Below are positions 1-64,000 of a DNA stretch of 64,000 bases, piece after piece. The translations under genes and the position numbers were made by a program. The DNA is from an uncultured Pseudomonadales bacterium (GTDB taxonomy: Bacteria; Patescibacteriota; Microgenomatia; UBA1400; PJMF01). The notes beneath the pieces are model-generated. The model was not told the origin of the DNA. It made no database searches and saw only the letters and a program-made list of their open reading frames with translations. The stretch is taken from NCBI GenBank assembly GCA_964583795.1, contig CAZOWX010000001.1:30569-94568 (forward strand), in the 5' to 3' direction. How positions within the stretch are numbered: the first letter of the stretch is position 1; each line of letters begins with the position of its first letter.

Positions 1-1
1 C

Positions 2-880
2 AAAACAGCTCACATTGCTATCATTATTCTCCACTACAACGCACCAAAGTTTACGCTCGAGTGTTTACGTTCACTTGAGAATTTGAGTACAAAATATACC
101 CAGTTTAGTGTGATCGTCGTTGATAACTTTTCTCAAGAAATTTTTGCACAACCAAAAACAAGCTATGAACTAAAAGTCCTGCGAACGGATCAGAATCTTG
201 GATTCACTGGCGGAAATAATGTGGGAATTCGATATGCTTTTGAACATCTAAACCCTGATCACATTCTCCTTCTCAATAATGACACTACCGTGTCACCTGA
301 TTTTCTTGACAAGCTGGTTGGGTTTGCACAGACTCATACAAAGGTTGGAGCCATCACTCCAAAAATTTACTTTGAAAAAGGGTGCGAGTTTCACAAATCA
401 CAGTATACACATGATGAACTGGGCAAAGTCATTTGGTTTGCCGGTGGTAGCATTGACTGGCGAAATGTTTACGGCTTTCATCGCGGAGTTGATGAAGTTG
501 ATCGGGGACAATTTGATCTCCCCGTTATAGAGCGCTCGGAAAAGCAGATGCCCTACTATGGCTACCAAACGATGGACTTCGCTTCTGGTTGCTGTGTTTT
601 GATTCCTGCCGCAGTTTTAAAACAAGTTGGTTTGTTCGATGAATCGTATTTTTTATATTGGGAAGATGCTGATTTAAGTATGCGCATTCGCCAAGCTGGT
701 TTTCAGCTGTATTTCTGCCCTCAATCAGTCATTTGGCATAAGAATGCAGGCTCTACTGGTGGATCTGGTTCGAAACTGCAGCAGTATTACCAAAAACGTA
801 ATCGACTGAAGTTTGCACTCAAGTATGCTCCCCTTCGATCAAAACTAGCTGTTCTCAAACAATCCTTGTTAAATAGGTAA
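2..880 (+). CDS. Glycosyltransferase family 2 (5'-partial; the reading frame is open to the window edge)
   Basis: The frame is open from nt 2 (…KTAHIAIIILHYNAPKF…). GT2 hallmarks are VVDNFS, GGNNVGIRYAF, LLLNNDTTV and the C-terminal YWEDADLSMR motif. Confidence 0.8.
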   Translation, partial: KTAHIAIIILHYNAPKFTLECLRSLENLSTKYTQFSVIVVDNFSQEIFAQPKTSYELKVLRTDQNLGFTGGNNVGIRYAFEHLNPDHILLLNNDTTVSPDFLDKLVGFAQTHTKVGAITPKIYFEKGCEFHKSQYTHDELGKVIWFAGGSIDWRNVYGFHRGVDEVDRGQFDLPVIERSEKQMPYYGYQTMDFASGCCVLIPAAVLKQVGLFDESYFLYWEDADLSMRIRQAGFQLYFCPQSVIWHKNAGSTGGSGSKLQQYYQKRNRLKFALKYAPLRSKLAVLKQSLLNR

Positions 881-997
881 CAGAATACCAGATAGTGACT
901 CAAGCACTCAGCAACCAAACGTCACATCAACATTGTTTTGCGTTCCCTCTACATACTGTCACTCCTATGCCATATACTAACGTAAAGTAGTGTTAGA

Positions 998-1834
998 ATG
1001 AAAGATATGGAAAAACTTCCCATCACTGTTGTAGTTCTGACGAAAAATGAAGAACAAATGATAGTGAACTGTATCGAGACAGTACAATGGTGTCAAGAAA
1101 TCGTGGTCATCGATAGTCAATCAACTGACTCAACTGCGGCCCTTGCAAAGAGAGCTGGAGCTATCGTGTACACCACTGATAAAGATTCATTTGCAGAGCG
1201 ACGAAACTATGGCCTTACCAAAGTTCGCACTCCTTGGGTGTTTTATCTTGATGCTGATGAGCGAGTCACTCCAGATCTGATGATGGAAATTAAGTCAGCA
1301 ATACGTGATGGGTCAATCAACGCGTTACGCCTTCATCGACATAATTATCACTATGGGAAAATGATGAACTATGGAGGATGGGAAAAAGATCAGTTAGTCC
1401 GCATTTTTCGCACAGAAGCACTTACTACATGGAGCGGAAAAGTGCACGAGTCCGCCCAATTCTCAGGTCAAGAAAAACTTCTCAAAGCATCACTCGTTCA
1501 TCTCACGCATCGAAATATGGTCGAGGGCTTATACAAAACAATCTCTTGGACACATGATGAGGCACAGCTTTTATTTGAAGCCCATCACCCTCCAGTAACT
1601 CGATTTACTCTGCTTCGAAAAACAATCATGGAGTTTTTACGCCGAGCGTTTTTTTGGCATGGTAAAAAAGATGGCGTAGAAGGATGGATAGAAGCAATGG
1701 TTCAAGCCATGAATAAATTCATCGTGTATGAACAACTTTGGGAGCTACAACAAACCCCATCACTCTACGAAAAATACCAAAAACTAGACGAAGATATAAT
1801 CCGTCAGTGGGAAAACCAAGTCGATCATTCATGA
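998..1834 (+). CDS. Glycosyltransferase family 2
   Basis: N-terminal PITVVVLTKNEE…VVIDSQSTDST…YLDADE is a GT2 Rossmann/DxD arrangement of the LPS-core/WaaE-like type. Confidence 0.75.
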   Translation: MKDMEKLPITVVVLTKNEEQMIVNCIETVQWCQEIVVIDSQSTDSTAALAKRAGAIVYTTDKDSFAERRNYGLTKVRTPWVFYLDADERVTPDLMMEIKSAIRDGSINALRLHRHNYHYGKMMNYGGWEKDQLVRIFRTEALTTWSGKVHESAQFSGQEKLLKASLVHLTHRNMVEGLYKTISWTHDEAQLLFEAHHPPVTRFTLLRKTIMEFLRRAFFWHGKKDGVEGWIEAMVQAMNKFIVYEQLWELQQTPSLYEKYQKLDEDIIRQWENQVDHS

Positions 1835-3894
1835 AAAACAAACGCTTGAATATCTGTATTTACTCTCCATACATGCCCGATCACTTTGGCGGTGGAGAGC
1901 GTTATGTACTGAGTGTCGCTGAGTTTTTGGCAAGAACCCACCACGTAAGTATCGCGCTGTCCACAAACGACTTAACCAAAGAAAAAATTGCCATTATTCG
2001 ACAACGGTATCAAGATTTTTTCCAACTCAACTTGAATCATATTAAATTCATTGCCTCACCGCTTGGTCCAGGTCATTTTGTACAAAAACTACTCTGGACG
2101 AAACAATTTGATGTACTGTATTACTTAACAGATGGCAGTTTATTTTTTTCGCTCGCGAAGCGAAATGTGTTACACATCCAGTTCCCGTTTACTCACCACA
2201 TGAGCGGGTTTCTAAACCGCATAAAGCTGAAAAATTGGAATGTACGCAATACAAACTCACAATTTACAAAAGATGTCATTGAACGCAACTGGAAGACCGC
2301 TATTCAATACGTGCATACTCCATATGTTGATACTCAAATTTTTAGACCAGCACATAAGAAAGAAAAAATTATTCTCAACGTCGGACGATTTTTTAGCCAC
2401 TTACATACTAAGCGGCAAGATATTTTGGTAAAGGCATTTAAAAACTTAACAGAGAAGTATCCTCAACACATGAAAGGGTGGAAGCTGGTACTCATTGGTG
2501 GCGTTGAAGATGAAATTTATGCTAAAAAAATAGCCAATCTAGCAAAAGATTTGCCGATTAAAATCATTCATAATGCTTCTGCTGAAACTCTAAAAAGCTA
2601 CTACTCACTCGCACAAATCTACTGGCATGCTACCGGCTTTGGCGTCGACGAGTTTATTCATCCCATGTTTGTTGAGCACTTTGGCATTTCCACGATCGAA
2701 GCAATGGCGAGTGGAGCTATTCCCATCGTAATAAACAAGGGCGGACAAAAAGAGTTGGTGGAACATGGTGTTAATGGCTTTTTATGGAATGAAATTGAAT
2801 CACTTGAGGAAAGAACCATTGCCTGTATCCGTCAAGAAGTCGATTGCGAAGAGTTACAAGAAAAAGCTCGTAGAAGTGTCCTGCGATACTCTCCATCACA
2901 GTTTTTTTCAACATTAAATGCAATGATTGGCTCAAATCAGCCAATTCCAAGTGACATTTCGGGTGAAGTTTCAGTGATTATTCCCACATTTAATGGTAAA
3001 AAGCTTTTGGAAAAAAATATCTCAAGTATTTTTGAATCAATGCGAACTGGTGACGAACTCGTCATCGTCGATGACGCAAGTAACGATGACACTGTTGACT
3101 GGTTACAATCAGAGTTTTCATTGAGTAAAAATGAAGATCGGGCAGAATTTGACGAGTTTGTTTTTGATGGAACATTTGAGAAAAAAAACAAAAAAATTTT
3201 GATCAAATTAATTCAAAATAAAACGAATCTTCGATTTGCGGCTAGTTGTAACAAAGGCGTTAAACTCAGCACACATGAGCTGGTGTTTGTCGTGAATAAC
3301 GACGTTAAACTGAAATCAAATACGTTAACCACGCTCGTTCCATATTTTTTGAATCACAACGGGCAAGCGCATCAGATATTTGGAATCGGTTGCTTGGAGG
3401 AAGAACGAAAAAAAGGAAAGATAGAGTATTCTGGCAAAAACAGCCTCTGGTTTGAGCGTGGGCTATTTGTTCACTCAAAAGCTTCTGAAATGATTACTGG
3501 AGAGACAGCTTGGGTGAGTGGCGGCAGTGGGTTGTTTAGTAAAGCAAAGTGGCAAGAGCTTCAGGGGTTTGACAGACGTTTTTATCCTGCCTACTGGGAG
3601 GATATTGATCTTTCTGCTCGAGCGAAGGAAAGAGGCTGGCAAGTACTGTTTGATGCTGAGGCTGTAGTCGAACACCATCATGAATCCACAAACCAGACTG
3701 CCTTTGGCCAAGAGAGAATTAACCAGATGTCATTTCAAAATGGAATGTTGTTCATGTGGATACATACAAATTTTGTTCAAAAACTACAATTTTTGGCTTG
3801 GTTGCCATACCACCTCGTTATTACTAATAGGCGCTCTCATGGGGCTTTTTTGCACGGCTTATTAAGGCTTTTATTGAAAAACTCTCAATCATAG
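1831..3894 (+). CDS. Bifunctional glycosyltransferase: N-terminal GT4 (GT-B) domain fused to C-terminal GT2 domain
   Basis: The start was moved to the internal ATG at 1831 (MKNKRLNICIYSPY…), which forms an ATGA overlap with the upstream stop. The N-terminal half has the GT4 EHFGISTIEAMASGAIPIV motif. The C-terminal half has GT2 motifs (VSVIIPTFNG…LVIVDDASNDDT…YWEDIDLSARA). Confidence 0.75.
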   Translation: MKNKRLNICIYSPYMPDHFGGGERYVLSVAEFLARTHHVSIALSTNDLTKEKIAIIRQRYQDFFQLNLNHIKFIASPLGPGHFVQKLLWTKQFDVLYYLTDGSLFFSLAKRNVLHIQFPFTHHMSGFLNRIKLKNWNVRNTNSQFTKDVIERNWKTAIQYVHTPYVDTQIFRPAHKKEKIILNVGRFFSHLHTKRQDILVKAFKNLTEKYPQHMKGWKLVLIGGVEDEIYAKKIANLAKDLPIKIIHNASAETLKSYYSLAQIYWHATGFGVDEFIHPMFVEHFGISTIEAMASGAIPIVINKGGQKELVEHGVNGFLWNEIESLEERTIACIRQEVDCEELQEKARRSVLRYSPSQFFSTLNAMIGSNQPIPSDISGEVSVIIPTFNGKKLLEKNISSIFESMRTGDELVIVDDASNDDTVDWLQSEFSLSKNEDRAEFDEFVFDGTFEKKNKKILIKLIQNKTNLRFAASCNKGVKLSTHELVFVVNNDVKLKSNTLTTLVPYFLNHNGQAHQIFGIGCLEEERKKGKIEYSGKNSLWFERGLFVHSKASEMITGETAWVSGGSGLFSKAKWQELQGFDRRFYPAYWEDIDLSARAKERGWQVLFDAEAVVEHHHESTNQTAFGQERINQMSFQNGMLFMWIHTNFVQKLQFLAWLPYHLVITNRRSHGAFLHGLLRLLLKNSQS

Positions 3895-3935
3895 TACCAG
3901 ATAACACTATAACTTTGGTAAAATAACACTTATCT

Positions 3936-5570
3936 ATGACTCAGCTACTCAAGAGATACTCTTTTGGATTAATGTTTATTGCTATTATCTGTATCGCTAC
4001 TGTGCTTCGCCTCTATAAGCTTGACCAAGTCCCGTCTGGCATGAGCTGGGACGAAGCAGCAATTGGCTACAATGGCTACGCTATCTGGACTGTGCATCGT
4101 GACGAGTGGTTACATTTTATGCCATTTTCGTTTAAATCATTTGGGGATTTCAAGGCTCCGTTTGCTATCTATTTAAACGGAATATTTACAGTACTTTTCG
4201 GACTACAGCTTTGGGTAATACGTCTACCATTCGTAATTGCTGGTGTCGCAAGTATCATCGGAATGGCATGGTTGATTCATCTGTTGTTTCAAGTATTTCC
4301 ATTTCGTCAGGAAAATCAAAAAAACGCTTCTCAACTCACAGTTCTCGGGATTGCTTTCATCATCACGACTTCACCATGGCACATCTTTTTTACTCGGGCA
4401 GGATTTGAATCAGGTATGGCGATGGGCTTTATGATTTGGGGTATGTGTTTCTTTTTGCAAAGTCTCCACACTCAATCAAAACGTTTTTTATTTGTGGGTT
4501 TGAGTGTAATCAGTTTCGTATTGGGCCTGTATACCTATCACAGTGCTAAAATCTTTTTACCAATTTTTTTTGTTGTTCTTTTTGCCTTTTTCTTTCAATC
4601 AATCAAAAAACATTTCGCTGTCTATAGCTTTGGACTCATTTTCGGAATCATATTGCTGACACCACTCGTGTATGACTCGGTGCTTGGTCAGGGTACAGAA
4701 CGGTTTTCTCAAACTTCGTTATTTAGCAATCAAAAGTTGACCTCAACTGAAAAATTGACAACTTTTGTCAGTAACTATGCTCACCAATTTTCACCAGCTT
4801 TTTTGTTTGCTGGAGAAACAACCACACTTCGACATGGAGATGGGCACTGGGGAGTGTTGTTTTTAACCGATGGATTGTTGCTGATAGCGACAACTATCTG
4901 GTTTATTCTCCTTTCTGTATCGAAAAAAGCTGCTCGGTTTTCCTCTCCACTATCCAAAATCTACCTATTGGGAGTTTCATGGTTTTTAATCGGTTTGTTG
5001 CCAGCAGCAATCGGAATGGAAATTCCTCATGCCAACAGAGCATTATTAAGTTACCCAGGTTTTCTGATCATCGAAGCATTGGGAATATTTTTCCTACTGG
5101 AGAAACTTACTGCAAGTAGTAAACCAACAGTAAAACTTGTTGTTCAGGCACTATTAGGAACTGGATTCATGCTTCATGTTTTTTTTGTCGTGTCGTTTAC
5201 TCATGATTACTTTTCCAAATACTCGCTCGACTCAGCTGAGGCTTTTCAGTACGGTTACAAAGAGGTATTTGATTACGTTTTACCTCGCGAATCACAAGTT
5301 GAGAAAGTATTAATCACTTCTAAATATGGCCAACCGTACATTTACACATTGCTGTATCGCCACACCAATGCCATTTTGTATCACGGTGGGGCTCTGAGCA
5401 AATATGAGTACCCCGATACGGTCAATATCGGCGATGTGATTCGTAAAAACGCTATTGTTGTTGCAACCCCTGAAGAACTTGATCCATCTATTGCTGATCA
5501 ACTTATTCTTGCTCCAAGTGGAGAAGTTCGGTTTGTGATTATTAATACGGCAGAGCATCCAAGGCTATGA
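3936..5570 (+). CDS. GT-C membrane glycosyltransferase, PMT_2/ArnT-like (GT39/GT83-type), paralog 1 of the tandem array
   Basis: Polytopic membrane protein. The loop-1 acidic motif WDEAA, FKSFGDFKAPF, RLPFVIAGV and EIPHANRALL are shared with the three downstream paralogs. Confidence 0.75.
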   Translation: MTQLLKRYSFGLMFIAIICIATVLRLYKLDQVPSGMSWDEAAIGYNGYAIWTVHRDEWLHFMPFSFKSFGDFKAPFAIYLNGIFTVLFGLQLWVIRLPFVIAGVASIIGMAWLIHLLFQVFPFRQENQKNASQLTVLGIAFIITTSPWHIFFTRAGFESGMAMGFMIWGMCFFLQSLHTQSKRFLFVGLSVISFVLGLYTYHSAKIFLPIFFVVLFAFFFQSIKKHFAVYSFGLIFGIILLTPLVYDSVLGQGTERFSQTSLFSNQKLTSTEKLTTFVSNYAHQFSPAFLFAGETTTLRHGDGHWGVLFLTDGLLLIATTIWFILLSVSKKAARFSSPLSKIYLLGVSWFLIGLLPAAIGMEIPHANRALLSYPGFLIIEALGIFFLLEKLTASSKPTVKLVVQALLGTGFMLHVFFVVSFTHDYFSKYSLDSAEAFQYGYKEVFDYVLPRESQVEKVLITSKYGQPYIYTLLYRHTNAILYHGGALSKYEYPDTVNIGDVIRKNAIVVATPEELDPSIADQLILAPSGEVRFVIINTAEHPRL

Positions 5571-7255
5571 TATCGAAACTTATGACTCGCCATCACCTCG
5601 TTATTGTTAGTATCTTGTTGATCAGTTTTGCCCTACGGGTCGTCAATCTACAACATCTCCCTCCATCACCATATTGGGAAGAAGTCGCTTTAGGATATGA
5701 CGCGTATAGTATTTTAAAAACTGGAAAAGATCATCATGGTCACCTCTTTCCACTTGTGGCTTTTGAGTCGTTTGGTGACTACAAACCATCAGGATATTTT
5801 TATGCTATTGTGCCCTTTATAGCACTGATTGGTTTGTCGGTATTTGCAGTACGACTCCCATCAACTCTAGCAGGAGTTGCTATTGTCTACTTTAGTGGCG
5901 CGATTGCCAAATTACTGTTTCACTCTGAAATAGCGAAACAAGCGCATTCATGGAAAGCAATTTTACTTTCTCCACAAATACTGACCATGATTGTGACTGC
6001 ATTTTCACCGTGGGCCCTGCAATTTTCTCGGGGAGGGTGGGAAGTTAACTTAGCAACATGTTTTTTGACTATTGGTGTATACAGTGCACTACGAGCAGCG
6101 CAACAACTACAAACCAAAGGGCACTCAACAACTCTGGTGTTTCAATGGTACTTTATTGGCTTTATTTTCTTTATTCTCTCCACGTATACCTATCACTCGA
6201 CTCGGATCATTGCGCCACTCTTGGGGATAGTTACTGCAATCCCACTGCTCAAACAAGCCGCAAAATACAAACTCACCATTGCGGCGCTCCTATTTTTGGG
6301 AATTCTAACAATGCTCCCAATACTGTATCAAATAAAAGATCCAGCGGTCACTCATCGATTACAAGAAACTTCCGCTTTTACTACTCAACAAGAAATTGAT
6401 CAAAGTAATCAACTCATTACCCAATTTGGCTCAACTCGACTGGCAAGAATTGTGTTTCACCGTGACTGGTTTTACCTCAAAACATTTTTATCGAACTACT
6501 TTTCTCACTTTCGTCTCGATTACCTTTTTCTATCTGGAGATAACAATACTCGACATTCAACCCATTTTTTTGGATTATTTTTTCCAACTGACCTGGTTGT
6601 ACTTGCACTTGGAGTTATTGCGATGGTAACGCAATGGAAACACCGTTTTCATTTGTTGTGGATTTGGCTTGGTATCGGGCTCATCCCATCAGCTCTCACC
6701 AAAGATGTGCCACACGCTCTTCGCACCCTGCCAGTGCTGCCGGTATATATGGTAACTCTGGGAATTGGATTTACCTACTTATTTGAACAGCTGGCTAAAC
6801 TTCGTTTCTCAAAACTTCTTTTTGCAGGTATTAGCTTTATCGTTTTGGCTGAAATTATCGTGTATTGGCATTTTCACTTTACAGTATATCCAACCTATTC
6901 TTCCAAAGAATGGCAGTACGGCTATCAACAAATGATTGCGGCCATTAAAAGCAATCAACAAACAAATGAAGCAGTGTTTATTACCACTGAAAAAAAACGG
7001 CCAGCCATGTACTACTGGTTTTTTACTAAAACGGATCCCGTTTTAGTCCAAGCAGAAGAAAATACCGCTCAAAAAGATCAAGGAGAGTTTTTATCATTTC
7101 AAAATATCAAGTTCATTTTTCATTTATCAGGGAGTGAGCAAGGCCTAATTGCCAGCGGACCAGAGCAGCGAAAAAACTTTCCTAACGCTCAAGAGTTAGC
7201 AACCATTACCGATTTACAAGGCCATCCAATTTGGATTGTTTACCGGGCACAATAG
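5567..7255 (+). CDS. GT-C membrane glycosyltransferase, PMT_2/ArnT-like, paralog 2
   Basis: ATGA overlap with paralog 1. Motifs are WEEVALGYDAY, FESFGDYKPSGYFY, RLPSTLAGV and DVPHALRTLPV. Confidence 0.75.
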   Translation: MISKLMTRHHLVIVSILLISFALRVVNLQHLPPSPYWEEVALGYDAYSILKTGKDHHGHLFPLVAFESFGDYKPSGYFYAIVPFIALIGLSVFAVRLPSTLAGVAIVYFSGAIAKLLFHSEIAKQAHSWKAILLSPQILTMIVTAFSPWALQFSRGGWEVNLATCFLTIGVYSALRAAQQLQTKGHSTTLVFQWYFIGFIFFILSTYTYHSTRIIAPLLGIVTAIPLLKQAAKYKLTIAALLFLGILTMLPILYQIKDPAVTHRLQETSAFTTQQEIDQSNQLITQFGSTRLARIVFHRDWFYLKTFLSNYFSHFRLDYLFLSGDNNTRHSTHFFGLFFPTDLVVLALGVIAMVTQWKHRFHLLWIWLGIGLIPSALTKDVPHALRTLPVLPVYMVTLGIGFTYLFEQLAKLRFSKLLFAGISFIVLAEIIVYWHFHFTVYPTYSSKEWQYGYQQMIAAIKSNQQTNEAVFITTEKKRPAMYYWFFTKTDPVLVQAEENTAQKDQGEFLSFQNIKFIFHLSGSEQGLIASGPEQRKNFPNAQELATITDLQGHPIWIVYRAQ

Positions 7256-7267
7256 CAATTACATATC

Positions 7268-8947
7268 ATGTCTCATATTTTTACTCAACATCGATTCACT
7301 CTTTTAGCAGTAGTCATACTCGGATTAAGTTTTGTTTTTCGTTTTTGGCAATTAGGAAATGTGCCAGTTGGTTTGTATTGGGATGAAGTGGCTATGTATG
7401 TTGATGCGAAAACAGTTTCACAATCATTGAAAGATATGCATGGAAATAGCGCTCTACAAGCGATGTTTCCATCATATGGTGATTACAAGTTACCAGTGTA
7501 CATCTGGCTAGCAAGCTTGAGTTTTAAGCTGTTTGGAGCGAGCAACTTTGCGCTGCGATTGCCCAGTGCTATAGCAGGGATACTGCAAGGGTACCTCATC
7601 TTTGTATTGGTTAAAGAACTCTCAAATAAATTCATTTCGAAAGAAAAAAGTCAGTACTTGGGTTTATTGGGTTGGTTTGTTTCAGCAGTTTCACCATGGA
7701 GCGTGTTATTTTCGCGAACTGGATTTGAAGGACACATCGGTCAATTACTCATCTGCGCTTCAGTCTTCAGCTTCGTTTCTTCTAAAAGAAACAGGTTGTG
7801 GCTTATACCAGCTATAGTATTGGGAATCTTGAGCACATACACCTATTATAGTGTCCGGTTCGTTTGGCCCATCGTATTCATAGGGTACTGGTTTTTACTT
7901 CAACCATTTCCCAAAACACTACTGCAATTTGTTAAATCTAGTTTTGTGAGTGTAGCGTTACTTCTTATCTGGGGAATAGGAATCTTACCGCTCTTTTTTT
8001 CTCCTTGGTATCAACCAAGTCAACAATTTCGCCTTAGCACTCCATCGCTGATGGATTTGGGTCCATACAGTATTCGCTCAAACGAGTTTCGCGAAATGAG
8101 TGGCAATGGGCCACTTTCTAGAGTGTTTTATCATCAGCGCGTTTTGCAACTGCGCGATGTGCTCGAGCATTACGCGGATCATTTTGACTTTTCATATCTA
8201 TTTATTTCAGGAGATAAAAATTTACGACATAGTACGGGCTTCGATGGTCTGTTTTTACTCTTTAGCGCACCACTACTCGTAGCTGGAATCTTATATTTGG
8301 TGAAAAACGATGTTCGACTGTTTTTGTTTTTGTTTGGATGGTGGCTGATTGCCTTGTTACCAGCATCTATTCCAATTGAAACGCCTCACGCACTGCGATC
8401 ACTCAACGCCTTAACTCCGATACTTTTGTTAATGAGTTTCGGGGGTATTCCAATTACACAAATTATACAATCAATCCGACCGGCTTCATTTCGTTTTGGG
8501 GCAGTTTTTTTGATTATCCTCATGATAACAGTTCAAGTTACTTGGTTTACGGTTGACTATTTTTTTATTTATCCAGGTAAAAGTGCTCATGACTGGCAGG
8601 AGGGATACCAGACTCTAGCGAAAGTCATAGAAGATAAACATGGTTCATATGACAAAGTTTGGGCAAATCCGTATGATGATCGATTCTTTTTGTGGTATCT
8701 AGCGTACTCCAATATGGACGCGCAGCGGATTCAAAGCATAATGAAAGATACCTTTTTGACAGATCGAATTGACAATATTATTTTTCAAGAGTTTCCCTTT
8801 GATAAATCAAACCCCAGTGTCCGCCCGTTCATGACCATAAAACGCAGTACTGCAGACAACGATGAGAATAATCCATCGACAACGCAGCAAGAGATTTTGG
8901 GGTATGATCACCAACCATTGTTTATCATTCGTTATTATGAACGCTAA
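7268..8947 (+). CDS. GT-C membrane glycosyltransferase, PMT_2/ArnT-like, paralog 3
   Basis: Motifs are WDEVAMYVDAK, FPSYGDYKLPVYIW, RLPSAIAGI and ETPHALRSLNAL. Confidence 0.75.
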   Translation: MSHIFTQHRFTLLAVVILGLSFVFRFWQLGNVPVGLYWDEVAMYVDAKTVSQSLKDMHGNSALQAMFPSYGDYKLPVYIWLASLSFKLFGASNFALRLPSAIAGILQGYLIFVLVKELSNKFISKEKSQYLGLLGWFVSAVSPWSVLFSRTGFEGHIGQLLICASVFSFVSSKRNRLWLIPAIVLGILSTYTYYSVRFVWPIVFIGYWFLLQPFPKTLLQFVKSSFVSVALLLIWGIGILPLFFSPWYQPSQQFRLSTPSLMDLGPYSIRSNEFREMSGNGPLSRVFYHQRVLQLRDVLEHYADHFDFSYLFISGDKNLRHSTGFDGLFLLFSAPLLVAGILYLVKNDVRLFLFLFGWWLIALLPASIPIETPHALRSLNALTPILLLMSFGGIPITQIIQSIRPASFRFGAVFLIILMITVQVTWFTVDYFFIYPGKSAHDWQEGYQTLAKVIEDKHGSYDKVWANPYDDRFFLWYLAYSNMDAQRIQSIMKDTFLTDRIDNIIFQEFPFDKSNPSVRPFMTIKRSTADNDENNPSTTQQEILGYDHQPLFIIRYYER

Positions 8948-10517
8948 AACCTTCATCATTACACTTGTTTCCATTGTCGTTTTCGGATCAATTATTCGAT
9001 TCGTAGCTCTTGATCAATATCCACCTCAGCTTAACCGAGACGAAGCCGCTTTGGCCCTTAATGCCAGACTGATTGCTCAAACTGGTTTTGATGAGTGGCA
9101 TCATCACTTGCCACTGCAATTTCAGTCTTTTGGCGATTACAAGTTACCAGGGTATATCTACTTGTTATCAGGGTTGTTCTTAATTCACACTAGTGATGTT
9201 GTTGTGCGTTTGCCTTCAGCTTTAGCAGGGATGGGAATAGTCATTACTCTGCTATTTTGGGCACAAAATGTACTCAAATTTCCATTGTCGCGTGCATCCA
9301 AAATCGTCTTGCTCCTGAGCATTTCACTCTCTCCTTTTGCTATGTTTTACTCCAGGATGGCCTGGGAAGCAAACCTGTCACTTTTTCTGATGCTCTCTGC
9401 TTTGACACTACTACATTCTCAAAAACCAACACTTCACAAAGATCTTTTGGCTCTGCTGATCTACTTCGCAGCAATTTTGACCTACAACAGTGCATATATC
9501 TTGTTACCGTTCATTGCGTTTTCGGTAGTCTTATCAAGGGGAATCAACAAATACCGATTTTGGCTACTTCCACTCGCTTCATTTTTAGTCATATTTACCA
9601 TAAGCTCACTCATACTAATGTCGAATAACTCCCAAAAATCTGGAATTTTAATTTTTAGTGATGGTGCCATTCTCGATACCTATCCTAAATATCGCCAAAG
9701 TTTTCCTAATGTGTTGCGGCCCGTTGTCGGCAATAAATACGTCTATTTCTCACAGATTGCTGCCACTCACTATCTACAGACATTTTCTCCGTATTTTCTG
9801 ATTACTCATGGTGGACAGCACCCATGGCACTCAATTTTAGGGAAAGGGCACATTTTTTACAGTACATATGTTTTATTTCTTATCGGTGTTATGACTCAGC
9901 TGAGCAAAGCAATTTACTTTTTGAAAATGAGACACAAATGGAAAAAATTAAGTACTCGATCAATTATTCCGTTTTTTTTGCTAATCGTCTCACCATTACC
10001 CTCTATTTTTACCACAGACGCGCCCCATGCCACCCGAAGTTTGTTTACTTTTATCATGATTATTGTGTTTTCTGCTATCGGAGGACAACACCTGCTAAGC
10101 ACAGCAGCAAAACACTCATTCCAGTTGCGAAAAGCAGTCATCACCATTCTCTTGGGCTTGCTCATCTTTGAGGGTGCTAACTATTTAAACAGTTATTTTA
10201 TTGTGTGGCCCCACCAATTCTCTCCAGACTTTCAACTTGGACTCAAACAAAAAATCACAGATGAAGTGCTACAACCAAGAGACGGCAACATTGGCATTTT
10301 GGATACCGGCGAGTATGTATACGCCTCAGTCGCTTGGTATGCAAGGCTGCAACCACAGTTATTTTTCGATACAATAGAACGAAGTGGACCATCAGTAGCC
10401 GGTTTATATACTGTAACTCGAGTGGGGAAATACTACTTTATTCCTGACAAGAACATTGCTGTTCCTTACGGCTCAGAAGTACTCACTCCTACCAAATCTG
10501 GATGGGAATGGCAATAA
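8937..10517 (+). CDS. GT-C membrane glycosyltransferase, PMT_2/ArnT-like, paralog 4
   Basis: The start was moved to the ATG at 8937 (MNAKTFIITLVS…), overlapping the paralog-3 stop by 11 nt. Motifs are NRDEAALALNA, FQSFGDYKLPGYIY, RLPSALAGM and DAPHATRSLF. Confidence 0.7.
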   Translation: MNAKTFIITLVSIVVFGSIIRFVALDQYPPQLNRDEAALALNARLIAQTGFDEWHHHLPLQFQSFGDYKLPGYIYLLSGLFLIHTSDVVVRLPSALAGMGIVITLLFWAQNVLKFPLSRASKIVLLLSISLSPFAMFYSRMAWEANLSLFLMLSALTLLHSQKPTLHKDLLALLIYFAAILTYNSAYILLPFIAFSVVLSRGINKYRFWLLPLASFLVIFTISSLILMSNNSQKSGILIFSDGAILDTYPKYRQSFPNVLRPVVGNKYVYFSQIAATHYLQTFSPYFLITHGGQHPWHSILGKGHIFYSTYVLFLIGVMTQLSKAIYFLKMRHKWKKLSTRSIIPFFLLIVSPLPSIFTTDAPHATRSLFTFIMIIVFSAIGGQHLLSTAAKHSFQLRKAVITILLGLLIFEGANYLNSYFIVWPHQFSPDFQLGLKQKITDEVLQPRDGNIGILDTGEYVYASVAWYARLQPQLFFDTIERSGPSVAGLYTVTRVGKYYFIPDKNIAVPYGSEVLTPTKSGWEWQ

Positions 10518-10521
10518 TTAT

Positions 10522-11313
10522 ATGATCTCAGTTGTACTCGCGACCCACAACGAAGAAAAAAACATACAGCGCTGTTTGGAAGCGGTAAAAAGTTTTGCTG
10601 ACGAAATCATTGTTGTGGATGGTGCGTCAACGGATCAGACAGTTACCATTGCCAAAAGATTTGGGGCTCAAATCACTTCAACTACCAATAAACCCTTATT
10701 TCATATCAATAAACAGATGGCTATGGATATGGCAAAAGGGGAGTTAGTCCTACAACTTGATGCCGATGAAGTCGTTGATAAAGAGTTAGCCAGATGTATT
10801 CAAAAAATTCACACGCAGATAATCAGTGAGAAGCTTTCATCCGCACTTCCGTCGGCCTGGTGGATTCGTCGTAAAAACTGGTTTTTATCACGTTTTTTAA
10901 CAAAAGGTGGACAATATCCTGATCCAGTGATTCGACTCTACCAAAAAGGCAAAGCGCATTTACCGCAAAAAGATGTGCACGAACAAATGCAAGTCGATGG
11001 AGAAGTGGGCTTTGCAAAGGGACATTTACTGCACTATAGTAGTCCAACTTTTAACGTTTATTTGCGCAAATGGAATGACTACGCCACACTAAAGGCCAAA
11101 GAACTACTGGCACAAAAACGCTCAATATCTGCTGGCAACGCGGTTTATTTTTTACTTTTTAAGCCTGTTATAACCTTTCTTTCCATATTCGTTCGTCACA
11201 AAGGATTTGTCGATGGCATACCAGGATTCATTTTTGCGTTGTATAGTGGGTTACTGTTTCCAGTTGCATACTTAAAGTATTGGGAGATGCTACAAAAAAA
11301 GAATCAAACATGA
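10522..11313 (+). CDS. Glycosyltransferase family 2
   Basis: Start taken at the internal ATG 10522 (MISVVLATHNEEKNIQRCLE…IIVVDGASTDQT…LQLDADE). This is the GT2 fold. Confidence 0.75.
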   Translation: MISVVLATHNEEKNIQRCLEAVKSFADEIIVVDGASTDQTVTIAKRFGAQITSTTNKPLFHINKQMAMDMAKGELVLQLDADEVVDKELARCIQKIHTQIISEKLSSALPSAWWIRRKNWFLSRFLTKGGQYPDPVIRLYQKGKAHLPQKDVHEQMQVDGEVGFAKGHLLHYSSPTFNVYLRKWNDYATLKAKELLAQKRSISAGNAVYFLLFKPVITFLSIFVRHKGFVDGIPGFIFALYSGLLFPVAYLKYWEMLQKKNQT

Positions 11314-12395
11314 CCGTCCTACTCAATTCATCACCACTGCATAATGCCAACTCAATACGTGGCGTTGGAGTGTATACCCGTTTTTTGTCGGATGCACTTG
11401 AATCGCTTCAAACTCAACAAGACCAGTTTATTACCGGTGATGATATTGGACTTGATCAGCTCAACGCCATTATGGCAAAAAGAGGAATTGACATCATGCA
11501 TTACCCTTTTTTTGACCTGTTTTTGCACACATTGCCATTACCAATTGAACAAAAAATTCTTGGCAAATCAAAACAAAAAGTAGTTGTTACCATCCACGAC
11601 GTGATTCCACTGCTTTACCCCGATCATTATCCAGTTGGTATAAAGGGTTCATTTCATTTCTTTTTGCAAAAACAAGCATTGAAAAGTGTTGATGCAATTA
11701 TTACCGATTCTCAGACTTCCAAAGCAGATATCGTAAAGCATCTTTCGATGAATGAAGAGAAAGTCACCAGCATTCCTCTGGCAGGAAACCCTCAACTTCA
11801 AAAAAGTGACGCTGCTACAATTGCTAAAGTTCGCTCACACTTTCAATTACCTAAACATTTTGTGCTCTATGTTGGTGATATCAACTATAATAAAAATATT
11901 CCAGCGTTGATTCAGGCAGTACAATCAATCGATCAAAATGTTCATCTGGTGTGTGTGGGTAGGAATTTTTACCCACAACATATTCCTGAATGGCAAGCAA
12001 TAGAAGCAGTGCTTGAACCAGTAAAAGATAGGGTTCATTTTCTAACAAAAATTGCTAAAGATGATACTCAAACATTATCGGCCCTTTATAGTACTTGCGC
12101 GGTATATGTTCAACCGTCGTTATATGAGGGGTTTGGGTTACCCCTTTTAGAAGCAATGCAGTGTGATGCTCTGATTGTTTCCAGTAACACCCCTGCATTG
12201 ACAGAAATTGGAGGAGAAGGAGTACTCTTTGTTAAGCCGTCCACTAGTGAACTTGCTCAAGGAATCAAAAAAACGCTTTCATACACAGAGCAAAAAAAAC
12301 ACCAATTGAAAGCTAAAAACCACGAAACAGTACAACACTTTTCCTGGCACAAAACCGCTCTGCAGACAATCCAAGTGTATAAAAGCGTCCTATGA
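11310..12395 (+). CDS. Glycosyltransferase family 4 (GT-B)
   Basis: ATGA overlap with upstream gene. The C-terminal YVQPSLYEGFGLPLLEAMQCDALIVSSNTPALTEI is the GT4 EX7E-type motif. Confidence 0.8.
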   Translation: MTVLLNSSPLHNANSIRGVGVYTRFLSDALESLQTQQDQFITGDDIGLDQLNAIMAKRGIDIMHYPFFDLFLHTLPLPIEQKILGKSKQKVVVTIHDVIPLLYPDHYPVGIKGSFHFFLQKQALKSVDAIITDSQTSKADIVKHLSMNEEKVTSIPLAGNPQLQKSDAATIAKVRSHFQLPKHFVLYVGDINYNKNIPALIQAVQSIDQNVHLVCVGRNFYPQHIPEWQAIEAVLEPVKDRVHFLTKIAKDDTQTLSALYSTCAVYVQPSLYEGFGLPLLEAMQCDALIVSSNTPALTEIGGEGVLFVKPSTSELAQGIKKTLSYTEQKKHQLKAKNHETVQHFSWHKTALQTIQVYKSVL

Positions 12396-15277
12396 AAAAA
12401 ATAGTGTTACTACTTACTATCGCTGTACTCACGTGGGTCAACTTTCACACCTATCTTGATTCACGCTTCCCTTACACCAATGATGGAGAAAATCATCTCG
12501 CTCGATTTGCCAACTATAGAATTGCTTTGAAGGAAGGGCAAATTCCTCCTCGTTTCGCTCCCAATTTAATTAACCACTATGGCTATCCGGTCTTTAATTT
12601 TAACTATCCACTAGCCAACATTCTCTCGTTACCGCTAAGCGCTGTAAAGCTCAATCCAGAGCTCTCATTTAAGCTTATTGCGGTGAGTGCTTATGTGTTT
12701 GGATTGATAGGGATGATGCTGCTGTTGTCAAAACGCACACAATCAACCAAAGCAATACTACTTGGGTTGGTCGTTTTTGGAACAGCACCCTATTTTGCTA
12801 ATACCATCCTTTTCCGTGGGAGCATAGGTGAGCTGCTCGCTTTGACTATCCTTCCATGGGTACTACTCACAATTCACAAAACGATTGAGAATCATCGGTT
12901 TTCGGTATCGACTGTCATCATCTGGTCAGTTTTTTTGCTGAGTCACAACGTTAGTGTCGTCATTTCTATTCCATTTTTACTTGCATACACATTTTTTATG
13001 ATGTATCAGAGCAAGAAAATAACTACTTTTTTTTCCTTACTAAAAATGAGCGTAGCTTCGATAGGATTAACGTTGTGGTTTTGGCTACCAGCTTTAGCTG
13101 AAGCAGATGAGACCGTCGTGCGATCGGCAGCAATCGCGAATCAATTTTTTCAACACTTCCCAACAACACAGGAGTTATTGTTTGGTCAGTTACGTTTTGG
13201 TTTTTCCGAGATTGGCCCGGTCGATTCACTGGGGATGCAACTAGGAGTCGTTGTAACGGTGAGTATTTTCTTAAGTATGCTCGCAGCGATAAAACTACTG
13301 ATTACTAAACAAAAAATTTCTAAACGGATATTTTTTTTATTCTCAACAGTACTGCTGTTAATCTTTTTACAACTCGATCTCTCATCATTTATTTGGAAAC
13401 TCATTTCTCCGCTTCAGATTATTCAATTCCCGTGGCGACTCGCGCTACTCACGACGCTGGTCACACCACTTTTATTGATTGAAGTGATTCCGTACCTTTC
13501 TCGAAAGCTACTGTATTTGGTCGGCATGTTTGCATTGATGAGTGTATATCTTATTGCGCAACTCACACCAATCGATTACTTTCATAAAGAGCAAATCGAG
13601 TATGATTTATTCTCACAAAGCACTTCGACACAAAATGAGAATCGTACGAAAAATTTTAGTTATATTGAAATTGGTGATTGGAAGCCAACAGCAATAATAG
13701 AAGGGAATGGGAGAAGTGATGTTCGAGTGTGGACTGGATCTCACAGGTTTTATAAGCTTAACTTACAATCAACAAGTCTTATTATCGAGCCAACGATGAA
13801 TTTTTTAGGGTGGGAGACAACGGTCATAGACAAATCAGGCAAAAAAGAATCCATCAGGTACATCGATAATAATCACACTCAGGGCCGAATTGCTTTTGAA
13901 CTACCAAGCGGTGAGTATGAAGTGCGGTCAAGATTTACCCAAAATACTATTGCTCGAAAGATGGGGAACTCACTTTTTGTCGTGACACTTACACTGTTGA
14001 TCGGGTTTTTTATCATCCGAAACAAGGTCTATACAAGAACAATAGCAACATTTCGATCGCTAGCTGATACCCAAAAACTCATCGTGATTGCCACAATCTG
14101 GTGGGTTTTTCTCTTTATTATCGGAGCAGTTGCGCATTTCGCAATCCCCTTCACCAATACATTTTCTACCTATGCTGTACAGGAAGCCTCTCAATTACCG
14201 GACTGGTTTAAACATTGGGGAAACTTTGATGGGGGATCGTATATGATTATTTCTGAAAAAGGCTATCTTGGGATCGGTCTTATTCAGGCGTACTTTCCTG
14301 CCTATCCAATCATACTCAAGATCGTAACCGATAGACTTTCTTTTTTGGTTCCTTTGTTTGAAATTTCAATCCTTGATGTTCGCTTCATTAGCGGGATAGG
14401 CATTAACTTTATACTGACAATACTGCTATTTGTTGTCGCTAACCGATATTTTTCACTCCGATTCTCAATGCGGCAACGAACGAATATATTAATAGGTTTT
14501 CTCCTTTTTCCAACGGCGTTTTTTATTCATGCTCTGTACACGGAAACATTTTTTCTTTTCTTGCTGGTCCTGAGTCTCTATTTTTATCATAAAAAAAAGT
14601 TGAAATTGTTGTCGATAACGCTGATAGGGCTGACTGCTACTCGCATTGTGGGGATTGTTCTGGTCCCAGCACTCGTTCTTGATTTACTTTTTAGCTATAA
14701 GTGGGACTCGAAAAAATCTGTTATTAAACAAGTAGCACTATTCACTCGACAACACTTTCAAACAATTACTGCCATTGTAATTGGTGGGAGCGGCTTAGCA
14801 CTCTACATGTGGTATCTTTGGATGAATTTTCAGGATCCACTGTACTTTTTTCATGTTCAGTCATCATTTGGAGCAGGCAGACAACAATCAATTGTGACAT
14901 TTCCTCAAGTTGTCTGGAGATATATTAAAATTTTGTGGACAGCCCGTCCATTTAACTTGATGTATTTCAATTACCTCCAAGAGTTTCTGTTTACAATGGG
15001 AACACTTTTAATTTTAGTCATTGCCTTCATCAAAAGAAAGCAACTAAACATTTCATTACCTGAACTGTTTTTTAGCATCGGGGCGTTCTTTCTGCCTACG
15101 TTAACTGGAAATTTTTCGAGTATGCCCCGGTATGTACTTGTTTGTTTGCCAATTTTTATTGTCACGAGCCGGTTGTTTGAAAAATCGAAACTCGTGAAAT
15201 ATATTTACGTCACACTAAGCACATGTTTAGCTTGTATGAATATTATTTTGTTTATCCAGGGACACTGGGTCGCCTAA
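12392..15277 (+). CDS. Large (961 aa) polytopic membrane protein built from two GT-C-like halves (PMT/YfhO-like N-terminus, mannosyltransferase-like C-terminus)
   Basis: About 25 predicted hydrophobic segments. The N-terminal loop has DGENH. A central ~150-aa soluble segment sits around 13.6–13.95 kb. The second membrane half carries WGNFDGGSYMII. Family assignment is tentative. Confidence 0.5.
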   Translation: MKKIVLLLTIAVLTWVNFHTYLDSRFPYTNDGENHLARFANYRIALKEGQIPPRFAPNLINHYGYPVFNFNYPLANILSLPLSAVKLNPELSFKLIAVSAYVFGLIGMMLLLSKRTQSTKAILLGLVVFGTAPYFANTILFRGSIGELLALTILPWVLLTIHKTIENHRFSVSTVIIWSVFLLSHNVSVVISIPFLLAYTFFMMYQSKKITTFFSLLKMSVASIGLTLWFWLPALAEADETVVRSAAIANQFFQHFPTTQELLFGQLRFGFSEIGPVDSLGMQLGVVVTVSIFLSMLAAIKLLITKQKISKRIFFLFSTVLLLIFLQLDLSSFIWKLISPLQIIQFPWRLALLTTLVTPLLLIEVIPYLSRKLLYLVGMFALMSVYLIAQLTPIDYFHKEQIEYDLFSQSTSTQNENRTKNFSYIEIGDWKPTAIIEGNGRSDVRVWTGSHRFYKLNLQSTSLIIEPTMNFLGWETTVIDKSGKKESIRYIDNNHTQGRIAFELPSGEYEVRSRFTQNTIARKMGNSLFVVTLTLLIGFFIIRNKVYTRTIATFRSLADTQKLIVIATIWWVFLFIIGAVAHFAIPFTNTFSTYAVQEASQLPDWFKHWGNFDGGSYMIISEKGYLGIGLIQAYFPAYPIILKIVTDRLSFLVPLFEISILDVRFISGIGINFILTILLFVVANRYFSLRFSMRQRTNILIGFLLFPTAFFIHALYTETFFLFLLVLSLYFYHKKKLKLLSITLIGLTATRIVGIVLVPALVLDLLFSYKWDSKKSVIKQVALFTRQHFQTITAIVIGGSGLALYMWYLWMNFQDPLYFFHVQSSFGAGRQQSIVTFPQVVWRYIKILWTARPFNLMYFNYLQEFLFTMGTLLILVIAFIKRKQLNISLPELFFSIGAFFLPTLTGNFSSMPRYVLVCLPIFIVTSRLFEKSKLVKYIYVTLSTCLACMNIILFIQGHWVA

Positions 15278-15318
15278 ATACAAAATTCTTAACAAAAAAT
15301 CGATGATTGAGGAGCACT

Positions 15319-16257
15319 ATGTCACAAAAAATTATTGTTACCGGTGGAAGCGGCTTCTTAGGCACACATCTTTGTCGCTCGTTGCAAAAAGAGGGGTATG
15401 CGGTCCTCAACATTGATTTAAAAGAGAGCAGTGAAGTACAAACCATCATTGCCGATATCAGAGATGAAAAAGCAATGCACGAATACATCAAAGATGCCGC
15501 TGCAGTTTTTCACCTAGCGGCACTAATTGAAGCAGGTGAGTCGGTAAAATTTCCTCAAAAATTTATTGACTATAATGTTTCTGGCACAGTAAGCGTACTT
15601 GAAGCGATGAGAGCAAATAGCATTCCTCTGTTTTTATTTTCCTCAAGTGCTGCTATCTACGGCGAACCTCTGAGAGTTCCAATTGAGGAAGATGACAGAA
15701 CTTTGCCTATTAATCCATACGGAATGACCAAGCTTGCCATGGAAGCTCTAGTATCTTCTTATGTTTCCAGTTTTCAGATGACTGGAGTCGCTTTGCGGTA
15801 TTTTAATTTGTATGGACCAGAAGAACATCATCAGCCAGAATCTCATGCAATTCCGCGGTTTATTCGTCAAATTTATCACGGTGAGGAAGTAACAATCTGG
15901 GGAAGTGGGGAGTATCAAAGAGACTTTATTCATATTTCAGATGTTGTCAGTGCCCATACATTGGCACTACGCTACGCCTTAGAGCACCCAAAACAGTACC
16001 ACTACTACAATATATCAACAGAGATTCCGAAAAGCGTCATTGACGTCATTCACATGGTCGAAAAAGCAATGGGGAAGACAGCCAATATCACTCATTATCC
16101 TGATCGACCCGGCGATCCACTGATCCTGGTGGCTAAAAGTCAAAAAGCCAGGAATGATCTTAACTGGGTACCGCAGATGAAAATTGAAGATGGAATTGCC
16201 CAAACTGTTGAGTACTTTGTCAATCTCTGGAAAAATCAACCACCTAAAGATTTTTAA
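15319..16257 (+). CDS. NAD-dependent nucleotide-sugar epimerase/dehydratase (UDP-glucose 4-epimerase-like)
   Basis: A GGAG RBS sits 5 nt upstream of ATG 15319. The Rossmann motif is KIIVTGGSGFLGTHL. The SDR-extended layout matches the GalE family. Confidence 0.75.
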   Translation: MSQKIIVTGGSGFLGTHLCRSLQKEGYAVLNIDLKESSEVQTIIADIRDEKAMHEYIKDAAAVFHLAALIEAGESVKFPQKFIDYNVSGTVSVLEAMRANSIPLFLFSSSAAIYGEPLRVPIEEDDRTLPINPYGMTKLAMEALVSSYVSSFQMTGVALRYFNLYGPEEHHQPESHAIPRFIRQIYHGEEVTIWGSGEYQRDFIHISDVVSAHTLALRYALEHPKQYHYYNISTEIPKSVIDVIHMVEKAMGKTANITHYPDRPGDPLILVAKSQKARNDLNWVPQMKIEDGIAQTVEYFVNLWKNQPPKDF

Positions 16258-17788
16258 GTATTCCGGATAGATTTTTCAGTCGCTCCAGTAAAATCACCGG
16301 AGAGTTCATCAGCAGGTCTGTTAGTGTCCAGTTTTTCATTACCACTAACCACCAATTTTTGGCATCAAGGAAATATTTATACACACCCCAGTTTTTCGAA
16401 CTTGAGTGTTTTGCATGAATCACTCGAGAAGAGCTCGACACAACATTATGGTATCCAGCTCTTCTCAAACGAAGACTCAAATCAATATCTTCAAGGTATG
16501 ATCCAAACTTCTCATCAAATAACCCCACCTTTTCTAAAGCGTCAGCATTGTAGAGCACACAGGCTGCATTGGTCGCGGGAACCACTGTTGTTTTGTTTTT
16601 GGGTATTGTAGTGATTGGAACTGCTTTTCCCTTTTTAACTACTTCAACTCCTGCCGATTCAAGTTGTTCGTTTAAATCATAAATAAGTGGATTCAAGGAA
16701 CCAATTTGTTTCGTCATTGATTTAAGTAACTCTTCAATACTTCGCTCATTGCCTATCACATCATCATTTATTGTTCCCACATACTCAGTCGTAGCCACCC
16801 GAAATCCAATATTGACCGTCGCTGCAAATCCACGATTGTTATCAATAGGAATAAATCGAACATCTGGATATAAAGCCCGCATTCGCCAGATTTGTTTCCA
16901 GTTTAGGGCTGAAGTAACGATAATTAGCTGCGTTTGTCTTAAAAATGTATAATTCGCATGTAAAAAGTCAGTCAACAAAGCAGCTTTTATATTGGGAACA
17001 ACGAAGCTAGCTCCTTGATGAAGAATCGGATATCCATGCCTATCGGAGAATCGACGAACAACACTTTGTCTCAATATGAGTTGTTGCCAAGCAGAAAAAT
17101 ACTTGCGAGAAAATATATCCAGTGATTGAAAAAACAACTCCCGCTGAAGATATGGTTTCAATCGACTAATACTACCTGCCCCTTTATGCTCAACACTCAA
17201 TGGCGCAAATCCTGTCCTGTATCCAGAAGCTACTAATCGCATCGTTAAGTCACTATCTTCAAACCATAAAAAAAACCGCTCATCCCATCCACCAATTTTC
17301 TCTAAAGCTGATCGTCGAACTAAAACGCAACCACCTACGAGCGTTTTTTGCTTCAACTGTTGATGCTTTACTACATGAAGAGGAGTAAACTCAGAAAGTA
17401 AGGCTTCAAAAGTTGGTAGCGGTTTTTGATACCGCTCATCTGTAAATGTTGGCGAAACAGCATCAAGTTGGTTTTTTTCAGCATAGTGAAATAATTCTTC
17501 TATCTCAGATCCACTAATAAAAACGTCAGGGTTTAAAAACAGCACCCATCTGCCGCTAGTGGCCACTATGCCTTGATTAGCTGCATGTGCAAAGCCTTCA
17601 TTCCATCGATTTTGCAGCCACTGCACTTTTGGGAACCGCTTTTTCAACTCACTCATATTGCTCAATGAACTGTTGTCAACAACAGTAATCTCGTAAGAAT
17701 CAATGCCTGGATACAATCGAGATAAACTCTTTTTCAAATCATCCGGAGAGTGATAATGAATGATAACAATCGAAATGTTTGCTTTCAT
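16244..17788 (-). CDS. Tandem two-domain glycosyltransferase family 2 (rhamnosyltransferase-like)
   Basis: Two successive GT2 modules are present. The first is ISIVIIHYHSPDD…VVDNSS…LFLNPDV…WFEDSDLTMR. The second is QLIIVTSALN…IPIDNNRGFAA…INDDV…YLEDIDLSLR. Confidence 0.75.
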   Translation of the reverse strand: MKANISIVIIHYHSPDDLKKSLSRLYPGIDSYEITVVDNSSLSNMSELKKRFPKVQWLQNRWNEGFAHAANQGIVATSGRWVLFLNPDVFISGSEIEELFHYAEKNQLDAVSPTFTDERYQKPLPTFEALLSEFTPLHVVKHQQLKQKTLVGGCVLVRRSALEKIGGWDERFFLWFEDSDLTMRLVASGYRTGFAPLSVEHKGAGSISRLKPYLQRELFFQSLDIFSRKYFSAWQQLILRQSVVRRFSDRHGYPILHQGASFVVPNIKAALLTDFLHANYTFLRQTQLIIVTSALNWKQIWRMRALYPDVRFIPIDNNRGFAATVNIGFRVATTEYVGTINDDVIGNERSIEELLKSMTKQIGSLNPLIYDLNEQLESAGVEVVKKGKAVPITTIPKNKTTVVPATNAACVLYNADALEKVGLFDEKFGSYLEDIDLSLRLRRAGYHNVVSSSSRVIHAKHSSSKNWGVYKYFLDAKNWWLVVMKNWTLTDLLMNSPVILLERLKNLSGILKNL

Positions 17789-18975
17789 GTTTGTCTCAGT
17801 TTAAGATGCACAAAGTATAGATTGATGAGTAATCCGGTGCACTCAGTTCCCAACATTACCCAAGCCGCCCCGATACCACCAGCTATCGGAACTATAAGCA
17901 CATTTAATCCTAAATTTACTACTGTATTTGCTATTCCCCAAGGCAAAAACTGTTTTATTAGTCTAGAACTTTGCACAATCGTACTCAATGGAGAGTTTAC
18001 AAATAGCACTATAGTTACGAGTGAAAATACCTTGACAATCTCTTGAGAAGAAGCGTAGGCATCACCAAGCAATCCTTTGGTTAACAATGCGCTAAGTACC
18101 CAAAGCACACCTGCAGTCACTACACCGGTTATCCCCATAAGAAGCGTTAACATACCAATTTGCCGGCGCGTCATACTCCCTGATTGAGCAGATAAATGAA
18201 ACAAGTTTTGTCCAATAGTATTGGGAAGTAAGCTCACAGCATCAAGATAACGGTAAGCAGCAGAGTACAATCCCAATGCACTATGACCCAACTTTGATTC
18301 CAATATCATCGCATCACCTCTACTATACACTGCCGATGTTACGATCAACGAAGCATACGCACTTGATTCACTCAAAACTTTTTGAAGTTCATGAAATGAA
18401 CATCGGCGTAATGTGTAATACTGGGATGGTATATACCAAAAAAGAGTAAACAATGAGCTAAGTAAGAAACTGGCGTATATTTGAAACAAAGTCAGACTGT
18501 GCGCAAAAAAAAGTAGAAGTAGAAACGGAGCAAAATATTTTGATAATTGTTTTAGCGCAATGTAAATGGGTTGCTTGTGCACTAAGTAATAGGCATCAAC
18601 AATACTAGTCAAAGCTTCTGGAATCAGTAACAATAAACCAATAGTCAATTCAAGAAACGAAAAAACCCGAAACATACTGACGTACACAGCAAAAATAACC
18701 ATCGCCACTAGCAAAGTGACCAAGCGAGCTTGAGCACTCTTGCAAATAAGCTCTTGTTCTTTGTCTTTCGACCAATGCACTTGAAACCATTGAATGAGTC
18801 CCCAATCAAAGATGAGGGTGAGCAGTGAGATAACAATCATAAAATAGGAAAACTTACCAAAAATTTCAGGTTCAAGAACGCGTGCAAAAAAAATAAACAA
18901 AGCAGTTGAAAATAACTTCACAAGTAGTAAACCAGAAAAGTGGGCCCCTGAGCGAACAAGCAGTTTTCGTACCAT
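17785..18975 (-). CDS. Wzx-like polysaccharide/oligosaccharide flippase (MOP superfamily)
   Basis: About 12 TM segments. The N-terminus (LLVKLFSTALFIFFARVLEPEIFGKFSY) is typical of polysaccharide biosynthesis protein/Wzx. Confidence 0.65.
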   Translation of the reverse strand: MVRKLLVRSGAHFSGLLLVKLFSTALFIFFARVLEPEIFGKFSYFMIVISLLTLIFDWGLIQWFQVHWSKDKEQELICKSAQARLVTLLVAMVIFAVYVSMFRVFSFLELTIGLLLLIPEALTSIVDAYYLVHKQPIYIALKQLSKYFAPFLLLLFFAHSLTLFQIYASFLLSSLFTLFWYIPSQYYTLRRCSFHELQKVLSESSAYASLIVTSAVYSRGDAMILESKLGHSALGLYSAAYRYLDAVSLLPNTIGQNLFHLSAQSGSMTRRQIGMLTLLMGITGVVTAGVLWVLSALLTKGLLGDAYASSQEIVKVFSLVTIVLFVNSPLSTIVQSSRLIKQFLPWGIANTVVNLGLNVLIVPIAGGIGAAWVMLGTECTGLLINLYFVHLKLRQT

Positions 18976-19052
18976 ACAAATACGCTTAACAAGCGTCTCA
19001 AAACAGATGAGTACTGTAAGTATAGCAGCTTGGAAAAGAGTTAGGGAAATAG

Positions 19053-20597
19053 CTATTCAAATCCCCAGCTGTAAAGTGTCCCGGGCCAGATTGAGTAGGG
19101 ATTATCATCAAGAGGATAATGGTCAAGGTGTATTTCTTTGCGTAAATATTGTTGAGCAAACTCTACGACGTCTGCGGGTAACGAGCTGTCATCAATCCAA
19201 ACAAAACCGTGTTGATACTGATTCATCACTTTTTGAAAATCATCAAGTGACCCTACAAATCGAATCGCTGGGCTTGAAAAATTAGGAAGTACTTTTTCAC
19301 TATTGAGCAAAGAGACTGCAGTTGTTTTTGCCAAACCATTTACCGTCCCTTGCTCATTTTCCCAATGAAAATAAAACATGTTTGGATTTTCATATCCCAA
19401 GTACCATCTGGCTCGATCTGGCCAGGTATCTACAATTGCGACTGGCTGCGAACTGCTCATAACTTTTTGTTTTATGATTGAGTACACCAGATCATAATCA
19501 AGCAAAGCAATTTCCCGCATATCGTGATTCACAGAATAGTACGCTTTGGGTTTGATAACAAAAGTATCACCATTAGCAATAATAAATAGCGCGAGTAACA
19601 AAACAAACCCTGTTGCCTTTTTAGCCGCAATGCTGTGACTTACTGTTGCGAGCGCGAAACTTGCCAATATCAATATGAGTGGGTAGATCGGTAAAATGTA
19701 CCGAGAAACGTATGGACCAAACACAAAACTGACGAATACTAAGAAAAGTCCTGCTGGAACAACTAGTAAAAATGTACCTTTTTTGTAATGAAAAAAGTTC
19801 ATCAAGACACCGAGTCCCGCCAAAAAGCTCATCAAAGTATGTTCTCGCCATAAAAAGCTGTGATAGTACCACAAATTATTTGGGTGATTTCTCAAAGCAA
19901 CTAACAAATTTGCGATAACTGTCCCACCACTACCATTAAACAGCATTAAACCACCGAATATTCCCAAAACAGCAGCCCCATAGTGCCAATATCTTCGAAA
20001 AGTATTTAAAGAAAATAAATGCCAATGAAAACCTAAATAAACGGCATGGAATATCATTCCGATCACAACAATCCAAAAGGTTGTATGGGTTACAATCCCA
20101 AGAATAATCAATGCTGTCAAATACAATAATTTTTTAACTTCAAAATGTTTCACTAAACGGTGATATGTCCACAAGCTCAGCAATATAAGTAACTGAAGCA
20201 GCATGTAACTTCTCGCTTGTCTGGACCAGGCGATTTGAAAATAGGAAAAGGTCGCGAAAAGGCTTGCAGCAAGAGCAGTTTCACGATCATATAATGATCG
20301 GGCTAACAAAAAAACTGCAACAGGGATAGCAGATCCAATCAATACTGAAGGTAAACGTGCCGCTCGTTCTGTTTGACCAAAAAGTTGAAAAAATAATGAT
20401 ACAAGCGCGTGTTGTGTCACATTGTGATGTTCAAATAACTCATCGTGTTGGGTAAACACAGACAAGCCAAATCGCTGGAATAATAACGCATTACGTGCTG
20501 TCGAAAATTCGTCAACCCAAAATGGAGTTTGCAGATTTGGAAGACGATAGAGCAGAGCAATCGCGAAAATCGCAATGAATAAGATTTTTTTAATCAT
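19053..20597 (-). CDS. GT-C membrane glycosyltransferase, PMT_2/ArnT-like
   Basis: Polytopic. The loop-1 motif is WVDEFSTARNAL, followed by RLPSVLIGSAIPVAVF, as in the plus-strand paralogs. Confidence 0.7.
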   Translation of the reverse strand: MIKKILFIAIFAIALLYRLPNLQTPFWVDEFSTARNALLFQRFGLSVFTQHDELFEHHNVTQHALVSLFFQLFGQTERAARLPSVLIGSAIPVAVFLLARSLYDRETALAASLFATFSYFQIAWSRQARSYMLLQLLILLSLWTYHRLVKHFEVKKLLYLTALIILGIVTHTTFWIVVIGMIFHAVYLGFHWHLFSLNTFRRYWHYGAAVLGIFGGLMLFNGSGGTVIANLLVALRNHPNNLWYYHSFLWREHTLMSFLAGLGVLMNFFHYKKGTFLLVVPAGLFLVFVSFVFGPYVSRYILPIYPLILILASFALATVSHSIAAKKATGFVLLLALFIIANGDTFVIKPKAYYSVNHDMREIALLDYDLVYSIIKQKVMSSSQPVAIVDTWPDRARWYLGYENPNMFYFHWENEQGTVNGLAKTTAVSLLNSEKVLPNFSSPAIRFVGSLDDFQKVMNQYQHGFVWIDDSSLPADVVEFAQQYLRKEIHLDHYPLDDNPYSIWPGTLYSWGFE

Positions 20598-21880
20598 GTG
20601 ACAGACCTCTTTGAAATAATAAATCTTCGTATGACTTCGCCCACGTACACCAAGGCAAGCAACGAGTTGACAACAATGTTTATGACTAAAACATCACGAA
20701 GTGAGTGATGAACAGCAAAAATGGTAATGACCTGAACAATGACAGCGAGAATACCCAAAATAGCAAATCGGCTTTTTTGTGCCACAAAGTATTGAGAGTA
20801 CAGATACATCAGCGAGTACATCGTCCCAAATAAGGCTGCTAACCAAACCAAATCTTGCACTTGTAAAAAACGTGACTTTGCAAATACCACTTGAATGACA
20901 AAGCTAGGAAACAATGAATAAAAAAACGTCATACCAAAACCAACAACGATAATCCCAACGGTCAGTAACAACAATATTGGTAAGGATTGGTGCTTGGTAT
21001 CACTCCCTGTAAAAAAAGTATAACCAACCGTTGATAAGGGAGAAACAGCAAAAAAAATAATCTTTCCTAGCAGTGATAATGATGCATACAACCCTACCAA
21101 ATCTCCGTCAAAAAATTTCTTGACCAAAATCACATCAACATTTGAGAGTCCCACTATGCCTAAGGTCGTAAAAAGCGGAATTAAAATTGATTTTCGCCGT
21201 AAGTACTTTCTTAATTGAGCAAATTGGAGATTTTTTACTTGGTATGATGTTTTCTTCCGAATCATTTTTCTACCAATAAAATAGCTCAACACATAACTGA
21301 GAATAAACCCAACAAATAACCAGAACAGCTCAGGACGAATGACAACGACCAACACAAACAACGCCAACTTAATAAATGCACTCACAATTGAAAATATTCC
21401 GACTGACCAAAAAGTCTTGTATGACTGCAACACTGAAGAATAAAAGCTGGTGAATATTCCGATAATTGAGCTGGCAATCACAAATGCCACCGCCATAATA
21501 CTCATATTCCCTTTGAAGTACATTAACACAGCGACAACTGAAACTAACAATAGTAATGCCGGTGCAAACGTCCATAACTCTGTTTCAAGCCAGCGCTCAA
21601 TTGACAAAGCGATGCTTGGTCTTCTCTCAGATGACTCTCTGCCAATACGCGCAACGACAATCAAACCAAATGCAGTCAGAGGAACACTGAAAAAAATCAG
21701 ATATGATAACGCGGTAGTGTACTCACCATACTCTGTTAATGTCAGGTAGCGAGCAACAAGCAAGTTATCCACATACGCAATCACACTGACTAACAAATTC
21801 GCTGCTGTAAAGATAAAACTTGAACGCAAAAATGAATTATTCAACAAGCGTTTCATCATAGCAAAGTAGTCCAAAGGCAA
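20594..21880 (-). CDS. Wzx-like flippase / polysaccharide biosynthesis membrane protein
   Basis: About 12 TM segments. LLVARYLTLTEYGEYTTALSYL is typical of the MOP flippase N-terminus. It has a 4-nt overlap with the downstream GT-C gene. Confidence 0.6.
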   Translation of the reverse strand: MPLDYFAMMKRLLNNSFLRSSFIFTAANLLVSVIAYVDNLLVARYLTLTEYGEYTTALSYLIFFSVPLTAFGLIVVARIGRESSERRPSIALSIERWLETELWTFAPALLLLVSVVAVLMYFKGNMSIMAVAFVIASSIIGIFTSFYSSVLQSYKTFWSVGIFSIVSAFIKLALFVLVVVIRPELFWLFVGFILSYVLSYFIGRKMIRKKTSYQVKNLQFAQLRKYLRRKSILIPLFTTLGIVGLSNVDVILVKKFFDGDLVGLYASLSLLGKIIFFAVSPLSTVGYTFFTGSDTKHQSLPILLLLTVGIIVVGFGMTFFYSLFPSFVIQVVFAKSRFLQVQDLVWLAALFGTMYSLMYLYSQYFVAQKSRFAILGILAVIVQVITIFAVHHSLRDVLVINIVVNSLLALVYVGEVIRRFIISKRSVT

Positions 21881-21883
21881 CGA

Positions 21884-23470
21884 TCAAGCCGCCGAGGCTG
21901 GTTTTACTTGTTTCGGGGAAAAGTCTTTGAGGTGACCTAAGAAACGCCACCCAGCCATAGCCAAAAACTTCACATCATCAAACGATCGGATGCTAGTAAT
22001 TTTTCTGAGCATAAACCGTGGTGTTAAAAATGACGAGTATAGTTTTTGGGTAAGCCGTAAGACGTCTTCTTGCGTCAGTGACGTTTTCATCACCGGCTTT
22101 CGCATGTCATAGTCCTCATAATCCTCACTCAATAACCACCCGTTCTCTTTGCATTCCTTCCAAAGTGGGGTACCTGGATAAGGGATAGTGATAGTCGCTT
22201 GAAGTGTATCAACATAGCCTTCGTCAAAGCACTCTTTAGCGAGATTAATCGTTCGCTCTGCGTCCTCATATGTTTCCCAGGGATATCCCAGCATTATCGT
22301 TAAATGCGGCTCTAATCCAGCTTTCTTGGCCATTTTCACACCTTCTTTAATTTTGGGAACTTGCATACCTTTCTCGAGCCGATCGAGCGTTTTTTGATTA
22401 CCTGACTCCATGCCATAGAGAATGAATCGAAAATTCGCTTTTCCCATTAGGTCATAATCATCTTGCTTTATGGCATTAAGCCGCATATTACAGCCATAGA
22501 TCACTTTTTTGTTGTATCCCGAGTCAATCATCATCTGGCAAAAATCACGAAGCGGCTTGCCAATCATGAATGTACCCGCATCATCAAAAATTTCTTTGAC
22601 GTGATAGTTATCAACTAAGTGCTTGACTTCAGCGAATAGTCGCTCAGGACTAAATCGACGATAACTCCCCAAGGGGTTGATTGTATGATCCCAAACACAA
22701 AAGGTACAACGATTCCACCAACAATCGCGCCCACTGTACATGTAGGTACCAGGATAATACTTATAATTTCCGTTGTAGTACGCGTAGTTTTCCCAATGTG
22801 TCAGGTCGCGATCGACGAATGGTAAATCATTCAAGTTGTGCTTTAAACTTGCAGGACCAGAGTTGTAATATATTTTGCCATTTACCCCTTTAACCTTATG
22901 AAATTTCTTACATGAAATGGACTTATCTGACGAACGCCACCACACTCCCGTTTCAAGCTCTGTTCCCTTGCTCAAGTGGTCAAGTAAGTTCACAATCACA
23001 AAATCATAATCACCACCGGTAATCAAGTAATCTACACTGCAATTGTCCATCGTCTCCTGAGGCATGAAGGTCACGTGATCACCAACTAAGACTACTTTAA
23101 GTTTTGGCATCGCTTTTTTTATTTTGTCGACAACTTTCCAATGTTTTTTAATCACTGGTGATTTTGACTCAATCATCAGTACATCTGGATTGAATTCCTT
23201 AAGTTCTGTGAGCCATTGATCATACGTTTGCTCAGCAGCAATACCGTCCATCCACTTAGTTTCATAACCATGCTCTTGTGCATTCGACGCTGCATACGCT
23301 GGAACCATCGGGTAAATATAGGTCTTTGCGTTAAAATACTGAAATTGTCGGTTTTGAGAAAGAAGCGGAACCCCTTTACTTGACGGAATTGGAGGATAAC
23401 CAAAAACAAACTTCAACTTTTTTATTGATTTTTGTTTCATCACTTTTTTTGTGGTTTTTTTCGCTGGCAT
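21884..23470 (-). CDS. Cobalamin(B12)-binding-domain radical SAM protein (class B rSAM, probable methyltransferase)
   Basis: The N-terminal Rossmann-like B12-type domain is KVVLVGDHVTF…ITGGDYDF. The radical SAM cysteine cluster is RDCWWNRCTFC. The class-B motif GMESGNQKTLDRLEKG is present. Confidence 0.65.
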   Translation of the reverse strand: MPAKKTTKKVMKQKSIKKLKFVFGYPPIPSSKGVPLLSQNRQFQYFNAKTYIYPMVPAYAASNAQEHGYETKWMDGIAAEQTYDQWLTELKEFNPDVLMIESKSPVIKKHWKVVDKIKKAMPKLKVVLVGDHVTFMPQETMDNCSVDYLITGGDYDFVIVNLLDHLSKGTELETGVWWRSSDKSISCKKFHKVKGVNGKIYYNSGPASLKHNLNDLPFVDRDLTHWENYAYYNGNYKYYPGTYMYSGRDCWWNRCTFCVWDHTINPLGSYRRFSPERLFAEVKHLVDNYHVKEIFDDAGTFMIGKPLRDFCQMMIDSGYNKKVIYGCNMRLNAIKQDDYDLMGKANFRFILYGMESGNQKTLDRLEKGMQVPKIKEGVKMAKKAGLEPHLTIMLGYPWETYEDAERTINLAKECFDEGYVDTLQATITIPYPGTPLWKECKENGWLLSEDYEDYDMRKPVMKTSLTQEDVLRLTQKLYSSFLTPRFMLRKITSIRSFDDVKFLAMAGWRFLGHLKDFSPKQVKPASAA

Positions 23471-23478
23471 ATGAGTCC

Positions 23479-24456
23479 TTATTGAGCTAAATGATTAGTA
23501 AACAAATACCCTTGAACAAATCGTAATCCGTACCAAAGATGTGTTACAAAAACCGATGCGATCGAAATAATCGCTTGTAATAAACTCTTCGATGATAAGC
23601 CAATCCATACTGCATTCGCAAGTAGGGCTATAGCATAGAACAACAATGGAAGTACTATCAACAAGCTCAACGACGGAAATAGCGCTAGAGAAGTAAGCAG
23701 TGTGGCGACATTCAACACCATCAATGTTGGTAGAAAATAAATAAGCTTTGCTGATGTTTTTGGTAAGACTCTCGCAAAAAACCCTCGGTGTATCCCAAAA
23801 TTGCCATTTTGTTTTAGATGTGCTCGCCACAATGGCCTGCGATGATGGTACACAATAGCCTTTGGCTCATACAAAATCTTCTTTCCCCTATGAATCAAAT
23901 CTAAACACAGTTTAGTATCTTCTCCTGGATAGTAATGCGAGTCGAAACCGCCAATGGCACTAAATTCTGAAGCTCTTACAAGTAGGTTCATGGAGGGATA
24001 ATCCTCTACGTACTGCTGCTTTCCTGGCAGAAATCGATAGGTATATGGTCCAGCACCAATGGGTGAAGCACTAACCCAACCACTAGCTGCTTCAGTCCAA
24101 TCAACTTTAGGGGGAGTAATGCCTGGACCCCCAACTGCTGCAATTTGCATATTGGTAAAGTGTGCTACAGCGCTTGTGAGCCAATCAGAACTTGGGTACG
24201 CATCATCATCGATAAAGGCAAATATCTGGCCGTGCGCATACTTGATAGCCAAATCTCTTTTTTGTGCCGGTCCAATTGGCCCTGTTTGAATATATTGAAC
24301 CCGATTCATTTTGGGCATACCGTTTTTTTGGTCGCAAAAAACAAACACTTCAGTTGTTGGATAGGTCAATTTTCCTATTTGCGAAAGGCACTCTTTGAGA
24401 TAGGAATTAACTGATCGCACTGGAATGATGATAGAAACGAGAGGTGTCTGGTGCAT
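23479..24456 (-). CDS. Glycosyltransferase family 2 with C-terminal membrane anchor
   Basis: Motifs are VSIIIPVRSVNSYLKECL…AFIDDDAYP…GEDTKL. Two C-terminal hydrophobic helices follow. Confidence 0.75.
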   Translation of the reverse strand: MHQTPLVSIIIPVRSVNSYLKECLSQIGKLTYPTTEVFVFCDQKNGMPKMNRVQYIQTGPIGPAQKRDLAIKYAHGQIFAFIDDDAYPSSDWLTSAVAHFTNMQIAAVGGPGITPPKVDWTEAASGWVSASPIGAGPYTYRFLPGKQQYVEDYPSMNLLVRASEFSAIGGFDSHYYPGEDTKLCLDLIHRGKKILYEPKAIVYHHRRPLWRAHLKQNGNFGIHRGFFARVLPKTSAKLIYFLPTLMVLNVATLLTSLALFPSLSLLIVLPLLFYAIALLANAVWIGLSSKSLLQAIISIASVFVTHLWYGLRFVQGYLFTNHLAQ

Positions 24457-24471
24457 AAAAACAGTTCAAAC

Positions 24472-25296
24472 TTAAATCAAGGGAATAATTTTTCTCTTCA
24501 CTTTTTCAGGCGGATGAAACCGGGAGTGCGGTAACTCGTAGTACTTCATTATTTTAAAGCGATAAAAAATCCCTAAAGTGTCGTAAAAAATCTTCCAAAT
24601 ACTTTTCCAGTCTGCAGCAGAACTGATGTTCGAAAAAGTATAATCTAACTTAATAGGAGCTTCGTAAATCCGATGAAATCCCAAAGACTTTGCTACAACC
24701 AACATCTCTAAATCACCAGCAAAACGTTTTTCAACCAAACGAGGCAAGGTTTTTTCCAACACCTTACGTTTAAAAACCTTAATCCCAGCTTGTGTATCTT
24801 TCACTTTGACCCCAAATAGGGTTTTCACAAAGTAGTAATACCCAATACTCAAGATTTTTCGCTGCAATGTATAATTTACCTGAGAAGCAGGGTGACGTTT
24901 TGACCCGACAATGACATCGGCGTTATACCACTTCATGTGTTCTAACAACATGCTAATCCCATCCGCCCCGATTTCCATACCAGAATCTAAAAACATCACG
25001 TGTTCTCCCAAAGCTTGACTCATCCCAAAACGAATGGCATACGATTTCCCTTTATTTTCCGCATACTCATACACACTCGCTTGCGATAATCGCCCATACT
25101 TCCCTCTAATGCTCGCATTACTCAACACACGAAAAGAGTTGTCATACTCTCCATCAACAACCACAATCACCTCATAGGAGTAACGAGTTCTTCCCAAGGT
25201 TTCAACTATTTGCTTCAAATTGTCAACAATAAATTTTTCTTGTTTATAGCAGGGGATAATTAAACTTAAAAATGGGGTTTGCTTCATGCTCAACAA
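24472..25296 (-). CDS. Glycosyltransferase family 2 (polyprenyl-phosphate glycosyltransferase / DPM1-GtrB-like)
   Basis: Motifs are LSLIIPCYKQEKFI…VIVVVDGEYDNS…FLDSGME. The size and layout resemble Dpm1/GtrB-type enzymes that load a lipid carrier. Confidence 0.65.
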   Translation of the reverse strand: MLSMKQTPFLSLIIPCYKQEKFIVDNLKQIVETLGRTRYSYEVIVVVDGEYDNSFRVLSNASIRGKYGRLSQASVYEYAENKGKSYAIRFGMSQALGEHVMFLDSGMEIGADGISMLLEHMKWYNADVIVGSKRHPASQVNYTLQRKILSIGYYYFVKTLFGVKVKDTQAGIKVFKRKVLEKTLPRLVEKRFAGDLEMLVVAKSLGFHRIYEAPIKLDYTFSNISSAADWKSIWKIFYDTLGIFYRFKIMKYYELPHSRFHPPEKVKRKIIPLI

Positions 25297-25306
25297 ATGT
25301 TGGTAA

Positions 25307-25753
25307 TCATTTAATACCAGATAAAATATTTTCTACCCACGCCTCCACCGATTGCATAATCACATCATCTGGAAATCCATCAATTTTTAGTGAGTCTCCC
25401 ACGATTTGTGCTTTTTTTGCAGTCAAGTCGTTATTCATCAATGAAACAACATTACAAAACACAGGATAAAAACTCTCTCCCAATCCATACACAGCACATT
25501 TCACGTTGCTCAGATCAGTTGATGAAGCTTTGAGTTGATCAAAAAAGGCCTGCGAAAAGTCATTGTACTCACCATCCCCCCAAGTTGAGGATCCAATGAA
25601 AACCAGTTCATACTGCGTTAATTGATCTACTTTGAGTTCAGACATATCAACCAAACTAACCTGATGACCTTTTTGTTTCAATAGTTCTTCAATTTTTTGA
25701 GCAACCATCATGGTGTTACCACCAATCGATGCATAGGTAACAAGTGTTTTCAT
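25307..25753 (-). CDS. Flavodoxin (short-chain)
   Basis: MKTLVTYASIGGNTMMVAQ carries the flavodoxin T/SxTGxT phosphate-binding signature. FIGSSTWGDGEY is the FMN-binding loop. Length is 148 aa. Confidence 0.75.
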   Translation of the reverse strand: MKTLVTYASIGGNTMMVAQKIEELLKQKGHQVSLVDMSELKVDQLTQYELVFIGSSTWGDGEYNDFSQAFFDQLKASSTDLSNVKCAVYGLGESFYPVFCNVVSLMNNDLTAKKAQIVGDSLKIDGFPDDVIMQSVEAWVENILSGIK

Positions 25754-25859
25754 ATCAAGCTATAAGTAATTATTAACTCACGTAATCGTACTTTAACTTA
25801 ACAGTATTTTTCTCAGATGAAAAGGTGCTAAATGCACTCAAATCGCTATCACTCGCGAC

Positions 25860-26846
25860 CTATTTTACTATAGCGCGAAAGTACTCTATAGTTTTTCGCA
25901 ATCCTTCTTCAAAATCAACTTTTGGCTCCCATTGCAACAACTCTTTTGCCTGCTGAATAACTGGTTGTCGGCGAGTGGGATCATCCGCTGGAAGAGGCAG
26001 GTACTCGACCTGAAGGGAATGTCCCACAACTCGCTCAAACATCTTTACTGTTTGCATGATAGTAAACTCTCCAGGATTCCCCAAGTTTACCGTTTTCCCA
26101 TTCCCAAGTGGGTGCAGTAGCAACGCTAAGATTCCGGACACTAAATCATCGACATAACAGTACGACCGTGTTTGTGACCCATCACCAAACACTGTTAGGG
26201 GAGTATCATGAAGTAACGATTGAACAAAACTGGGAATAATTCTTCCATCACTCAGGTCCATACGTGGACCATACGTATTAAAAATACGAACAATTCTCAC
26301 GTCTTGCTGAAAATCTCGCTGAAACACCCCGCAAATTGTTTCTCCCATCCGTTTTGCTTCGTCATAACACGAACGCTTCCCATTTGGGTTGACGTTTCCC
26401 CAATATGATTCACTTTGGGGATGAACCTGCGGATCACCATACACTTCAGATGTTGACGCAAATAAAAAGGGAATGCGTTGCTGTTTTGCTTGAATAAATG
26501 AAAGTAACTGGTGTGTCCCCATTGCGTTCACTAAATACGTTTCAACGGGATGCTCTTGATAACGCGGAGGGCTTGCGGGCGAAGCAAAATGCAAAATGTA
26601 ATCGATGTGTTGATCCTTTGGGATGTATTTGTCTGGATAATCCGAGACATCAGCTTCAGTGAAGATAAAGTGATCAGCAAAACTGCGCGTTAAAATGTCT
26701 ATATTCTGTCGTTGACCGGTAATAAAATTATCAGCACCAACAACTTTCCCTCCTTCTTGCATAACCGCTTCAGCTAAATGAGACCCAACAAATCCAGCAA
26801 CTCCAGTTATTAAAACAGTTTTGTTGTTAAAACGTGAAGAACTCAT
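25860..26846 (-). CDS. UDP-glucuronate decarboxylase / UDP-xylose synthase-like SDR (dTDP-glucose 4,6-dehydratase family)
   Basis: KTVLITGVAGFVGSHLAEAVMQEGGKVVGADNFITGQRQN closely follows the UXS N-terminus. The catalytic Y in YDEAKRMGE is present. Confidence 0.75.
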   Translation of the reverse strand: MSSSRFNNKTVLITGVAGFVGSHLAEAVMQEGGKVVGADNFITGQRQNIDILTRSFADHFIFTEADVSDYPDKYIPKDQHIDYILHFASPASPPRYQEHPVETYLVNAMGTHQLLSFIQAKQQRIPFLFASTSEVYGDPQVHPQSESYWGNVNPNGKRSCYDEAKRMGETICGVFQRDFQQDVRIVRIFNTYGPRMDLSDGRIIPSFVQSLLHDTPLTVFGDGSQTRSYCYVDDLVSGILALLLHPLGNGKTVNLGNPGEFTIMQTVKMFERVVGHSLQVEYLPLPADDPTRRQPVIQQAKELLQWEPKVDFEEGLRKTIEYFRAIVK

Positions 26847-26858
26847 TGATTGATTGTA

Positions 26859-27704
26859 TCATTGTGTCGGTTGAGTCGCCACCAAAGTTTGTGGCTTTGG
26901 CTTTAACAACGTTTTCCTATTTCGATACGTGTTGAACAAAAGATTCAAAAACAATAAAGGCATTAAATAGGGCTCTGTGAGGTGTAACCGCATAGCAAGT
27001 GGCACGAGAATTCCCAAAAAAGCTCCATAGACTATTTGTTCTTTTTGATTGACGGGTGAGGTCTTTGGTTCAACAACCATTACCAGTACAAAAAAGAGTA
27101 AGGTTCCCTCGAGTAGGATAAATGCAGGAGAACGATGAACTAATAGTACGTGGGAAAGTATAAATAATAGTAAGAATGTTCCAACAATAAACAACTTCCG
27201 ATATTTCCAAGCGACATAGAGTCCCACTGGAACAGTTAAAAACACGACAATACTCATTCCGCCACGTATAATCGGTATCCTTGGAGTGAAGCTTGCTCCC
27301 CACCAGACAGGTGAGAAATGAATCAAACTCACAATTGTTGCAGCAAGCGCTGCTGGATTAAAAATCGGGCCACTCGGTAAGCGAGCTACACGTTGCAAAA
27401 GTTCCACCAACACTCCAACACAAAAGTAAAAGTACCAAGGATAGTCAATGTAAAATAATAATGAAAGAATAAGGCAGGTAATCAACCGGTGTTCAAAACG
27501 GGTTTCTCTGGTGAATTTTCTCCATAACAACACACGATAGACAAAAAAAGCACCCAAACATATGCTCAGAAAATTTCTCACAACACTCAAAGCGTCGAAC
27601 AGAGAACTGGATGCAACGCTGAGTGTTGCCATCACAAACACAATTGTGAGATAGTAGAGTAATGTGCGTATAGGCAGGATGCGAATGGACATGGTATTAT
27701 TCAA
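26859..27704 (-). CDS. Polytopic membrane protein, function unknown (first gene of the long minus-strand glycan operon)
   Basis: About 8 hydrophobic segments. No motif recognised. Confidence 0.4.
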   Translation of the reverse strand: MNNTMSIRILPIRTLLYYLTIVFVMATLSVASSSLFDALSVVRNFLSICLGAFFVYRVLLWRKFTRETRFEHRLITCLILSLLFYIDYPWYFYFCVGVLVELLQRVARLPSGPIFNPAALAATIVSLIHFSPVWWGASFTPRIPIIRGGMSIVVFLTVPVGLYVAWKYRKLFIVGTFLLLFILSHVLLVHRSPAFILLEGTLLFFVLVMVVEPKTSPVNQKEQIVYGAFLGILVPLAMRLHLTEPYLMPLLFLNLLFNTYRNRKTLLKPKPQTLVATQPTQ

Positions 27705-27718
27705 ACTTGTCTATTTAA

Positions 27719-27753
27719 TTTGCATATTACAAATATACTAACATAATTTGGAG
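27719..27753 (+). promoter_or_regulatory. Sigma70-like promoter plus RBS for the FMN-binding lipoprotein gene (TTTGCA -35 / CATAAT -10 / GGAG)
   Basis: TTTGCA 27719–24, a ~17-nt spacer and CATAAT 27742–47. GGAG 27750–53 sits 5 nt before ATG 27759. The region is divergent from the minus-strand operon start. Confidence 0.45.
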
Positions 27754-27758
27754 ACAAT

Positions 27759-28205
27759 ATGCCCAAATCAACAGCTCTATTACTGAGCACAACAATTATG
27801 GCTAGTGTACTGTTAGCCGCATGTACACCCTCATCACCAGCAAGTGAAACTTCGCAGACTCAACCATCTGAACCAACTACCGCCCCTACAACTGAGAATA
27901 CCGGTGAGATGACGAAAGGCAAGCAAGTTTCAGTTGATGCTCCTTATGAGTCTCCTGCTGGCGAAGAAAGCATCGGAATTACACTGAGCGTTGACGAAAA
28001 TGGGGTGATAACGGATGCAAAGGCCGAAGTAAAAGCTACTGAAGAAAAATCAATTGTTCGTCAACAGGCATTTGCTGATGGGCTTCCAACAGCAGTAAAG
28101 GGCAAAAAATTATCTGAATTGACTAAAATTGACAAAGTGGGGGGATCTTCACTAACCACACAAGCATTCAATGAAGCACTTGTGAAATTAAAGGCTCAAT
28201 TATAA
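27759..28205 (+). CDS. Lipoprotein with C-terminal FMN-binding (FMN_bind/NqrC-RnfG-like) domain, predicted extracytoplasmic
   Basis: The signal peptide ends with the lipobox LLAAC. The C-terminal IDKVGGSSLTTQAFNEAL resembles the flavinylation motif D-x-x-SGAT-[TS] of ApbE substrates. Confidence 0.5.
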   Translation: MPKSTALLLSTTIMASVLLAACTPSSPASETSQTQPSEPTTAPTTENTGEMTKGKQVSVDAPYESPAGEESIGITLSVDENGVITDAKAEVKATEEKSIVRQQAFADGLPTAVKGKKLSELTKIDKVGGSSLTTQAFNEALVKLKAQL

Positions 28206-28229
28206 TTGAGTCTGATTAAAAAAGTTTCA

Positions 28230-28263
28230 ATACCTGCTTCGGCTCGAAGCAGGTATTGTTTTT
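28230..28263 (+). terminator. Rho-independent terminator (12-bp perfect stem ATACCTGCTTCG/CGAAGCAGGTAT, loop GCT, then TGTTTTT)
   Basis: Read directly from the sequence, 25 nt after the lipoprotein stop. Confidence 0.7.
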
Positions 28264-28280
28264 ACAATCAAATAAATTCT

Positions 28281-29147
28281 ATGTTTGATTACACATTTGA
28301 ATCCATGGGAACTCATTGGAGTCTCTCAATTGACCACCAACACGTAACTTCAAGCGTGATTGAGGACATTAAAACCCAAACAAAGCAATTCGAACAACGG
28401 TTTTCTCGTTTCATCAAAAGCAGTGAATCTAATCAATTTCGCAAAAGTAAAGCTGGTGACTATCTAATTTCTACCGAATTTGCCGGACTGCTCAATGCGG
28501 GACAGCAATTATTTGAGTTGACTGGCGGAGCGTTCGATATGAGTATCGCCTCTTTCTTTGAACAAATCGGTTACGACGAAAGTTATAGTTTTCGTTCAAC
28601 AAAAAACACTCAGTGGAATGCTCCAAAATGGTCTCTTCATGGCAAACTTCTTTCCATTTCGGGCCCAATCGTATTTGACGTGGGAGGTTTTGGAAAAGGC
28701 TATTGGATTGATCAGATAAGTCAGATTTTACACAAGCACAATTTCCCACACCATCTGGTTGAGGGTGGAGGGGACATGGTTGCTACAGAAAAAAAAGACA
28801 ATTCTGCTTGGAATGTCGCTATTGAGTATCCTGGACAACCTGATCAAGCAATAGGTACAGTAGAGCTGAAAAATCAAGGCCTTGCAGTGTCGGATATTTT
28901 TAAACGAAAGTGGCAAAACTATCATCACTTGATTAACGCGAAATCGCACAAGCCAATTCACCATATTGTTAGTAACGCCGCAATCGCACCAACAGCGTTT
29001 TTAGCAGACCAGATGACCTCAGCACTTAGTTTTGCGCAACCGTCCCAATACCCTTTTATTGCACAGCAGCTTTCTGCTGAGTATTTTGTGATCAAACCCC
29101 AAAATGAACTGTTACAAAGTGCCAAATGGCCAGGAATATTTTTTTAA
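28281..29147 (+). CDS. apbE: FAD:protein FMN transferase, ApbE family
   Basis: The N-terminal FESMGTHWSLSI matches the ApbE (F/L)xxMGT start. Length is about 290 aa. The start was placed after the terminator hairpin, and no signal peptide is apparent. Confidence 0.65.
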   Translation: MFDYTFESMGTHWSLSIDHQHVTSSVIEDIKTQTKQFEQRFSRFIKSSESNQFRKSKAGDYLISTEFAGLLNAGQQLFELTGGAFDMSIASFFEQIGYDESYSFRSTKNTQWNAPKWSLHGKLLSISGPIVFDVGGFGKGYWIDQISQILHKHNFPHHLVEGGGDMVATEKKDNSAWNVAIEYPGQPDQAIGTVELKNQGLAVSDIFKRKWQNYHHLINAKSHKPIHHIVSNAAIAPTAFLADQMTSALSFAQPSQYPFIAQQLSAEYFVIKPQNELLQSAKWPGIFF

Positions 29148-29240
29148 GAGAACTTTGTGGTCTGTTTTAGACCTCAGCGGTATAACACTGTGTGACCACC
29201 AAAAAGTTATCATAAACGACTTTACGCCTGACCAAAAAAA

Positions 29241-29714
29241 TCAAGAAATCTGTTCGATTACAAACTGCTGCTGACCGTTGGGGGTGTTGACACTAATCGT
29301 GTCTCCCACCGATTTTCCAATGAGCGCTTTGCCAATCGGACTCTGATCAGACAGTTTGTGCGCAGCGGGATCTGACTCATATTTACTGACTAACAAAAAC
29401 GTCATCGATTTTTTCTCATTCTTTAGTGTCACAGTGTTACCAATGTGAATGACGGAACTGGATATGTTCTCACTCAAAACGTCTGCATGCTCAAGAAGGT
29501 ACTGTAACTCCCTAAGTCTTCTGCGACAAACAGACAGTTCTATCTTACCGTACTTATATGCACCATTCTCCGACAAGTCACCTTGCGCTTTTGCAATACT
29601 CACCCGTTCAACCAACGCTTGTTCTTCCAAGAGCAGATGCTCGTACTCAGCTTGCATTTTTTCAAATGCAGCTTTAGTAAAAGGAATTCTTTGGATTGAT
29701 GAATGCAATGACAT
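29241..29714 (-). CDS. greA: Transcription elongation factor GreA
   Basis: 157 aa from MSLHSSIQRIPFTKAAFEKMQAEYEHL…GDLSENGAYKYGK…SPIGKALIGKSVGD. The layout is colinear with E. coli GreA. A TATAAT lies 10 nt upstream of this ATG on the minus strand. Confidence 0.85.
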   Translation of the reverse strand: MSLHSSIQRIPFTKAAFEKMQAEYEHLLLEEQALVERVSIAKAQGDLSENGAYKYGKIELSVCRRRLRELQYLLEHADVLSENISSSVIHIGNTVTLKNEKKSMTFLLVSKYESDPAAHKLSDQSPIGKALIGKSVGDTISVNTPNGQQQFVIEQIS

Positions 29715-29950
29715 ACCTGGATTATACAGTACACATACTTTACCGCTCGCAGCACCTTCACAAAGCGAGAAAAACATCGCTCATGCAAAGGTCTGTTGAG
29801 TGCAAAATAAAAGGACAAAAAATCCTGCAATGAACCACCAAGCGAATCTCATGATATAGTATTATATCATAACACAGTGTTTATAGTGTATTGCAGGTTT
29901 CTCTCTCTGAGACCCTTTTTTTAGTAATCTTTCTGTATACTATTAGATGT

Positions 29951-31474
29951 ATGGGTAATCCCAAAATAAAGCCACAATCACTCGAGAAAATAAACTTCTT
30001 ACTTGGACTTGTTATTGTGCTACTGATTGCAATAGGTGTCAGAATCCCTCAACTCAACAGCTCTTTTTGGCTGGACGAAGCTGCTCAAGCCCTCGAGAGT
30101 ATTCGTCCGTTTTCTCAGCAACTTTTGATCGACCATGATTTCCAACCCCCACTGATGCATATTTTGGTTCATCTCTTTACATTAGCCAACAGCTCTGAGT
30201 GGTGGTTACGTCTGGTATCACTCATCAGTGGATTGGGAACAATTATTGCCACTTTTGCGCTTACAAAGCGTATTGCTAACACAAAAGTCGCGGTACTCAC
30301 CACATTATTTCTGACAATCAACTCGTTTCATGTTTTTTACTCACAGGAATTACGCCCCTACGCATTGACTGGGTTATTTGTCGCAACTGGTTGGTATTTG
30401 GTTGTCAGGATCGCAGAGTATCAAACTTTTCATCCCAAATTACTAATTTTGCTGGTTCTCAATAGCATAGCCGGTATGTATAGCACCTACTTATTTCCTT
30501 TTGCATTCCTAGGACAGTTGCTTTTTCTGATGTCACGACGCAATACCAAAGCTATTGCTCAAGCCTTGATCTCTGGACTGGTAACCACTCTAGCGTTTTT
30601 ACCCTGGATTCCTTTTTTATTCGGACAAATGAAAGTCGGCAGAGCACTACAACAAAGTACTCCTGCATGGCAGGCTGCAGTAGGGACACCCCAGCTCAAA
30701 GCACTGCAACTGGTTGTGGGAAAGTTTGTTTTTGGAGTCATTGACTTAGAAGTCGATGTTCTTTTCGTCTTTACCACCCTGATCATCTTGGGCTTAACTG
30801 CATTTCTACTTCATCAGCTTCACCGAAAAATTGGTATTACCACTCAGCTGATCATCGGCGGGTGGTTCGTACTTCCAATATTTATCATTTGGATATTTTC
30901 CTTTTTCCTACCCATAATTCAACCGAAACGAGTACTGTTTGCACTGCCTGCTTTTGAACTCATTTTCGCTTTAGTAATTGTGTATGGTTGGCAATGGAAA
31001 AAAACAAAAATTGCCGCAATGGTATTACTCATTTTGTTGACAGCCTCGCATCTTTTTGGTACTTTTGCGTACTATTTCAATCCCAAATATCAACGGGAAG
31101 ACTGGAAGAGCATTATTACTCAGATTGATACCAATTTTTCTGCGAGCAATACTATCGTGGTTTTTCGATTTGATCACCCCTTTTCACCATGGGATTGGTA
31201 TCACCATCAATCATTTTCGAGTGTCGCGACAGGAACAGCCACAAAAACAAGTGTCGAGCAAGTGCCTGATTCAATTTCAGCGGTACTCGATTATCAGAAC
31301 GTGATTGTGTTTGACTACCTCGCAGATCTTACCGACCCAAATCACACTGTCGAACAGTATTTAACCCAGTATAATTTTCAAGCAGGACAACTTTTTGTTG
31401 ATCCCAATATTGGTTTTGTTCGAGTTTACTCGAAAGGTGGCAGCTTTGCTCTCAACACTAAACGTCACTATTGA
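29951..31474 (+). CDS. GT-C membrane glycosyltransferase, PMT_2/ArnT-like
   Basis: The loop-1 motif is WLDEAAQALESI. The protein is polytopic. A TTG at 29891 is an alternative upstream start. Confidence 0.65.
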   Translation: MGNPKIKPQSLEKINFLLGLVIVLLIAIGVRIPQLNSSFWLDEAAQALESIRPFSQQLLIDHDFQPPLMHILVHLFTLANSSEWWLRLVSLISGLGTIIATFALTKRIANTKVAVLTTLFLTINSFHVFYSQELRPYALTGLFVATGWYLVVRIAEYQTFHPKLLILLVLNSIAGMYSTYLFPFAFLGQLLFLMSRRNTKAIAQALISGLVTTLAFLPWIPFLFGQMKVGRALQQSTPAWQAAVGTPQLKALQLVVGKFVFGVIDLEVDVLFVFTTLIILGLTAFLLHQLHRKIGITTQLIIGGWFVLPIFIIWIFSFFLPIIQPKRVLFALPAFELIFALVIVYGWQWKKTKIAAMVLLILLTASHLFGTFAYYFNPKYQREDWKSIITQIDTNFSASNTIVVFRFDHPFSPWDWYHHQSFSSVATGTATKTSVEQVPDSISAVLDYQNVIVFDYLADLTDPNHTVEQYLTQYNFQAGQLFVDPNIGFVRVYSKGGSFALNTKRHY

Positions 31475-32570
31475 TATTTCTCCAATCGTGTATCGACGAG
31501 GAGTATCGCTCTACACCACAAATCTTATTGAAGCACTGCTGAGACAGGATTCTGTGAACGTCTCTGTTTTTGGCAGCTCATTGCGACAAACACCACTGTT
31601 ACAAAAATTTGTTCGAGAACATTCAAAATTAAAGCGCTCAAAACTGCTGCCATTCCCTCCGAGCATTTGGCCGCATCTTTGGTATACCCTGCACTGGCCT
31701 CAGATTGAACTAATGACAACAAAGACTGATGTGTTTCACGCTTGGGAAGAGCTTATTCCGCCAACTCAAAAAACTCCAGTGGTCGCTACCATTCATGATT
31801 TAGCTATTTTAAAATTTCCAGAAACCGCACATCCCAGTACTCTGGCTAAACATACAGCAGCATGGGATCAGTTGAAAAAAACCGACTCACACGTGATTGC
31901 GGTCAGTCAGGCGACCAAAAAAGACGTCATTGAACTGCTACATTTTAAACCGGAAAAAGTGCATTTGGTTTATGAGGCTTTACCACAAGAACATCAACAA
32001 GAAGTGAGTTCAACTGATCAACAAAAAATTTTACAAAACCATGGCCTTCCATCGAGCTATATTTTGTTTGTCGGAGCACTCGAACCACGAAAGAATATTT
32101 CTAACCTCATCAAAGCTTGGCAGCCACTCCAAAATGATGTTGGACTCGTGATTGCCGGCGCACAACAATGGGGAGTTGAGCTCGATCAATCAGTCAAAAA
32201 CTTATTCTTTTTAGGCAGAGTTGGCAATAAAACATTGACGACTCTTTTCCAACATGCAAGTGTGTTTGCCTACCCTTCGCTCTACGAAGGATTTGGTCTT
32301 CCCATTCTTGAAGCTTTTTCGTATGGCGTTGCAGTTCTAACCTCAAACAATAGCGCCATGTCCGAAATAAGTGGCAACGCTGCCGTTTTGATTGATCCTA
32401 GAGAAGTTGACAGTATTCATCACGGATTAGTCCGTTTACTCAACGAAAATAGTGCCCAGCGCGAGTATCGACGTAAAGCCATGAAACTACAATTGCAGTT
32501 ATTCAATTGGGATACTACAGCACAAAAAACAGTAAAAGTTTATCAAAAGGCCGTCATTGATCGTACATAA
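31446..32570 (+). CDS. Glycosyltransferase family 4
   Basis: YPSLYEGFGLPILEAFSYGVAVLTSNNSAMSEI is the GT4 motif. The start was inferred as TTG 31446 with an AAGGTGG RBS 5 nt upstream; it overlaps the upstream GT-C gene end. Confidence 0.7.
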   Translation: MLSTLNVTIDISPIVYRRGVSLYTTNLIEALLRQDSVNVSVFGSSLRQTPLLQKFVREHSKLKRSKLLPFPPSIWPHLWYTLHWPQIELMTTKTDVFHAWEELIPPTQKTPVVATIHDLAILKFPETAHPSTLAKHTAAWDQLKKTDSHVIAVSQATKKDVIELLHFKPEKVHLVYEALPQEHQQEVSSTDQQKILQNHGLPSSYILFVGALEPRKNISNLIKAWQPLQNDVGLVIAGAQQWGVELDQSVKNLFFLGRVGNKTLTTLFQHASVFAYPSLYEGFGLPILEAFSYGVAVLTSNNSAMSEISGNAAVLIDPREVDSIHHGLVRLLNENSAQREYRRKAMKLQLQLFNWDTTAQKTVKVYQKAVIDRT

Positions 32571-32590
32571 CAACTACCGCAACCTTCAAC

Positions 32591-33841
32591 ATGAGTGAGC
32601 AAACACAATCCGCAACCATACTTCATATCGGAATCGACGCGAACGAGGCGAACATCGACTCTCGAGTGGGTAGTAATGTTTATGCGTTTAAGCTCCTGGA
32701 AGCACTCGAGAAGCTTACTCGCGATGATCATACTGTCCAGTTCACTTTATTTTTAACTGAATCAGCAAAACCTGGAATGCCGCTAGAGCGTCAGGGATGG
32801 AAATACATGTTGGTAACACCAAAGCGTTTTGCGACGCAGTGGGGATTATCACTGGCTTTATTTCGCTTGAGAAAACAAATTCAGCTCTTCTTTAGTCCTG
32901 GACATTACGCCCCTCGCTTGTGCCCAATCCCATATATTAGTAGTGTGATGGACTTGGCGTTTTTATACTTTCCTCAACAATTCAAACAAAGTGACCTTTG
33001 GCAACTTCGTCTTTGGACACAGTACTCAGTGAAAAATGCCAAACGCATCGTAAGCATCAGCGAGTTTACCAAACAGGATGTTTCGAAAAAGTATCGAATC
33101 GCACCTGAAAAAATTTCTGTTCTATACCCCGCAATTAATACTCAACAACCGCGTAGAGAAAATCAAAACTCTCGGCAAATAACGTTTCATAAATATCACA
33201 TCAGCGAACCGTACATTTTATACGTGGGAACAATTCAACCCAGAAAAAATTTGATTCGACTCGTGGAAGCCTTTGAACATCTGAAACTCAAGTACCAAAG
33301 CGAAGTTGCCAAATCACAGCAAAATCAACCTCCCAAATCAAAACGTAATCGAAAACAAAAAATGTCTTCGACAAATCATCCTTATCAAGATTTAAAACTG
33401 GTCATTGCAGGAAAAGAAGGTTGGCTATCCGCTCCCATCATGCAACGAATTAAAAAAAGTGTGTATCACCAAGATATTATCGTTACCGGATATGTCACTG
33501 AAGAAGAAAAAAGCATTCTTTATAACCACGCCAAATGTAGCATCTTAATTGGCTTACACGAAGGATTTGGGATGCCTGCACTGGAGTCACTACAATTTAA
33601 AGTTATTCCTGTCGTTTCAAATACTACCAGTCTACCGGAAGTGGTTGGCGAAGCGGGTATTACAGTGTCACCCTACAACTCAGTGCAAGTTATGAAGGGG
33701 ATTGATAAAGCGCTACACTTAACGTTAAAACAAAGAAAAGAGTTTGAGCAAACAGCATCTCGTCAGTTAGCTCAATTTAGTTGGGACGAAAGCGCCAAAA
33801 AACTTCTTGAATTATTTCAAAACACTCTACAAAAATCATAA
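32591..33841 (+). CDS. Glycosyltransferase family 4
   Basis: LHIGIDANEANIDSRVGSNVY is a GT4 N-terminus. GLHEGFGMPALESLQFKVIPVVSNTTSLPEV is the GT4 motif. A lysine-rich insert is present. Confidence 0.75.
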   Translation: MSEQTQSATILHIGIDANEANIDSRVGSNVYAFKLLEALEKLTRDDHTVQFTLFLTESAKPGMPLERQGWKYMLVTPKRFATQWGLSLALFRLRKQIQLFFSPGHYAPRLCPIPYISSVMDLAFLYFPQQFKQSDLWQLRLWTQYSVKNAKRIVSISEFTKQDVSKKYRIAPEKISVLYPAINTQQPRRENQNSRQITFHKYHISEPYILYVGTIQPRKNLIRLVEAFEHLKLKYQSEVAKSQQNQPPKSKRNRKQKMSSTNHPYQDLKLVIAGKEGWLSAPIMQRIKKSVYHQDIIVTGYVTEEEKSILYNHAKCSILIGLHEGFGMPALESLQFKVIPVVSNTTSLPEVVGEAGITVSPYNSVQVMKGIDKALHLTLKQRKEFEQTASRQLAQFSWDESAKKLLELFQNTLQKS

Positions 33842-33867
33842 CTACGTTCATCGAAGTTGATTCAAGT

Positions 33868-34377
33868 ATGCCAGTTTCCACTCCCACATTTTTAGCGATC
33901 GATCCTGGATACGACCGCTGCGGTTGGGCCGTATTGAATACAAAGAACAAGAGCACCGCTGTCGCTTACGGCTGCATCCAAACTGAGATAAAAACAACGT
34001 TTTTTGAACGAATGAAAAAAATTGAGGTTTTGTTGCAACACATTATTGAGCAGTATCAACCCACAGAACTTGCAATCGAAACTTTATTTTTTGCGAAAAA
34101 TCAAAAAACTGCACTTCGAGTCGCCGAGCTTCGTGGGGCAATTACTTTAGTATGTCTGCAACACGCAATGACTATTTTTGAGTACCGACCAATAGACGTA
34201 AAACTCGGAGCAACGGGAAATGGCCGAGCAGATAAAAAAGCTGTTGAAAAAATGATTCGACTACAACTTCAGATACCTGCCTCAGAAAAGCTGATTGACG
34301 ACACACTCGATGCGCTTGCAGTTGGCGTTACCCATCAAACTTCCAGAAAACTTCACCTGATGAAACACCAAGAGTGA
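33868..34377 (+). CDS. ruvC: Holliday junction resolvase RuvC
   Basis: FLAIDPGYDRCGWAVL, with the catalytic D in the RNase-H-like fold. Length is 169 aa. Confidence 0.9.
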   Translation: MPVSTPTFLAIDPGYDRCGWAVLNTKNKSTAVAYGCIQTEIKTTFFERMKKIEVLLQHIIEQYQPTELAIETLFFAKNQKTALRVAELRGAITLVCLQHAMTIFEYRPIDVKLGATGNGRADKKAVEKMIRLQLQIPASEKLIDDTLDALAVGVTHQTSRKLHLMKHQE

Positions 34378-34443
34378 GTCTTCACGAGCCGACTCAAAAC
34401 CAGTATAGTAAAAGCGAATAAAAAGCGAAAAACAACACGTTCT

Positions 34444-35007
34444 ATGATTGGTCGTTTGACAGGTATACCGCAACTGTATGGCAATGAGTTCATCATTGAT
34501 GTCAACGGAGTAGGGTACAGCGTGTTTGTGGGAACCGCTACATTAGCTCAAGTTATGCATCAGACTCAAGTTCAGTTGTGCATTTATACACACGTCCGAG
34601 AAGATACTATTTCGCTATATGGCTTTTTAAGCCCACAACATAAAACTCTATTCGAACATTTGTTAGCAGTGTCGGGTATAGGACCCAAATCAGCTTTAGC
34701 AATTGCTGATCGGGGAGTAGAGCCAATCACTCAAGCAATTCAACAAGCTGATATCGGTTTTTTCACACAAATTCCTCGAGTTGGCAAAAAACTCGCTCAA
34801 AAAATTATTATTGATTTGCGCTCAAAACTTGGCGCGCTCAAAGAGCTTGATCTCACTGCAGAGTCACAACAATACACCGATGTAGTGACGGCTTTAGAAA
34901 ATCTGGGTTTTGCCAAAAGTGAAATCTATCAAGCAATACAAAGAGTAGACATTGAGCAATTGAGTCTCTCTGATGCAATTAAAGCCACCATGAAACAATT
35001 GTCATGA
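34444..35007 (+). CDS. ruvA: Holliday junction DNA helicase RuvA
   Basis: MIGRLTGIPQ…VNGVGYSVFV…VSGIGPKSALAI carries the helix-hairpin-helix motifs. Confidence 0.9.
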   Translation: MIGRLTGIPQLYGNEFIIDVNGVGYSVFVGTATLAQVMHQTQVQLCIYTHVREDTISLYGFLSPQHKTLFEHLLAVSGIGPKSALAIADRGVEPITQAIQQADIGFFTQIPRVGKKLAQKIIIDLRSKLGALKELDLTAESQQYTDVVTALENLGFAKSEIYQAIQRVDIEQLSLSDAIKATMKQLS

Positions 35008-36008
35008 ATACACCAATACCTACTGTCACTACTGCTGAAGATGAATTGCTTTTTACTTCTCTGCGAGCAAAAGATTGGAGTGAATTTTGGGGACAGGAAA
35101 CAATAAAGCAATCGCTTCAAATTTCCCTTACAGCTGCGAAACAGCGTGAGGAAGTGATGGATCATACACTGTTTTATGGACCCCCAGGCCTTGGGAAAAC
35201 AACACTATCACATCTAATAGCAAAAGAGATGGGAAGCAACATTCGAATTACTTCTGGGACAGCACTCACAAAACCGGGAGATTTAGCTGCGATTTTAACC
35301 AATCTCGAAAAGGGCGATATTCTTTTTATTGACGAAATCCATCGGTTACCAAAAACCGTTGAAGAAACGCTCTACCCAGCAATGGAGGACTTTGCTTTGG
35401 ACATCGTGATTGGGAAAGGCCCTTCTGCTCGAAGCGTTCGACTCGATGTTCCTCAATTCACTTTAGTTGGAGCAACTACACGGTTTGGTGCGCTGGCAGG
35501 TCCATTTCGCGATCGGTTTGGATTGATTCATCGTCTTGAGTACTACAACCCCAAACAGTTGCAAACCATTATCATCAAAGCAGCAACCAAACTCGACGTT
35601 AAGATTGAACCACAAGCTGCTTTGGAAATAGGACAAAGAGCTCGCGGAACCCCTCGTATCGCTTTGAAATTATTGAAACGAGTGCGCGACTACGCACAAA
35701 TTATGGCCGATGGAATCGTCTCGTTTTCGGAGGTAACGAAAGCCCTCGATATGTTTGCGATTGATGCCTATGGACTTGACCATTCGGACAGGCGGTTACT
35801 GCAACAACTCATTGATCATCATGGTGGGGGCCCCGTTGGACTCACTACCATTGCTGCCAGTCTGAGTGAAGACACCATTACGATCGAAGAAGTACTCGAG
35901 CCGTACTTACTACAAATTGGTTTCCTCAAACGCACACCAAGGGGACGTGTAGTAACAGAAAGAGCGTATCTGCACTTGAAAGTAAAATACCCACATGTTG
36001 ATACATAG
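35004..36008 (+). CDS. ruvB: Holliday junction DNA helicase RuvB
   Basis: Walker A is GPPGLGKTTLSHLIA and Walker B is LFIDEIHRL. ATGA overlap with ruvA. Confidence 0.9.
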   Translation: MNTPIPTVTTAEDELLFTSLRAKDWSEFWGQETIKQSLQISLTAAKQREEVMDHTLFYGPPGLGKTTLSHLIAKEMGSNIRITSGTALTKPGDLAAILTNLEKGDILFIDEIHRLPKTVEETLYPAMEDFALDIVIGKGPSARSVRLDVPQFTLVGATTRFGALAGPFRDRFGLIHRLEYYNPKQLQTIIIKAATKLDVKIEPQAALEIGQRARGTPRIALKLLKRVRDYAQIMADGIVSFSEVTKALDMFAIDAYGLDHSDRRLLQQLIDHHGGGPVGLTTIAASLSEDTITIEEVLEPYLLQIGFLKRTPRGRVVTERAYLHLKVKYPHVDT

Positions 36009-36029
36009 TAAATTACGGTAAGTTGTTAT

Positions 36030-36112
36030 GTTGTTGAGTTGTTACGTTGTTACAACACATACAATTGCACAACAACACAACAACCAACTACTCAACAACT
36101 CCCTATAGGACA
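36030..36112. repeat. Imperfect long palindrome built from GTTGTT / AACAAC microsatellite-like units downstream of ruvB
   Basis: gttgttgagttgttacgttgttacaacac…cacaacaacacaacaaccaactactcaacaac. GTTGTTGAGT at ~36036 is the reverse complement of ACTCAACAAC at ~36098. Confidence 0.6.
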
Positions 36113-36172
36113 CCAATGGATCTGCTACTGCATCTGTTTTTTGTGCTAGAATGAACATACGCAACAAAGCCT

Positions 36173-36766
36173 ATGAGTACTCGACCTTTACACCAAAAAA
36201 TCATGACTCGGATTGATGCGATTATTCTCGAGTTTGTAACTGGATTTTTATGGTGGGGGGTTGGGATTGTTCCTCTGCATCATGTCCGGCGATTGTTTTA
36301 CCGATTGTTCGGCATGCGGATTGGTTCTGGATCGAGTATCCACATGATGGCTCGTATCTATGACCCTCGCTATATTCATATTGGTGAAGACACTATCATT
36401 GGAGAAAAAGCCACACTCGATGGGCGAAAGCAGTTACCAAACTCAAAAGGTGGTCTTCGCATCGGTAACCACGTCGATATTGCTTCTGAAGTAATGATCT
36501 GGACCAGTCAACACGATATCTCTTCACCAGACTTTCATCCAGTTGAAGCGAAAGTCGTGATCGAAGATTATGTGTTCATCGGACCTCGCGCTATTATTTT
36601 GCCTGGGGTGACCATAGGTAGAGGTGCAATCATTGCTGCTGGAGCAGTGGTCACTAAAAACGTGCCACCACTAGCTATCATGGGGGGTGTTCCCGCAAAA
36701 GAGATCGGTAAGCGTCCAGTTACAGAACTAAACTATCGCCTTGGTCGATCACGCTGGTTTCAATGA
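36173..36766 (+). CDS. Hexapeptide-repeat (left-handed β-helix) acetyltransferase, sugar O-/N-acetyltransferase-like
   Basis: Repeated [LIV]G-x4 hexapeptides: IGNHVDIASEVMI, IEDYVFIGPRAIILPGVTIGRGAIIAAGAVV. Confidence 0.75.
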   Translation: MSTRPLHQKIMTRIDAIILEFVTGFLWWGVGIVPLHHVRRLFYRLFGMRIGSGSSIHMMARIYDPRYIHIGEDTIIGEKATLDGRKQLPNSKGGLRIGNHVDIASEVMIWTSQHDISSPDFHPVEAKVVIEDYVFIGPRAIILPGVTIGRGAIIAAGAVVTKNVPPLAIMGGVPAKEIGKRPVTELNYRLGRSRWFQ

Positions 36767-37254
36767 AAAAAAAACAAGAAAAATCCTATCGATCAGTACT
36801 GTATTACATAAAAGACTTGCGGTGGCACATATTGTTTTTTTGCAGCGCTTTCATTGGAGTTTTCCCAACTCAGGTACTTATTTTTGTTGGTCTACCGTCT
36901 GTTTTTTTCCTTCTACCAGCATTTCTGTACTTAGTTTTTAACCTGTATAGAGTAACAACTCAACCCAGAAAACGTCATCTGATTATCCTTTTACTTAGTT
37001 TTTTTGTTTTCTATTGCTATTTTCAGTTAACCACAATCTCGGAAATTCAACGAATTTGCACTACTCAAGCAGTTAACTCAATTGATACACCATCTAATTC
37101 ACAACTTAATGAAGTTACAAAAATTCAATATGTTTTGGAATACCGTCAGTGTAAAACTCACTACATGCCGCTCATGAAAAAAGTCTTGATCCATTTTGAG
37201 TACTACTCGATGTGGCAAACACTGATGAGAAAAAACATTACCAGCACTCAATGA
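36763..37254 (+). CDS. Small membrane protein, unknown function
   Basis: ATGA overlap at both ends. It has 3–4 hydrophobic helices and no recognisable motif. Confidence 0.4.
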   Translation: MKKKQEKSYRSVLYYIKDLRWHILFFCSAFIGVFPTQVLIFVGLPSVFFLLPAFLYLVFNLYRVTTQPRKRHLIILLLSFFVFYCYFQLTTISEIQRICTTQAVNSIDTPSNSQLNEVTKIQYVLEYRQCKTHYMPLMKKVLIHFEYYSMWQTLMRKNITSTQ

Positions 37255-38225
37255 ATCAACGTCCACTCCTGTCCACTATCATTGTTTCGTACAACACGGC
37301 TGATTTGACCTGTCATTGTGTTTCTTCTGTTCTCAACGAGTATAAGCACAGCAATATTGATGGAGAAATTATTGTTGTTGATAACCACTCGTCGGATGAC
37401 TCAGTGAAAAAACTGAAACGCTTATTTCATGATCACATTCGACTAGTTGAAAATAAAGAAAATGTCGGTTTTGCAGCCGGCAATAATAAAGGCATTCGAG
37501 CGTCTACAGGCAAATATATATTTCTACTCAATTCTGATACGGTGATTCATCCTGGTGATATTAAACAGCTTCTGAATGTTTTTCAGCATCATCCAGATAA
37601 TGACACAGAGTCGCTGGAACATACACACCTGATTGACAGAGTTGGAATTGTTAGTGGTCGACTTGAAAATATTGATGGGACATTGCAAAAGCAAGGTGGG
37701 TCGCTACCCAATCTTTGGGTCATTTGCTTATGGTGGTTACTCCCACTACCTGCACGTCTCGCCAAATTCCCACCTCAGTGGAGCTTACATATCGAACAAG
37801 ATGATTTTTTTGAGCGTGAACAGTTGATGGGTTGGGTCGGAGGAACGGCAATGTTGCTCCGTCGTGAGATGATCGATGAAATTGGACTGCTCGATGAGGG
37901 TATTTTCATGTATGCTGAAGACATAGAGTACTGCCTCAGAGCTCAAAAACATCACTGGGACACTGTTTACATTCCGAGTACGAATATTACTCATTTTGGC
38001 AGTGCGAGTAGCTCGAGTGAGTCCGCTCGTTTCGGTGAAATTGTTGGACTTTTCTACGTATCGCAAAAACACTTCCCAGCCTGGAAAGCTGGAGCTGTTC
38101 GCAAGATTTTGCGCCTTGGCTGCTTACTTCGGTTGGTATTATTTGGTATAATATTGGGAAATGAAAAAAAGAAAAAAAGCTACCAAAAAGCCTTTATTCA
38201 ACTCTCACCCGCTCGCACGTACTGA
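37251..38225 (+). CDS. Glycosyltransferase family 2
   Basis: LSTIIVSYNTADLT…IIVVDNHSSDDS…FLLNSDTVI…MYAEDIEYCLRA. Start taken at ATG 37251 (ATGA overlap). Confidence 0.8.
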   Translation: MNQRPLLSTIIVSYNTADLTCHCVSSVLNEYKHSNIDGEIIVVDNHSSDDSVKKLKRLFHDHIRLVENKENVGFAAGNNKGIRASTGKYIFLLNSDTVIHPGDIKQLLNVFQHHPDNDTESLEHTHLIDRVGIVSGRLENIDGTLQKQGGSLPNLWVICLWWLLPLPARLAKFPPQWSLHIEQDDFFEREQLMGWVGGTAMLLRREMIDEIGLLDEGIFMYAEDIEYCLRAQKHHWDTVYIPSTNITHFGSASSSSESARFGEIVGLFYVSQKHFPAWKAGAVRKILRLGCLLRLVLFGIILGNEKKKKSYQKAFIQLSPARTY

Positions 38226-39993
38226 ACGTAGCGATGAGAGCTTTAAAACAAAATTAGGTGCTTCCAAATCAGAGCAAAAATCGTTTATTTGGCGTTTTGT
38301 TGAATGGCTCGATGATAACCTACTATTGCTCATCGCTGGTTTCTTGTTTGCCTTTATTCCCCTGTACCCAAAATTACCACTAGCGGATATTATCCCTGGA
38401 TATATCGTTCGCTTACGACTTGAAGATGTTTTTGTGGTGATTGCTGTGATCATTTATGGAATTCAGATAATCCGAAAAAAAGCCCAGTGGAAAACACCAT
38501 TTACCTGGATTATTGTTGGCTACGCAATTACAGGAATACTTTCAACTCTCTCAGCTGTCTTTATTATAAAAACCGTTCCATTTCAACTCTTACACATTGG
38601 GAAAACATTACTTCATTACTTCCGCTACCTCGAATACTTTTCGCTCTTTTTTATCGCCTATAGCGCTGTAACTTCGCGCCGTGATTTGCAAAAAATCTTA
38701 TTCATTTTTACTCTTACCGTTGTTTTAATTACCGCTTATGGGTATGGTCAAAAATATTTTTATTGGCCGCTGTACTCGACGATGAATCGTGAATTTAGCA
38801 AAGGTCAACGTCTATACTTGACTGAACATGCCCGGGTCCAGTCAACTTTTGGGGGACATTACGACCTGGGTGGATATCTCGCGGTAGCGCTGCCAATGTT
38901 ATTGGCTTTATTTTATACTGTGCGCCAGTGGAAATGGAGAGTTCCCACACTACTGAGTTTCATTGCTGGATTGTGGCTTCTCATCATGAGTGCCTCCAGA
39001 GCTTCATTTGCCGGATTTGTTGCTGGATCTGGATTAACTATTCTACTTCTTGGTTTACAAAGACAAAGTTGGAAAAAGAAAATTTGGTGGACCTTTAGCA
39101 GAGGTATTGCCACCATGTTTCTGATCAGTTACATGTTTATCACCTATGGAGACTCAATATATGAGCGCTTCATTCAGGTGCTTCAGCCTTATCCTCAAGT
39201 TATGAGGATCTACGAGGACATTAATGATACTCGACAAAACCTCATTACCTTCAATTTTTCGAACATTGCAAAGCGATTTTGGCCTGCAGACATCAAACCT
39301 CCTAAAGATGGTTATGCTGTTACTGCCGAAGAGCAAGAAAACACTCACGTACTCGTAACTTCTGACGAAGTCCCCACAGCTACTCGGCCAGCAGACGTTT
39401 ACGTTGAAGTCCCTGATATTATCACCGTTTCCACAACTAGTGCAGAAGGTGTCACGTCGACGACAACTTCCACCAAAGAACGGACATACTCCTATAACGC
39501 ACTCAAATACGGACTTTCAATGGCAATTCGACTTGATACTCTCTGGCCTCAAGCAATCAAAGGTTTCCAAAGAAATCCACTCGTTGGTTCTGGATATGCG
39601 ACGCTAACCAAATCGAGCATTGAACAGTTCACTGAAGCAGAAAGCACCGATAACAATTTCTTGCGCACTTTGGGAGAAACGGGACTCCTCGGGTTTATGA
39701 CTTTTTATGGAACAATTGTCATTAGTTTCTTCATAGCCGGGAAAGTCATTCTCACATCAGATTCATTATTTAACAAAGGTGTTGCTGTTGGTCTGATTTC
39801 GGCTGGTGTAGCACTACTCATCAACGCCGTATACATCGATGTCTACGCTTCCTCCAAAGTAGCATTTTCTTACTGGGCACTCACTGGTTTTGTCTTGGCA
39901 TACTTCATCAAAGAACTGAAAGTTAACCCCATGAGGCCTCAGATACCTGATCGCAATGTGAAAGAGGCCGTGTTACCAAAGTCGAACCAATAA
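38161..39993 (+). CDS. O-antigen ligase/polymerase-like (Wzy_C domain) membrane protein with a C-terminal extension
   Basis: It is polytopic. LIMSASRASFAGFVAGSGL matches the Wzy_C (WaaL/Wzy) SRxxxxxxxxG motif. A Ser/Thr-rich soluble segment lies at 39.3–39.5 kb. The start is uncertain because of a 65-nt overlap with the upstream GT2. Confidence 0.55.
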   Translation: MKKRKKATKKPLFNSHPLARTERSDESFKTKLGASKSEQKSFIWRFVEWLDDNLLLLIAGFLFAFIPLYPKLPLADIIPGYIVRLRLEDVFVVIAVIIYGIQIIRKKAQWKTPFTWIIVGYAITGILSTLSAVFIIKTVPFQLLHIGKTLLHYFRYLEYFSLFFIAYSAVTSRRDLQKILFIFTLTVVLITAYGYGQKYFYWPLYSTMNREFSKGQRLYLTEHARVQSTFGGHYDLGGYLAVALPMLLALFYTVRQWKWRVPTLLSFIAGLWLLIMSASRASFAGFVAGSGLTILLLGLQRQSWKKKIWWTFSRGIATMFLISYMFITYGDSIYERFIQVLQPYPQVMRIYEDINDTRQNLITFNFSNIAKRFWPADIKPPKDGYAVTAEEQENTHVLVTSDEVPTATRPADVYVEVPDIITVSTTSAEGVTSTTTSTKERTYSYNALKYGLSMAIRLDTLWPQAIKGFQRNPLVGSGYATLTKSSIEQFTEAESTDNNFLRTLGETGLLGFMTFYGTIVISFFIAGKVILTSDSLFNKGVAVGLISAGVALLINAVYIDVYASSKVAFSYWALTGFVLAYFIKELKVNPMRPQIPDRNVKEAVLPKSNQ

Positions 39994-41528
39994 TGAAAAG
40001 AATGATCGCTGCCCATTTTTTTTCGTCCAAAAAACTTCTAGTCGTTATTTGGTTTTTAGCAATTGCGCTTCGCATGCAAAATTTTTTGCTCCCGCCAATT
40101 GATGCTCACCCAATGCGCCAAACAGATACCGAAAGTGTGGCGTACTATTTTGCAACAGTTGATTATAGTCCACTTCGTCCACAAGCAAGTCTGATCCGCC
40201 CGCAAACAAATATTCATGGCTATTTTTTTCTTGAATTTCCAGCGTATGAGTACCTCATTGGGACCATGTATTGGATCTTTGGCACATCATATATCGTTGC
40301 TAGATTGATAAACGTACTGCTCTTTTCAGTGAGTTTTGCATTGTTATTCAAAACTATTGAGAAGTTATTCTCAGAAAAACTGGCAATCTGGACAGTGTTG
40401 CTATTTAGCTTCACTCCTTCATCAGTTTTCTTTTGGGGACATGCCATTCATCCTGACATCTTCGCCATTACCACTGTTGTAAGCTCACTGTATGTATTAC
40501 AAAGCAACAAAAGAAATTTATTCACCCTCTCTGTGGCAGGAGTACTTTTTGCACTTTCAGTAGGAACACGCCCATTTATTCTCATGGCGTTACCAAGCCT
40601 GCTAAGCGTCCTCTTCTTTAAAAAAGCGAAGTGGTGGGAGTATCTGGTTTTCAGTGTCCTTTCAGTCAGTATCTACGGGTTTTGGAGCTGGTGGCAACAG
40701 CTTTCCCCTGAGGCAGATGCAGCATGGCAACAATGGACTCTTCAGGGTAGAGAAGCGCTCTTCTCCTTCGCAGGCTGGAAACATCTCATTTGGCGCAATA
40801 CCAGTGGTGAAGTCTTGGGCAGAGTCGCTACAGTGTTGGCAGCAGTGGGCTTGGGAAGTTTACTGATCAAATCACGATCCGTGTTTCAACTGTTCAAGCA
40901 ATTTTCACTCCAAAAAATTATCAAACTTGTAGCAACTGTCGATACGATTTCTGCAGATACACGCTTACTTGTGTTTTGTGTCCTTTGGTTGTTGGCTGTA
41001 CCGATGTATTGGTACATTGCACCAGCCGGAAATGCAGCCCATCAATACTACGCCAATGTATTTCTCTTGCCATTGATGCTCCTCGCAGCACAAGGCTGTT
41101 TCTTTTTGAGCCATCGTAGACACAACGCACCTTGGCACTTTGGGATGAGCTTGGTCTTAGTACTTGCACTTATCTACAACACTGTTCGAACAAGCGCCTA
41201 CTTTTTTCACAATCTTGTTCCAGCACATCATCTTGATATCGCACAGGAGATTGAAATGGTCATTCCAAAAGGCCAAAAAATTGTGTATTTGGCAGTCAAT
41301 AACTCGGTGCCATTCTCGCTGGCACATCGTCAAGGTTGGATGCTTGGAGGCGCACCAACTGACGTTAATAACACTGCAACAGACGTCCTGGCTATGAAAC
41401 AGTATGGGGCGCAATACGCGGTTTTCGCGTTTGACAATAACGATTTTCCAAAAGAAGAACAAAAACTTTTGGAGCAGCAATCGGAAGTCATTTATCGATC
41501 GAAGGTTCTCACTGTGTTTAAACTCTAA
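39993..41528 (+). CDS. GT-C membrane glycosyltransferase, ArnT/PMT-like
   Basis: About 11 TM segments. The N-terminal loop has RQTDTESVAYYFA and FLEFPAYEYLIG. Confidence 0.6.
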   Translation: MKRMIAAHFFSSKKLLVVIWFLAIALRMQNFLLPPIDAHPMRQTDTESVAYYFATVDYSPLRPQASLIRPQTNIHGYFFLEFPAYEYLIGTMYWIFGTSYIVARLINVLLFSVSFALLFKTIEKLFSEKLAIWTVLLFSFTPSSVFFWGHAIHPDIFAITTVVSSLYVLQSNKRNLFTLSVAGVLFALSVGTRPFILMALPSLLSVLFFKKAKWWEYLVFSVLSVSIYGFWSWWQQLSPEADAAWQQWTLQGREALFSFAGWKHLIWRNTSGEVLGRVATVLAAVGLGSLLIKSRSVFQLFKQFSLQKIIKLVATVDTISADTRLLVFCVLWLLAVPMYWYIAPAGNAAHQYYANVFLLPLMLLAAQGCFFLSHRRHNAPWHFGMSLVLVLALIYNTVRTSAYFFHNLVPAHHLDIAQEIEMVIPKGQKIVYLAVNNSVPFSLAHRQGWMLGGAPTDVNNTATDVLAMKQYGAQYAVFAFDNNDFPKEEQKLLEQQSEVIYRSKVLTVFKL

Positions 41529-41529
41529 A

Positions 41530-42831
41530 TCACATTTCTGTTTTCATCAAAGCTTCAATTTCTTTCCTTTTTTGCTCAAAACCTTGTCTACCCAACAGTG
41601 CATACATCATTTGTTTGCCTTCTTCTACACCAGGCTGATTAAAAGCGTCCACACCCAACATCTGAGCCAAGTATACAACTGCTAACTCAAATACCATAAA
41701 TAACTCTCCCAATCCAGCGGCATTCAGTTTATCTACTGTGAGCGTTGCTGATGGCCTACCAAGTTTGCGCAAAGCCAGTGCAGTCGCATGTTGCTCAGCG
41801 TTTAAAATTTCATGAAATGAATGTCCTTTGAGATATGCCACAGACTCAAGATCAACCTGATCGAGAGTATAGTCATCCTGTCGTTGTTCTACACGTAAAA
41901 ATAGTAATGAATAAAACAAAGCTCCTTGTGTGTAAAACTGAACTTGTGAATGCTGATCCGCCGGTCCATGGGCTTGAATGGGCAAGATTCCTTTTTGCTC
42001 CTTTCCCAAAGACTCCCCCCAAAGCTGGCGATACCAACGCCCAAACTCATCAAGTGCTACACTGTAGGGCATGATAATACTGACGGCTACATTCTGTTGA
42101 TAGAGAAAAAACTGATCGGTGGCTATTTGCTTTGCAATGTTTGAGTACTGTTTTACAGATTCTTTCGCTCCAGAGACTAACTGATGAATATCTACTCCCA
42201 TACCAACAGCCGGAAATAGTCCAACCGTTGTTAACACTGAAAATCTTCCACCAACATCGTCTGGAATTGGTAGGGTAGTAACACCATGAGTATCCGCTTC
42301 TTCACGTAAGATACCCCTTTTGGCATCGGTAATGAATACAAAGTGATCTGCCCAATCGTCAGTTTGTTGCTTCATCACTGCCTTAAAAAAAACATACTGA
42401 GAGATTGTTTCGATCGTCTCACCAGATTTCGAAATAATACAAAAGATTGTTTCTTCCAAATCGATCTGTTTGAGTAATCGAGTTATGGCTGTTGGGTCAG
42501 TAGAGTCACCATGAAACAAAACATCCATCGCCACTTGATCTTGTTCAAGTGCTTGTTGAATGGCTCTCGCTCCCAAATCAGAGCCGCCAATACCGACAAC
42601 GACTAACGTTTTTGCATATCGAATTCCTTGAAAGGTTTTCTCAATCGTTTTGAGCAACTGTGAATCTGACAAAATATTGATAAAACCATATTTTTTTTGA
42701 GCAAGCTGCTCATCTACTGCAACAATCGCCTGATTGACTTGATTTTGAAACTTTTTGACTGTTTCAGAACGAATCCCGTGTTCTACGGCATTTGATTGAT
42801 AGAGAAAAGTGGAACTGTATTGTAAACTCAT
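41530..42831 (-). CDS. pgi: Glucose-6-phosphate isomerase
   Basis: 433 aa. The SIS-domain signature is TLVVVGIGGSDLGARA. Overall bacterial PGI layout. Confidence 0.8.
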   Translation of the reverse strand: MSLQYSSTFLYQSNAVEHGIRSETVKKFQNQVNQAIVAVDEQLAQKKYGFINILSDSQLLKTIEKTFQGIRYAKTLVVVGIGGSDLGARAIQQALEQDQVAMDVLFHGDSTDPTAITRLLKQIDLEETIFCIISKSGETIETISQYVFFKAVMKQQTDDWADHFVFITDAKRGILREEADTHGVTTLPIPDDVGGRFSVLTTVGLFPAVGMGVDIHQLVSGAKESVKQYSNIAKQIATDQFFLYQQNVAVSIIMPYSVALDEFGRWYRQLWGESLGKEQKGILPIQAHGPADQHSQVQFYTQGALFYSLLFLRVEQRQDDYTLDQVDLESVAYLKGHSFHEILNAEQHATALALRKLGRPSATLTVDKLNAAGLGELFMVFELAVVYLAQMLGVDAFNQPGVEEGKQMMYALLGRQGFEQKRKEIEALMKTEM

Positions 42832-42897
42832 TCACCGATGATGCCACACAAGCTCTGTAAAGACAAGTCACATGAGAAGCCAATTCAGCAGTCGAAG

Positions 42898-43830
42898 CTA
42901 ATCCATCGCCTGGAGTGCCAACTGTAGCGCTCCATAAACTGGAGGATTTTGAGGAATAACAAAACGCACTTTTGGATAGTTTGCTTGCACTCGCAGCTCC
43001 AATTGGGAATGAATAAATGGATCGGTGGCAATACCTCCAACTAAAACAACATCGGTTGTGATATTAGTAAGATCGAGTCGTCTCAGAACCGTCAGCACCA
43101 TTTCCATCAAATCCTCAATTGCTGCTCGAATAATCTCGTTTGCTGTCGCGTCATGTTCGTCCTTGGCTTCAAAACAAATGTGTGCCAACTCACCAATTTT
43201 AGTTTTGTTCAATATTGGGTGATACACTTTATTTTTTAGCTGTTCAATTGAGCTAATCTCAAAATGAGCACATACTAATTTCTCAATAACTGATTTTTTT
43301 GAACGCCCGTCGTAACTTTTGACGGCTGCCCGTAAAACCTGTTGACCAATGTCAAAACCACTGCCTTGGTCGGAGAGCAAGTAATCCATGCCTCCTGCTT
43401 TCACCCTCAAACCAGATTCATTTTGACCAAAACAATTCGAACCAGTTCCAGAGATGAGACAGATCGCATTTTTTGCCTGTGTACCACTTGCGAGGGCGAT
43501 AATCGTGTCATTGACTAGCTCAAAGTGAGTAACACCATACAACTGCTTCAACTCGCTAGAGAATAGTTCTATTGCTAGCTGTAGCTCTTCTTTGGTATCA
43601 ACACCGGCCAAGCCAATGACAACATTGGAAAATGTTAAAATATTCAAACCCTCTGACGCCTGCTTCACCGCATCAAGAAAATGTTCGGTGGCATGTTTTT
43701 GTGAGGTAGCAGCTAAACTCATTGGTCCAGTTGTAGCTTTGCCTACAACTTTTCCACTTTGATCAGCTACCCAGGCAGTTGTCTTTGTTCCACCTCCATC
43801 AACAGCCAGAATGAAATGTTGTTTAGTCAT
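42898..43830 (-). CDS. BadF/BadG/BcrA/BcrD-type ATPase; N-acetylglucosamine-kinase-like sugar kinase
   Basis: FILAVDGGGTKTTAWV is the signature N-terminus of the BadF-type/GlcNAc kinase family. Confidence 0.7.
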   Translation of the reverse strand: MTKQHFILAVDGGGTKTTAWVADQSGKVVGKATTGPMSLAATSQKHATEHFLDAVKQASEGLNILTFSNVVIGLAGVDTKEELQLAIELFSSELKQLYGVTHFELVNDTIIALASGTQAKNAICLISGTGSNCFGQNESGLRVKAGGMDYLLSDQGSGFDIGQQVLRAAVKSYDGRSKKSVIEKLVCAHFEISSIEQLKNKVYHPILNKTKIGELAHICFEAKDEHDATANEIIRAAIEDLMEMVLTVLRRLDLTNITTDVVLVGGIATDPFIHSQLELRVQANYPKVRFVIPQNPPVYGALQLALQAMD

Positions 43831-44158
43831 GATGCAAAGTATACAACTCCCTGCTTAGAAAAAAAGATAAAACTGTGCGAATCACCACGATCAGCGCTAA
43901 ACGAATCAATTCATCAATTGTTGGTTTCAGAATGGTGCTCATCGCATCAGCGACAATAAAAAACTCAAGACTAAAAACAATCTTCTGAGCAAAAGCTAGT
44001 CTTGCCTTTTCTATCTTTTTCATCATGTTCGTATCCACCTTCCATGGTTGATACGAGAAATAATAATAGGCGGCAGAAACACCACCAACTAAAAGAGCTA
44101 AGTAACCAAGTAAGTCAAAAAATATTTGTGACGCATCAACGAAAAGTGTCATTGTCAT
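43823..44158 (-). CDS. Small membrane protein, unknown
   Basis: 111 aa with two hydrophobic helices. It overlaps the upstream gene by 8 nt. Confidence 0.35.
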   Translation of the reverse strand: MTMTLFVDASQIFFDLLGYLALLVGGVSAAYYYFSYQPWKVDTNMMKKIEKARLAFAQKIVFSLEFFIVADAMSTILKPTIDELIRLALIVVIRTVLSFFLSRELYTLHHD

Positions 44159-44248
44159 ATTGATTTCTCTCTAGAGCTAATCGATTTCACCAATTGTCTT
44201 TTTTTGAACAGCAGGTCATTGCTGTATAAGTACTCAACGCTCTTTTGT

Positions 44249-46246
44249 TTAGTACTCAGTTGGTTGTTCGTGTAGCAAACCAATCTCTTTAAGTTTGGCA
44301 ACATACATCAAAACTGTTTCGACGAATACACTGTGACTCCAAACCAACGGCGTTGCGGAAAGCGAAGCTCCAGTTAAAGGGTGAATTTGCTCAGCCAGCA
44401 CACCGGAAGAGAACTGATATTTTTCTACCCAGTCAAATATGGATCGCACATACTCGATATCTCGGTCACTCAAAACAGGTCGGTGCAAAATACGCTGCGC
44501 TTCCCACATAGTAATAATGAACCAAGAGTTTGAAAACTGGGTTGACTTGAAGTAGTTATCATGTTCATACCGAATATACCCTCCCAACTCACTTGGGTTC
44601 TTCAAACGTTTTTGCACTGCAGCCTCAGTCGATAAAAATAACGGATCATCGTGCTTCAACATCTCAAAGTACCACAGCCCAAACAGCGAGCTCGCATCCA
44701 CTACCTCAAAACGATCAACTTGACCATCTTGAACATAGGCGTAACGAATAAACGAGTTCAGATCAGGACTATACAGATGTTCTATAGCAGCGCGCTTAAT
44801 CTTTGCTGCAGCATCACGATACAACCTCAGATGATTACGCTTTCCCAACAACTGCGCAAAGTTCGCAGCTGCCATCAGGCCACCATATACGCATGCACAA
44901 GTATAAGTCGATACACCAATCTTTTCTTCCCACAAATCATATGAATGTAACGGAAGTCCCAATTTTTCATCACGAAAACTTACCAGGAAATTCGCAATTT
45001 TTTCAGTGAGTGGTTTAAACAACATCTCAATGAACTCGATATCCTTAGTCAGTTCATAGTGCTTCCACAACGCAAAGATAACCGCGGCACTTTCGTCTTC
45101 CTGAATGGGAAGCTGCAAGATTTTATTTTTTAACCAATCATTTTGAGCAATACTAGAGTGCCAAGTTGAACCCAAACTTTCATCCGGGCGAAATCGGTGA
45201 TGTAAGTAGCCGTCTTCATGAAGCACATTTTTACAAAATAAGAAAAATGGCTTGGTAACCTCTGTGTACCCTGCTTTGTCCAGTGTCATCGTAATAAATG
45301 CCGCGTCACGTGGCCAAACATACGAGTAATCATCTTTGCCATACTCAATCATGTTTGAATCTGCAGAAGCAATAATGCCTCCTCGATTATCCACATGTGA
45401 ACGCAACACAAATAAAGAAGTGTCAAACAAACGCTTCTTACTATCAGAAAGAATCCCTTTCGGCAGTGGTCGCTTATTTAACCAAGCGTTCCAGTACAAC
45501 TGGGTTGAATGCAACATACCATCCGGGGTCTTTTTCAAGACCAGTGAGTTTAGGGCATACGCATCATTTAAGCTCTTTCCTGCACAAATCCAGTAGTAAA
45601 TTGTCGTTTTTTGATCATTTTCGCAACTGGTACAAAACCGAATGACGCTATCAACCGATCCATGTTCTACCGCATTTTTACTCAGCATTCCATCTTCCGC
45701 ATCCCTGTATGAACCTTCTTTCCCTTCAAACTGAAATGAACCAACTGTGTATTGATCAATGGCGTTTCCAGACTCAGTCACCCCGTTGATGATAAATACG
45801 CGACGCCCTTTGTAGTGAACGATGGCATTATGTGTCGGATCATAAAATCCAGTGTTACGTTTGTTTCCTTCATCGATAATAAACTCTTGGCCAAAAAATA
45901 TTTTGATATCCAGTTGTTTTTTTGTGTGATTGTAGATATCGACTCTGCGCAAAAAAATATTTGCTTCGTTATATACTAAGTCATCAGTAACAATACTCAC
46001 TTGTAATTTCTCATTGCGAGCAATCATTTGGCTCACCATGGATTCTTTTTTATACCCTATCTTAATCTTCCAAGACGGATCATGAAGCCAAGAAAAAACA
46101 CCATCGACCATCACACCGATCCGATGTTTGTAGCCCGCTACATGATTCGCTAATCCCACATAGGGATAATAAAGATCGCGAACATATCCGGTTTCATCCA
46201 GACAAACCATCATATTCCCGTTGGATAAAACTGTCGCTCTGGCCAT
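44249..46246 (-). CDS. Glycoside hydrolase family 15-like (glucoamylase / glucodextranase / trehalase-type) enzyme
   Basis: 665 aa. The N-terminal β-sandwich-like region (VLSNGNMMVCLDETGYVRDLYYPYVG) is followed by an (α/α)6-type region, as in bacterial/archaeal GH15 enzymes. Assigned by recollection. Confidence 0.55.
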   Translation of the reverse strand: MARATVLSNGNMMVCLDETGYVRDLYYPYVGLANHVAGYKHRIGVMVDGVFSWLHDPSWKIKIGYKKESMVSQMIARNEKLQVSIVTDDLVYNEANIFLRRVDIYNHTKKQLDIKIFFGQEFIIDEGNKRNTGFYDPTHNAIVHYKGRRVFIINGVTESGNAIDQYTVGSFQFEGKEGSYRDAEDGMLSKNAVEHGSVDSVIRFCTSCENDQKTTIYYWICAGKSLNDAYALNSLVLKKTPDGMLHSTQLYWNAWLNKRPLPKGILSDSKKRLFDTSLFVLRSHVDNRGGIIASADSNMIEYGKDDYSYVWPRDAAFITMTLDKAGYTEVTKPFFLFCKNVLHEDGYLHHRFRPDESLGSTWHSSIAQNDWLKNKILQLPIQEDESAAVIFALWKHYELTKDIEFIEMLFKPLTEKIANFLVSFRDEKLGLPLHSYDLWEEKIGVSTYTCACVYGGLMAAANFAQLLGKRNHLRLYRDAAAKIKRAAIEHLYSPDLNSFIRYAYVQDGQVDRFEVVDASSLFGLWYFEMLKHDDPLFLSTEAAVQKRLKNPSELGGYIRYEHDNYFKSTQFSNSWFIITMWEAQRILHRPVLSDRDIEYVRSIFDWVEKYQFSSGVLAEQIHPLTGASLSATPLVWSHSVFVETVLMYVAKLKEIGLLHEQPTEY

Positions 46247-46252
46247 AGATCG

Positions 46253-47539
46253 TTATCCTTTCAGTGCAAAAGTTGTGTTTGCACTACTCATTGTAGCTGA
46301 AGAACGTGCAATTCGCCTATGCTGAAGTGTATTTTTTGTACCCTTCTGATGTTCAGTCAAGCGAGAGTGAATGTCTGCTAAAACGGTCGTATAGCGAACA
46401 TACGCATCCATCGGATTTTGATAGGGACTAAAATAGGCATGAACATCTCCATCAGCTGACCATTTAATACACATATAATAAAAATGATCACTCGTTTGCA
46501 ATTTTCTCCAATCCTCAATCAGCCGCACATCATTGGTTTCCTTGACTTGTTCTTCAAGTTCGTAAATTAAGCGCAGTGTGTCGTACTGCAAATCATTGTC
46601 TCTCCATGCGGACAGATCACGATCAATATCTGCCCAAGAAATGGGTTCTGGTACCTTGTAAAAGGGCAATTGTTGTACGTGCACAGAACGCATTGCTTGT
46701 GAGGGGGTCACAAAACGATTCCAAGAGTACTGCTGCAATTTTTCAACAACGTATTCAAAAAAAGAAAAAATACCGGTATCGCTCCATTGATGCTCGCCGA
46801 ACGTTTCAAAATCCATAAACAGGTTGATAAACTCGTTTTCTTGGTACTGATTAAGCCAGTGAACATAGGTGTCAGCGTTCAGCGGGTAGCGTTCCCAATT
46901 ACGATCTGAAAATCGAAAAGCAATATCATCTGATAATTGCGCATGCTTGAGCATCAGTGGAATTCTATGCTTGGTATAACTGGAAAATAATTGAGTTCTG
47001 GTCTGTCCATCCAAATACCGATCCACTGCTTCGGTCAGCATTCCTTGAAATCCTAACTCTGCAACATAGGAACCAATTAAGTCAGAATAAATAAGCTCTG
47101 TATTGCGAAAGGTTGTGGGAACAATAGAGAATACCTCTCGCATCTTTTGAGTGTGTGTTGCAACTTGATCGAAAAATTCGTGTTTTGAGTATAAAGAAGA
47201 AAGTGAGTGGTAATAGGTTTCAGCAAGTACTTCTACTTGGCCAGTAGCCACAAGTTGTTGCAAAAGCGTAACTAACTTGGGAGCAAACTGTTCTGCTTGT
47301 TCCAAAAAGATTCCCGAACATGAAAGCGACCAAACAAACTGCGGAAATCGTTTGGTTAAGTGTTGCAATACTCTGAGCATTGGAAAATATGACTTTTCAG
47401 CAACTTTGAGAAAAACCTGGCGATTTTGGTCATCAGCATCTTTTCCGAAATACTCATGGTTTCGACCAATATCAAACACAGTGTACTCGTTAAGCCGAAA
47501 TGGTTGATGCAGTTCAAAATAAAAAGCGACTTTTGGCAT
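46253..47539 (-). CDS. Glycoside hydrolase family 57 (α-amylase / 4-α-glucanotransferase / branching-enzyme-like)
   Basis: The N-terminal FYFELHQPFRL is the GH57 HQP motif. Size is 428 aa. Confidence 0.65.
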   Translation of the reverse strand: MPKVAFYFELHQPFRLNEYTVFDIGRNHEYFGKDADDQNRQVFLKVAEKSYFPMLRVLQHLTKRFPQFVWSLSCSGIFLEQAEQFAPKLVTLLQQLVATGQVEVLAETYYHSLSSLYSKHEFFDQVATHTQKMREVFSIVPTTFRNTELIYSDLIGSYVAELGFQGMLTEAVDRYLDGQTRTQLFSSYTKHRIPLMLKHAQLSDDIAFRFSDRNWERYPLNADTYVHWLNQYQENEFINLFMDFETFGEHQWSDTGIFSFFEYVVEKLQQYSWNRFVTPSQAMRSVHVQQLPFYKVPEPISWADIDRDLSAWRDNDLQYDTLRLIYELEEQVKETNDVRLIEDWRKLQTSDHFYYMCIKWSADGDVHAYFSPYQNPMDAYVRYTTVLADIHSRLTEHQKGTKNTLQHRRIARSSATMSSANTTFALKG

Positions 47540-47646
47540 ACTCGACTTTCAGTTCGCAAGTACAACTTGCGCTCTCGATTTGAATGTCTCTACTTACTCA
47601 CAGTGAAAATTTCAATACTCGCGTACGCAACTGTTCAAAAAAGGCT

Positions 47647-48903
47647 TTAAAAATTTCGATGGCTCTGCAATATTCGTTGGTACACCTGTTTCACTTTTTC
47701 TGCGGACTGTTTCCAGGTAATTTGACCCAAGCTTTGTAACTGTTGATCCACAATGCGTTCATAGTAGTTCGGGTCTTGAAGCAGTTTTTCAATATATTGT
47801 GTCATCAAATCAGTATCCCAAAAATCAGCAACAATTGCACCAGGGAGGACTTCCCGTACACCAGAGCTTTTCGAGATGATCACAGGAGTTTCGCGTTGCA
47901 CTGCCTCGAGAGCGACTAGACCAAATGGTTCTGACACTGATGGCATCACAAAAATATCAGCACGATCAAGCAAAAAATCTTTTTGTTGGTCACGCAAAAA
48001 GCCGGCAAAGATAACTGACGAGGATAAATGTTGTTTGGCATTTTCCAGCAAAAGCATGCTGTACTGATCACCATGCCCAGCAACGACAAAGAGAGCATTG
48101 GGTATTCTAGCGAGCACTTTTTTTGCTAGTTCGAGAAAATACTGCGCTCCCTTTTGCATTGTCAGGCGCCCCATAAACACGATGATCGGTCTACCTTGAG
48201 CAAACTGTACGGTTTGAATCTTAGGGGCTGCATCGATTCCATTGTGAACCACGTCAATTTTATCGGGATCAACGTCGTAGCGATCAACCAAGACTTGTTT
48301 AGTAAACTCACTTACCGCTATTACTCGATCAGCGTCTTGTAATCCTTCGTACTCAACATGTGCGATAAATGGATTTCCATTACCAGACGGCACACGATCA
48401 AACTCTGTCGAATGCACATGAGCGACAAAAGGTAGATTTAATTGCTTTTTTAGATGCTTGGCGGCTGGATACGTCATCCAGTCGTGAGCATGAATAATGT
48501 CGGTCTGAACGTGATTTGATTGTACGGCACTTAAAATTGCATGAGCATACTCATTGACTCGATACTCAAGTTCTGAAAAACTGAGCATCTTCACATTTTT
48601 GGGATCAAAATCAATGTCACTTGCTCGACTCTCATTTCTTGTCTGGTAGGCAGAAAATGGTGGTTTTGAATGGTCAATTGCGTATGTCTGAATTTTACTA
48701 ACACAAGAAATCACATGCATGTGATTAATGTCAGAGGGAAATCGATAGGGTAGTGTAAAGTAAATCTCGGTACCGTCTTTTGAAAGAGCTTGTGTCAAGC
48801 CTTCACACGCCACACCCAACCCACCACTATTGTGCGGTGGATATTCCCATCCAAGCATAAGCACCTGATCATTCACCATATCAATACCAATAGATACATT
48901 CAC
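47647..48903 (-). CDS. Glycogen/α-glucan synthase-like GT-B glycosyltransferase (GT4/GT5)
   Basis: LMLGWEYPPHNSGGLGVACEGLTQAL is a GlgA-type nucleotide-sugar binding N-terminus. The C-terminal motif is FVMPSVSEPFGLVALEA. Confidence 0.6.
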   Translation of the reverse strand: MNVSIGIDMVNDQVLMLGWEYPPHNSGGLGVACEGLTQALSKDGTEIYFTLPYRFPSDINHMHVISCVSKIQTYAIDHSKPPFSAYQTRNESRASDIDFDPKNVKMLSFSELEYRVNEYAHAILSAVQSNHVQTDIIHAHDWMTYPAAKHLKKQLNLPFVAHVHSTEFDRVPSGNGNPFIAHVEYEGLQDADRVIAVSEFTKQVLVDRYDVDPDKIDVVHNGIDAAPKIQTVQFAQGRPIIVFMGRLTMQKGAQYFLELAKKVLARIPNALFVVAGHGDQYSMLLLENAKQHLSSSVIFAGFLRDQQKDFLLDRADIFVMPSVSEPFGLVALEAVQRETPVIISKSSGVREVLPGAIVADFWDTDLMTQYIEKLLQDPNYYERIVDQQLQSLGQITWKQSAEKVKQVYQRILQSHRNF

Positions 48904-49047
48904 AGCGACAAAACTATCTGCCGTTATTTAGTATAAACTCGATTTTCAATCTACTACAATAGGAAGAACCGGATTTGTCTTTGATGAAATGAGTTTTCTA
49001 CAATAGAATGAAGGTATTATTTTTATCACAGCTTTCTTGACAGAGGT

Positions 49048-49470
49048 ATGAAAAAATTTTTTAGAAAAATTTCCACCCATACTTCATTACTTGTCGGAGG
49101 CCCATATTCGTTTAGTTTAGCAGTACTCATTATTGTTGTCTGGTGGTTCACTGGACCCGTCTTTGATTTTTCAGATACTTGGCAACTAATGATTAATACT
49201 GGCACTACAATTGTCACCTTTCTGATGGTGTTTTTAATCCAAAATACACAAAATCGCGATACCAAAGCCATTCAAATTAAGCTCGATGAGTTACTCAGAG
49301 CAGTAAAAGGAGCCAGAAACACATTGGTCGATATTGAAGATGTCGATGACGCTCAACTTGATGAATTGCAGATGGAATTTAAAGCTCTGAGAGAACATTA
49401 TGAGCTGCGTTTGAAAAAAATAGAAGAGATGAGACTGGCTCAAAATTTGAAGAAGCATAATATTGGGTAA
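49048..49470 (+). CDS. Small membrane protein resembling the low-affinity iron permease (Fet4-like, PF04120) family
   Basis: Two TM helices plus a coiled C-terminus. FLMVFLIQNTQNRDTKAIQIKLDELLRA matches the family as recollected. Confidence 0.45.
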   Translation: MKKFFRKISTHTSLLVGGPYSFSLAVLIIVVWWFTGPVFDFSDTWQLMINTGTTIVTFLMVFLIQNTQNRDTKAIQIKLDELLRAVKGARNTLVDIEDVDDAQLDELQMEFKALREHYELRLKKIEEMRLAQNLKKHNIG

Positions 49471-49549
49471 TTTTTGTGTTCATTTATTTTTCGAAGAACT
49501 TGATACAATAGAGCCTTTAAATCAAGTTAACTTGATCAGAGCCACAACT

Positions 49550-50767
49550 ATGAAAATTTTAATGCTTACTCCGTATCTGCCATATCCTTTGCTTTCTGGA
49601 GGACAAATCAGAACATACAACTTGCTCAAAAAGCTTGCTCTTCAGCATCAAGTAACGCTGTTCGCACTGATTAAGGAAGAAAGTGAACGGCAATTTATAC
49701 CTGAACTGGAAAAGTACTGCCAAAAAGTACGTGTATTCAAGCGTTCCAACAAACCATTTACTCTTCGAAACATCTTCAAAACCGGCTTTTCTCCCTACCC
49801 ATTTTTAGTTATTCGAAACTTAACTGATGAAACCAAGCAAGCGGTAGTACAAGAGCTAAAAGAAGAAACGTATGACCTCATTCATGCTGAAACGTTTTAC
49901 ATGATGCCCAATATCCCACGTACTCAGATTCCGATTTTATTAGTCGAACAGACAATCGAGTATCTTGGATACGAAAGCTTTGCCGGCACAACGCGATTTT
50001 TCTTTCTTCGACCACTCTTAAAAATTGACATTGCTAAAATCAGGCGATGGGAAGAGCACTATTGGCATAGCTGTACCAAGTTAATAACGATGAGTGATGA
50101 AGACCGGGAGTTTATTAATCAAACTTTACATGATCCAAACAAGATTGAAGTCGTTTCAAATGGAGTTGATACTCAGTGGTTTGCTCAAAAGAAAAAAAAG
50201 TTGCCGAAAGATCCAACAATTTTATCTGTAGGCACCTTTAACTGGCTACCCAATGTCGAAGCAGTCAAGTTTTTAGTCAATAATATTTGGCCAATCGTCA
50301 AAACCGCTTTACCTTCAGCGAAGTTATGGATCGTAGGCAACGCACCAACACGAGAAGTGTTCGCCTTTCAACAAAAAGATTCTTCCATTACAGTCACCGG
50401 AGGCATTCCTGATATCCGCGACGCGTTTTCAGGTGCGCATGTTTTACTTGCACCGGTGTTTAGCGGAAAGGGGACACGGTACAAAATTCTTGAGGCAATG
50501 GCTTCGCGCACACCGATCGTGGCAACACCAACGGCAGTTGAAGGACTCAGAGTAGAAAACGGAAAACACGTCTTAGTTGGTAAAAATGCAAAGGAGCTGG
50601 CAAGCTTAACATTGCGATTACTCAGTGACGAGAAGCTCCAACAAACGTTGGCTTCAAATGGGAAACAGTTTGTCGACCAAAATTTTGATTGGCTACAAAT
50701 TTCCCAAAAGCTCGATAAAATTTACCGGGCATTAGGAAAAGAGGTCCATGAGAAAACGACACGTTGA
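49550..50767 (+). CDS. Glycosyltransferase family 4
   Basis: Start at ATG 49550 (MKILMLTPYLPYPLLSGGQIRTYNLL). GKGTRYKILEAMASRTPIVATPTAVEGL is the GT4 motif. Confidence 0.8.
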   Translation: MKILMLTPYLPYPLLSGGQIRTYNLLKKLALQHQVTLFALIKEESERQFIPELEKYCQKVRVFKRSNKPFTLRNIFKTGFSPYPFLVIRNLTDETKQAVVQELKEETYDLIHAETFYMMPNIPRTQIPILLVEQTIEYLGYESFAGTTRFFFLRPLLKIDIAKIRRWEEHYWHSCTKLITMSDEDREFINQTLHDPNKIEVVSNGVDTQWFAQKKKKLPKDPTILSVGTFNWLPNVEAVKFLVNNIWPIVKTALPSAKLWIVGNAPTREVFAFQQKDSSITVTGGIPDIRDAFSGAHVLLAPVFSGKGTRYKILEAMASRTPIVATPTAVEGLRVENGKHVLVGKNAKELASLTLRLLSDEKLQQTLASNGKQFVDQNFDWLQISQKLDKIYRALGKEVHEKTTR

Positions 50768-51680
50768 TCTATCAATCATTATTCTCAACTACAACACAGC
50801 CAGCTGGCTCGAGAATGCACTACGTTCTATAAAACGCTATCCACTTACTCGTCACTCTTTTGAGGTAATCGTGGTTGACAATCATAGCTCAGACCACTCT
50901 GTAGCCATGGTTCAGGCAACATTCCCTTCAGTAACACTGATTGAAGCACCAGAAAATGGTGGCTTTGCCAGGGGTAATAACATTGGAATAAAGGTAGCCA
51001 ATGGGAAGTACATCATGTTGCTTAACTCCGATGCTGAGTTTAACTCAGACACAAATCTCGATGCGTGTCTTGAGTATTTTGAACAACATGAACAGGTCGG
51101 GGTCATGACTCCACAAATAGTTTTGGCTGATGGAGGAGTTGACCTTGCTTGCCATCGTGGGGAACCAACTCCTTGGGCGGCAATTACATACTTTTTGGGC
51201 TTTGAGAAAAGGTTCCCTGAATCTCGATTGTTTGGGCAATATCATCAGACATGGAAAGATTTCAAGGTGTTACATACGATTGATGCTTGCAGTGGAGCAG
51301 CAATGCTTGTTCGAGCTCAAGCATTACAAAAAGTAGGGGACTTAGATGAACAATTTTTTATGTATGCGGAAGACCTGGATTGGTGTCGACGTTTTCGAGA
51401 ACACAAGTACCAAATTATTTATTTTCCACAATCTCGAGTTGTTCACCATAAATATAAATCCGGTTTAGCAAAACGAAAAGACATACTTGAACCTAACAAT
51501 TTTTTACAGATACCTGGTTTTTCTCACAAAAAAGATCTCGCTTCAAGTACTCGCCATCATTTTTTTCAGACAATGAAACAGTACTATAGTAAGCATTACC
51601 AAAAAAGTTCACCAATTCAAACACTCATTATTCATCGAATTATTGACCTGCTACACTGGTGGAAACAAACGAGAAGTTAA
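50748..51680 (+). CDS. Glycosyltransferase family 2 (rhamnosyltransferase-like)
   Basis: LSIIILNYNTASWL…VIVVDNHSSDHS…LLNSDAEF…MYAEDLDWCRR. Confidence 0.8.
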   Translation: MRKRHVDLSIIILNYNTASWLENALRSIKRYPLTRHSFEVIVVDNHSSDHSVAMVQATFPSVTLIEAPENGGFARGNNIGIKVANGKYIMLLNSDAEFNSDTNLDACLEYFEQHEQVGVMTPQIVLADGGVDLACHRGEPTPWAAITYFLGFEKRFPESRLFGQYHQTWKDFKVLHTIDACSGAAMLVRAQALQKVGDLDEQFFMYAEDLDWCRRFREHKYQIIYFPQSRVVHHKYKSGLAKRKDILEPNNFLQIPGFSHKKDLASSTRHHFFQTMKQYYSKHYQKSSPIQTLIIHRIIDLLHWWKQTRS

Positions 51681-51801
51681 ATTAGTATATTCCTCACTTT
51701 CAGCTGCTATTTGCGTTTCTCCATAAGTTCGGCTAAGATACCCACAGTATTTATTTGACTTGTCGTGCAAAAGACATCGTACAAAAAAATGAAAGGCAGC
51801 T

Positions 51802-52248
51802 ATGGCACATGTTCATTATTTAAAGTTCAAGATTAATCAACTCTTGCAAGAAAAAATGATTCTCATCTTGGAAACTATTGCAATTTTCATTCTCGCTTTA
51901 TTTGTGTCGATCTTTTTACCACAACTTTTATTCCAATTTCTTTACTCAAAACAACAACTCACTGCTGAGCCAGCTTTGCTTCAGTATATTCCTGTCATTA
52001 GTTTTTCAGTAGCAATTCTTTACTTCCTTTATGCAACAATTAGTGTTGTCCTGAAGAAATTAAAAGTCGTTCAACTACAAAAAGAACTCACAATGCTTAT
52101 TTCTGACGGGGCTGTGGACTGCATGTGCGAACACAATGATGAAGATTTAGACTCAAATGATGAAATAGTCAAACCAGTTATGAGTAAGAGTAGTACTGCT
52201 TCAAAGAAAAAGGCGGTTGTTAAAAAGAAAACTGGTAAGAAAGCATAA
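51802..52248 (+). CDS. Hypothetical membrane protein with a lysine-rich C-terminal tail
   Basis: Two or three TM helices. The C-terminal SKSSTASKKKAVVKKKTGKKA is K-rich. A GAAAGG RBS is present. Confidence 0.4.
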   Translation: MAHVHYLKFKINQLLQEKMILILETIAIFILALFVSIFLPQLLFQFLYSKQQLTAEPALLQYIPVISFSVAILYFLYATISVVLKKLKVVQLQKELTMLISDGAVDCMCEHNDEDLDSNDEIVKPVMSKSSTASKKKAVVKKKTGKKA

Positions 52249-52269
52249 AAATTGTCTCAATGTCATTTC

Positions 52270-52297
52270 AACGCCCCGCTAAGCCGGGGCGTTTTTT
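52270..52297 (+). terminator. Rho-independent terminator (AACGCCCCG / CGGGGCGTT stem, loop CTAAGC, T6)
   Basis: A GC-rich 9-bp stem followed by a T-run. It lies between the hypothetical gene and the next GT4. Confidence 0.75.
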
Positions 52298-52311
52298 GTT
52301 ATACTACTTTC

Positions 52312-53460
52312 ATGAACTCTTTACTTCTCCCTACCATTGGCATTGATTGTCGGCTACTAGGCCCTACCCACGCAGGAATCGGTCGATACATCGAAAATTT
52401 ACTACTTCAAATTCCAAGTCTCCCAACTCACCACAACTTTCGCTGGACATTTATTTTTCATGATCAGTCGCAGTATGACGCTTTTCTTGGCATCACTGAT
52501 CAATCAGCATTTTTTGCATCATCTCGGATACTGTTCGCCCCGGTTCGCCACTACACACTCAATGAACAGATTACAATGTTGTCTCTACTCAAAAAAGAAA
52601 AACTTGATCTACTGCATGTCCCTCATTTTAATGTGCCGATTTTGTATCAAGGCAAGTTAGTCGTCACCATCCATGATTTACTTTGGCATGAATACCGAGG
52701 CACCCGTGTTACGACGCTCCCTGCATGGAAATACTGGATTAAGCACCTTCTCTACAAAGCAACAGTTGCGCAAGCAGTCTCTAAAGCATCTTCGATACTC
52801 GTACCAGCGTGTACAACAAAAGAAACGATATGTCGCTACTTTCCGAAACAAAAAAATAAAATTGTTGTCACCAAGGAAGGTATTTCAGCACTTTTCCTTC
52901 AACCATCTTTCCAGACAGCACACCGAAAAAAAAGGCTGGTCTATGTCGGTTCACTGTATCCACACAAAAATCTAAAAGTAATACTGCAAGCCTTAACATC
53001 GCTTCCTGAGTTTTCTTTAGTCATTGTGGGTGCCCGAAATGTTTTTCAGGAACGTTTGAAAAAGCAAGTCACAAAACTTGGGATAGAGCAACAAGTCCAG
53101 TTTCATGGGTATCTCTCTGACCTCGATTTGGTCAAGCTTTTTTCTGAAAGTTTTGCTTTGGTTCAGCCTTCACTCTTTGAGGGGTTTGGTCTCACAGGTG
53201 TTGAAGCCATGGCTTCTGGACTGCCAGTGATTGCATCTGATATTCCCATCTTTAAGGAAATTTATGGGAATCGTGCAACCTTCTTTGACCCCCATTCATT
53301 CTCGACGTTTGTGAAAGCCGTACGGCATGTACAATCAAACCCTTTCACTCGTGAACAACTGATGAGTATTGCTCAAACGGTCAAAGCGGAATTTTCTTGG
53401 CACCAGATGGCACAAAAGACCATTGAAACCTACCAACTTGCATTATCAAACACCCAATGA
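52312..53460 (+). CDS. Glycosyltransferase family 4
   Basis: The start was placed at ATG 52312, downstream of the terminator (MNSLLLPTIGIDCRLLGPTHAGIGRY). VQPSLFEGFGLTGVEAMASGLPVIASDIPIFKEI is the GT4 motif. Confidence 0.8.
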   Translation: MNSLLLPTIGIDCRLLGPTHAGIGRYIENLLLQIPSLPTHHNFRWTFIFHDQSQYDAFLGITDQSAFFASSRILFAPVRHYTLNEQITMLSLLKKEKLDLLHVPHFNVPILYQGKLVVTIHDLLWHEYRGTRVTTLPAWKYWIKHLLYKATVAQAVSKASSILVPACTTKETICRYFPKQKNKIVVTKEGISALFLQPSFQTAHRKKRLVYVGSLYPHKNLKVILQALTSLPEFSLVIVGARNVFQERLKKQVTKLGIEQQVQFHGYLSDLDLVKLFSESFALVQPSLFEGFGLTGVEAMASGLPVIASDIPIFKEIYGNRATFFDPHSFSTFVKAVRHVQSNPFTREQLMSIAQTVKAEFSWHQMAQKTIETYQLALSNTQ

Positions 53461-54095
53461 AGCACCTTTTCATTTTTGTTTTTTGTTTTCTTTTTTTGAT
53501 TTGGTTATCTTTCACAAATACGTTGCTCATCTCTCATCGTTGGGTGTTTTCACTCGCATACCCGACATTGATGTATCCAGAAAAAATCTCGTTTGAGCAA
53601 TCACAGAAAGCATCAAATATCGTTCGTCTTGTGCATTCTGCTGAACAATTTTCGTATCTGTCAGTAGAGGAAAATCGGCACATGAATGACGTCCAACTTT
53701 TATTTCAAACGACATCGCATCTTTGGGTACTTATTTTAGTTGGTCTACTATGCTTTTATTTTTTGCTTACACATTTTTTCGTTAACGTATCCAGTCAAAT
53801 GATACTAAAGTTACTGATGAACACAACCGTGCTCTTCATTGGATTTATAGGAGTATCAACACTTTTTTTTTGGAATTCTTCATTCATTCTCTTTCACCGG
53901 CTGTTGTTTGATCCAGGCACTTGGAGCTTCCCAACAGATTCAACCTTGATTCAGCTGTTCCCCGAAACTTTTTGGCAACACATGTTTACTGTATTGCTGA
54001 TAATGCCAGTAATTGAAGTCTTGACTCTCAAGCAATGTGCAAAGTATCTGCGACGTACCCACAACTTCAGCAGCAATGGTACAATACCACAGTGA
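53457..54095 (+). CDS. Integral membrane protein, unknown function
   Basis: ATGA overlap with upstream GT4. Four or five TM helices. Contains a T9 homopolymer. Confidence 0.4.
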   Translation: MKHLFIFVFCFLFLIWLSFTNTLLISHRWVFSLAYPTLMYPEKISFEQSQKASNIVRLVHSAEQFSYLSVEENRHMNDVQLLFQTTSHLWVLILVGLLCFYFLLTHFFVNVSSQMILKLLMNTTVLFIGFIGVSTLFFWNSSFILFHRLLFDPGTWSFPTDSTLIQLFPETFWQHMFTVLLIMPVIEVLTLKQCAKYLRRTHNFSSNGTIPQ

Positions 54096-55258
54096 AACCC
54101 AACTTATTTCCTACAAAAATCGCACTGGTTTATGACTGGGTCAACACACCATACGGCGGAGCAGAACGAGTCCTCGTCGCTCTTCATAAAATATTTCCCC
54201 AGGCTCCACTGTACACAGCTGTGTATGATCCGAAGGTTGCAACTTGGGCAAAAGATTTTACGATTAAAACATCTTTTCTACAAAACATTTTGTTTTCCCA
54301 ACAACGCCACCGAGAATTACTACCACTGCTGCCACTTGCTTTTGAATCACTTGATTTAACTGCATTTGACTTGGTGATAAGTATCACCAGTGCTCAAGCC
54401 AAAGCTATAAAAGTTCATCCTAATGCTTTACATATCTGCTATCTGTTGACTCCTACGCGATACCTGTGGAGTCACACACACAAGTACCAACAAGGAAGAT
54501 TACAACCAATTAAAGCATTGATCTTTTCATGGTTACGGCAATGGGATTATCAAGTCGCACAAAAACCACAAGTTATCATTCCTATTTCACAGTTGGTAAA
54601 ACAGCGCACCCAAAAGTATTACAGAAGGTCGACACATCCAGTTATTTACCCACCATTTCAGTTTAACTACCAGACGAAAATTCTCCAAACCGTCGACAGA
54701 AAAGCGGAATATTATCTCGTTGTTTCACGACTTGTTCCATATAAAAAAGTTGATTTATGTATTCGTACTTGTGTGAACTTAGGAAAAAACTTGATTATTG
54801 TTGGTGATGGTCCTGAGAGTAAAAAAATTCAGTCGCTGATTCAAAAGCTCGACCCACAGCAAAAACTTATTACTTGGTATTCGCAGCTAACCGACACTGA
54901 ACTTCAACATGTATATGCTGCTGCAAAAGCCCTTTTACTTCCAGCAGAAGAGGATTTTGGAATTACAGCACTCGAGGCTCAAGCCTTCGGCAAACCCGTG
55001 ATTGTTTACCAGCATAGTGGCGCAGCTGAGGTAGTAAAAAATGGAATTGCTGGGATTCACTTTTCCGACCAAACTCTCGAGTCACTCTCGGGAGCAATTC
55101 TTGAATCACAGCAGCATCATTTTGATTCTGCTGTTATAAAATCGCACGCTCTTTTGTATAATGAGCGAACATTCATGAGCCAGTTTGAAACAGCGGTTCG
55201 TGCCGCGTGGGAAAAACACCAGATTGATATACAGAAAGGACCTCATGTCAAATGTTGA
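54092..55258 (+). CDS. Glycosyltransferase family 4
   Basis: KIALVYDWVNTPYGGAERV is a GT4 N-terminus. The C-terminal motif is LLPAEEDFGITALEAQAFGKPVIVYQHSGAAEV. The start is either GTG 54092 (GTGA overlap) or the upstream ATG 54035. Confidence 0.7.
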   Translation: MKPNLFPTKIALVYDWVNTPYGGAERVLVALHKIFPQAPLYTAVYDPKVATWAKDFTIKTSFLQNILFSQQRHRELLPLLPLAFESLDLTAFDLVISITSAQAKAIKVHPNALHICYLLTPTRYLWSHTHKYQQGRLQPIKALIFSWLRQWDYQVAQKPQVIIPISQLVKQRTQKYYRRSTHPVIYPPFQFNYQTKILQTVDRKAEYYLVVSRLVPYKKVDLCIRTCVNLGKNLIIVGDGPESKKIQSLIQKLDPQQKLITWYSQLTDTELQHVYAAAKALLLPAEEDFGITALEAQAFGKPVIVYQHSGAAEVVKNGIAGIHFSDQTLESLSGAILESQQHHFDSAVIKSHALLYNERTFMSQFETAVRAAWEKHQIDIQKGPHVKC

Positions 55259-56354
55259 ACACACTTTTGCACTCATCTTAGCCGGTGGCGGGGGAACACG
55301 GCTTTGGCCAAAATCACGAAAAAAAACCCCGAAGCAGTTTTTGAAACTTAACGGTGAGACTACTATGTTGCAAGTCACAGCGAGTCGTTTCGCAAAACTT
55401 GTTCCTTGGGAAAAAATTATTGTCGTGACAACAAAAGCATATGTTCAAGACGTTCTAGAGCAACTTCCAGAGATTCCCCCACAAAATATTCTCGCTGAGC
55501 CAGAGAAAAAAGATACTGCACTGGCAATGCTTACAGGTGCACTGTTTGCGAAAGCACAAGATGAAGAAGCAGTCGTGGTAAATGACGCGGCTGATCATGT
55601 TGTTGAAAATGAGCAGGAATTTCTTCGATTGATGAGAGCCGCAATCACTGTGGCAAAAGAAAAGAAATACTTGGTTTCTGTCGGAATTACTCCGACTCAC
55701 CCTTCCAGCGCATTTGGTTACATTAAAGTGGGAGAAGAAATAAAAAAAGTAGACTCCAATGTTCCAGTGTTTGCAGTAGACAGTTTTACTGAAAAACCCA
55801 ACATCGCGACCGCACGTGCATTTATTTCTACGGGGAAGTATTTTTGGAACGCCAATAACTATGTTTGGGCTGCATCAACTCTTCAAGAAGCTTTTAAAAA
55901 ACATGCCCCAGAAACATATCAAGCAACTAAACAACTTGAGAATCTCACCGCACAACAATTTTCAAAGCAGCTTAATTTAATTTATCAGAACGCTCCAAGT
56001 ATCTCGATTGATTATGCAATCTCGGAGAAAGTTGACAACTTAGTGTTAATCCCTGGTGATTTTGGTTGGGATGATATCGGTGAATGGAAAGTAGTGTACG
56101 ATCTTGGAAAAAAAGATTTGGCCGGAAATGTTATTATCGAAAATGGTGGTCAAAAACATATTAAAACTTTATCAATTGAATCCCAAAATAATTTGATCCA
56201 TGTTGATGATCGATTGGTCGCTTTAATCGGTATAAACGATATGATAGTAGTTGATACTCCGGAAATTTTGATGATCGCTCCAAAATCGAAAAGTCAGGAC
56301 GTCAAAAAAATAGTTGAGCGACTCAAAGAAGAAAAACTAGAGGAATACCTCTAA
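55245..56354 (+). CDS. manC: Mannose-1-phosphate guanylyltransferase (GDP-mannose pyrophosphorylase), no PMI domain
   Basis: FALILAGGGGTRLWPKSRKKTPKQFL is the NTP-transferase signature of ManC/GMPP. Length is 370 aa. Confidence 0.8.
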   Translation: MSNVEHTFALILAGGGGTRLWPKSRKKTPKQFLKLNGETTMLQVTASRFAKLVPWEKIIVVTTKAYVQDVLEQLPEIPPQNILAEPEKKDTALAMLTGALFAKAQDEEAVVVNDAADHVVENEQEFLRLMRAAITVAKEKKYLVSVGITPTHPSSAFGYIKVGEEIKKVDSNVPVFAVDSFTEKPNIATARAFISTGKYFWNANNYVWAASTLQEAFKKHAPETYQATKQLENLTAQQFSKQLNLIYQNAPSISIDYAISEKVDNLVLIPGDFGWDDIGEWKVVYDLGKKDLAGNVIIENGGQKHIKTLSIESQNNLIHVDDRLVALIGINDMIVVDTPEILMIAPKSKSQDVKKIVERLKEEKLEEYL

Positions 56355-56424
56355 CGCCATAGCCAACAAACATGAAGAACATCTTTAAAAAAGTACTTTC
56401 TACTTACTACTAACTACTTGTTCT

Positions 56425-57048
56425 ATGGGTTACGAAACTCAAAAACGGATACTCGATATTATCATTGCGTCATTGTTGTTCGTCATATTCTTTCCAGTTT
56501 GGCTCATCGTTCCCGTTCTCATCTGGTTTGATTCCGGTTTTCCAATTTTCTTTGTCCATAATCGTGTTGGGAAACATGGTGAGATGTTTAACTTGCTCAA
56601 GTTTCGTTCGATGATCAAAGATGCCGACGAATATCTTCACAGTGGGAAAGATCAAAAATTGTTGAACGAATTTAAAAACGGTGATTGGAAGCTTAAAAAT
56701 GATCCTCGTATTACAAAATTAGGCAAAGTGCTTCGTTCGCTGACCATCGATGAATTTCCTCAGTTGCTCAACGTACTCAAAGGAGAAATGAGTATGGTTG
56801 GTCCTCGTGCGTATGTCCAAAAGGAGCTTCTGGAACAAACCCGAAAGTATCCTGAGACTAAAGCACTTGTGAAAAAAATTCTCTCAGTCAAACCCGGCAT
56901 TACTGGACCTTGGCAAACTAGTGGCAGAAATGAAGTGCCCTTTAGTGTCAGAGCCAAAATGGATGCCCAGTATGCTCAACAAAAAAGTGTGTTGAACGAT
57001 TTACAAATTCTACTCAGGACACCCAAAGCAATGTTGTCAAAATGGTAG
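56425..57048 (+). CDS. Polyprenyl-phosphate sugar phosphotransferase (bacterial sugar transferase, WbaP/WcaJ C-terminal-domain type; initiating enzyme)
   Basis: RILDIIIASLLFVIFFPVWLIVPVLIWF…KFRSM…DEFPQLLNVLKGEMSMVGPR is the Bac_transf signature. Confidence 0.85.
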   Translation: MGYETQKRILDIIIASLLFVIFFPVWLIVPVLIWFDSGFPIFFVHNRVGKHGEMFNLLKFRSMIKDADEYLHSGKDQKLLNEFKNGDWKLKNDPRITKLGKVLRSLTIDEFPQLLNVLKGEMSMVGPRAYVQKELLEQTRKYPETKALVKKILSVKPGITGPWQTSGRNEVPFSVRAKMDAQYAQQKSVLNDLQILLRTPKAMLSKW

Positions 57049-57173
57049 CGTAAACTTGACAGCAATGGAGTATCTTTGAGATAGTGGTATCTTGCAATAT
57101 TTAGTAGTCTTGTAGAAAAAGAACCCAATATAAATTCCGCTACAGTCCTGGTTATAAAATATCTTTGACATTT

Positions 57174-59216
57174 ATGGTAGAAGACACAATTATCCTTCCC
57201 AATCAAGAAATCGCACAAACTGATCGCAAGAAGAAAAACCCAATGCATCATCTAAGCAAACTGTTTACTCCCAGTAAAAAACATTCCTCAAAAGAGGAAC
57301 TTATTCAACCACAGCTTTCTAAAAAAAAGAAAGGTCTGCGAACGTGGCATAAAGTCGTGGTTGCCATCGTATTGGTACTCGTCCTGGTTGGATCAGCAGT
57401 TGGTGCCGTTGGATACTACACACTTGGCATAGTCAAAAACTTGCAAGCGCAAGCCAATGAACTAAAAGTTGCTATTGGTGGAGTAAAAGATCAACTAAAG
57501 TCACAAAATCTGCCCGGAGCGAAGGCTGCTTTTAGCGATGTCCAGACAAAGCTTGATCGAATGAAAGTTGAGTATCAGCGCCTGTCATTTCTCTCGTCAC
57601 TTCCCATCGCTAACAATTACTATCAAGATGGCTTGCATGGGTTTAAGGCTGCTGAAGCTGGAGTCAGAGCCGGAGTAAAAACAATTGATGCCATAGTCCC
57701 GTACGCTGATGTATTGGGATTTGCTGGTGAAGGGACCTTCACTGGTGGCAGTGCAGAGAATCGCATTAAACTCTTATTAGATACACTCGGAAAAGTATCT
57801 CCTATTCTTGATGATATTAAAGGAGAACTGACTGCTGCTGAAACCGAGCTTAAAGCAATCAATCCAGATCGTTATCCCGACAAGATTCAAGGCATTGAAG
57901 TTCGTGGCAGCTTAGTTATGGGACAGCAAGTCATTCAAGATGTTGTTGATGGCATTGATGAGTTTCGTCCGGCGATAGAGGTACTACCACAAATTGCCGG
58001 AGCAGACGGAAAACGCAAAAAATACTTAGTAATCTTTCAAAATGACAACGAGTTGCGCCCAACCGGTGGGTTTATGACTGGATATGCTGCACTGTTCGTC
58101 GAGGATGGGAAAGTCACTCCAGAAAAAAGTGACGATATCTATGAGCTGGATAAAAAGTTTAACTCAAAAACTCCGATTCCAGCCATCTTGGGAAGATACC
58201 TAACGACTGAGAAAAAGTTTAATTTACGCGATATGAACATTTCGCCTGACTTTAAACTCTCGATGGACACATTTTACTCAAACTATAAAGAAATTAAAAG
58301 TGAACCGCAAAATATTGATGGAATCATCGCCGTTGATAGTGAGTTTCTATCTTCATTAGTAAAGGTACTTGGACCCATTGATGTTGCTGGATACGGCACA
58401 TTTAGTGCAGAAACTGATAAGCGCTGTGATTGTCCACAGATTATTTACTCACTTTCAGAGATTGTTGATCGGCCAACACCCTATATTCGACAAGACCGAA
58501 AGGGAATCTTAGCACCGATGATGCAGGCCATTTTGCACAAAGCCTACTCCTCTCCTAAAGAGGTTTGGCCCCAACTTTTCACACTCGCAAAGGAAGATAT
58601 TGAGCAAAAACACGTACAAATGTACTTCTTTGATGAAGAGTATCAAAAAGCAGCCGAGGCAGTAAATGTTGCTGGTCGGATGAATCCGGTCAAGGATAGT
58701 CATGATTACATGGCTGTTGTTGACTCAAATTTAGGCGGGGCTAAGTCAAATTTGTTTGTCACCCAAGAAGTAGAAGTGAAAGTTTCACCGGTACAAAACG
58801 GGATGATTACCAAAACAGTGACATTAAAATACAAAAATCCATTTCCTGGATCAAACTGTAACTTGGAAGCCGGACAACTCTGTCTGAATGCCCAGTTGAA
58901 AGATTGGGTGCGATTGTACATGCCACTCGGGTCAAAAATTGTTGAAACCAACGGTTTTGACGATGGGACTCAAAGTGAAGCAGTTGAAGAAGATCTCCCT
59001 GATTATCAGGTTGTTCAAGGCGTTTTTCGTCTCTCGCCACAATCAAACTCTTCTGTTCAAATCACGTACACAGTGCCGTATACAGATGAAAAAGTCTATC
59101 GCGCACAGTTGCGCAAACAAGGTGGGACTGGAAACGTGAAATATCTCTTTGATATCAATGGGAATCAAGAAGAAGTTATTTTAGACAAGGACAAAACAGT
59201 TGAAATTCCATTTTAG
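57174..59216 (+). CDS. Large membrane-anchored, predicted extracytoplasmic protein (DUF4012-like, tentative), unknown function
   Basis: A single N-terminal TM helix (VVVAIVLVLVLVGSAVGAVGYY) is followed by a ~600-aa soluble region containing NDNELRPTGGFMTGYAALF. It sits immediately after the priming transferase. Confidence 0.45.
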   Translation: MVEDTIILPNQEIAQTDRKKKNPMHHLSKLFTPSKKHSSKEELIQPQLSKKKKGLRTWHKVVVAIVLVLVLVGSAVGAVGYYTLGIVKNLQAQANELKVAIGGVKDQLKSQNLPGAKAAFSDVQTKLDRMKVEYQRLSFLSSLPIANNYYQDGLHGFKAAEAGVRAGVKTIDAIVPYADVLGFAGEGTFTGGSAENRIKLLLDTLGKVSPILDDIKGELTAAETELKAINPDRYPDKIQGIEVRGSLVMGQQVIQDVVDGIDEFRPAIEVLPQIAGADGKRKKYLVIFQNDNELRPTGGFMTGYAALFVEDGKVTPEKSDDIYELDKKFNSKTPIPAILGRYLTTEKKFNLRDMNISPDFKLSMDTFYSNYKEIKSEPQNIDGIIAVDSEFLSSLVKVLGPIDVAGYGTFSAETDKRCDCPQIIYSLSEIVDRPTPYIRQDRKGILAPMMQAILHKAYSSPKEVWPQLFTLAKEDIEQKHVQMYFFDEEYQKAAEAVNVAGRMNPVKDSHDYMAVVDSNLGGAKSNLFVTQEVEVKVSPVQNGMITKTVTLKYKNPFPGSNCNLEAGQLCLNAQLKDWVRLYMPLGSKIVETNGFDDGTQSEAVEEDLPDYQVVQGVFRLSPQSNSSVQITYTVPYTDEKVYRAQLRKQGGTGNVKYLFDINGNQEEVILDKDKTVEIPF

Positions 59217-59233
59217 AGACAAAGAGACTGCAC

Positions 59234-59773
59234 ATGAAATCGTATCCTTCAATTCACACACATGCAGTTGTTCTGAAACGGTCAAATGTTGGTGAAACAG
59301 ATCGGGTAATCACCTTATTTACTCAAAAGCACGGCAAGATTGTTTCGATTGCCAAAGGCTGTCGGAACTTACATTCATCTCGGCTCAGCACGCTAGAACC
59401 AGGAAATTTGGTTGATGTGTACTTTCTTCCAACAAAGGGTTTACCCATTCTCACTCAGACACAACTCATTAACGATTTTGTGCAAACGAAAAAGTCACTT
59501 AAAAAAATGAAACAATTGCTACAGGTTCTGGAAATCGTTGATGCACTTTCTGTCGAAGACGAAAATACTCCAGTTTTTGTTCGGCTCACCAAAATTTTAG
59601 AAGCACTCAATTCTTTTCCCATTTTTCGAGCGATTCGATCGGAGCTTTCAGCTCTGATTGAGGAGTTTGGCTTTCAACCCCTTGCTGAGACTCAATACCA
59701 AACCATTAGTGAGTATGTTGCAACACTGAGTGATAAAAACCTCAAAAGTTTTGAGTTTTTGACAATCAAGTAA
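59234..59773 (+). CDS. recO: DNA repair protein RecO (short form, 179 aa)
   Basis: The N-terminal OB-fold region VVLKRSNVGETDRVITLFTQKHGKIVSIAKG matches the RecO N-domain. It is shorter than typical RecO (~240–260 aa). Confidence 0.65.
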   Translation: MKSYPSIHTHAVVLKRSNVGETDRVITLFTQKHGKIVSIAKGCRNLHSSRLSTLEPGNLVDVYFLPTKGLPILTQTQLINDFVQTKKSLKKMKQLLQVLEIVDALSVEDENTPVFVRLTKILEALNSFPIFRAIRSELSALIEEFGFQPLAETQYQTISEYVATLSDKNLKSFEFLTIK

Positions 59774-59788
59774 TAAGTATGATACAAT
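59759..59788 (+). promoter_or_regulatory. Sigma70-type promoter of the glyQS leader: TTGACA -35, 18-nt spacer, extended -10 TGaTACAAT
   Basis: TTGACA 59759–64, TG 59780–81, TACAAT 59783–88. It overlaps the last codons of recO. Confidence 0.6.
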
Positions 59789-59794
59789 TTTTCT

Positions 59795-59958
59795 AGTATT
59801 TACCCTTTGGCAAGGATTTTCACAAATACTGATAACAATAAAGTGGTCAAGTTCACTGGGACATCATGACTTGACAAGTAGGGTGGAACCGCGATTCCGT
59901 TATTTGAGGAACCGTCCCTATGCAGTAGTATCTATACTGTGTAGAGACGGTTTTTTTG
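59795..59958 (+). ncRNA. T-box riboswitch leader (glycine-specific) with antiterminator/terminator
   Basis: The T-box motif AGGGTGGAACCGCG lies at 59880–93. A candidate Stem I with GGC-A lies at 59809–12. The antiterminator is taggg…cccta. A mutually exclusive 17-bp terminator stem (59911–51) is followed by T7. Confidence 0.65.
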
Positions 59959-60132
59959 CGTTTTCAACTAAAATACAGTAGCAAACGCAACTCGCCATAG
60001 CTTTACTGTGTCCTCTCGTAGTCCCGCAGTGCGGGACGAAGTGGGAGCGACGGCGGGTAAAGTTTAGGTAAATGCACAAGCCAATTTCTACACGTGCTCG
60101 CTTTTTCAAAAACAGCGAGAGAAAGGGCGTTT

Positions 60133-61527
60133 ATGACAGACACCACTGTCACCCTCGAACAAATTGTTTCTTTGACAAAACGCCGTGGTTTTGTGTTCAG
60201 AACATCAGAAATTTATGGCGGGCTAGCTAACTCTTATGACTATGGTCCTTTGGGAGCACAACTGATGCGCACCATTCGGAATTTATGGTGGCAAGAGCTG
60301 GTTGAGAAACGTGAAGATATGGTCGGCCTTGATTCACAAATTATCCTGCATCCACAAACTTGGGTTGCATCGGGACATGTGAGTTCATTTACTGACCCGC
60401 TGGTAGAAGACAAGGTTACCCACAAACGCTATCGAGCTGATCATTTAATAGAAGCCTGGGTTGAAAACCATCCGGACAGAGTAGAACCAGGTTTTGAAGT
60501 CGTGAATCTCAATCTTGATCAAATGGCTCAGTTCATCAACGATCAATCAATCAAAAGCCCGGATGGTAATGAGATCACTCCACCGCAGACGTTTAACTTA
60601 CTTTTTGAGACCTCAATTGGCTCAGTGAGTGGTGAAAAATCGAAAGTGTACTTACGCGGGGAAACCGCACAAGGAATTTTCTCTAACTTTAAACAAGTGC
60701 TCGATACGACTCGGGTGCAACTTCCGTTTGGGATTGGGCAAATTGGAAAAAGTTTCCGAAATGAAATTACCACAGGGCAATTTATCTTTCGCACGCTTGA
60801 GTTTGAGCAAGCTGAGATCGAGTACTTCTTTGATCCTGATTTGCTTCCTTGGGAACAAGCACTTGATCAATGGAAACAGATCATGTGGCAATTCGTCACT
60901 CAAACTCTCGGTGTGAAACCTGAGCACTTACGGTGGAGACAACATACCGATAAAGAGCGCAGTCACTACAGCAAGGACACGTACGATCTAGAGTACCTGT
61001 TCCCATTTGGGTGGAAAGAACTCTGGGGAGTTGCATATCGTACCAACTATGACTTGATGCAACATATCAAACGTTCAAAAGTTGCTCTTGAGTACACTGA
61101 TCCGTTTACTCAAAAAAAGTTGGTACCACACGTCATTGAACCCGCTTTGGGACTCAACAGGGTCTTTTTAATGGTGTTGTGTGATAGTTATTGGAAAGAT
61201 GAAACAAAAAATCGGACAGTGCTTCGCCTACAACCCAACATTGCTCGATATCAGGCAGCAGTCTTTCCATTGGTACGCAATAAACCAGAACTCGTTGATA
61301 AAGCCAAAACTGTGTATGAACAGTTGAAAAAACAGTTTAGAGTTGCTTGGGATGACCGTGGCAATATTGGAAAGCGCTATTTAAGCCAAGATGAAATAGG
61401 AACACCATGGTGCATCACAGTCGATTACCAAACTCTAACAGACGACACGGTCACTCTGCGCAATCGCGATACAGCGAATCAGCTTCGAGTTGCAGTGATT
61501 GATCTGGAGAAACAGTTGCAGTCATAG
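60133..61527 (+). CDS. glyQS: Glycine--tRNA ligase, homodimeric α2 type
   Basis: FVFRTSEIYGGLANSYDYGPLG carries class II aaRS motifs. Length 464 aa. An AAAGGG RBS sits 5 nt upstream. Confidence 0.9.
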   Translation: MTDTTVTLEQIVSLTKRRGFVFRTSEIYGGLANSYDYGPLGAQLMRTIRNLWWQELVEKREDMVGLDSQIILHPQTWVASGHVSSFTDPLVEDKVTHKRYRADHLIEAWVENHPDRVEPGFEVVNLNLDQMAQFINDQSIKSPDGNEITPPQTFNLLFETSIGSVSGEKSKVYLRGETAQGIFSNFKQVLDTTRVQLPFGIGQIGKSFRNEITTGQFIFRTLEFEQAEIEYFFDPDLLPWEQALDQWKQIMWQFVTQTLGVKPEHLRWRQHTDKERSHYSKDTYDLEYLFPFGWKELWGVAYRTNYDLMQHIKRSKVALEYTDPFTQKKLVPHVIEPALGLNRVFLMVLCDSYWKDETKNRTVLRLQPNIARYQAAVFPLVRNKPELVDKAKTVYEQLKKQFRVAWDDRGNIGKRYLSQDEIGTPWCITVDYQTLTDDTVTLRNRDTANQLRVAVIDLEKQLQS

Positions 61528-61652
61528 ACTATAGAAAAGGGAGTGTTTATTTTCTCCACAACACTCCCTTTTCTTGTTTTTGAGGGAAAAACTCTGATCA
61601 TTGGATGAATCGTTCAATTTCAACCTTGCAACATCATCAACTTCTTTAGATA

Positions 61653-62456
61653 ATGGCACTTATGAAAAAACTCGGACTGCTCCTCATACTGCTGTTGGCT
61701 ATTACTCTTGGTGGATGTAAAAAGAAGACAACAGATGCTGCCCCGACACCAACACCAGCAAAGAAGAAAATCAGTAAACCAGTAAATCAGATTTCGTATG
61801 AAGAGCGTCCATACGTAGTAATGGTGCCCACACTCAATCGAGAAGTCGATGTCATTATTAAAACACTTCCAAAAGCTGCTGACGGAGTCGATTATTTGTC
61901 AGAGTACCAACATGAAACATCTTTGGGAGGCAACGAGCAGTTCATCGATCTGAAAAAAGGCCTACCTGCGACAAAGCAGTTCTCGTTGTATTCCAGAAGT
62001 GCTGGTGGAAAAACTAGCTACGAGGAAGATGTGAGAGGAGGCACTCTTACTCTGAATTTTACTGGACAAAATGAGTACACCCTCAAACAAGATTGGGCCT
62101 ACTATGATCGAGTAAACGCGAAAAGCTCAACCAAGACGAAGGCTTTACGATCACAAGATGGTCATTTTGAAATCAGTATCGATCCTTCAAATAAAATTAG
62201 TTACGTCATCATTTACAACTCACCCGGGAGCCCAATGCCCATGAATGGTAAACGATTATCAGAAGTGTATACAGTTGCCACCTCCAATGCTGTCACTAAA
62301 AAAGTCGATATCACTATTGAACTACCTGAGCAGGGAACTGGTAAGCTCTATGGTTGGGATGGTAAAGCGTGGACGCAGCTTGAATCTTCTGTCAGTGGCA
62401 ATGCTGTCAAGGGCACACAAGTTCCTTTCCTGGAAGCATATGTTGTAGCTCAGTAA
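61653..62456 (+). CDS. Lipoprotein, unknown function
   Basis: The signal peptide LLLILLLAITLGGC has the lipobox LGGC. A Lys/Pro/Thr-rich linker is followed by a β-rich domain. Confidence 0.5.
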   Translation: MALMKKLGLLLILLLAITLGGCKKKTTDAAPTPTPAKKKISKPVNQISYEERPYVVMVPTLNREVDVIIKTLPKAADGVDYLSEYQHETSLGGNEQFIDLKKGLPATKQFSLYSRSAGGKTSYEEDVRGGTLTLNFTGQNEYTLKQDWAYYDRVNAKSSTKTKALRSQDGHFEISIDPSNKISYVIIYNSPGSPMPMNGKRLSEVYTVATSNAVTKKVDITIELPEQGTGKLYGWDGKAWTQLESSVSGNAVKGTQVPFLEAYVVAQ

Positions 62457-62482
62457 TCAGCTACAGTTCATTTGACACAGTA

Positions 62483-62510
62483 AGAGACCGTAAAACGGTC
62501 TCTTTTTTTT
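62483..62510 (+). terminator. Rho-independent terminator (AGAGACCG/CGGTCTCT stem, loop TAAAA, T8)
   Basis: Read directly, 26 nt after the lipoprotein stop. Confidence 0.8.
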
Positions 62511-62541
62511 ACCTGTTGCATCCTCATAATTACGTTCAAAA

Positions 62542-62566
62542 ACCCGATGTGTTTCGGGTCTTTTTC
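62542..62566 (+). terminator. Second, weaker terminator-like hairpin (ACCCGA/TCGGGT, T5)
   Basis: Tandem to the first. It may act as a back-up terminator. Confidence 0.45.
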
Positions 62567-62633
62567 CTATTCTCAGTCGAGAAAAACATCGTACAATGAT
62601 TAGAGTGGTAAAAAGTGGTAAATAATCTCATAA
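62565..62633 (+). promoter_or_regulatory. mraZ promoter region with two MraZ-box-like direct repeats (AGTGGTAAA ×2, 10-bp period)
   Basis: TTCTCA is followed by a 16-nt spacer and TACAAT (62592–97). The repeats lie at 62604–12 and 62614–22, between the -10 and the mraZ ATG (62635). Confidence 0.55.
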
Positions 62634-62634
62634 T

Positions 62635-63075
62635 ATGTTTATCGGAAAATATTACCATCAACTTGAAGAGAAAGGACGAGTTTCATTACCCAAAAAGTTT
62701 CGAAAGAACGAACAGTTGATCATTACTAGAGGACTTGATGGCGGTTTGTTTTTATATCCTCAGAATGAGTGGATAAAAACAGTAGAACTATTATCCAAAC
62801 AACCGGATACCAAGCAAAAAAACCGTGACTATCTTCGCTTGATGACCAATGATGCTCAAGAAGTAGAAACAGATACTCTCGGAAGAATCACTATTCCAGA
62901 GTATTTACGACAATTTGCCAAGCTGACCAAGCAACTGGTGATTATCGGAAGCTACTCAAAAATAGAGATTTGGGACATGAAAACGTATCACGACTACCTG
63001 GATCGAATTGAAGGAAAAATGGAAGAAATAGCAGAAAGTTTAGATATAACGCCAGCCCAAGAAAGTCATTTGTGA
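62635..63075 (+). CDS. mraZ: Division/cell-wall cluster transcriptional regulator MraZ
   Basis: Duplicated SpoVT-AbrB/MraZ halves. The N-terminus is MFIGKYYHQLEEKGRVSLPKKFR. GRITIPEYLRQFAKL is the second half. Confidence 0.9.
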   Translation: MFIGKYYHQLEEKGRVSLPKKFRKNEQLIITRGLDGGLFLYPQNEWIKTVELLSKQPDTKQKNRDYLRLMTNDAQEVETDTLGRITIPEYLRQFAKLTKQLVIIGSYSKIEIWDMKTYHDYLDRIEGKMEEIAESLDITPAQESHL

Positions 63076-63968
63076 AACACACAGCACTACACCAACCAGT
63101 CATGGTTGAAGAAGTCATAGAACATTTACAAATTAAAAAAAATCACTGGTACATCGATGCCACATTTGGTAGGGGTGGCCATACAAGAAAAATTTTAGAA
63201 CACGGTGGATGCGTTATCGCGTTTGATCATGATCAAGACGCAACAGAGTTTGCACAGGATGAGTTTCAGGGAGCAATTGACCAAAAGGAACTTATCATTG
63301 TCAATGAAAACTTTAACAAATTAACAAAAAGTATTAGTGAAAGGAAACTTACTCACCCAATTTCAGCCATTCTTTTCGATTTTGGGACATCTGTAGATCA
63401 ACTCAAGGACATCAATCGCGGCTTTTCATTTGAACATGATACGAAGCTGGATATGCGCATGGATAAACGACTTGGAATACAAGCAAAAGATTTACTTGCA
63501 ATACTGAGTGAAAAACAGTTAGAAGATTTGTTTCGCATCGACGGGGGAGAAGAAGAAGCCAGAGCCATAGCAAAGGCAATAGTACGGCAAAGAGAGCACT
63601 CACCGATCGAAACGACAGTACAACTTCGCGAGTTGATTGCAGCGAAAAAAAATCAAAAACGAACACATTTGAACCCAGCCACAAAAGTGTTCCAAGCCTT
63701 GCGAATTGCAGTCAACAGTGAGATGGAAAATATTGCCGAAGTACTACCTCAAGCACTTGATATGCTCGAACCAAATGGCCGGATCATCACCATCAGCTTC
63801 CACGAAGGTGAAGATCGAATCGTAAAAAATCAATTTAAAGAGTGGGAGCACCACAATAAAGGACAGCAGCTCACAAAAAAGCCACTACAACCAACAGAGG
63901 AAGAAATACATAAAAATCCAAGATCTCGAAGTGCAAAACTCAGAGTCTTCATCAAAAGCAACCTATGA
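63072..63968 (+). CDS. rsmH: 16S rRNA (cytosine1402-N4)-methyltransferase RsmH (MraW)
   Basis: HQPVMVEEVIEHL…YIDATFGRGGHTRKILE is the RsmH SAM-binding N-terminus. GTGA start–stop overlap with mraZ. Confidence 0.9.
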   Translation: MKHTALHQPVMVEEVIEHLQIKKNHWYIDATFGRGGHTRKILEHGGCVIAFDHDQDATEFAQDEFQGAIDQKELIIVNENFNKLTKSISERKLTHPISAILFDFGTSVDQLKDINRGFSFEHDTKLDMRMDKRLGIQAKDLLAILSEKQLEDLFRIDGGEEEARAIAKAIVRQREHSPIETTVQLRELIAAKKNQKRTHLNPATKVFQALRIAVNSEMENIAEVLPQALDMLEPNGRIITISFHEGEDRIVKNQFKEWEHHNKGQQLTKKPLQPTEEEIHKNPRSRSAKLRVFIKSNL

Positions 63969-64000
63969 ACATCATCACATGTACCACCATACAAGCAAAA

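Follow-up and report, generated by a model that had tools for sequence, protein, structure and literature searches.

The question raised by this locus is whether a bacterium with a reduced genome makes an alpha-glucan of its own and recovers the sugar from it. The locus occupies positions 41530–48903 of the window, as we call the whole 64-kb stretch of DNA analysed, and consists of six co-directional, tightly packed minus-strand genes. They encode a GT4/GT5-like glycosyltransferase (GT), GH57 and GH15 hydrolases, a DUF1622 ORF, an N-acetylglucosamine-kinase/BadF-family sugar kinase and glucose-6-phosphate isomerase (PGI). The host belongs to the Patescibacteria (CPR), and its lineage is probably Microgenomates/Pacebacteria-like; its genome is reduced, as the initial annotation had supposed. 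The genes, in order of transcription, are:

47647–48903, minus strand: GT-B retaining glycosyltransferase, candidate alpha-glucan (glycogen-like) synthase (PF00534, PF13439, PF08323)
46253–47539, minus strand: GH57, alpha-amylase (AAMY) subfamily (PF03065)
44249–46246, minus strand: GH15 exo-acting glucoamylase-type hydrolase (PF00723)
43823–44158, minus strand: DUF1622 small membrane protein, 111 aa (PF07784)
42898–43830, minus strand: candidate ATP-dependent gluco/hexokinase, NAGK/BadF family (ASKHA sugar 6-kinase) (PF01869)
41530–42831, minus strand: PGI, last gene of the string (PF00342)

Five of these genes had been named in the initial annotation. All five are present at these coordinates, each family was called correctly, and each Pfam assignment is above the gathering threshold. 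The count of five was short by one, the DUF1622 ORF (E 5.4e-21) between GH15 and kinase having been overlooked; its last 8 nt, stop included, overlap the start of the kinase gene. Translation of the GT likely begins at the ATG at 48879 rather than at the GTG at 48903. PGI scores 113 bits against PF00342 and 293, 282 and 230 bits against NCBIfam equivalogs, all under their cut-offs; it is convergent with a plus-strand gene ending at 41528. The enzymes of the cluster belong to ordinary, already known families, and genes for glycogen or starch had been described before in both Pacebacteria and Saccharimonadia.

The hydrolases and the conserved operon

The GH57 protein matches PF03065 with 193 bits and carries the HQP motif at aa 11–13. 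Its five conserved sequence regions (CSRs) are ELHQP (9–13), GQVEVL (100–105), RNTELI (145–150), FMDFETFGEH (241–250) and LQTSDHFYY (347–355), and they match those listed for MJ1611, Saci_1200 AmyA and the TM7x GH57. The catalytic pair is complete, with nucleophile E148 and proton donor D243 both invariant in 30 orthologs; across these, CSR-3 to CSR-5 vary at most by single conservative changes, at two positions. The published alpha-amylase fingerprint is present: E/Q at position 1, R at position 12 and YY at positions 35–36. The protein is predicted to be an alpha-amylase-subfamily, cytoplasmic endo-acting alpha-1,4-glucanase and/or a glucan-remodelling enzyme.

The GH15 assignment rests on 102 bits against PF00723. 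Over its full length (aa 12–647) the protein matches TIGR01577, "oligosaccharide amylase", with 319 bits against a cut-off of 820, and it scores 68 bits with the archaeal trehalase TreH2, 56 bits with TreH1 and 60 bits with TIGR01535. In 33 orthologs the motifs WPRD (311–314), DLWEE (437–441, acid E440) and LAEQ (617–620, base E619) do not vary, and both catalytic glutamates are present. From these features, a glucose-releasing exo-hydrolase acting on alpha-glucan or maltooligosaccharide is predicted. With the GH57 fingerprint and the GH15 glutamates intact, neither hydrolase falls in a family unrelated to alpha-glucans. No signal peptide is predicted on GT, GH57 or GH15, which places the substrate in the cytoplasm.

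The locus was compared among 37 CPR species-level genomes with a kinase ortholog, 32 of them with enough flank. The order GT-GH57-GH15-kinase is complete in 28 of these 32 Patescibacteria genomes, the estimated intergenic gaps having medians of 2, −23 and 26 nt. GH15 lies directly upstream of the kinase in 35 of the 37 loci, at an estimated 150 nt or less from its start in 34, and the ORFs overlap in some; this pair is the tightest of the cluster. The GT gene stands directly upstream of GH57 wherever GH57 occurs (29/29 loci, few-nt gaps in 27). The flanks differ between loci (surface-glycan genes in the window; split transketolase, LDH or pentose-phosphate genes at other loci) while the four-gene core stays, indicating that the four genes travel as a unit. 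Kinase homologues of other phyla, more distant at ≤35% identity, have no GH15, GH57 or GT nearby. The core is a conserved CPR operon, and its clustering is not due to chance. PGI adjoins it in only three of the 37 loci (L006, L022 and L041), and beyond the window DUF1622 occurs in only one of them (L026); both are lineage-specific additions. The five-gene module first proposed therefore holds for four genes and loses PGI as a conserved member.

We read the locus, with moderate confidence, as an archaeal-style cytoplasmic module for a glycogen-like alpha-glucan, with this operon as its core. The GT would extend an alpha-1,4-glucan from NDP-glucose made elsewhere in the genome, and its neighbour GH57 would cut or remodel the chains. 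The GH15 glucoamylase would then release free glucose from the chain ends, and the NAGK/BadF-family kinase encoded downstream would convert it to glucose-6-phosphate, which could enter central metabolism through PGI in the host lineage or pentose-phosphate enzymes in others. Since degradation would be hydrolytic and not phosphorolytic, sugar recovery would depend on the kinase, which would explain why the kinase travels with GH15.

The initial annotation spoke of a closed cycle, which is an overstatement. Neither the 64-kb window nor the conserved flanks encode a phosphoglucomutase, glucose-1-phosphate nucleotidyltransferase, branching enzyme, debranching enzyme or phosphorylase. The sole nucleotidyltransferase found is of the ManC type, i.e. 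for GDP-mannose. With these partners absent from window and flanks, the capacity for synthesis in the host genome cannot be shown.

The absence of NDP-glucose-forming enzymes near the operon also suits another reading, in which no glucan is stored: GH57 and GH15 would degrade maltodextrin or glycogen fragments from a host or lysed cells, the kinase would capture the glucose, and the GT would serve priming, transglycosylation or an unrelated product. The GH15-kinase pair persists without GT and GH57 nearby in L029 and L031, and CPR GH13, GH15 and GH57 enzymes are usually interpreted in the literature as amylose degraders. In Saccharimonadia, according to a recent preprint, genes for degradation occur more widely than the synthase; a DPANN episymbiont applies homologous enzymes to exogenous glycogen and starch. 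Against this reading stand the GT gene placed before GH57 at every GH57 locus, the lack of signal peptides on all three enzymes, and the lack of a transporter in the operon and among its recurrent neighbours; the homologous GH57-GT pair of Sulfolobus is biosynthetic. We therefore consider pure scavenging unlikely for the operon as a whole, although the partial loci and the Saccharimonadia data suggest that some lineages may only degrade.

The sugar kinase

The kinase matches PF01869 with 120 bits. Among PDB sequences it finds Clostridium acetobutylicum MurK (8zo3, E 5e-40), Sulfolobus tokodaii hexokinase (StHK, 2e2n, E 3e-22) and human NAGK (E 8e-10), and its AF2 model (pLDDT 92.5) superposes on them in Foldseek with TM scores of 0.90, 0.81–0.82 and 0.83, respectively. 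A role as CoA-dehydratase activator was rejected, the TM score with 1hux being only 0.46. The catalytic D108 and the DGGGTKT and GTGS motifs are conserved in the 37 orthologs; the sequence motifs do not discriminate glucose from GlcNAc. In an exhaustive search, kinase scores run on without a break beneath those of the orthologs, from ~208 to 140 bits, and in sequence the ortholog group is not sharply separated from other family members.

Nearly all CPR are reported to lack canonical hexokinase/glucokinase, ADP-glucokinase and convincing ROK glucokinases, and no hexokinase/glucokinase, ADP-glucokinase or ROK glucose kinase was found within the 64-kb window. The gene context strongly favours the proposal of a BadF-type kinase in place of glucokinase, with GH15 upstream and pentose-phosphate genes and PGI downstream in some loci; against it, the closest relative of known function is a kinase for MurNAc and GlcNAc. 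The enzyme may be the glucose kinase that CPR were thought to lack, glucose being suggested by its neighbours.

That relative, MurK, together with the database name "N-acetylglucosamine kinase-like BadF-type ATPase" and the dependence of CPR on salvage, could instead point to an amino-sugar (GlcNAc/MurNAc) kinase in cell-wall salvage, whose adjacency to GH15 would be historical and not functional. We regard this as distinctly unlikely. A glucose-releasing family directly precedes the kinase in divergent CPR species, and the informative downstream neighbours are glucose-6-phosphate users, not NagA/NagB: in L005 and L041 the kinase is followed by genes for 6-phosphogluconolactonase, transaldolase, PGI, G6PD and 6PGD, all using intermediates derived from glucose-6-phosphate. 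The window and the recurrent neighbours contain no nagA, nagB or murQ. With 91 bits, the kinase falls far short of the cut-off of 370 for the bacterial NagK equivalog (NagK_SO3507), and the family includes a glucose-accepting hexokinase.

MurK, the closest solved relative, shares the Asn-Asp catalytic dyad and the GTGS motif at ~27% identity by structural alignment. The MurK/NAGK loop GGWGHxxGDEGSG is replaced in all CPR orthologs by (S/G)GMDYLL(T/A/S)DQGSG, and the gene context is one of GH15 and not of murein recycling. StHK, an ATP-dependent hexokinase (2e2n–2e2q) of the same NAGK/BadF family and fold, has broad specificity and takes glucose and amino sugars. Its His-Asp before the catalytic base, in place of Asn-Asp, also occurs in four of the 37 CPR orthologs; however, identity is only ~25%, and the GGRGW loop of StHK corresponds to GGMDY in the window kinase.

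The glycosyltransferase

The GT matches PF00534 (111 bits), PF13439 (81 bits) and the starch-synthase N-domain PF08323 (67 bits over aa 13–232). Against NCBIfam it reaches 137 bits for glgA_Coryne (TIGR02149; cut-off 302) and 84 for glgA (cut-off 328). A PDB search with the ortholog profile gave GlgM (6tvp) 119 bits, MshA 77 and Pyrococcus abyssi glycogen synthase (PaGS) 66, and the best Foldseek matches of the AF2 model (pLDDT 84) are the GT4 enzymes MshA, GlgM, BshA and sucrose-phosphate synthase; PaGS ranks 13th. Orthologs keep the N-terminal motif GWEYPPHNSGGLGVAC and the EX7E motif (E325...E333) without change; JGI names some of them "glycogen(starch) synthase", and NCBI "GT4 family protein". 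The call of a glycogen-synthase-like GT-B enzyme is thus right as to family; the score stays under the curated cut-off of every glycogen-synthase model, and the nearest solved relative is GlgM. We describe the protein as a GT4 fold with a starch-synthase-like N-domain and a candidate alpha-glucan synthase, the acceptor being suggested by context.

Mycobacterial GlgM, the alpha-maltose-1-phosphate synthase formerly called "GlgA", has the same GT4 retaining fold and a similar EYPP..GG.G N-terminal motif at ~23% identity; the window GT has no GlgE partner. This match, the small acceptors of the top structural hits and the surface-glycan genes packed in the window could suggest a GT for a small alpha-glucoside (maltose-1-phosphate, a compatible solute, or a glycolipid/cell-surface precursor), with the hydrolases turning over its product or a polymer made from it by another enzyme. 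This is very unlikely, as no GlgE-type maltosyltransferase lies in the window or flanks, the score against the GlgM model is under its cut-off, the starch-synthase match begins at residue 13, the GT travels with GH57 and GH15 where surface-glycan genes are not in the flanks, and the GH57 fingerprint implies an alpha-1,4-glucan substrate.

Comparison with known glucan systems

Among the systems closest to the proposed glycogen-like module is the glg locus of Sulfolobus acidocaldarius (glgX-gaa-glgC, amyA-glgA), in which amyA and glgA are co-transcribed and both required for glycogen, and gaa, a GH15 enzyme, degrades it (Lee et al. 2021, PMC8158581). Both clusters include a GH15 glucoamylase and have a GH57 gene of the same subfamily next to the known or, in the window, candidate glucan synthase gene; the CSRs of AmyA (EVHQP/RKVEFL/ENTELL/FVDYETFGEH/FTTSDHYYY) are of the same type. 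The window, from a bacterial host, differs in placing GT before GH57, in lacking glgC and glgX/TreX, and in adding a sugar kinase and, in the host lineage, PGI.

The characterised GH57 alpha-amylase MJ1611 of Methanocaldococcus jannaschii has the same catalytic pair as the window GH57 and nearly identical CSR-3 (RNTELI) and CSR-5 (LQTSDNLYY); it is 467 aa long against 428 aa. Close to MJ1611 are presumably genes for a GH15, a glycogen synthase, PGI and a sugar kinase that depends on ADP, which would be the same functional set; that kinase, with its ribokinase fold, would not be homologous to the ASKHA kinase of the window.

The classical bacterial glgBXCAP operon is likewise devoted to building and breaking down an alpha-glucan reserve. 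GT5 GlgA, GH13 GlgB/GlgX, GlgC and GT35 GlgP are absent from the window, and whereas breakdown by glgBXCAP is phosphorolytic, that by GH57 and GH15 would be hydrolytic, hence the need for a kinase.

A conserved operon of glycosyltransferase, hydrolase and kinase genes

Six consecutive open reading frames occupy nt 41530–48903 on the minus strand of the window, and each scores well above its Pfam gathering threshold.

Genes of the minus-strand cluster
47647–48903, minus: GT-B glycosyltransferase, GT (PF00534, 111 bits; PF13439, 81 bits); its N-domain, residues 13–232, matches PF08323, 'starch synthase catalytic domain' (67 bits)
46253–47539, minus: GH57 hydrolase (PF03065, 193 bits)
44249–46246, minus: GH15 hydrolase (PF00723, 102 bits)
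43823–44158, minus: DUF1622 membrane protein of 111 residues (PF07784, E 5e-21)
42898–43830, minus: BadF/BcrAD-family ATPase, the kinase (PF01869, 120 bits)
41530–42831, minus: glucose-6-phosphate isomerase, PGI (PF00342, 113 bits)

The genes are tightly packed. Six nt separate GH57 from GH15 and 66 nt the kinase from PGI, and the DUF1622 and kinase genes share 8 nt, from the kinase ATG to the DUF1622 stop. Judged from the N-termini of its orthologs, the start codon of the GT is probably the ATG at nt 48879, not the GTG at nt 48903. A divergent gene for a low-affinity iron permease lies 5′ of the cluster and a convergent PMT-family gene lies 3′. Promoter and terminator scans of nt 41300–49300 gave counts at the level of shuffled sequence and did not help in setting the operon boundaries; Rfam and tRNA scans of the whole window gave no match. 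The initial annotation listed a cluster of five genes, all of which are present, but it overlooked the DUF1622 gene. Its position between GH15 and the kinase places a membrane protein within an operon for cytoplasmic sugar metabolism, and among 37 orthologous loci it occurs only in the window and in one related MAG (L026, nt 7125–7349).

Among relatives of the GH57 protein with 57–71% identity, the order GT-GH57-GH15-kinase recurs in four independent assemblies. The flanks are unrelated in three of them, with sortase and transketolase genes in two and citrate-lyase-like and pentose-phosphate genes in the third, while the nearest relative (71% identity) has the same neighbors as the window. One genome per GTDB species was then scanned with the kinase alignment as query, and all six proteins of the cluster were located in the resulting loci by tblastn. 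GH15 lies directly upstream of the kinase on the same strand in 35 of the 37 Patescibacteria loci with a kinase ortholog (39–64% identity), and the full string is present in 28 of the 32 loci having at least 4.7 kb of upstream sequence. The median gaps within the string are estimated at 2, −23 and 26 nt, which are approximate because they were taken from alignment ends. The exceptions are a kinase alone in L021, where it lies beside transketolase, and in L038, and GH15-kinase only in L029 and L031. Neither GH15, GH57 nor GT lies near any of 42 more distant kinase homologues (27–35% identity), mostly from Bacillota, Acidobacteriota and Planctomycetota, with two distant CPR loci in Kerfeldbacteria and Saccharibacteria MAGs. 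GT-GH57-GH15-kinase is a conserved operon rather than a chance grouping. PGI adjoins it in only three loci (L006, L022, L041), and PGI and DUF1622 are lineage-specific additions.

The BroJett025-type genome (L003 nt 9198–11206 / L016 nt 8331–9992) has GH15 split into ORFs of 140 and 482 residues in an otherwise intact operon; the split reflects a frameshift or pseudogene, or else a mistake in the assembly.

Clustering of all flank ORFs of loci L006–L042 revealed several recurrent neighbors: a transketolase split into separate N- and C-terminal halves (at 21 and 20 loci), lactate dehydrogenase (at 13), Fpg, TruB, and a protein of 104 residues that is conserved and has a sub-threshold match to DUF1599. 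No transporter is among them, and neither is a phosphoglucomutase, a nucleotidyltransferase, a branching enzyme or a phosphorylase. The GH57/GH15 inserts of L007 and L012 and the flanks of L021, L029, L031 and L038 hold hypotheticals, primase, pseudouridine synthase and transketolase genes, and no phosphoglucomutase, GlgC or GalU. In most lineages the operon lies in a central-carbon neighborhood; in this window it lies in a surface-glycan neighborhood instead.

The genes had been proposed to form a closed α-glucan cycle. For the sequence covered this proposal goes too far: no phosphoglucomutase, NDP-glucose pyrophosphorylase/glucose-1-phosphate nucleotidyltransferase or branching enzyme is encoded in the 64-kb window or in the conserved flanks of the 37 loci. 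The sole NTP transferase in the window is of the ManC type, and a GalE-like epimerase gives no more than a hint of UDP-hexose pools.

It is a viable alternative that the module only scavenges exogenous glucan. GH15-kinase pairs exist without GT, the degradative genes are spread more broadly in Saccharimonadia, and DPANN provide a precedent for action on exogenous glucan; however, the GT is invariably found beside GH57 (29 of the 29 loci with GH57), and the recurrent neighbors include no transporter. In addition, the catalytic cores of GT, GH57 and GH15 begin at the N-terminus and none of the three has a signal peptide, indicating that their substrate is cytoplasmic.

Properties of the encoded enzymes

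The GT is a retaining GT-B enzyme (GT4/GT5) with two Rossmann-like domains. Its N-terminal GWEYPPHNSGGLGVAC and EX7E motif are invariant in the orthologs, the former with the glycine-rich loop NSGGLG (residues 25–30) and the latter as E325-X7-E333. The GT adjoins GH57 and, from this genomic context, is a candidate glycogen synthase, which would processively transfer glucose from NDP-glucose to a glucan primer in alpha-1,4 linkage; some orthologs are named 'glycogen(starch) synthase' in IMG, and NCBI uses 'GT4 family'. A GlgM-like or small-acceptor role is possible. When the GT ortholog profile was compared with solved structures, mycobacterial GlgM (119 bits) ranked before MshA (77 bits) and the P. 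abyssi glycogen synthase (66 bits). The curated models for glycogen synthases are matched below their cut-offs, at 84 bits against 328 for TIGR02095 (GlgA, GT5) and 137 bits against 302 for TIGR02149 (actinobacterial GlgA/GlgM, GT4). The AF2 model, a confident one (pLDDT 84, pTM 0.83), gives TM scores of 0.72–0.74 to GT4 structures, and the fold search returned many small-acceptor GT4 enzymes as well as glycogen synthases within the range 0.67–0.74, too narrow for the fold to fix the acceptor.

The kinase is an ASKHA sugar kinase, according to its AF2 model (pLDDT 92.5). Foldseek gave TM scores of 0.90 to C. acetobutylicum MurK, 0.83 to human NAGK and 0.81–0.82 to StHK, the broad-specificity hexokinase of S. 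tokodaii. The TM score to the 2-hydroxyglutaryl-CoA dehydratase activator is only 0.46, against 0.81–0.90 to the sugar kinases, and the 'BadF activator' sense of the Pfam name is therefore dismissed. The phosphate-1 motif D11-GGGTKT, the catalytic N107-D108 (Asn/His-Asp) after strand beta-4 and the phosphate-2 motif G128-TGS are kept in 37 orthologs. In place of the loop GGWGHxxGDEGSG of MurK and NAGK, which is GGRGWLLSDDGSA in StHK, the CPR orthologs have (S/G)GMDYLL(T/A/S)DQGSG.

The genomic context suggests glucose, which would be phosphorylated at O6, as the sugar of the kinase; an amino-sugar role is possible. The NagK_SO3507 equivalog (NF046058) is matched at 91 bits, below its cut-off of 370. 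The specificity positions considered in a paper on T. forsythia MurK, namely the residue before the catalytic Asp, the Asn following GTGS and the Asn of the N-acetyl pocket, are either common to MurK, StHK and NAGK or variable among the CPR orthologs, and so do not discriminate between sugars. Databases label the protein 'BadF/BadG/BcrA/BcrD ATPase', 'N-acetylglucosamine kinase-like' or 'hypothetical'. In the GTDB scan a sharp drop from 221 to 152 bits set the CPR orthologs apart from other homologues, but an exhaustive search filled this gap with a continuum of relatives below the orthologs; the ortholog group has no sharp boundary. As for PGI, its gene product is clearly, by sequence, a divergent protein of the PGI superfamily: PF00342 is matched at 113 bits against a threshold of 22, and all NCBIfam PGI equivalogs fall below cut-off (best 293 against 487).

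The GH57 protein contains five conserved sequence regions (CSRs), ELHQP, GQVEVL, RNTELI, FMDFETFGEH and LQTSDHFYY. Its catalytic pair, the nucleophile E148 in CSR-3 and the proton donor D243 in CSR-4, is invariant in 30 orthologs. Martinovicova and Janecek described an alpha-amylase fingerprint with E/Q at logo position 1, R/E in place of Trp at position 12, and a Tyr-Tyr pair at 35–36; the corresponding residues here are E9, R145 and Y354-Y355. Their alpha-amylase group (Table S1) includes the characterized M. jannaschii enzyme MJ1611 (RNTELI, LQTSDNLYY), S. acidocaldarius AAY80547.1, which is Saci_1200 AmyA (ENTELL, FTTSDHYYY), and a protein of the Saccharibacteria TM7x (LQTSDHFYY). The window GH57 thus belongs to the alpha-amylase (AAMY) subfamily, with endo-alpha-1,4-glucan hydrolysis as its predicted activity. 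The C-terminus (nt 46253–46360) is about 30 residues longer than usual, giving 428 residues against 395–415 in most orthologs, and the extension is rich in Ser, Thr and Arg and is not conserved.

In GH15, the motifs WPRD (W311-D314), DLWEE with the acid E440, and LAEQ with the base E619 are invariant in 33 orthologs; we take the roles of general acid, general base and substrate-binding WPRD from established knowledge of the family. The best curated model is TIGR01577, 'oligosaccharide amylase', matched over its full length at 319 bits, below the cut-off of 820.7. Archaeal trehalases are matched at 68 and 56 bits and TIGR01535 at 60 bits. A trehalose cycle (TreT/OtsA plus TreH) is rejected as the main reading, since the trehalase models reach 56–68 bits against 319 for the amylase, GT20 is sub-threshold, and the GH57 fingerprint points to an alpha-1,4-glucan.

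The host and the remainder of the window

The GH57, kinase and GT proteins have their nearest relatives in MAGs of Patescibacteria, variously named Pacebacteria, Woesebacteria or 'Patescibacteria group'. Together with the gene content of the window, these relatives identify the host as a reduced-genome CPR bacterium, in agreement with the initial annotation. Many public MAG records with the operon, which protein similarity clearly places in the Patescibacteria, bear the title 'uncultured Pseudomonadales bacterium', 'Vitreimonas sp.' or 'Limisphaerales bacterium' (L007, L008, L010–L015, L034 and L039; for example isolate HK-STAS-PATE-16). The source records thus seem to carry wrong taxonomic labels.

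The window has a GC content of about 40%. Outside the operon it contains mostly surface-glycan genes, encoding many GT2 and GT4 enzymes (more than 15 genes across the window), PMT_2-type membrane transferases, a Wzy_C-like protein, sugar epimerases, the ManC-type guanylyltransferase and an initiating phosphoglycosyl transferase; ruvABC, greA, recO and mraW are also present. Four tandem plus-strand genes at nt 3936–10517 encode proteins of about 550 residues that are mutual paralogues (24–29% identity, E 1e-19 to 1e-60). The Pfam PMT_2 model is reached by only one of them, and the set looks like expanded membrane glycosyltransferases in a very large surface-glycan region. A minus-strand gene at nt 21884–23470, amid glycosyltransferase and polysaccharide-export genes, encodes a B12-binding radical SAM enzyme that may modify the surface glycan, and it adjoins an ORF of 428 residues (nt 20594–21880) with no Pfam match. 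Near a gene for the flavin transferase ApbE, an RnfD/NqrB-like membrane protein with a weak PF03116 match is encoded (nt 26859–29147), a hint of a flavinylated redox component in the membrane, although the genome otherwise looks fermentative. The plus-strand ORF at nt 12392–15277 encodes 961 residues with no Pfam match, and the operon of another locus (L002) also lies near an unannotated ORF of 961 residues. No similarity between the two was found by tblastn, and the equal length is therefore a coincidence.

A glycogen-like store and carbon entry in CPR

All five enzyme families are well known. Starch and glycogen genes were mentioned earlier for Pacebacteria and Saccharimonadia, GH13, GH15 and GH57 of CPR are routinely scored as 'amylose degradation' of external substrates, and the CAZy alpha-amylase group already holds one CPR GH57. 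We found no description in the literature of the conserved four-gene operon, or of a systematic coupling of GH15 with a NAGK/BadF-family kinase.

In the proposed working of the module, the GT would synthesize a cytoplasmic glycogen-like store, with GH57 possibly acting as its remodeling partner. Mobilization would proceed from GH57 to GH15, then to the kinase, and on to PGI or the pentose-phosphate shunt. Since GH57 and GH15 would release free glucose, not glucose-1-phosphate, a kinase is needed for its recovery; this is the simplest reason for the near-obligate linkage of GH15 and kinase. The informative downstream genes encode enzymes that act on glucose-6-phosphate or on metabolites made from it. 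PGI is the 3′ neighbor of the kinase here and in the closest relative, and genes for 6-phosphogluconolactonase, transaldolase, PGI, G6PD and 6PGD lie 3′ of the operon in a Pacebacteria MAG.

CPR account for much of bacterial diversity, and in published surveys most of their lineages, whose glycolysis is truncated, have no hexokinase for the entry of carbon. The operon, with a glucose-releasing GH15 and a non-canonical ASKHA kinase often near transketolase, lactate dehydrogenase or pentose-phosphate genes, offers a testable candidate for this step. Jaffe et al. reported that nearly all CPR lineages lack hexokinase/glucokinase, and expressly allowed for 'novel, divergent enzymes'. Given this gap, the kinase is a concrete candidate for the missing hexokinase in the operon-bearing lineages, and we consider the chances about even that the GH15-linked NAGK/BadF-family kinase is that enzyme. 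If so, many CPR of the Microgenomates/Pacebacteria type would run an intracellular glycogen store that is mobilized hydrolytically, and these episymbionts would have an energy reserve of their own and a defined point of entry to upper glycolysis and the pentose-phosphate shunt. Such a reserve bears on how long a CPR cell survives away from its host. If the module served scavenging only, it would mark a specific flow of nutrient from host to epibiont, in the form of host glycogen fragments.

The closest described system is the glycogen locus of S. acidocaldarius. There amyA (GH57) and glgA form one transcript and deletion of either abolishes glycogen, so that AmyA, a member of the same GH57 subfamily, is genetically a synthesis factor; degradation is driven by gaa (GH15) and glgX. 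No literature was found on the M. jannaschii MJ1604–MJ1611 cluster. Unlike the S. acidocaldarius locus, the CPR operon lacks glgC and glgX and has an extra kinase, whereas the adjacency of the GH57-subfamily gene to the GT, and the presence of GH15, are common to both. This archaeal parallel, the need for a kinase and the downstream genes that use glucose-6-phosphate lead us to favor the cytoplasmic glycogen-like store. The GH15 and GH57 of CPR then look like cytoplasmic components of a reserve system for a glycogen-like glucan, similar to the one in archaea, DPANN among them.

Follow-up and report, generated by a model that had tools for sequence, protein, structure and literature searches.

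A predicted glycine T-box leader of reduced architecture upstream of glyS in an uncultured Patescibacteria genome

T-box riboswitches are the classic example of mRNAs that sense a tRNA, and in their canonical structures three base pairs are formed with the anticodon and are supported by stacking. The current model holds two classes, namely transcriptional T-boxes, in which a long Stem I clamps the tRNA elbow, and translational ileS T-boxes, in which an ultrashort Stem I depends on Stem II. At glycyl-tRNA synthetase (GlyRS) genes, the canonical form is found in the glyQS/glyS leaders of Firmicutes such as B. subtilis, O. iheyensis, G. kaustophilus and S. aureus (RF00230). [quoted passage not shown] Structures of this class exist for M. 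tuberculosis and M. smegmatis ileS. Truncated Stem I elements barely bind tRNA without Stem II, and transcriptional T-boxes require elbow contact (PMC7583486). In the literature that we found, terminal-loop specifiers occur solely in translational, Stem II-dependent ileS T-boxes, and no T-box was found there for Patescibacteria or the candidate phyla radiation.

Here we examine the leader of glyS in a 64-kb window, by which we mean the whole 64,000-nucleotide stretch of DNA that was analyzed. As judged from its sequence, this leader is a genuine glycine T-box of reduced form, predicted to sense tRNA. Rfam returned no match at the gathering threshold in the entire window, and in permissive mode the sole match in the whole 64 kb was the glyS leader, where RF00230 scored 43 bits, well below its gathering score of 93 (E = 2.9e-8 locally, 3.7e-6 across the window). 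The covariance-model check proposed in a first-pass annotation of this DNA is therefore significant by E-value but stays under the Rfam gathering score. Only the 3' half aligned well, with Stem III, the T-box sequence and the antiterminator placed at high posterior probability, while the Rfam Stem I columns were forced, with low posterior probability, onto recO and the promoter. A covariance model of the class (R1), built from 32 other glyS leaders with the window and its closest relative (L001) left out, matched positions 59789-59920 over its full length (53.5 bits, E = 3.6e-14), and the runner-up within the window reached only 9.8 bits. The T-box match exceeds chance. Rfam, R1, the gene profiles and the folds all bear out the original proposal of a T-box leader before the GlyRS gene, in which the specifier is GGC and the bulge UGGA, and each feature that the first-pass annotation had listed was found in the sequence where it had been placed. 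The features are collected in Table 1.

Table 1. Features of the recO-glyS region, in positions of the window.
Feature	Position	Strand	Details and evidence
recO, short form, 179 aa	59234..59773	+	TIGR00613 79 bits, profile positions 2-145 of 239
Sigma-70-type promoter	59759..59788	+	TTGACA 59759-59764, 18-nt spacer, TG 59780-81, TACAAT 59783-59788
Reduced Stem I	59794..59831	+	Fold; aligns to R1 Stem I
Specifier GGC + 3' purine A	59809..59812	+	Terminal loop, context CUUUGGCAA
A-rich single-stranded linker	59832..59845	+	Ends AAGUG (RRRNG motif)
Stem III hairpin, then AA 59876-77	59846..59875	+	Rfam and R1 alignments, fold
Antiterminator	59879..59920	+	Rfam/R1 alignment at high posterior probability; fold -14.0 kcal/mol
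Intrinsic terminator	59906..59957	+	21 bp, -26.7 kcal/mol, U7 59951-57
Lineage-specific extra leader, ~175 nt	59958..60132	+	Fold; absent in L001
glyS, glycine--tRNA ligase, 464 aa	60133..61527	+	NF003211 591 bits; TIGR00389 glyS_dimeric 495 bits

The profile matches identify the product of the regulated gene as a single-chain dimeric (alpha2-type) GlyRS, and the GGC specifier, a glycine codon, agrees with the amino acid of this enzyme. The near-consensus promoter reported earlier in the 3' end of recO was recovered, with 11 of 12 consensus positions and an extended TG; its -35 box lies inside recO, whose stop codon is at 59771-73. No other promoter-like site occurs between 59000 and 61000. 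Transcription is predicted to start at ~59794-59796. L001 retains a -35 box (TTGACAAT) and a -10 box.

Stem I of the window spans ~36 nt (class median 34 nt) and the distal, elbow-binding platform is absent. Its basal helix (59795-59801 with 59824-59830) is separated from a short apical helix (CCUU 59804-07 with AAGG 59812-15) by an asymmetric internal loop with AC on the 5' side and AUUUUCAC on the 3' side. This layout recurs in 48 of 49 leaders and both helices covary. The K-turn GA motif is kept in 36 of the 49 class members and has been lost in the window, in L001 and in a few others. With an apical helix of just 2-4 bp, the Stem I of the window is the weakest in the class. The short stem at 59795-59830 with GGC (59809-11) followed by A (59812) had been recognized correctly in the first-pass annotation, but the codon lies in a terminal rather than an internal loop. 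Of 77 unique leaders, 75 show the GGC loop motif; 68 of these 75 have A at the +1 position, and 68 have U at the -1 position. Specifiers were located by the NGGCA nearest the core, as a search for any GGC hairpin caught unrelated hairpins at many loci. The linker that follows measures 15 nt in the window (11-21 nt in the class, median 15), which leaves no space for Stem II or a IIA/B pseudoknot, and the earlier claim that Stem II is absent holds. The flanks of Stem III have been defined as 5'-RRRNG and AA-3' (PMC7778990). Both are found here, as AAGUG on one side and AA on the other; the AA flank occurs in 49/49 leaders and all seven modelled Stem III pairs covary.

The T-box sequence (AGGGUGGAACCGCG, 59880-59893) has a posterior probability near 1 in both the Rfam and R1 alignments, and the conserved consensus (..GGGUGGNACCGCG..) forms the antiterminator 5' strand together with the 7-nt T-box bulge UGGAACC (59884-90). 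The antiterminator consists of helix A1 (UAGGG 59879-83 with CCCUA 59916-20), the outermost pair of which is changed on both sides in 14-27 sequences, and helix A2, GCG(A)UUC with GAA(C)CGU. All of this agrees with the T-box sequence, UAGGG/CCCUA antiterminator and UGGAACC bulge of the original description. UGGA is present in 74 of the 77 unique leaders; two leaders, L072 and L136, carry UGGG instead, for which a tRNA with C73 would be predicted. The 5' arm of the terminator re-uses the antiterminator 3' strand (ACCGUCCCUA), so that the two structures are mutually exclusive, and the terminator is the more stable (-26.7 vs. -14.0 kcal/mol). A terminator stem with U7 competing with the antiterminator had been predicted; the 17 bp then assigned to it are the core of a 21-bp stem (59906-59956), a length that includes pairs extending into the U-tract. 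Equivalent terminators, that is, a hairpin and a U-tract, are found in ~68 of the 77 unique leaders.

The short class shares several properties with the canonical Firmicutes glyQS/glyS T-boxes, including a GGC specifier followed by a purine, the UGGA bulge, the absence of Stem II or IIA/B, a Stem III with RRRNG and AA flanks, the competition between antiterminator and terminator, control of a GlyRS gene and, in most short-class members, a basal Stem I K-turn. However, Stem I spans ~35 nt in the short class and roughly 85-100 nt in the canonical leaders, the specifier is displayed in a terminal loop instead of an internal loop with an S-turn, and the hosts are Patescibacteria and Chloroflexota rather than Firmicutes. 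The short class also lacks the AG bulge and the distal loop (interdigitated T-loop module), and no contact with the tRNA elbow would therefore be made. The US T-boxes resemble it in their short Stem I, terminal-loop specifier and missing elbow module, but are known at ileS only, with tRNA-Ile as partner, whereas the gene here is glyS and the codon GGC. Their binding of tRNA depends on Stem II and on the IIA/B pseudoknot, while only a linker of 11-21 nt without Stem II is found here, and they act on translation through a Shine-Dalgarno (SD) sequestrator, in contrast to the intrinsic terminator of this leader. The short glyS T-box does not fit either class described in the literature that we found. 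Given the published need for Stem II or elbow contact, the function of the short glyS leader would have to rest on other means.

The architecture is widespread. R1 matches were found directly upstream of glyS, on the coding strand, at 85 of 160 related Patescibacteria and Chloroflexota glyS loci (48 of 80 from genomes and 37 of 80 from metagenomes). A T-box in a genome of Patescibacteria-like content had been called notable at first, which is true relative to the literature, but within this GlyRS clade the feature is common. None of 20 related leaders passed the Rfam threshold, and no canonical T-box was detected at that threshold in 20 relatives without the short form. In a MAFFT alignment, 81% of cells were paired, vs. 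37-49% in slid controls. In an alignment made with the covariance model, which is biased towards the modelled structure, 90% were paired vs. at most 44%, with a covariation score of 0.62 vs. at most 0.10. MAFFT alone misplaced Stem III and some Stem I rows, and the covariance model was used instead. Comparison of the window with L001 shows a leader conserved under selection: identity is 85% from linker to terminator, 44% at third codon positions of glyS and 47% in the 3' end of recO. Stem I is 60% identical in sequence and its helices are preserved.

ARAGORN found no tRNA-Gly gene in the window or in 109 of the loci, where only Leu, Lys, Ser and Pro tRNAs were detected, and U73 and the anticodon loop are therefore assumed from general bacterial tRNA-Gly. 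In E. coli tRNA-Gly(GCC) the loop is UUGCCAA and the discriminator U73, and the UGGA bulge of the leader implies a predicted partner with U73. The modal specifier loop, UUGGCAA, is complementary to the entire UUGCCAA anticodon loop (the specifier loop measures 7-9 nt), and U(-1) and U(-2) at least could pair with A37 and A38. We infer an extended loop-loop pairing, beyond the three codon bases, that would compensate for the missing contacts. Loop-loop kissing recognition of anticodon loops, which is alike in its complementarity, serves here as an analogy only.

Overall, the leader is very likely a glycine-specific T-box transcription attenuator of reduced architecture that controls the GlyRS gene. 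The analysis shows the sequence and structure elements, their covariation, their conservation under selection, their fixed place before glyS and the missing platform and Stem II, whereas tRNA binding and the readthrough decision are inferred. The nascent RNA would fold the ~36-nt Stem I and display GGC-A in its terminal loop, followed by the linker, Stem III and the T-box bulge. A build-up of uncharged tRNA-Gly(GCC) would lead to pairing of the anticodon with GGC and of the free 3' end, UCCA, with UGGA in the bulge. The bound tRNA would stabilize the weaker antiterminator (-14 kcal/mol) and so block the stronger terminator (-27 kcal/mol), allowing RNA polymerase to read through into glyS. With charged tRNA, or none, the terminator would form and transcription would stop at ~59957. 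Such a switch would explain how the GlyRS gene is regulated in this reduced-genome organism.

The leader of the window could instead be a decaying relic that no longer responds to tRNA, with glyS expressed by leaky readthrough or from elsewhere. The window has lost the K-turn GA motif that 36/49 relatives have, as well as most of the apical helix, its R1 score of 53.5 bits is below that of most members, and 175 nt have been inserted between switch and gene. However, the 85% identity of the leader in window and L001 compares with 44% at neutral positions, and the Stem I helices are kept with differing sequences in both genomes. The promoter, specifier, RRRNG/AA flanks, UGGA bulge and terminator/antiterminator overlap are all intact. 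A dead switch that places a -27 kcal/mol terminator before the only GlyRS gene seen would be costly, and an alternative promoter was sought between 59000 and 61000 and not found. We therefore consider decay unlikely.

The extra leader between terminator and glyS raises another alternative, in which an ordinary glyQS-type T-box, with a long Stem I and without Stem II, is joined by an independent second regulatory RNA. The stretch of ~170 nt (here ~175) noted previously is present before the ATG at 60133 together with both of its hairpins: a long imperfect hairpin at ~59999-60064 with the cap GTCCCGCAGTGCGGGAC at 60021-37 (GTCCCGC-AGU-GCGGGAC), and CUCGCU (60097-102) paired with AGCGAG (60114-119) next to the ribosome-binding site. 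The missing Stem II, as in B. subtilis glyQS, and the position of the second hairpin speak for this alternative, as do the GC content of the extra leader (0.49-0.54 vs. 0.28-0.47 in flanking 100-nt windows) and its fold relative to shuffles, although the latter effect is modest (z = -2.4 on the plus strand, -1.2 on the minus strand). On the other side, a long glyQS-type Stem I is refuted, since the leader has neither an internal specifier loop nor an AG bulge or a distal loop; the Rfam score of 43 vs. 93 points the same way. The first-pass annotation was mistaken in matching the leader to known glyQS T-boxes, given its ~36-nt Stem I, terminal-loop specifier, missing distal module and low score, and it overlooked the most unusual property of the element. 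Nor did its suggestion of a second regulatory layer hold up. The extra leader is absent from L001, similarity searches (blastn-short, nhmmer) found nothing like it in the 160 loci or elsewhere in the window, Rfam gives no match for it, and its fold rises only modestly above shuffles. The hairpin beside it does not sequester the SD-like AAAGGG (60122-27), a second promoter was not detected between 59000 and 61000, and other members carry unrelated insertions at the same site after the terminator. A glyQS-type switch with a second regulatory RNA is improbable on this evidence. The extra leader is not a conserved feature; most probably it is an insertion confined to this lineage, to which no function can be assigned. 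Its reading as a repeated or mobile element was rejected, as neither a repeat in the window nor any similarity in the 160 loci was detected, and so was its reading as a coding region, since the ORFs there are short (36-63 aa), lie in different frames and have no support. Five exact 17-mer matches in viral contigs had random flanks and were attributed to chance. The hairpin pattern was seen among the loci in L161 only.

Translational control like that of the actinobacterial ultrashort ileS T-boxes, with the "terminator" acting as a sequestrator of the ribosome-binding site, is highly improbable, since, although terminal-loop specifiers are so far known in translational T-boxes only and in a few members (e.g., L005) the 3' arm of the helix overlaps the SD a few bases before the ATG, the helix of the window is followed by U7, its SD lies ~165 nt downstream and is unpaired with the helix, and ~68/77 members have a hairpin and U-tract.

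Transcription attenuation by a reduced T-box, the reading that we prefer for the window, may have a wider meaning. Tentatively, and with some doubt, we propose that Patescibacteria and Chloroflexota share an unclassified third T-box architecture, a minimal sensor of ~125 nt that would decide co-transcriptionally at a terminator and grip the tRNA at two places alone, the anticodon loop and the 3' end; from its conserved UU-GGC-AA loop, pairing may reach A37/A38 and U33/U32 as well and in this way replace the elbow platform and Stem II. The parts of this sensor are an optional K-turn, a ~35-nt Stem I with terminal-loop specifier, a 15-nt linker, Stem III and the antiterminator. If this is true, neither the elbow requirement of transcriptional T-boxes nor the Stem II requirement of truncated Stem I elements would be general, and the shared derived form would be a molecular character uniting both phyla, whether inherited from a common ancestor or acquired by transfer of glyS with its leader. 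A widespread glycine-specific class that has neither the elbow clamp nor Stem II and yet uses a terminator leads one to ask with what speed and tightness contacts at the anticodon and the 3' end alone can capture a tRNA during transcription. It also provides structural studies and engineering with the smallest T-box scaffold found in nature. As annotation at the Rfam threshold overlooks the whole class, aminoacyl-tRNA synthetase regulation is under-reported in Patescibacteria and Chloroflexota, and a model like R1 would recover the overlooked leaders.

In a search for closer relatives, a metagenome scan returned none above 72% identity, and an exact look-up of RecO gave no match. The exact-protein look-up recovered one near-identical Logan contig, which begins inside the leader at 60021.

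The leader of glyS, the glycyl-tRNA synthetase (GlyRS) gene of the window, is a glycine T-box with an unusually small Stem I. At curated Rfam thresholds the whole 64-kb window gave zero matches, and in permissive mode its sole Rfam match was the T-box model RF00230 at 59721-59922; in this check, proposed by the first-pass annotation, the E-values were significant (2.9e-8 locally, 3.7e-6 window-wide), whereas the score of 43 bits stayed below the gathering score of 93. This low score arises because the long Stem I of the model fits poorly: it is spread over the promoter and the end of recO, and many of the resulting pairs are non-canonical. The 3' half aligns well, with Stem III, the antiterminator and the T-box sequence all at posterior probabilities near 1. 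Folded alone, the 5' part forms a 7-bp basal helix, a 2-nt/8-nt internal loop and a 4-bp apical hairpin; GGC sits in the terminal loop of this short Stem I, and therefore no internal specifier loop, AG bulge or distal loop is present in the fold. The leader was also searched with R1, a covariance model of reduced glycine T-box leaders before glyS, from whose training set the window sequence was absent. R1 matched at 59789-59920 over its full length (53.5 bits, E = 3.6e-14; next best in the window 9.8 bits), and the leader fits this class model better than Rfam's general one. The initial reading of a terminator-type glycine T-box that has a UGGA bulge and lacks Stem II holds, and every element listed at that stage was found on direct reading of the region. 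Its assignment to the known glyQS-type leaders was mistaken, given the short Stem I, the specifier in the terminal loop and the sub-gathering score.

Elements of the glyS leader in the window
Feature	Position	Strand	Remarks
Promoter (TTGACA, 18-nt spacer, TG, TACAAT)	TTGACA 59759-64; TACAAT 59783-88	+	near-consensus
Short hairpin with GGC-A	hairpin 59795-59830; GGC-A 59809-12	+	sequence read directly
T-box sequence AGGGUGGAACCGCG	59880-93	+	sequence read directly
Antiterminator, UAGGG/CCCUA pairing around UGGAACC bulge		+	sequence
Terminator	59906-59956, then U7	+	sequence and fold
GC hairpin GTCCCGCAGTGCGGGAC	60021-37	+	in the ~175 nt between terminator and ATG 60133
CTCGCT/AGCGAG hairpin		+	adjoins AAAGGG ribosome-binding site, within the ~175-nt extra leader

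GlyRS relatives were taken from genomes, one per species (L001-L080, 63-76% identity), and from metagenomes (L081-L160), and their hosts are Patescibacteria and Chloroflexota. In 50 loci a plain motif search detected the T-box core ahead of glyS, and in nearly all of these NGGCA lies 51-75 nt upstream of the core, atop a short hairpin. The covariation test used a hand-specified structure (basal and apical helices of Stem I, Stem III, antiterminator A1 and A2) and 32 leaders aligned with MAFFT, a set that leaves out the window and its closest relative L001 and that also served to build R1. Standard pairs occupied 81% of cells vs 37-49% with partners slid by 1-3 columns, the covariation score was 0.36 vs 0.08-0.15 in the slid controls, and the observed value was reached by none of 500 shuffles for four of five measures and by one for the fifth. 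R1 matched 48/80 genome loci and 37/80 metagenome loci, in each case immediately ahead of glyS and in its orientation. A model-guided alignment of 49 leaders, which is fitted to R1 and leans towards the modelled structure, gave 90% paired cells (at most 44% in slid controls), a covariation score of 0.62 (at most 0.10) and double-sided changes in every Stem I and Stem III pair; the MAFFT alignment provides the less biased figure. The Rfam gathering score was reached by none of the 20 class members tested, and none of 20 glyS loci lacking an R1 match carried a canonical T-box.

The typical Chloroflexota Stem I reads GCAGC-aaUGAa-CGC-CUUUGGCAA-GCG-gGA-GCUGC, comprising a 5-bp C-stem, a 3-nt bulge with tandem G·A pairs, a 3-bp helix and a 9-nt terminal specifier loop; such a bulge corresponds to the K-turn found at the foot of Stem I in T-boxes. 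Across the class, Stem I spans 17-37 nt (median 34), the K-turn signature is present in 36 of 49 leaders and the GGC loop motif in 75 of 77 unique leaders, these 75 having U(-1) in 68, A(+1) in 68, A(+2) in 57 and U(-2) in 51. The linker to Stem III (11-21 nt, median 15) is too short for a Stem II or IIA/B domain. Stem III is flanked by 5' AAGNG in most leaders and by 3' AA in 49/49, the T-box bulge is UGGA in 74/77 unique leaders, and in ~68/77 a hairpin that starts within the antiterminator's GUCCC strand precedes a U-tract.

Transcriptional T-boxes generally need a long Stem I with an elbow-binding module, while a truncated Stem I is found in translational, mostly actinobacterial T-boxes, in which Stem II is essential; on its own, a truncated Stem I shows barely detectable tRNA binding (PMC7583486, a 2020 review). 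This two-class picture is repeated in 2024 and 2026 papers. The present class shares its terminal-loop specifier with the ultrashort class, and with glyQS leaders it shares the lack of Stem II, terminator coupling and glycine specificity, and therefore belongs to neither type. Divergent specifier loops in Chloroflexi glycine T-boxes are mentioned in one paper, which does not describe this architecture. In our literature search, no paper connected T-boxes with the candidate phyla radiation or with Patescibacteria; two older papers (Sherwood 2015; Vitreschak 2008) lay outside that search, and an earlier description is possible. The main interest lies in the reduced architecture and its spread over two phyla.

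Ordinary T-box logic on a minimal scaffold is the best-supported account of how these leaders would work. By homology, the anticodon of uncharged tRNA-Gly(GCC) would pair with GGC and its UCCA end with UGGA in the bulge, contacts expected to stabilise the antiterminator and allow readthrough into glyS. UUGGCAA, the modal loop, is perfectly complementary to the anticodon loop UUGCCAA, which, together with U73, was checked in the E. coli tRNA-Gly(GCC) sequence; the Bacillus tRNA-Gly anticodon loop is also UUGCCAA. As a possible substitute for the lost contacts to the elbow and Stem II, U(-1) and U(-2) could pair with A37 and A38, extending a 3-bp contact to a 5-bp loop-loop helix. The window and the 109 loci scanned contained no tRNA-Gly gene.

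Several members depart from the common plan. The expression platform looks translational or ambiguous in a few leaders, such as L005, L003, L107 and L018; these and L114 have a helix competing with the antiterminator without a clear U-tract, and at L005:2949-2997 an AAGGA Shine-Dalgarno just ahead of the ATG falls within the 3' arm of this helix. In some lineages the reduced T-box may be coupled to translation. The bulge is UGGG in L072:2902 and L136:1412 and UGGC in one other leader, from which a C73 or G73 tRNA-Gly, or else a different tRNA, would be expected in these organisms; this offers a natural covariation test of bulge against tRNA discriminator. In a Caldilineaceae-like subgroup GGC is followed by G, not A; the loop is AGUGGCGUA in L051, L095, L100 and L101, where the scan recognised no terminator, and CGCGGCGUU in L013 and L114. 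This subgroup may be a sub-variant. L140 has tandem R1 matches, a partial one at 1155-1228 (model positions 7-80, 19 bits) just upstream of a full one at 1243-1363, which could represent a duplicated Stem I/Stem III module. Stem III is apparently absent from L067:2666-2755 (4 nt vs a median of 27 elsewhere); the short Stem I, the bulge of the T-box and a terminator are retained, with ~207 nt between the terminator and the glyS start. Insertions of up to ~118 nt with G+C-rich repeat hairpins lie within or beside Stem III at L061:2683-2891, L065:2755-2939 and L069:2479-2658.

Within the class, the window's copy is one of the more reduced. Its K-turn motif is gone, AC and AUUUUCAC now occupying the two sides, and the apical helix is CCUU/AAGG, or only CC/GG with the loop opened to CUUUGGCAA. 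Compared with L001 (76% GlyRS identity), the leader is 85% identical from linker to terminator and 80% from the -35 box to the U-tract, vs 44% at glyS third codon positions and 47% at the recO 3' end. Stem I is only 60% identical, with a basal helix (AGUAUUU/AAAUACU in the window, UAUUGA/UCAAUA in L001) and the same apical hairpin kept in both. This pattern of conservation indicates that the leader is under selection. In folding, the terminator far exceeds the antiterminator in stability (-26.7 vs -14.0 kcal/mol), and the default state is therefore off. In the terminator-state MFE fold of the whole leader, the Stem I 5' side UUUACCCUUUG (59799-59809) pairs with the freed T-box strand (..AGGGUGG.., 59880-59887), which could be a folding artefact or an additional lock on the off state.

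The extra leader between terminator and glyS (59958-60132) had been proposed as a second regulatory layer, a proposal that found no support. Similarity between the window and L001 stops right after the U-tract, the L001 ribosome-binding site following ~30 nt further on, and the segment resembles nothing in the 160 loci or the rest of the window, has no Rfam match and yielded no convincing ORF or second promoter. Its GC content is 0.49-0.54 vs 0.28-0.47 in flanking 100-nt windows, and its fold z-score (-2.4 on the + strand vs -1.2 on the - strand) is weak evidence at best. In ~10 other class members, too, the start codon lies >110 nt beyond the terminator, and the intervening sequences are unrelated and include local repeat hairpins; insertions appear to be tolerated at this spot. 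We interpret the extra leader as an insertion specific to the lineage; it may act in mRNA stability or processing, although nothing found here supports such a role. Repeat hairpins resembling those at Stem III recur after the terminators of several Chloroflexota loci, CCCCCACCCTAACC.TCCCCCTG.GAGGGGGAGGG in L031 and L043 and GTAGCCGCGGTTTCTTACCGCG in L034 and L036 (GTCGCC... in L061), and GTCAT(T/C)CTG..GAAGGCAGGAAT-like hairpins occur in L004 and L009. Exact 17-mer matches of the window's GC hairpin in viral contigs were attributed to chance. The Logan contig DRR783857_3333 (L161), from a near-identical strain (3 mismatches in 3,980 nt), starts (L161:1) at 60021, the first base of this hairpin, probably through an assembly break at the inverted repeat, the alternative being a strain difference upstream.

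The leader is flanked by a short RecO (179 aa) and by the single-chain dimeric glycine--tRNA ligase, with mraZ and rsmH further downstream. The TTGACA/TACAAT site was the only one in a promoter scan of 59000-61000, and its -35 box lies inside the last recO codons (stop codon 59771-73). RecO (59234-59773) matches only positions 2-145 of the 239-position TIGR00613, its C-terminal part being missing. The 683-aa ORF upstream of recO (57165-59216) and the 267-aa ORF between glyS and mraZ (61653-62456) had no NCBIfam match at E <= 0.001. Related GlyRS proteins, 64-72% identical to the window's, occur in MAGs labelled Pseudomonadales, Gammaproteobacteria and the like (L004, L005, L009, L014, L019, L027, L029, L033, L042, L067, L068, L070, and also L003 'Vitreimonas' and L020 'Methylococcaceae'). 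Several of these MAGs share the window's recO-leader-glyS order, with a RecO C-terminus ..KSF(E/D)YL..* just upstream, and because of this shared arrangement their taxonomic labels look wrong, the records behaving like Patescibacteria.
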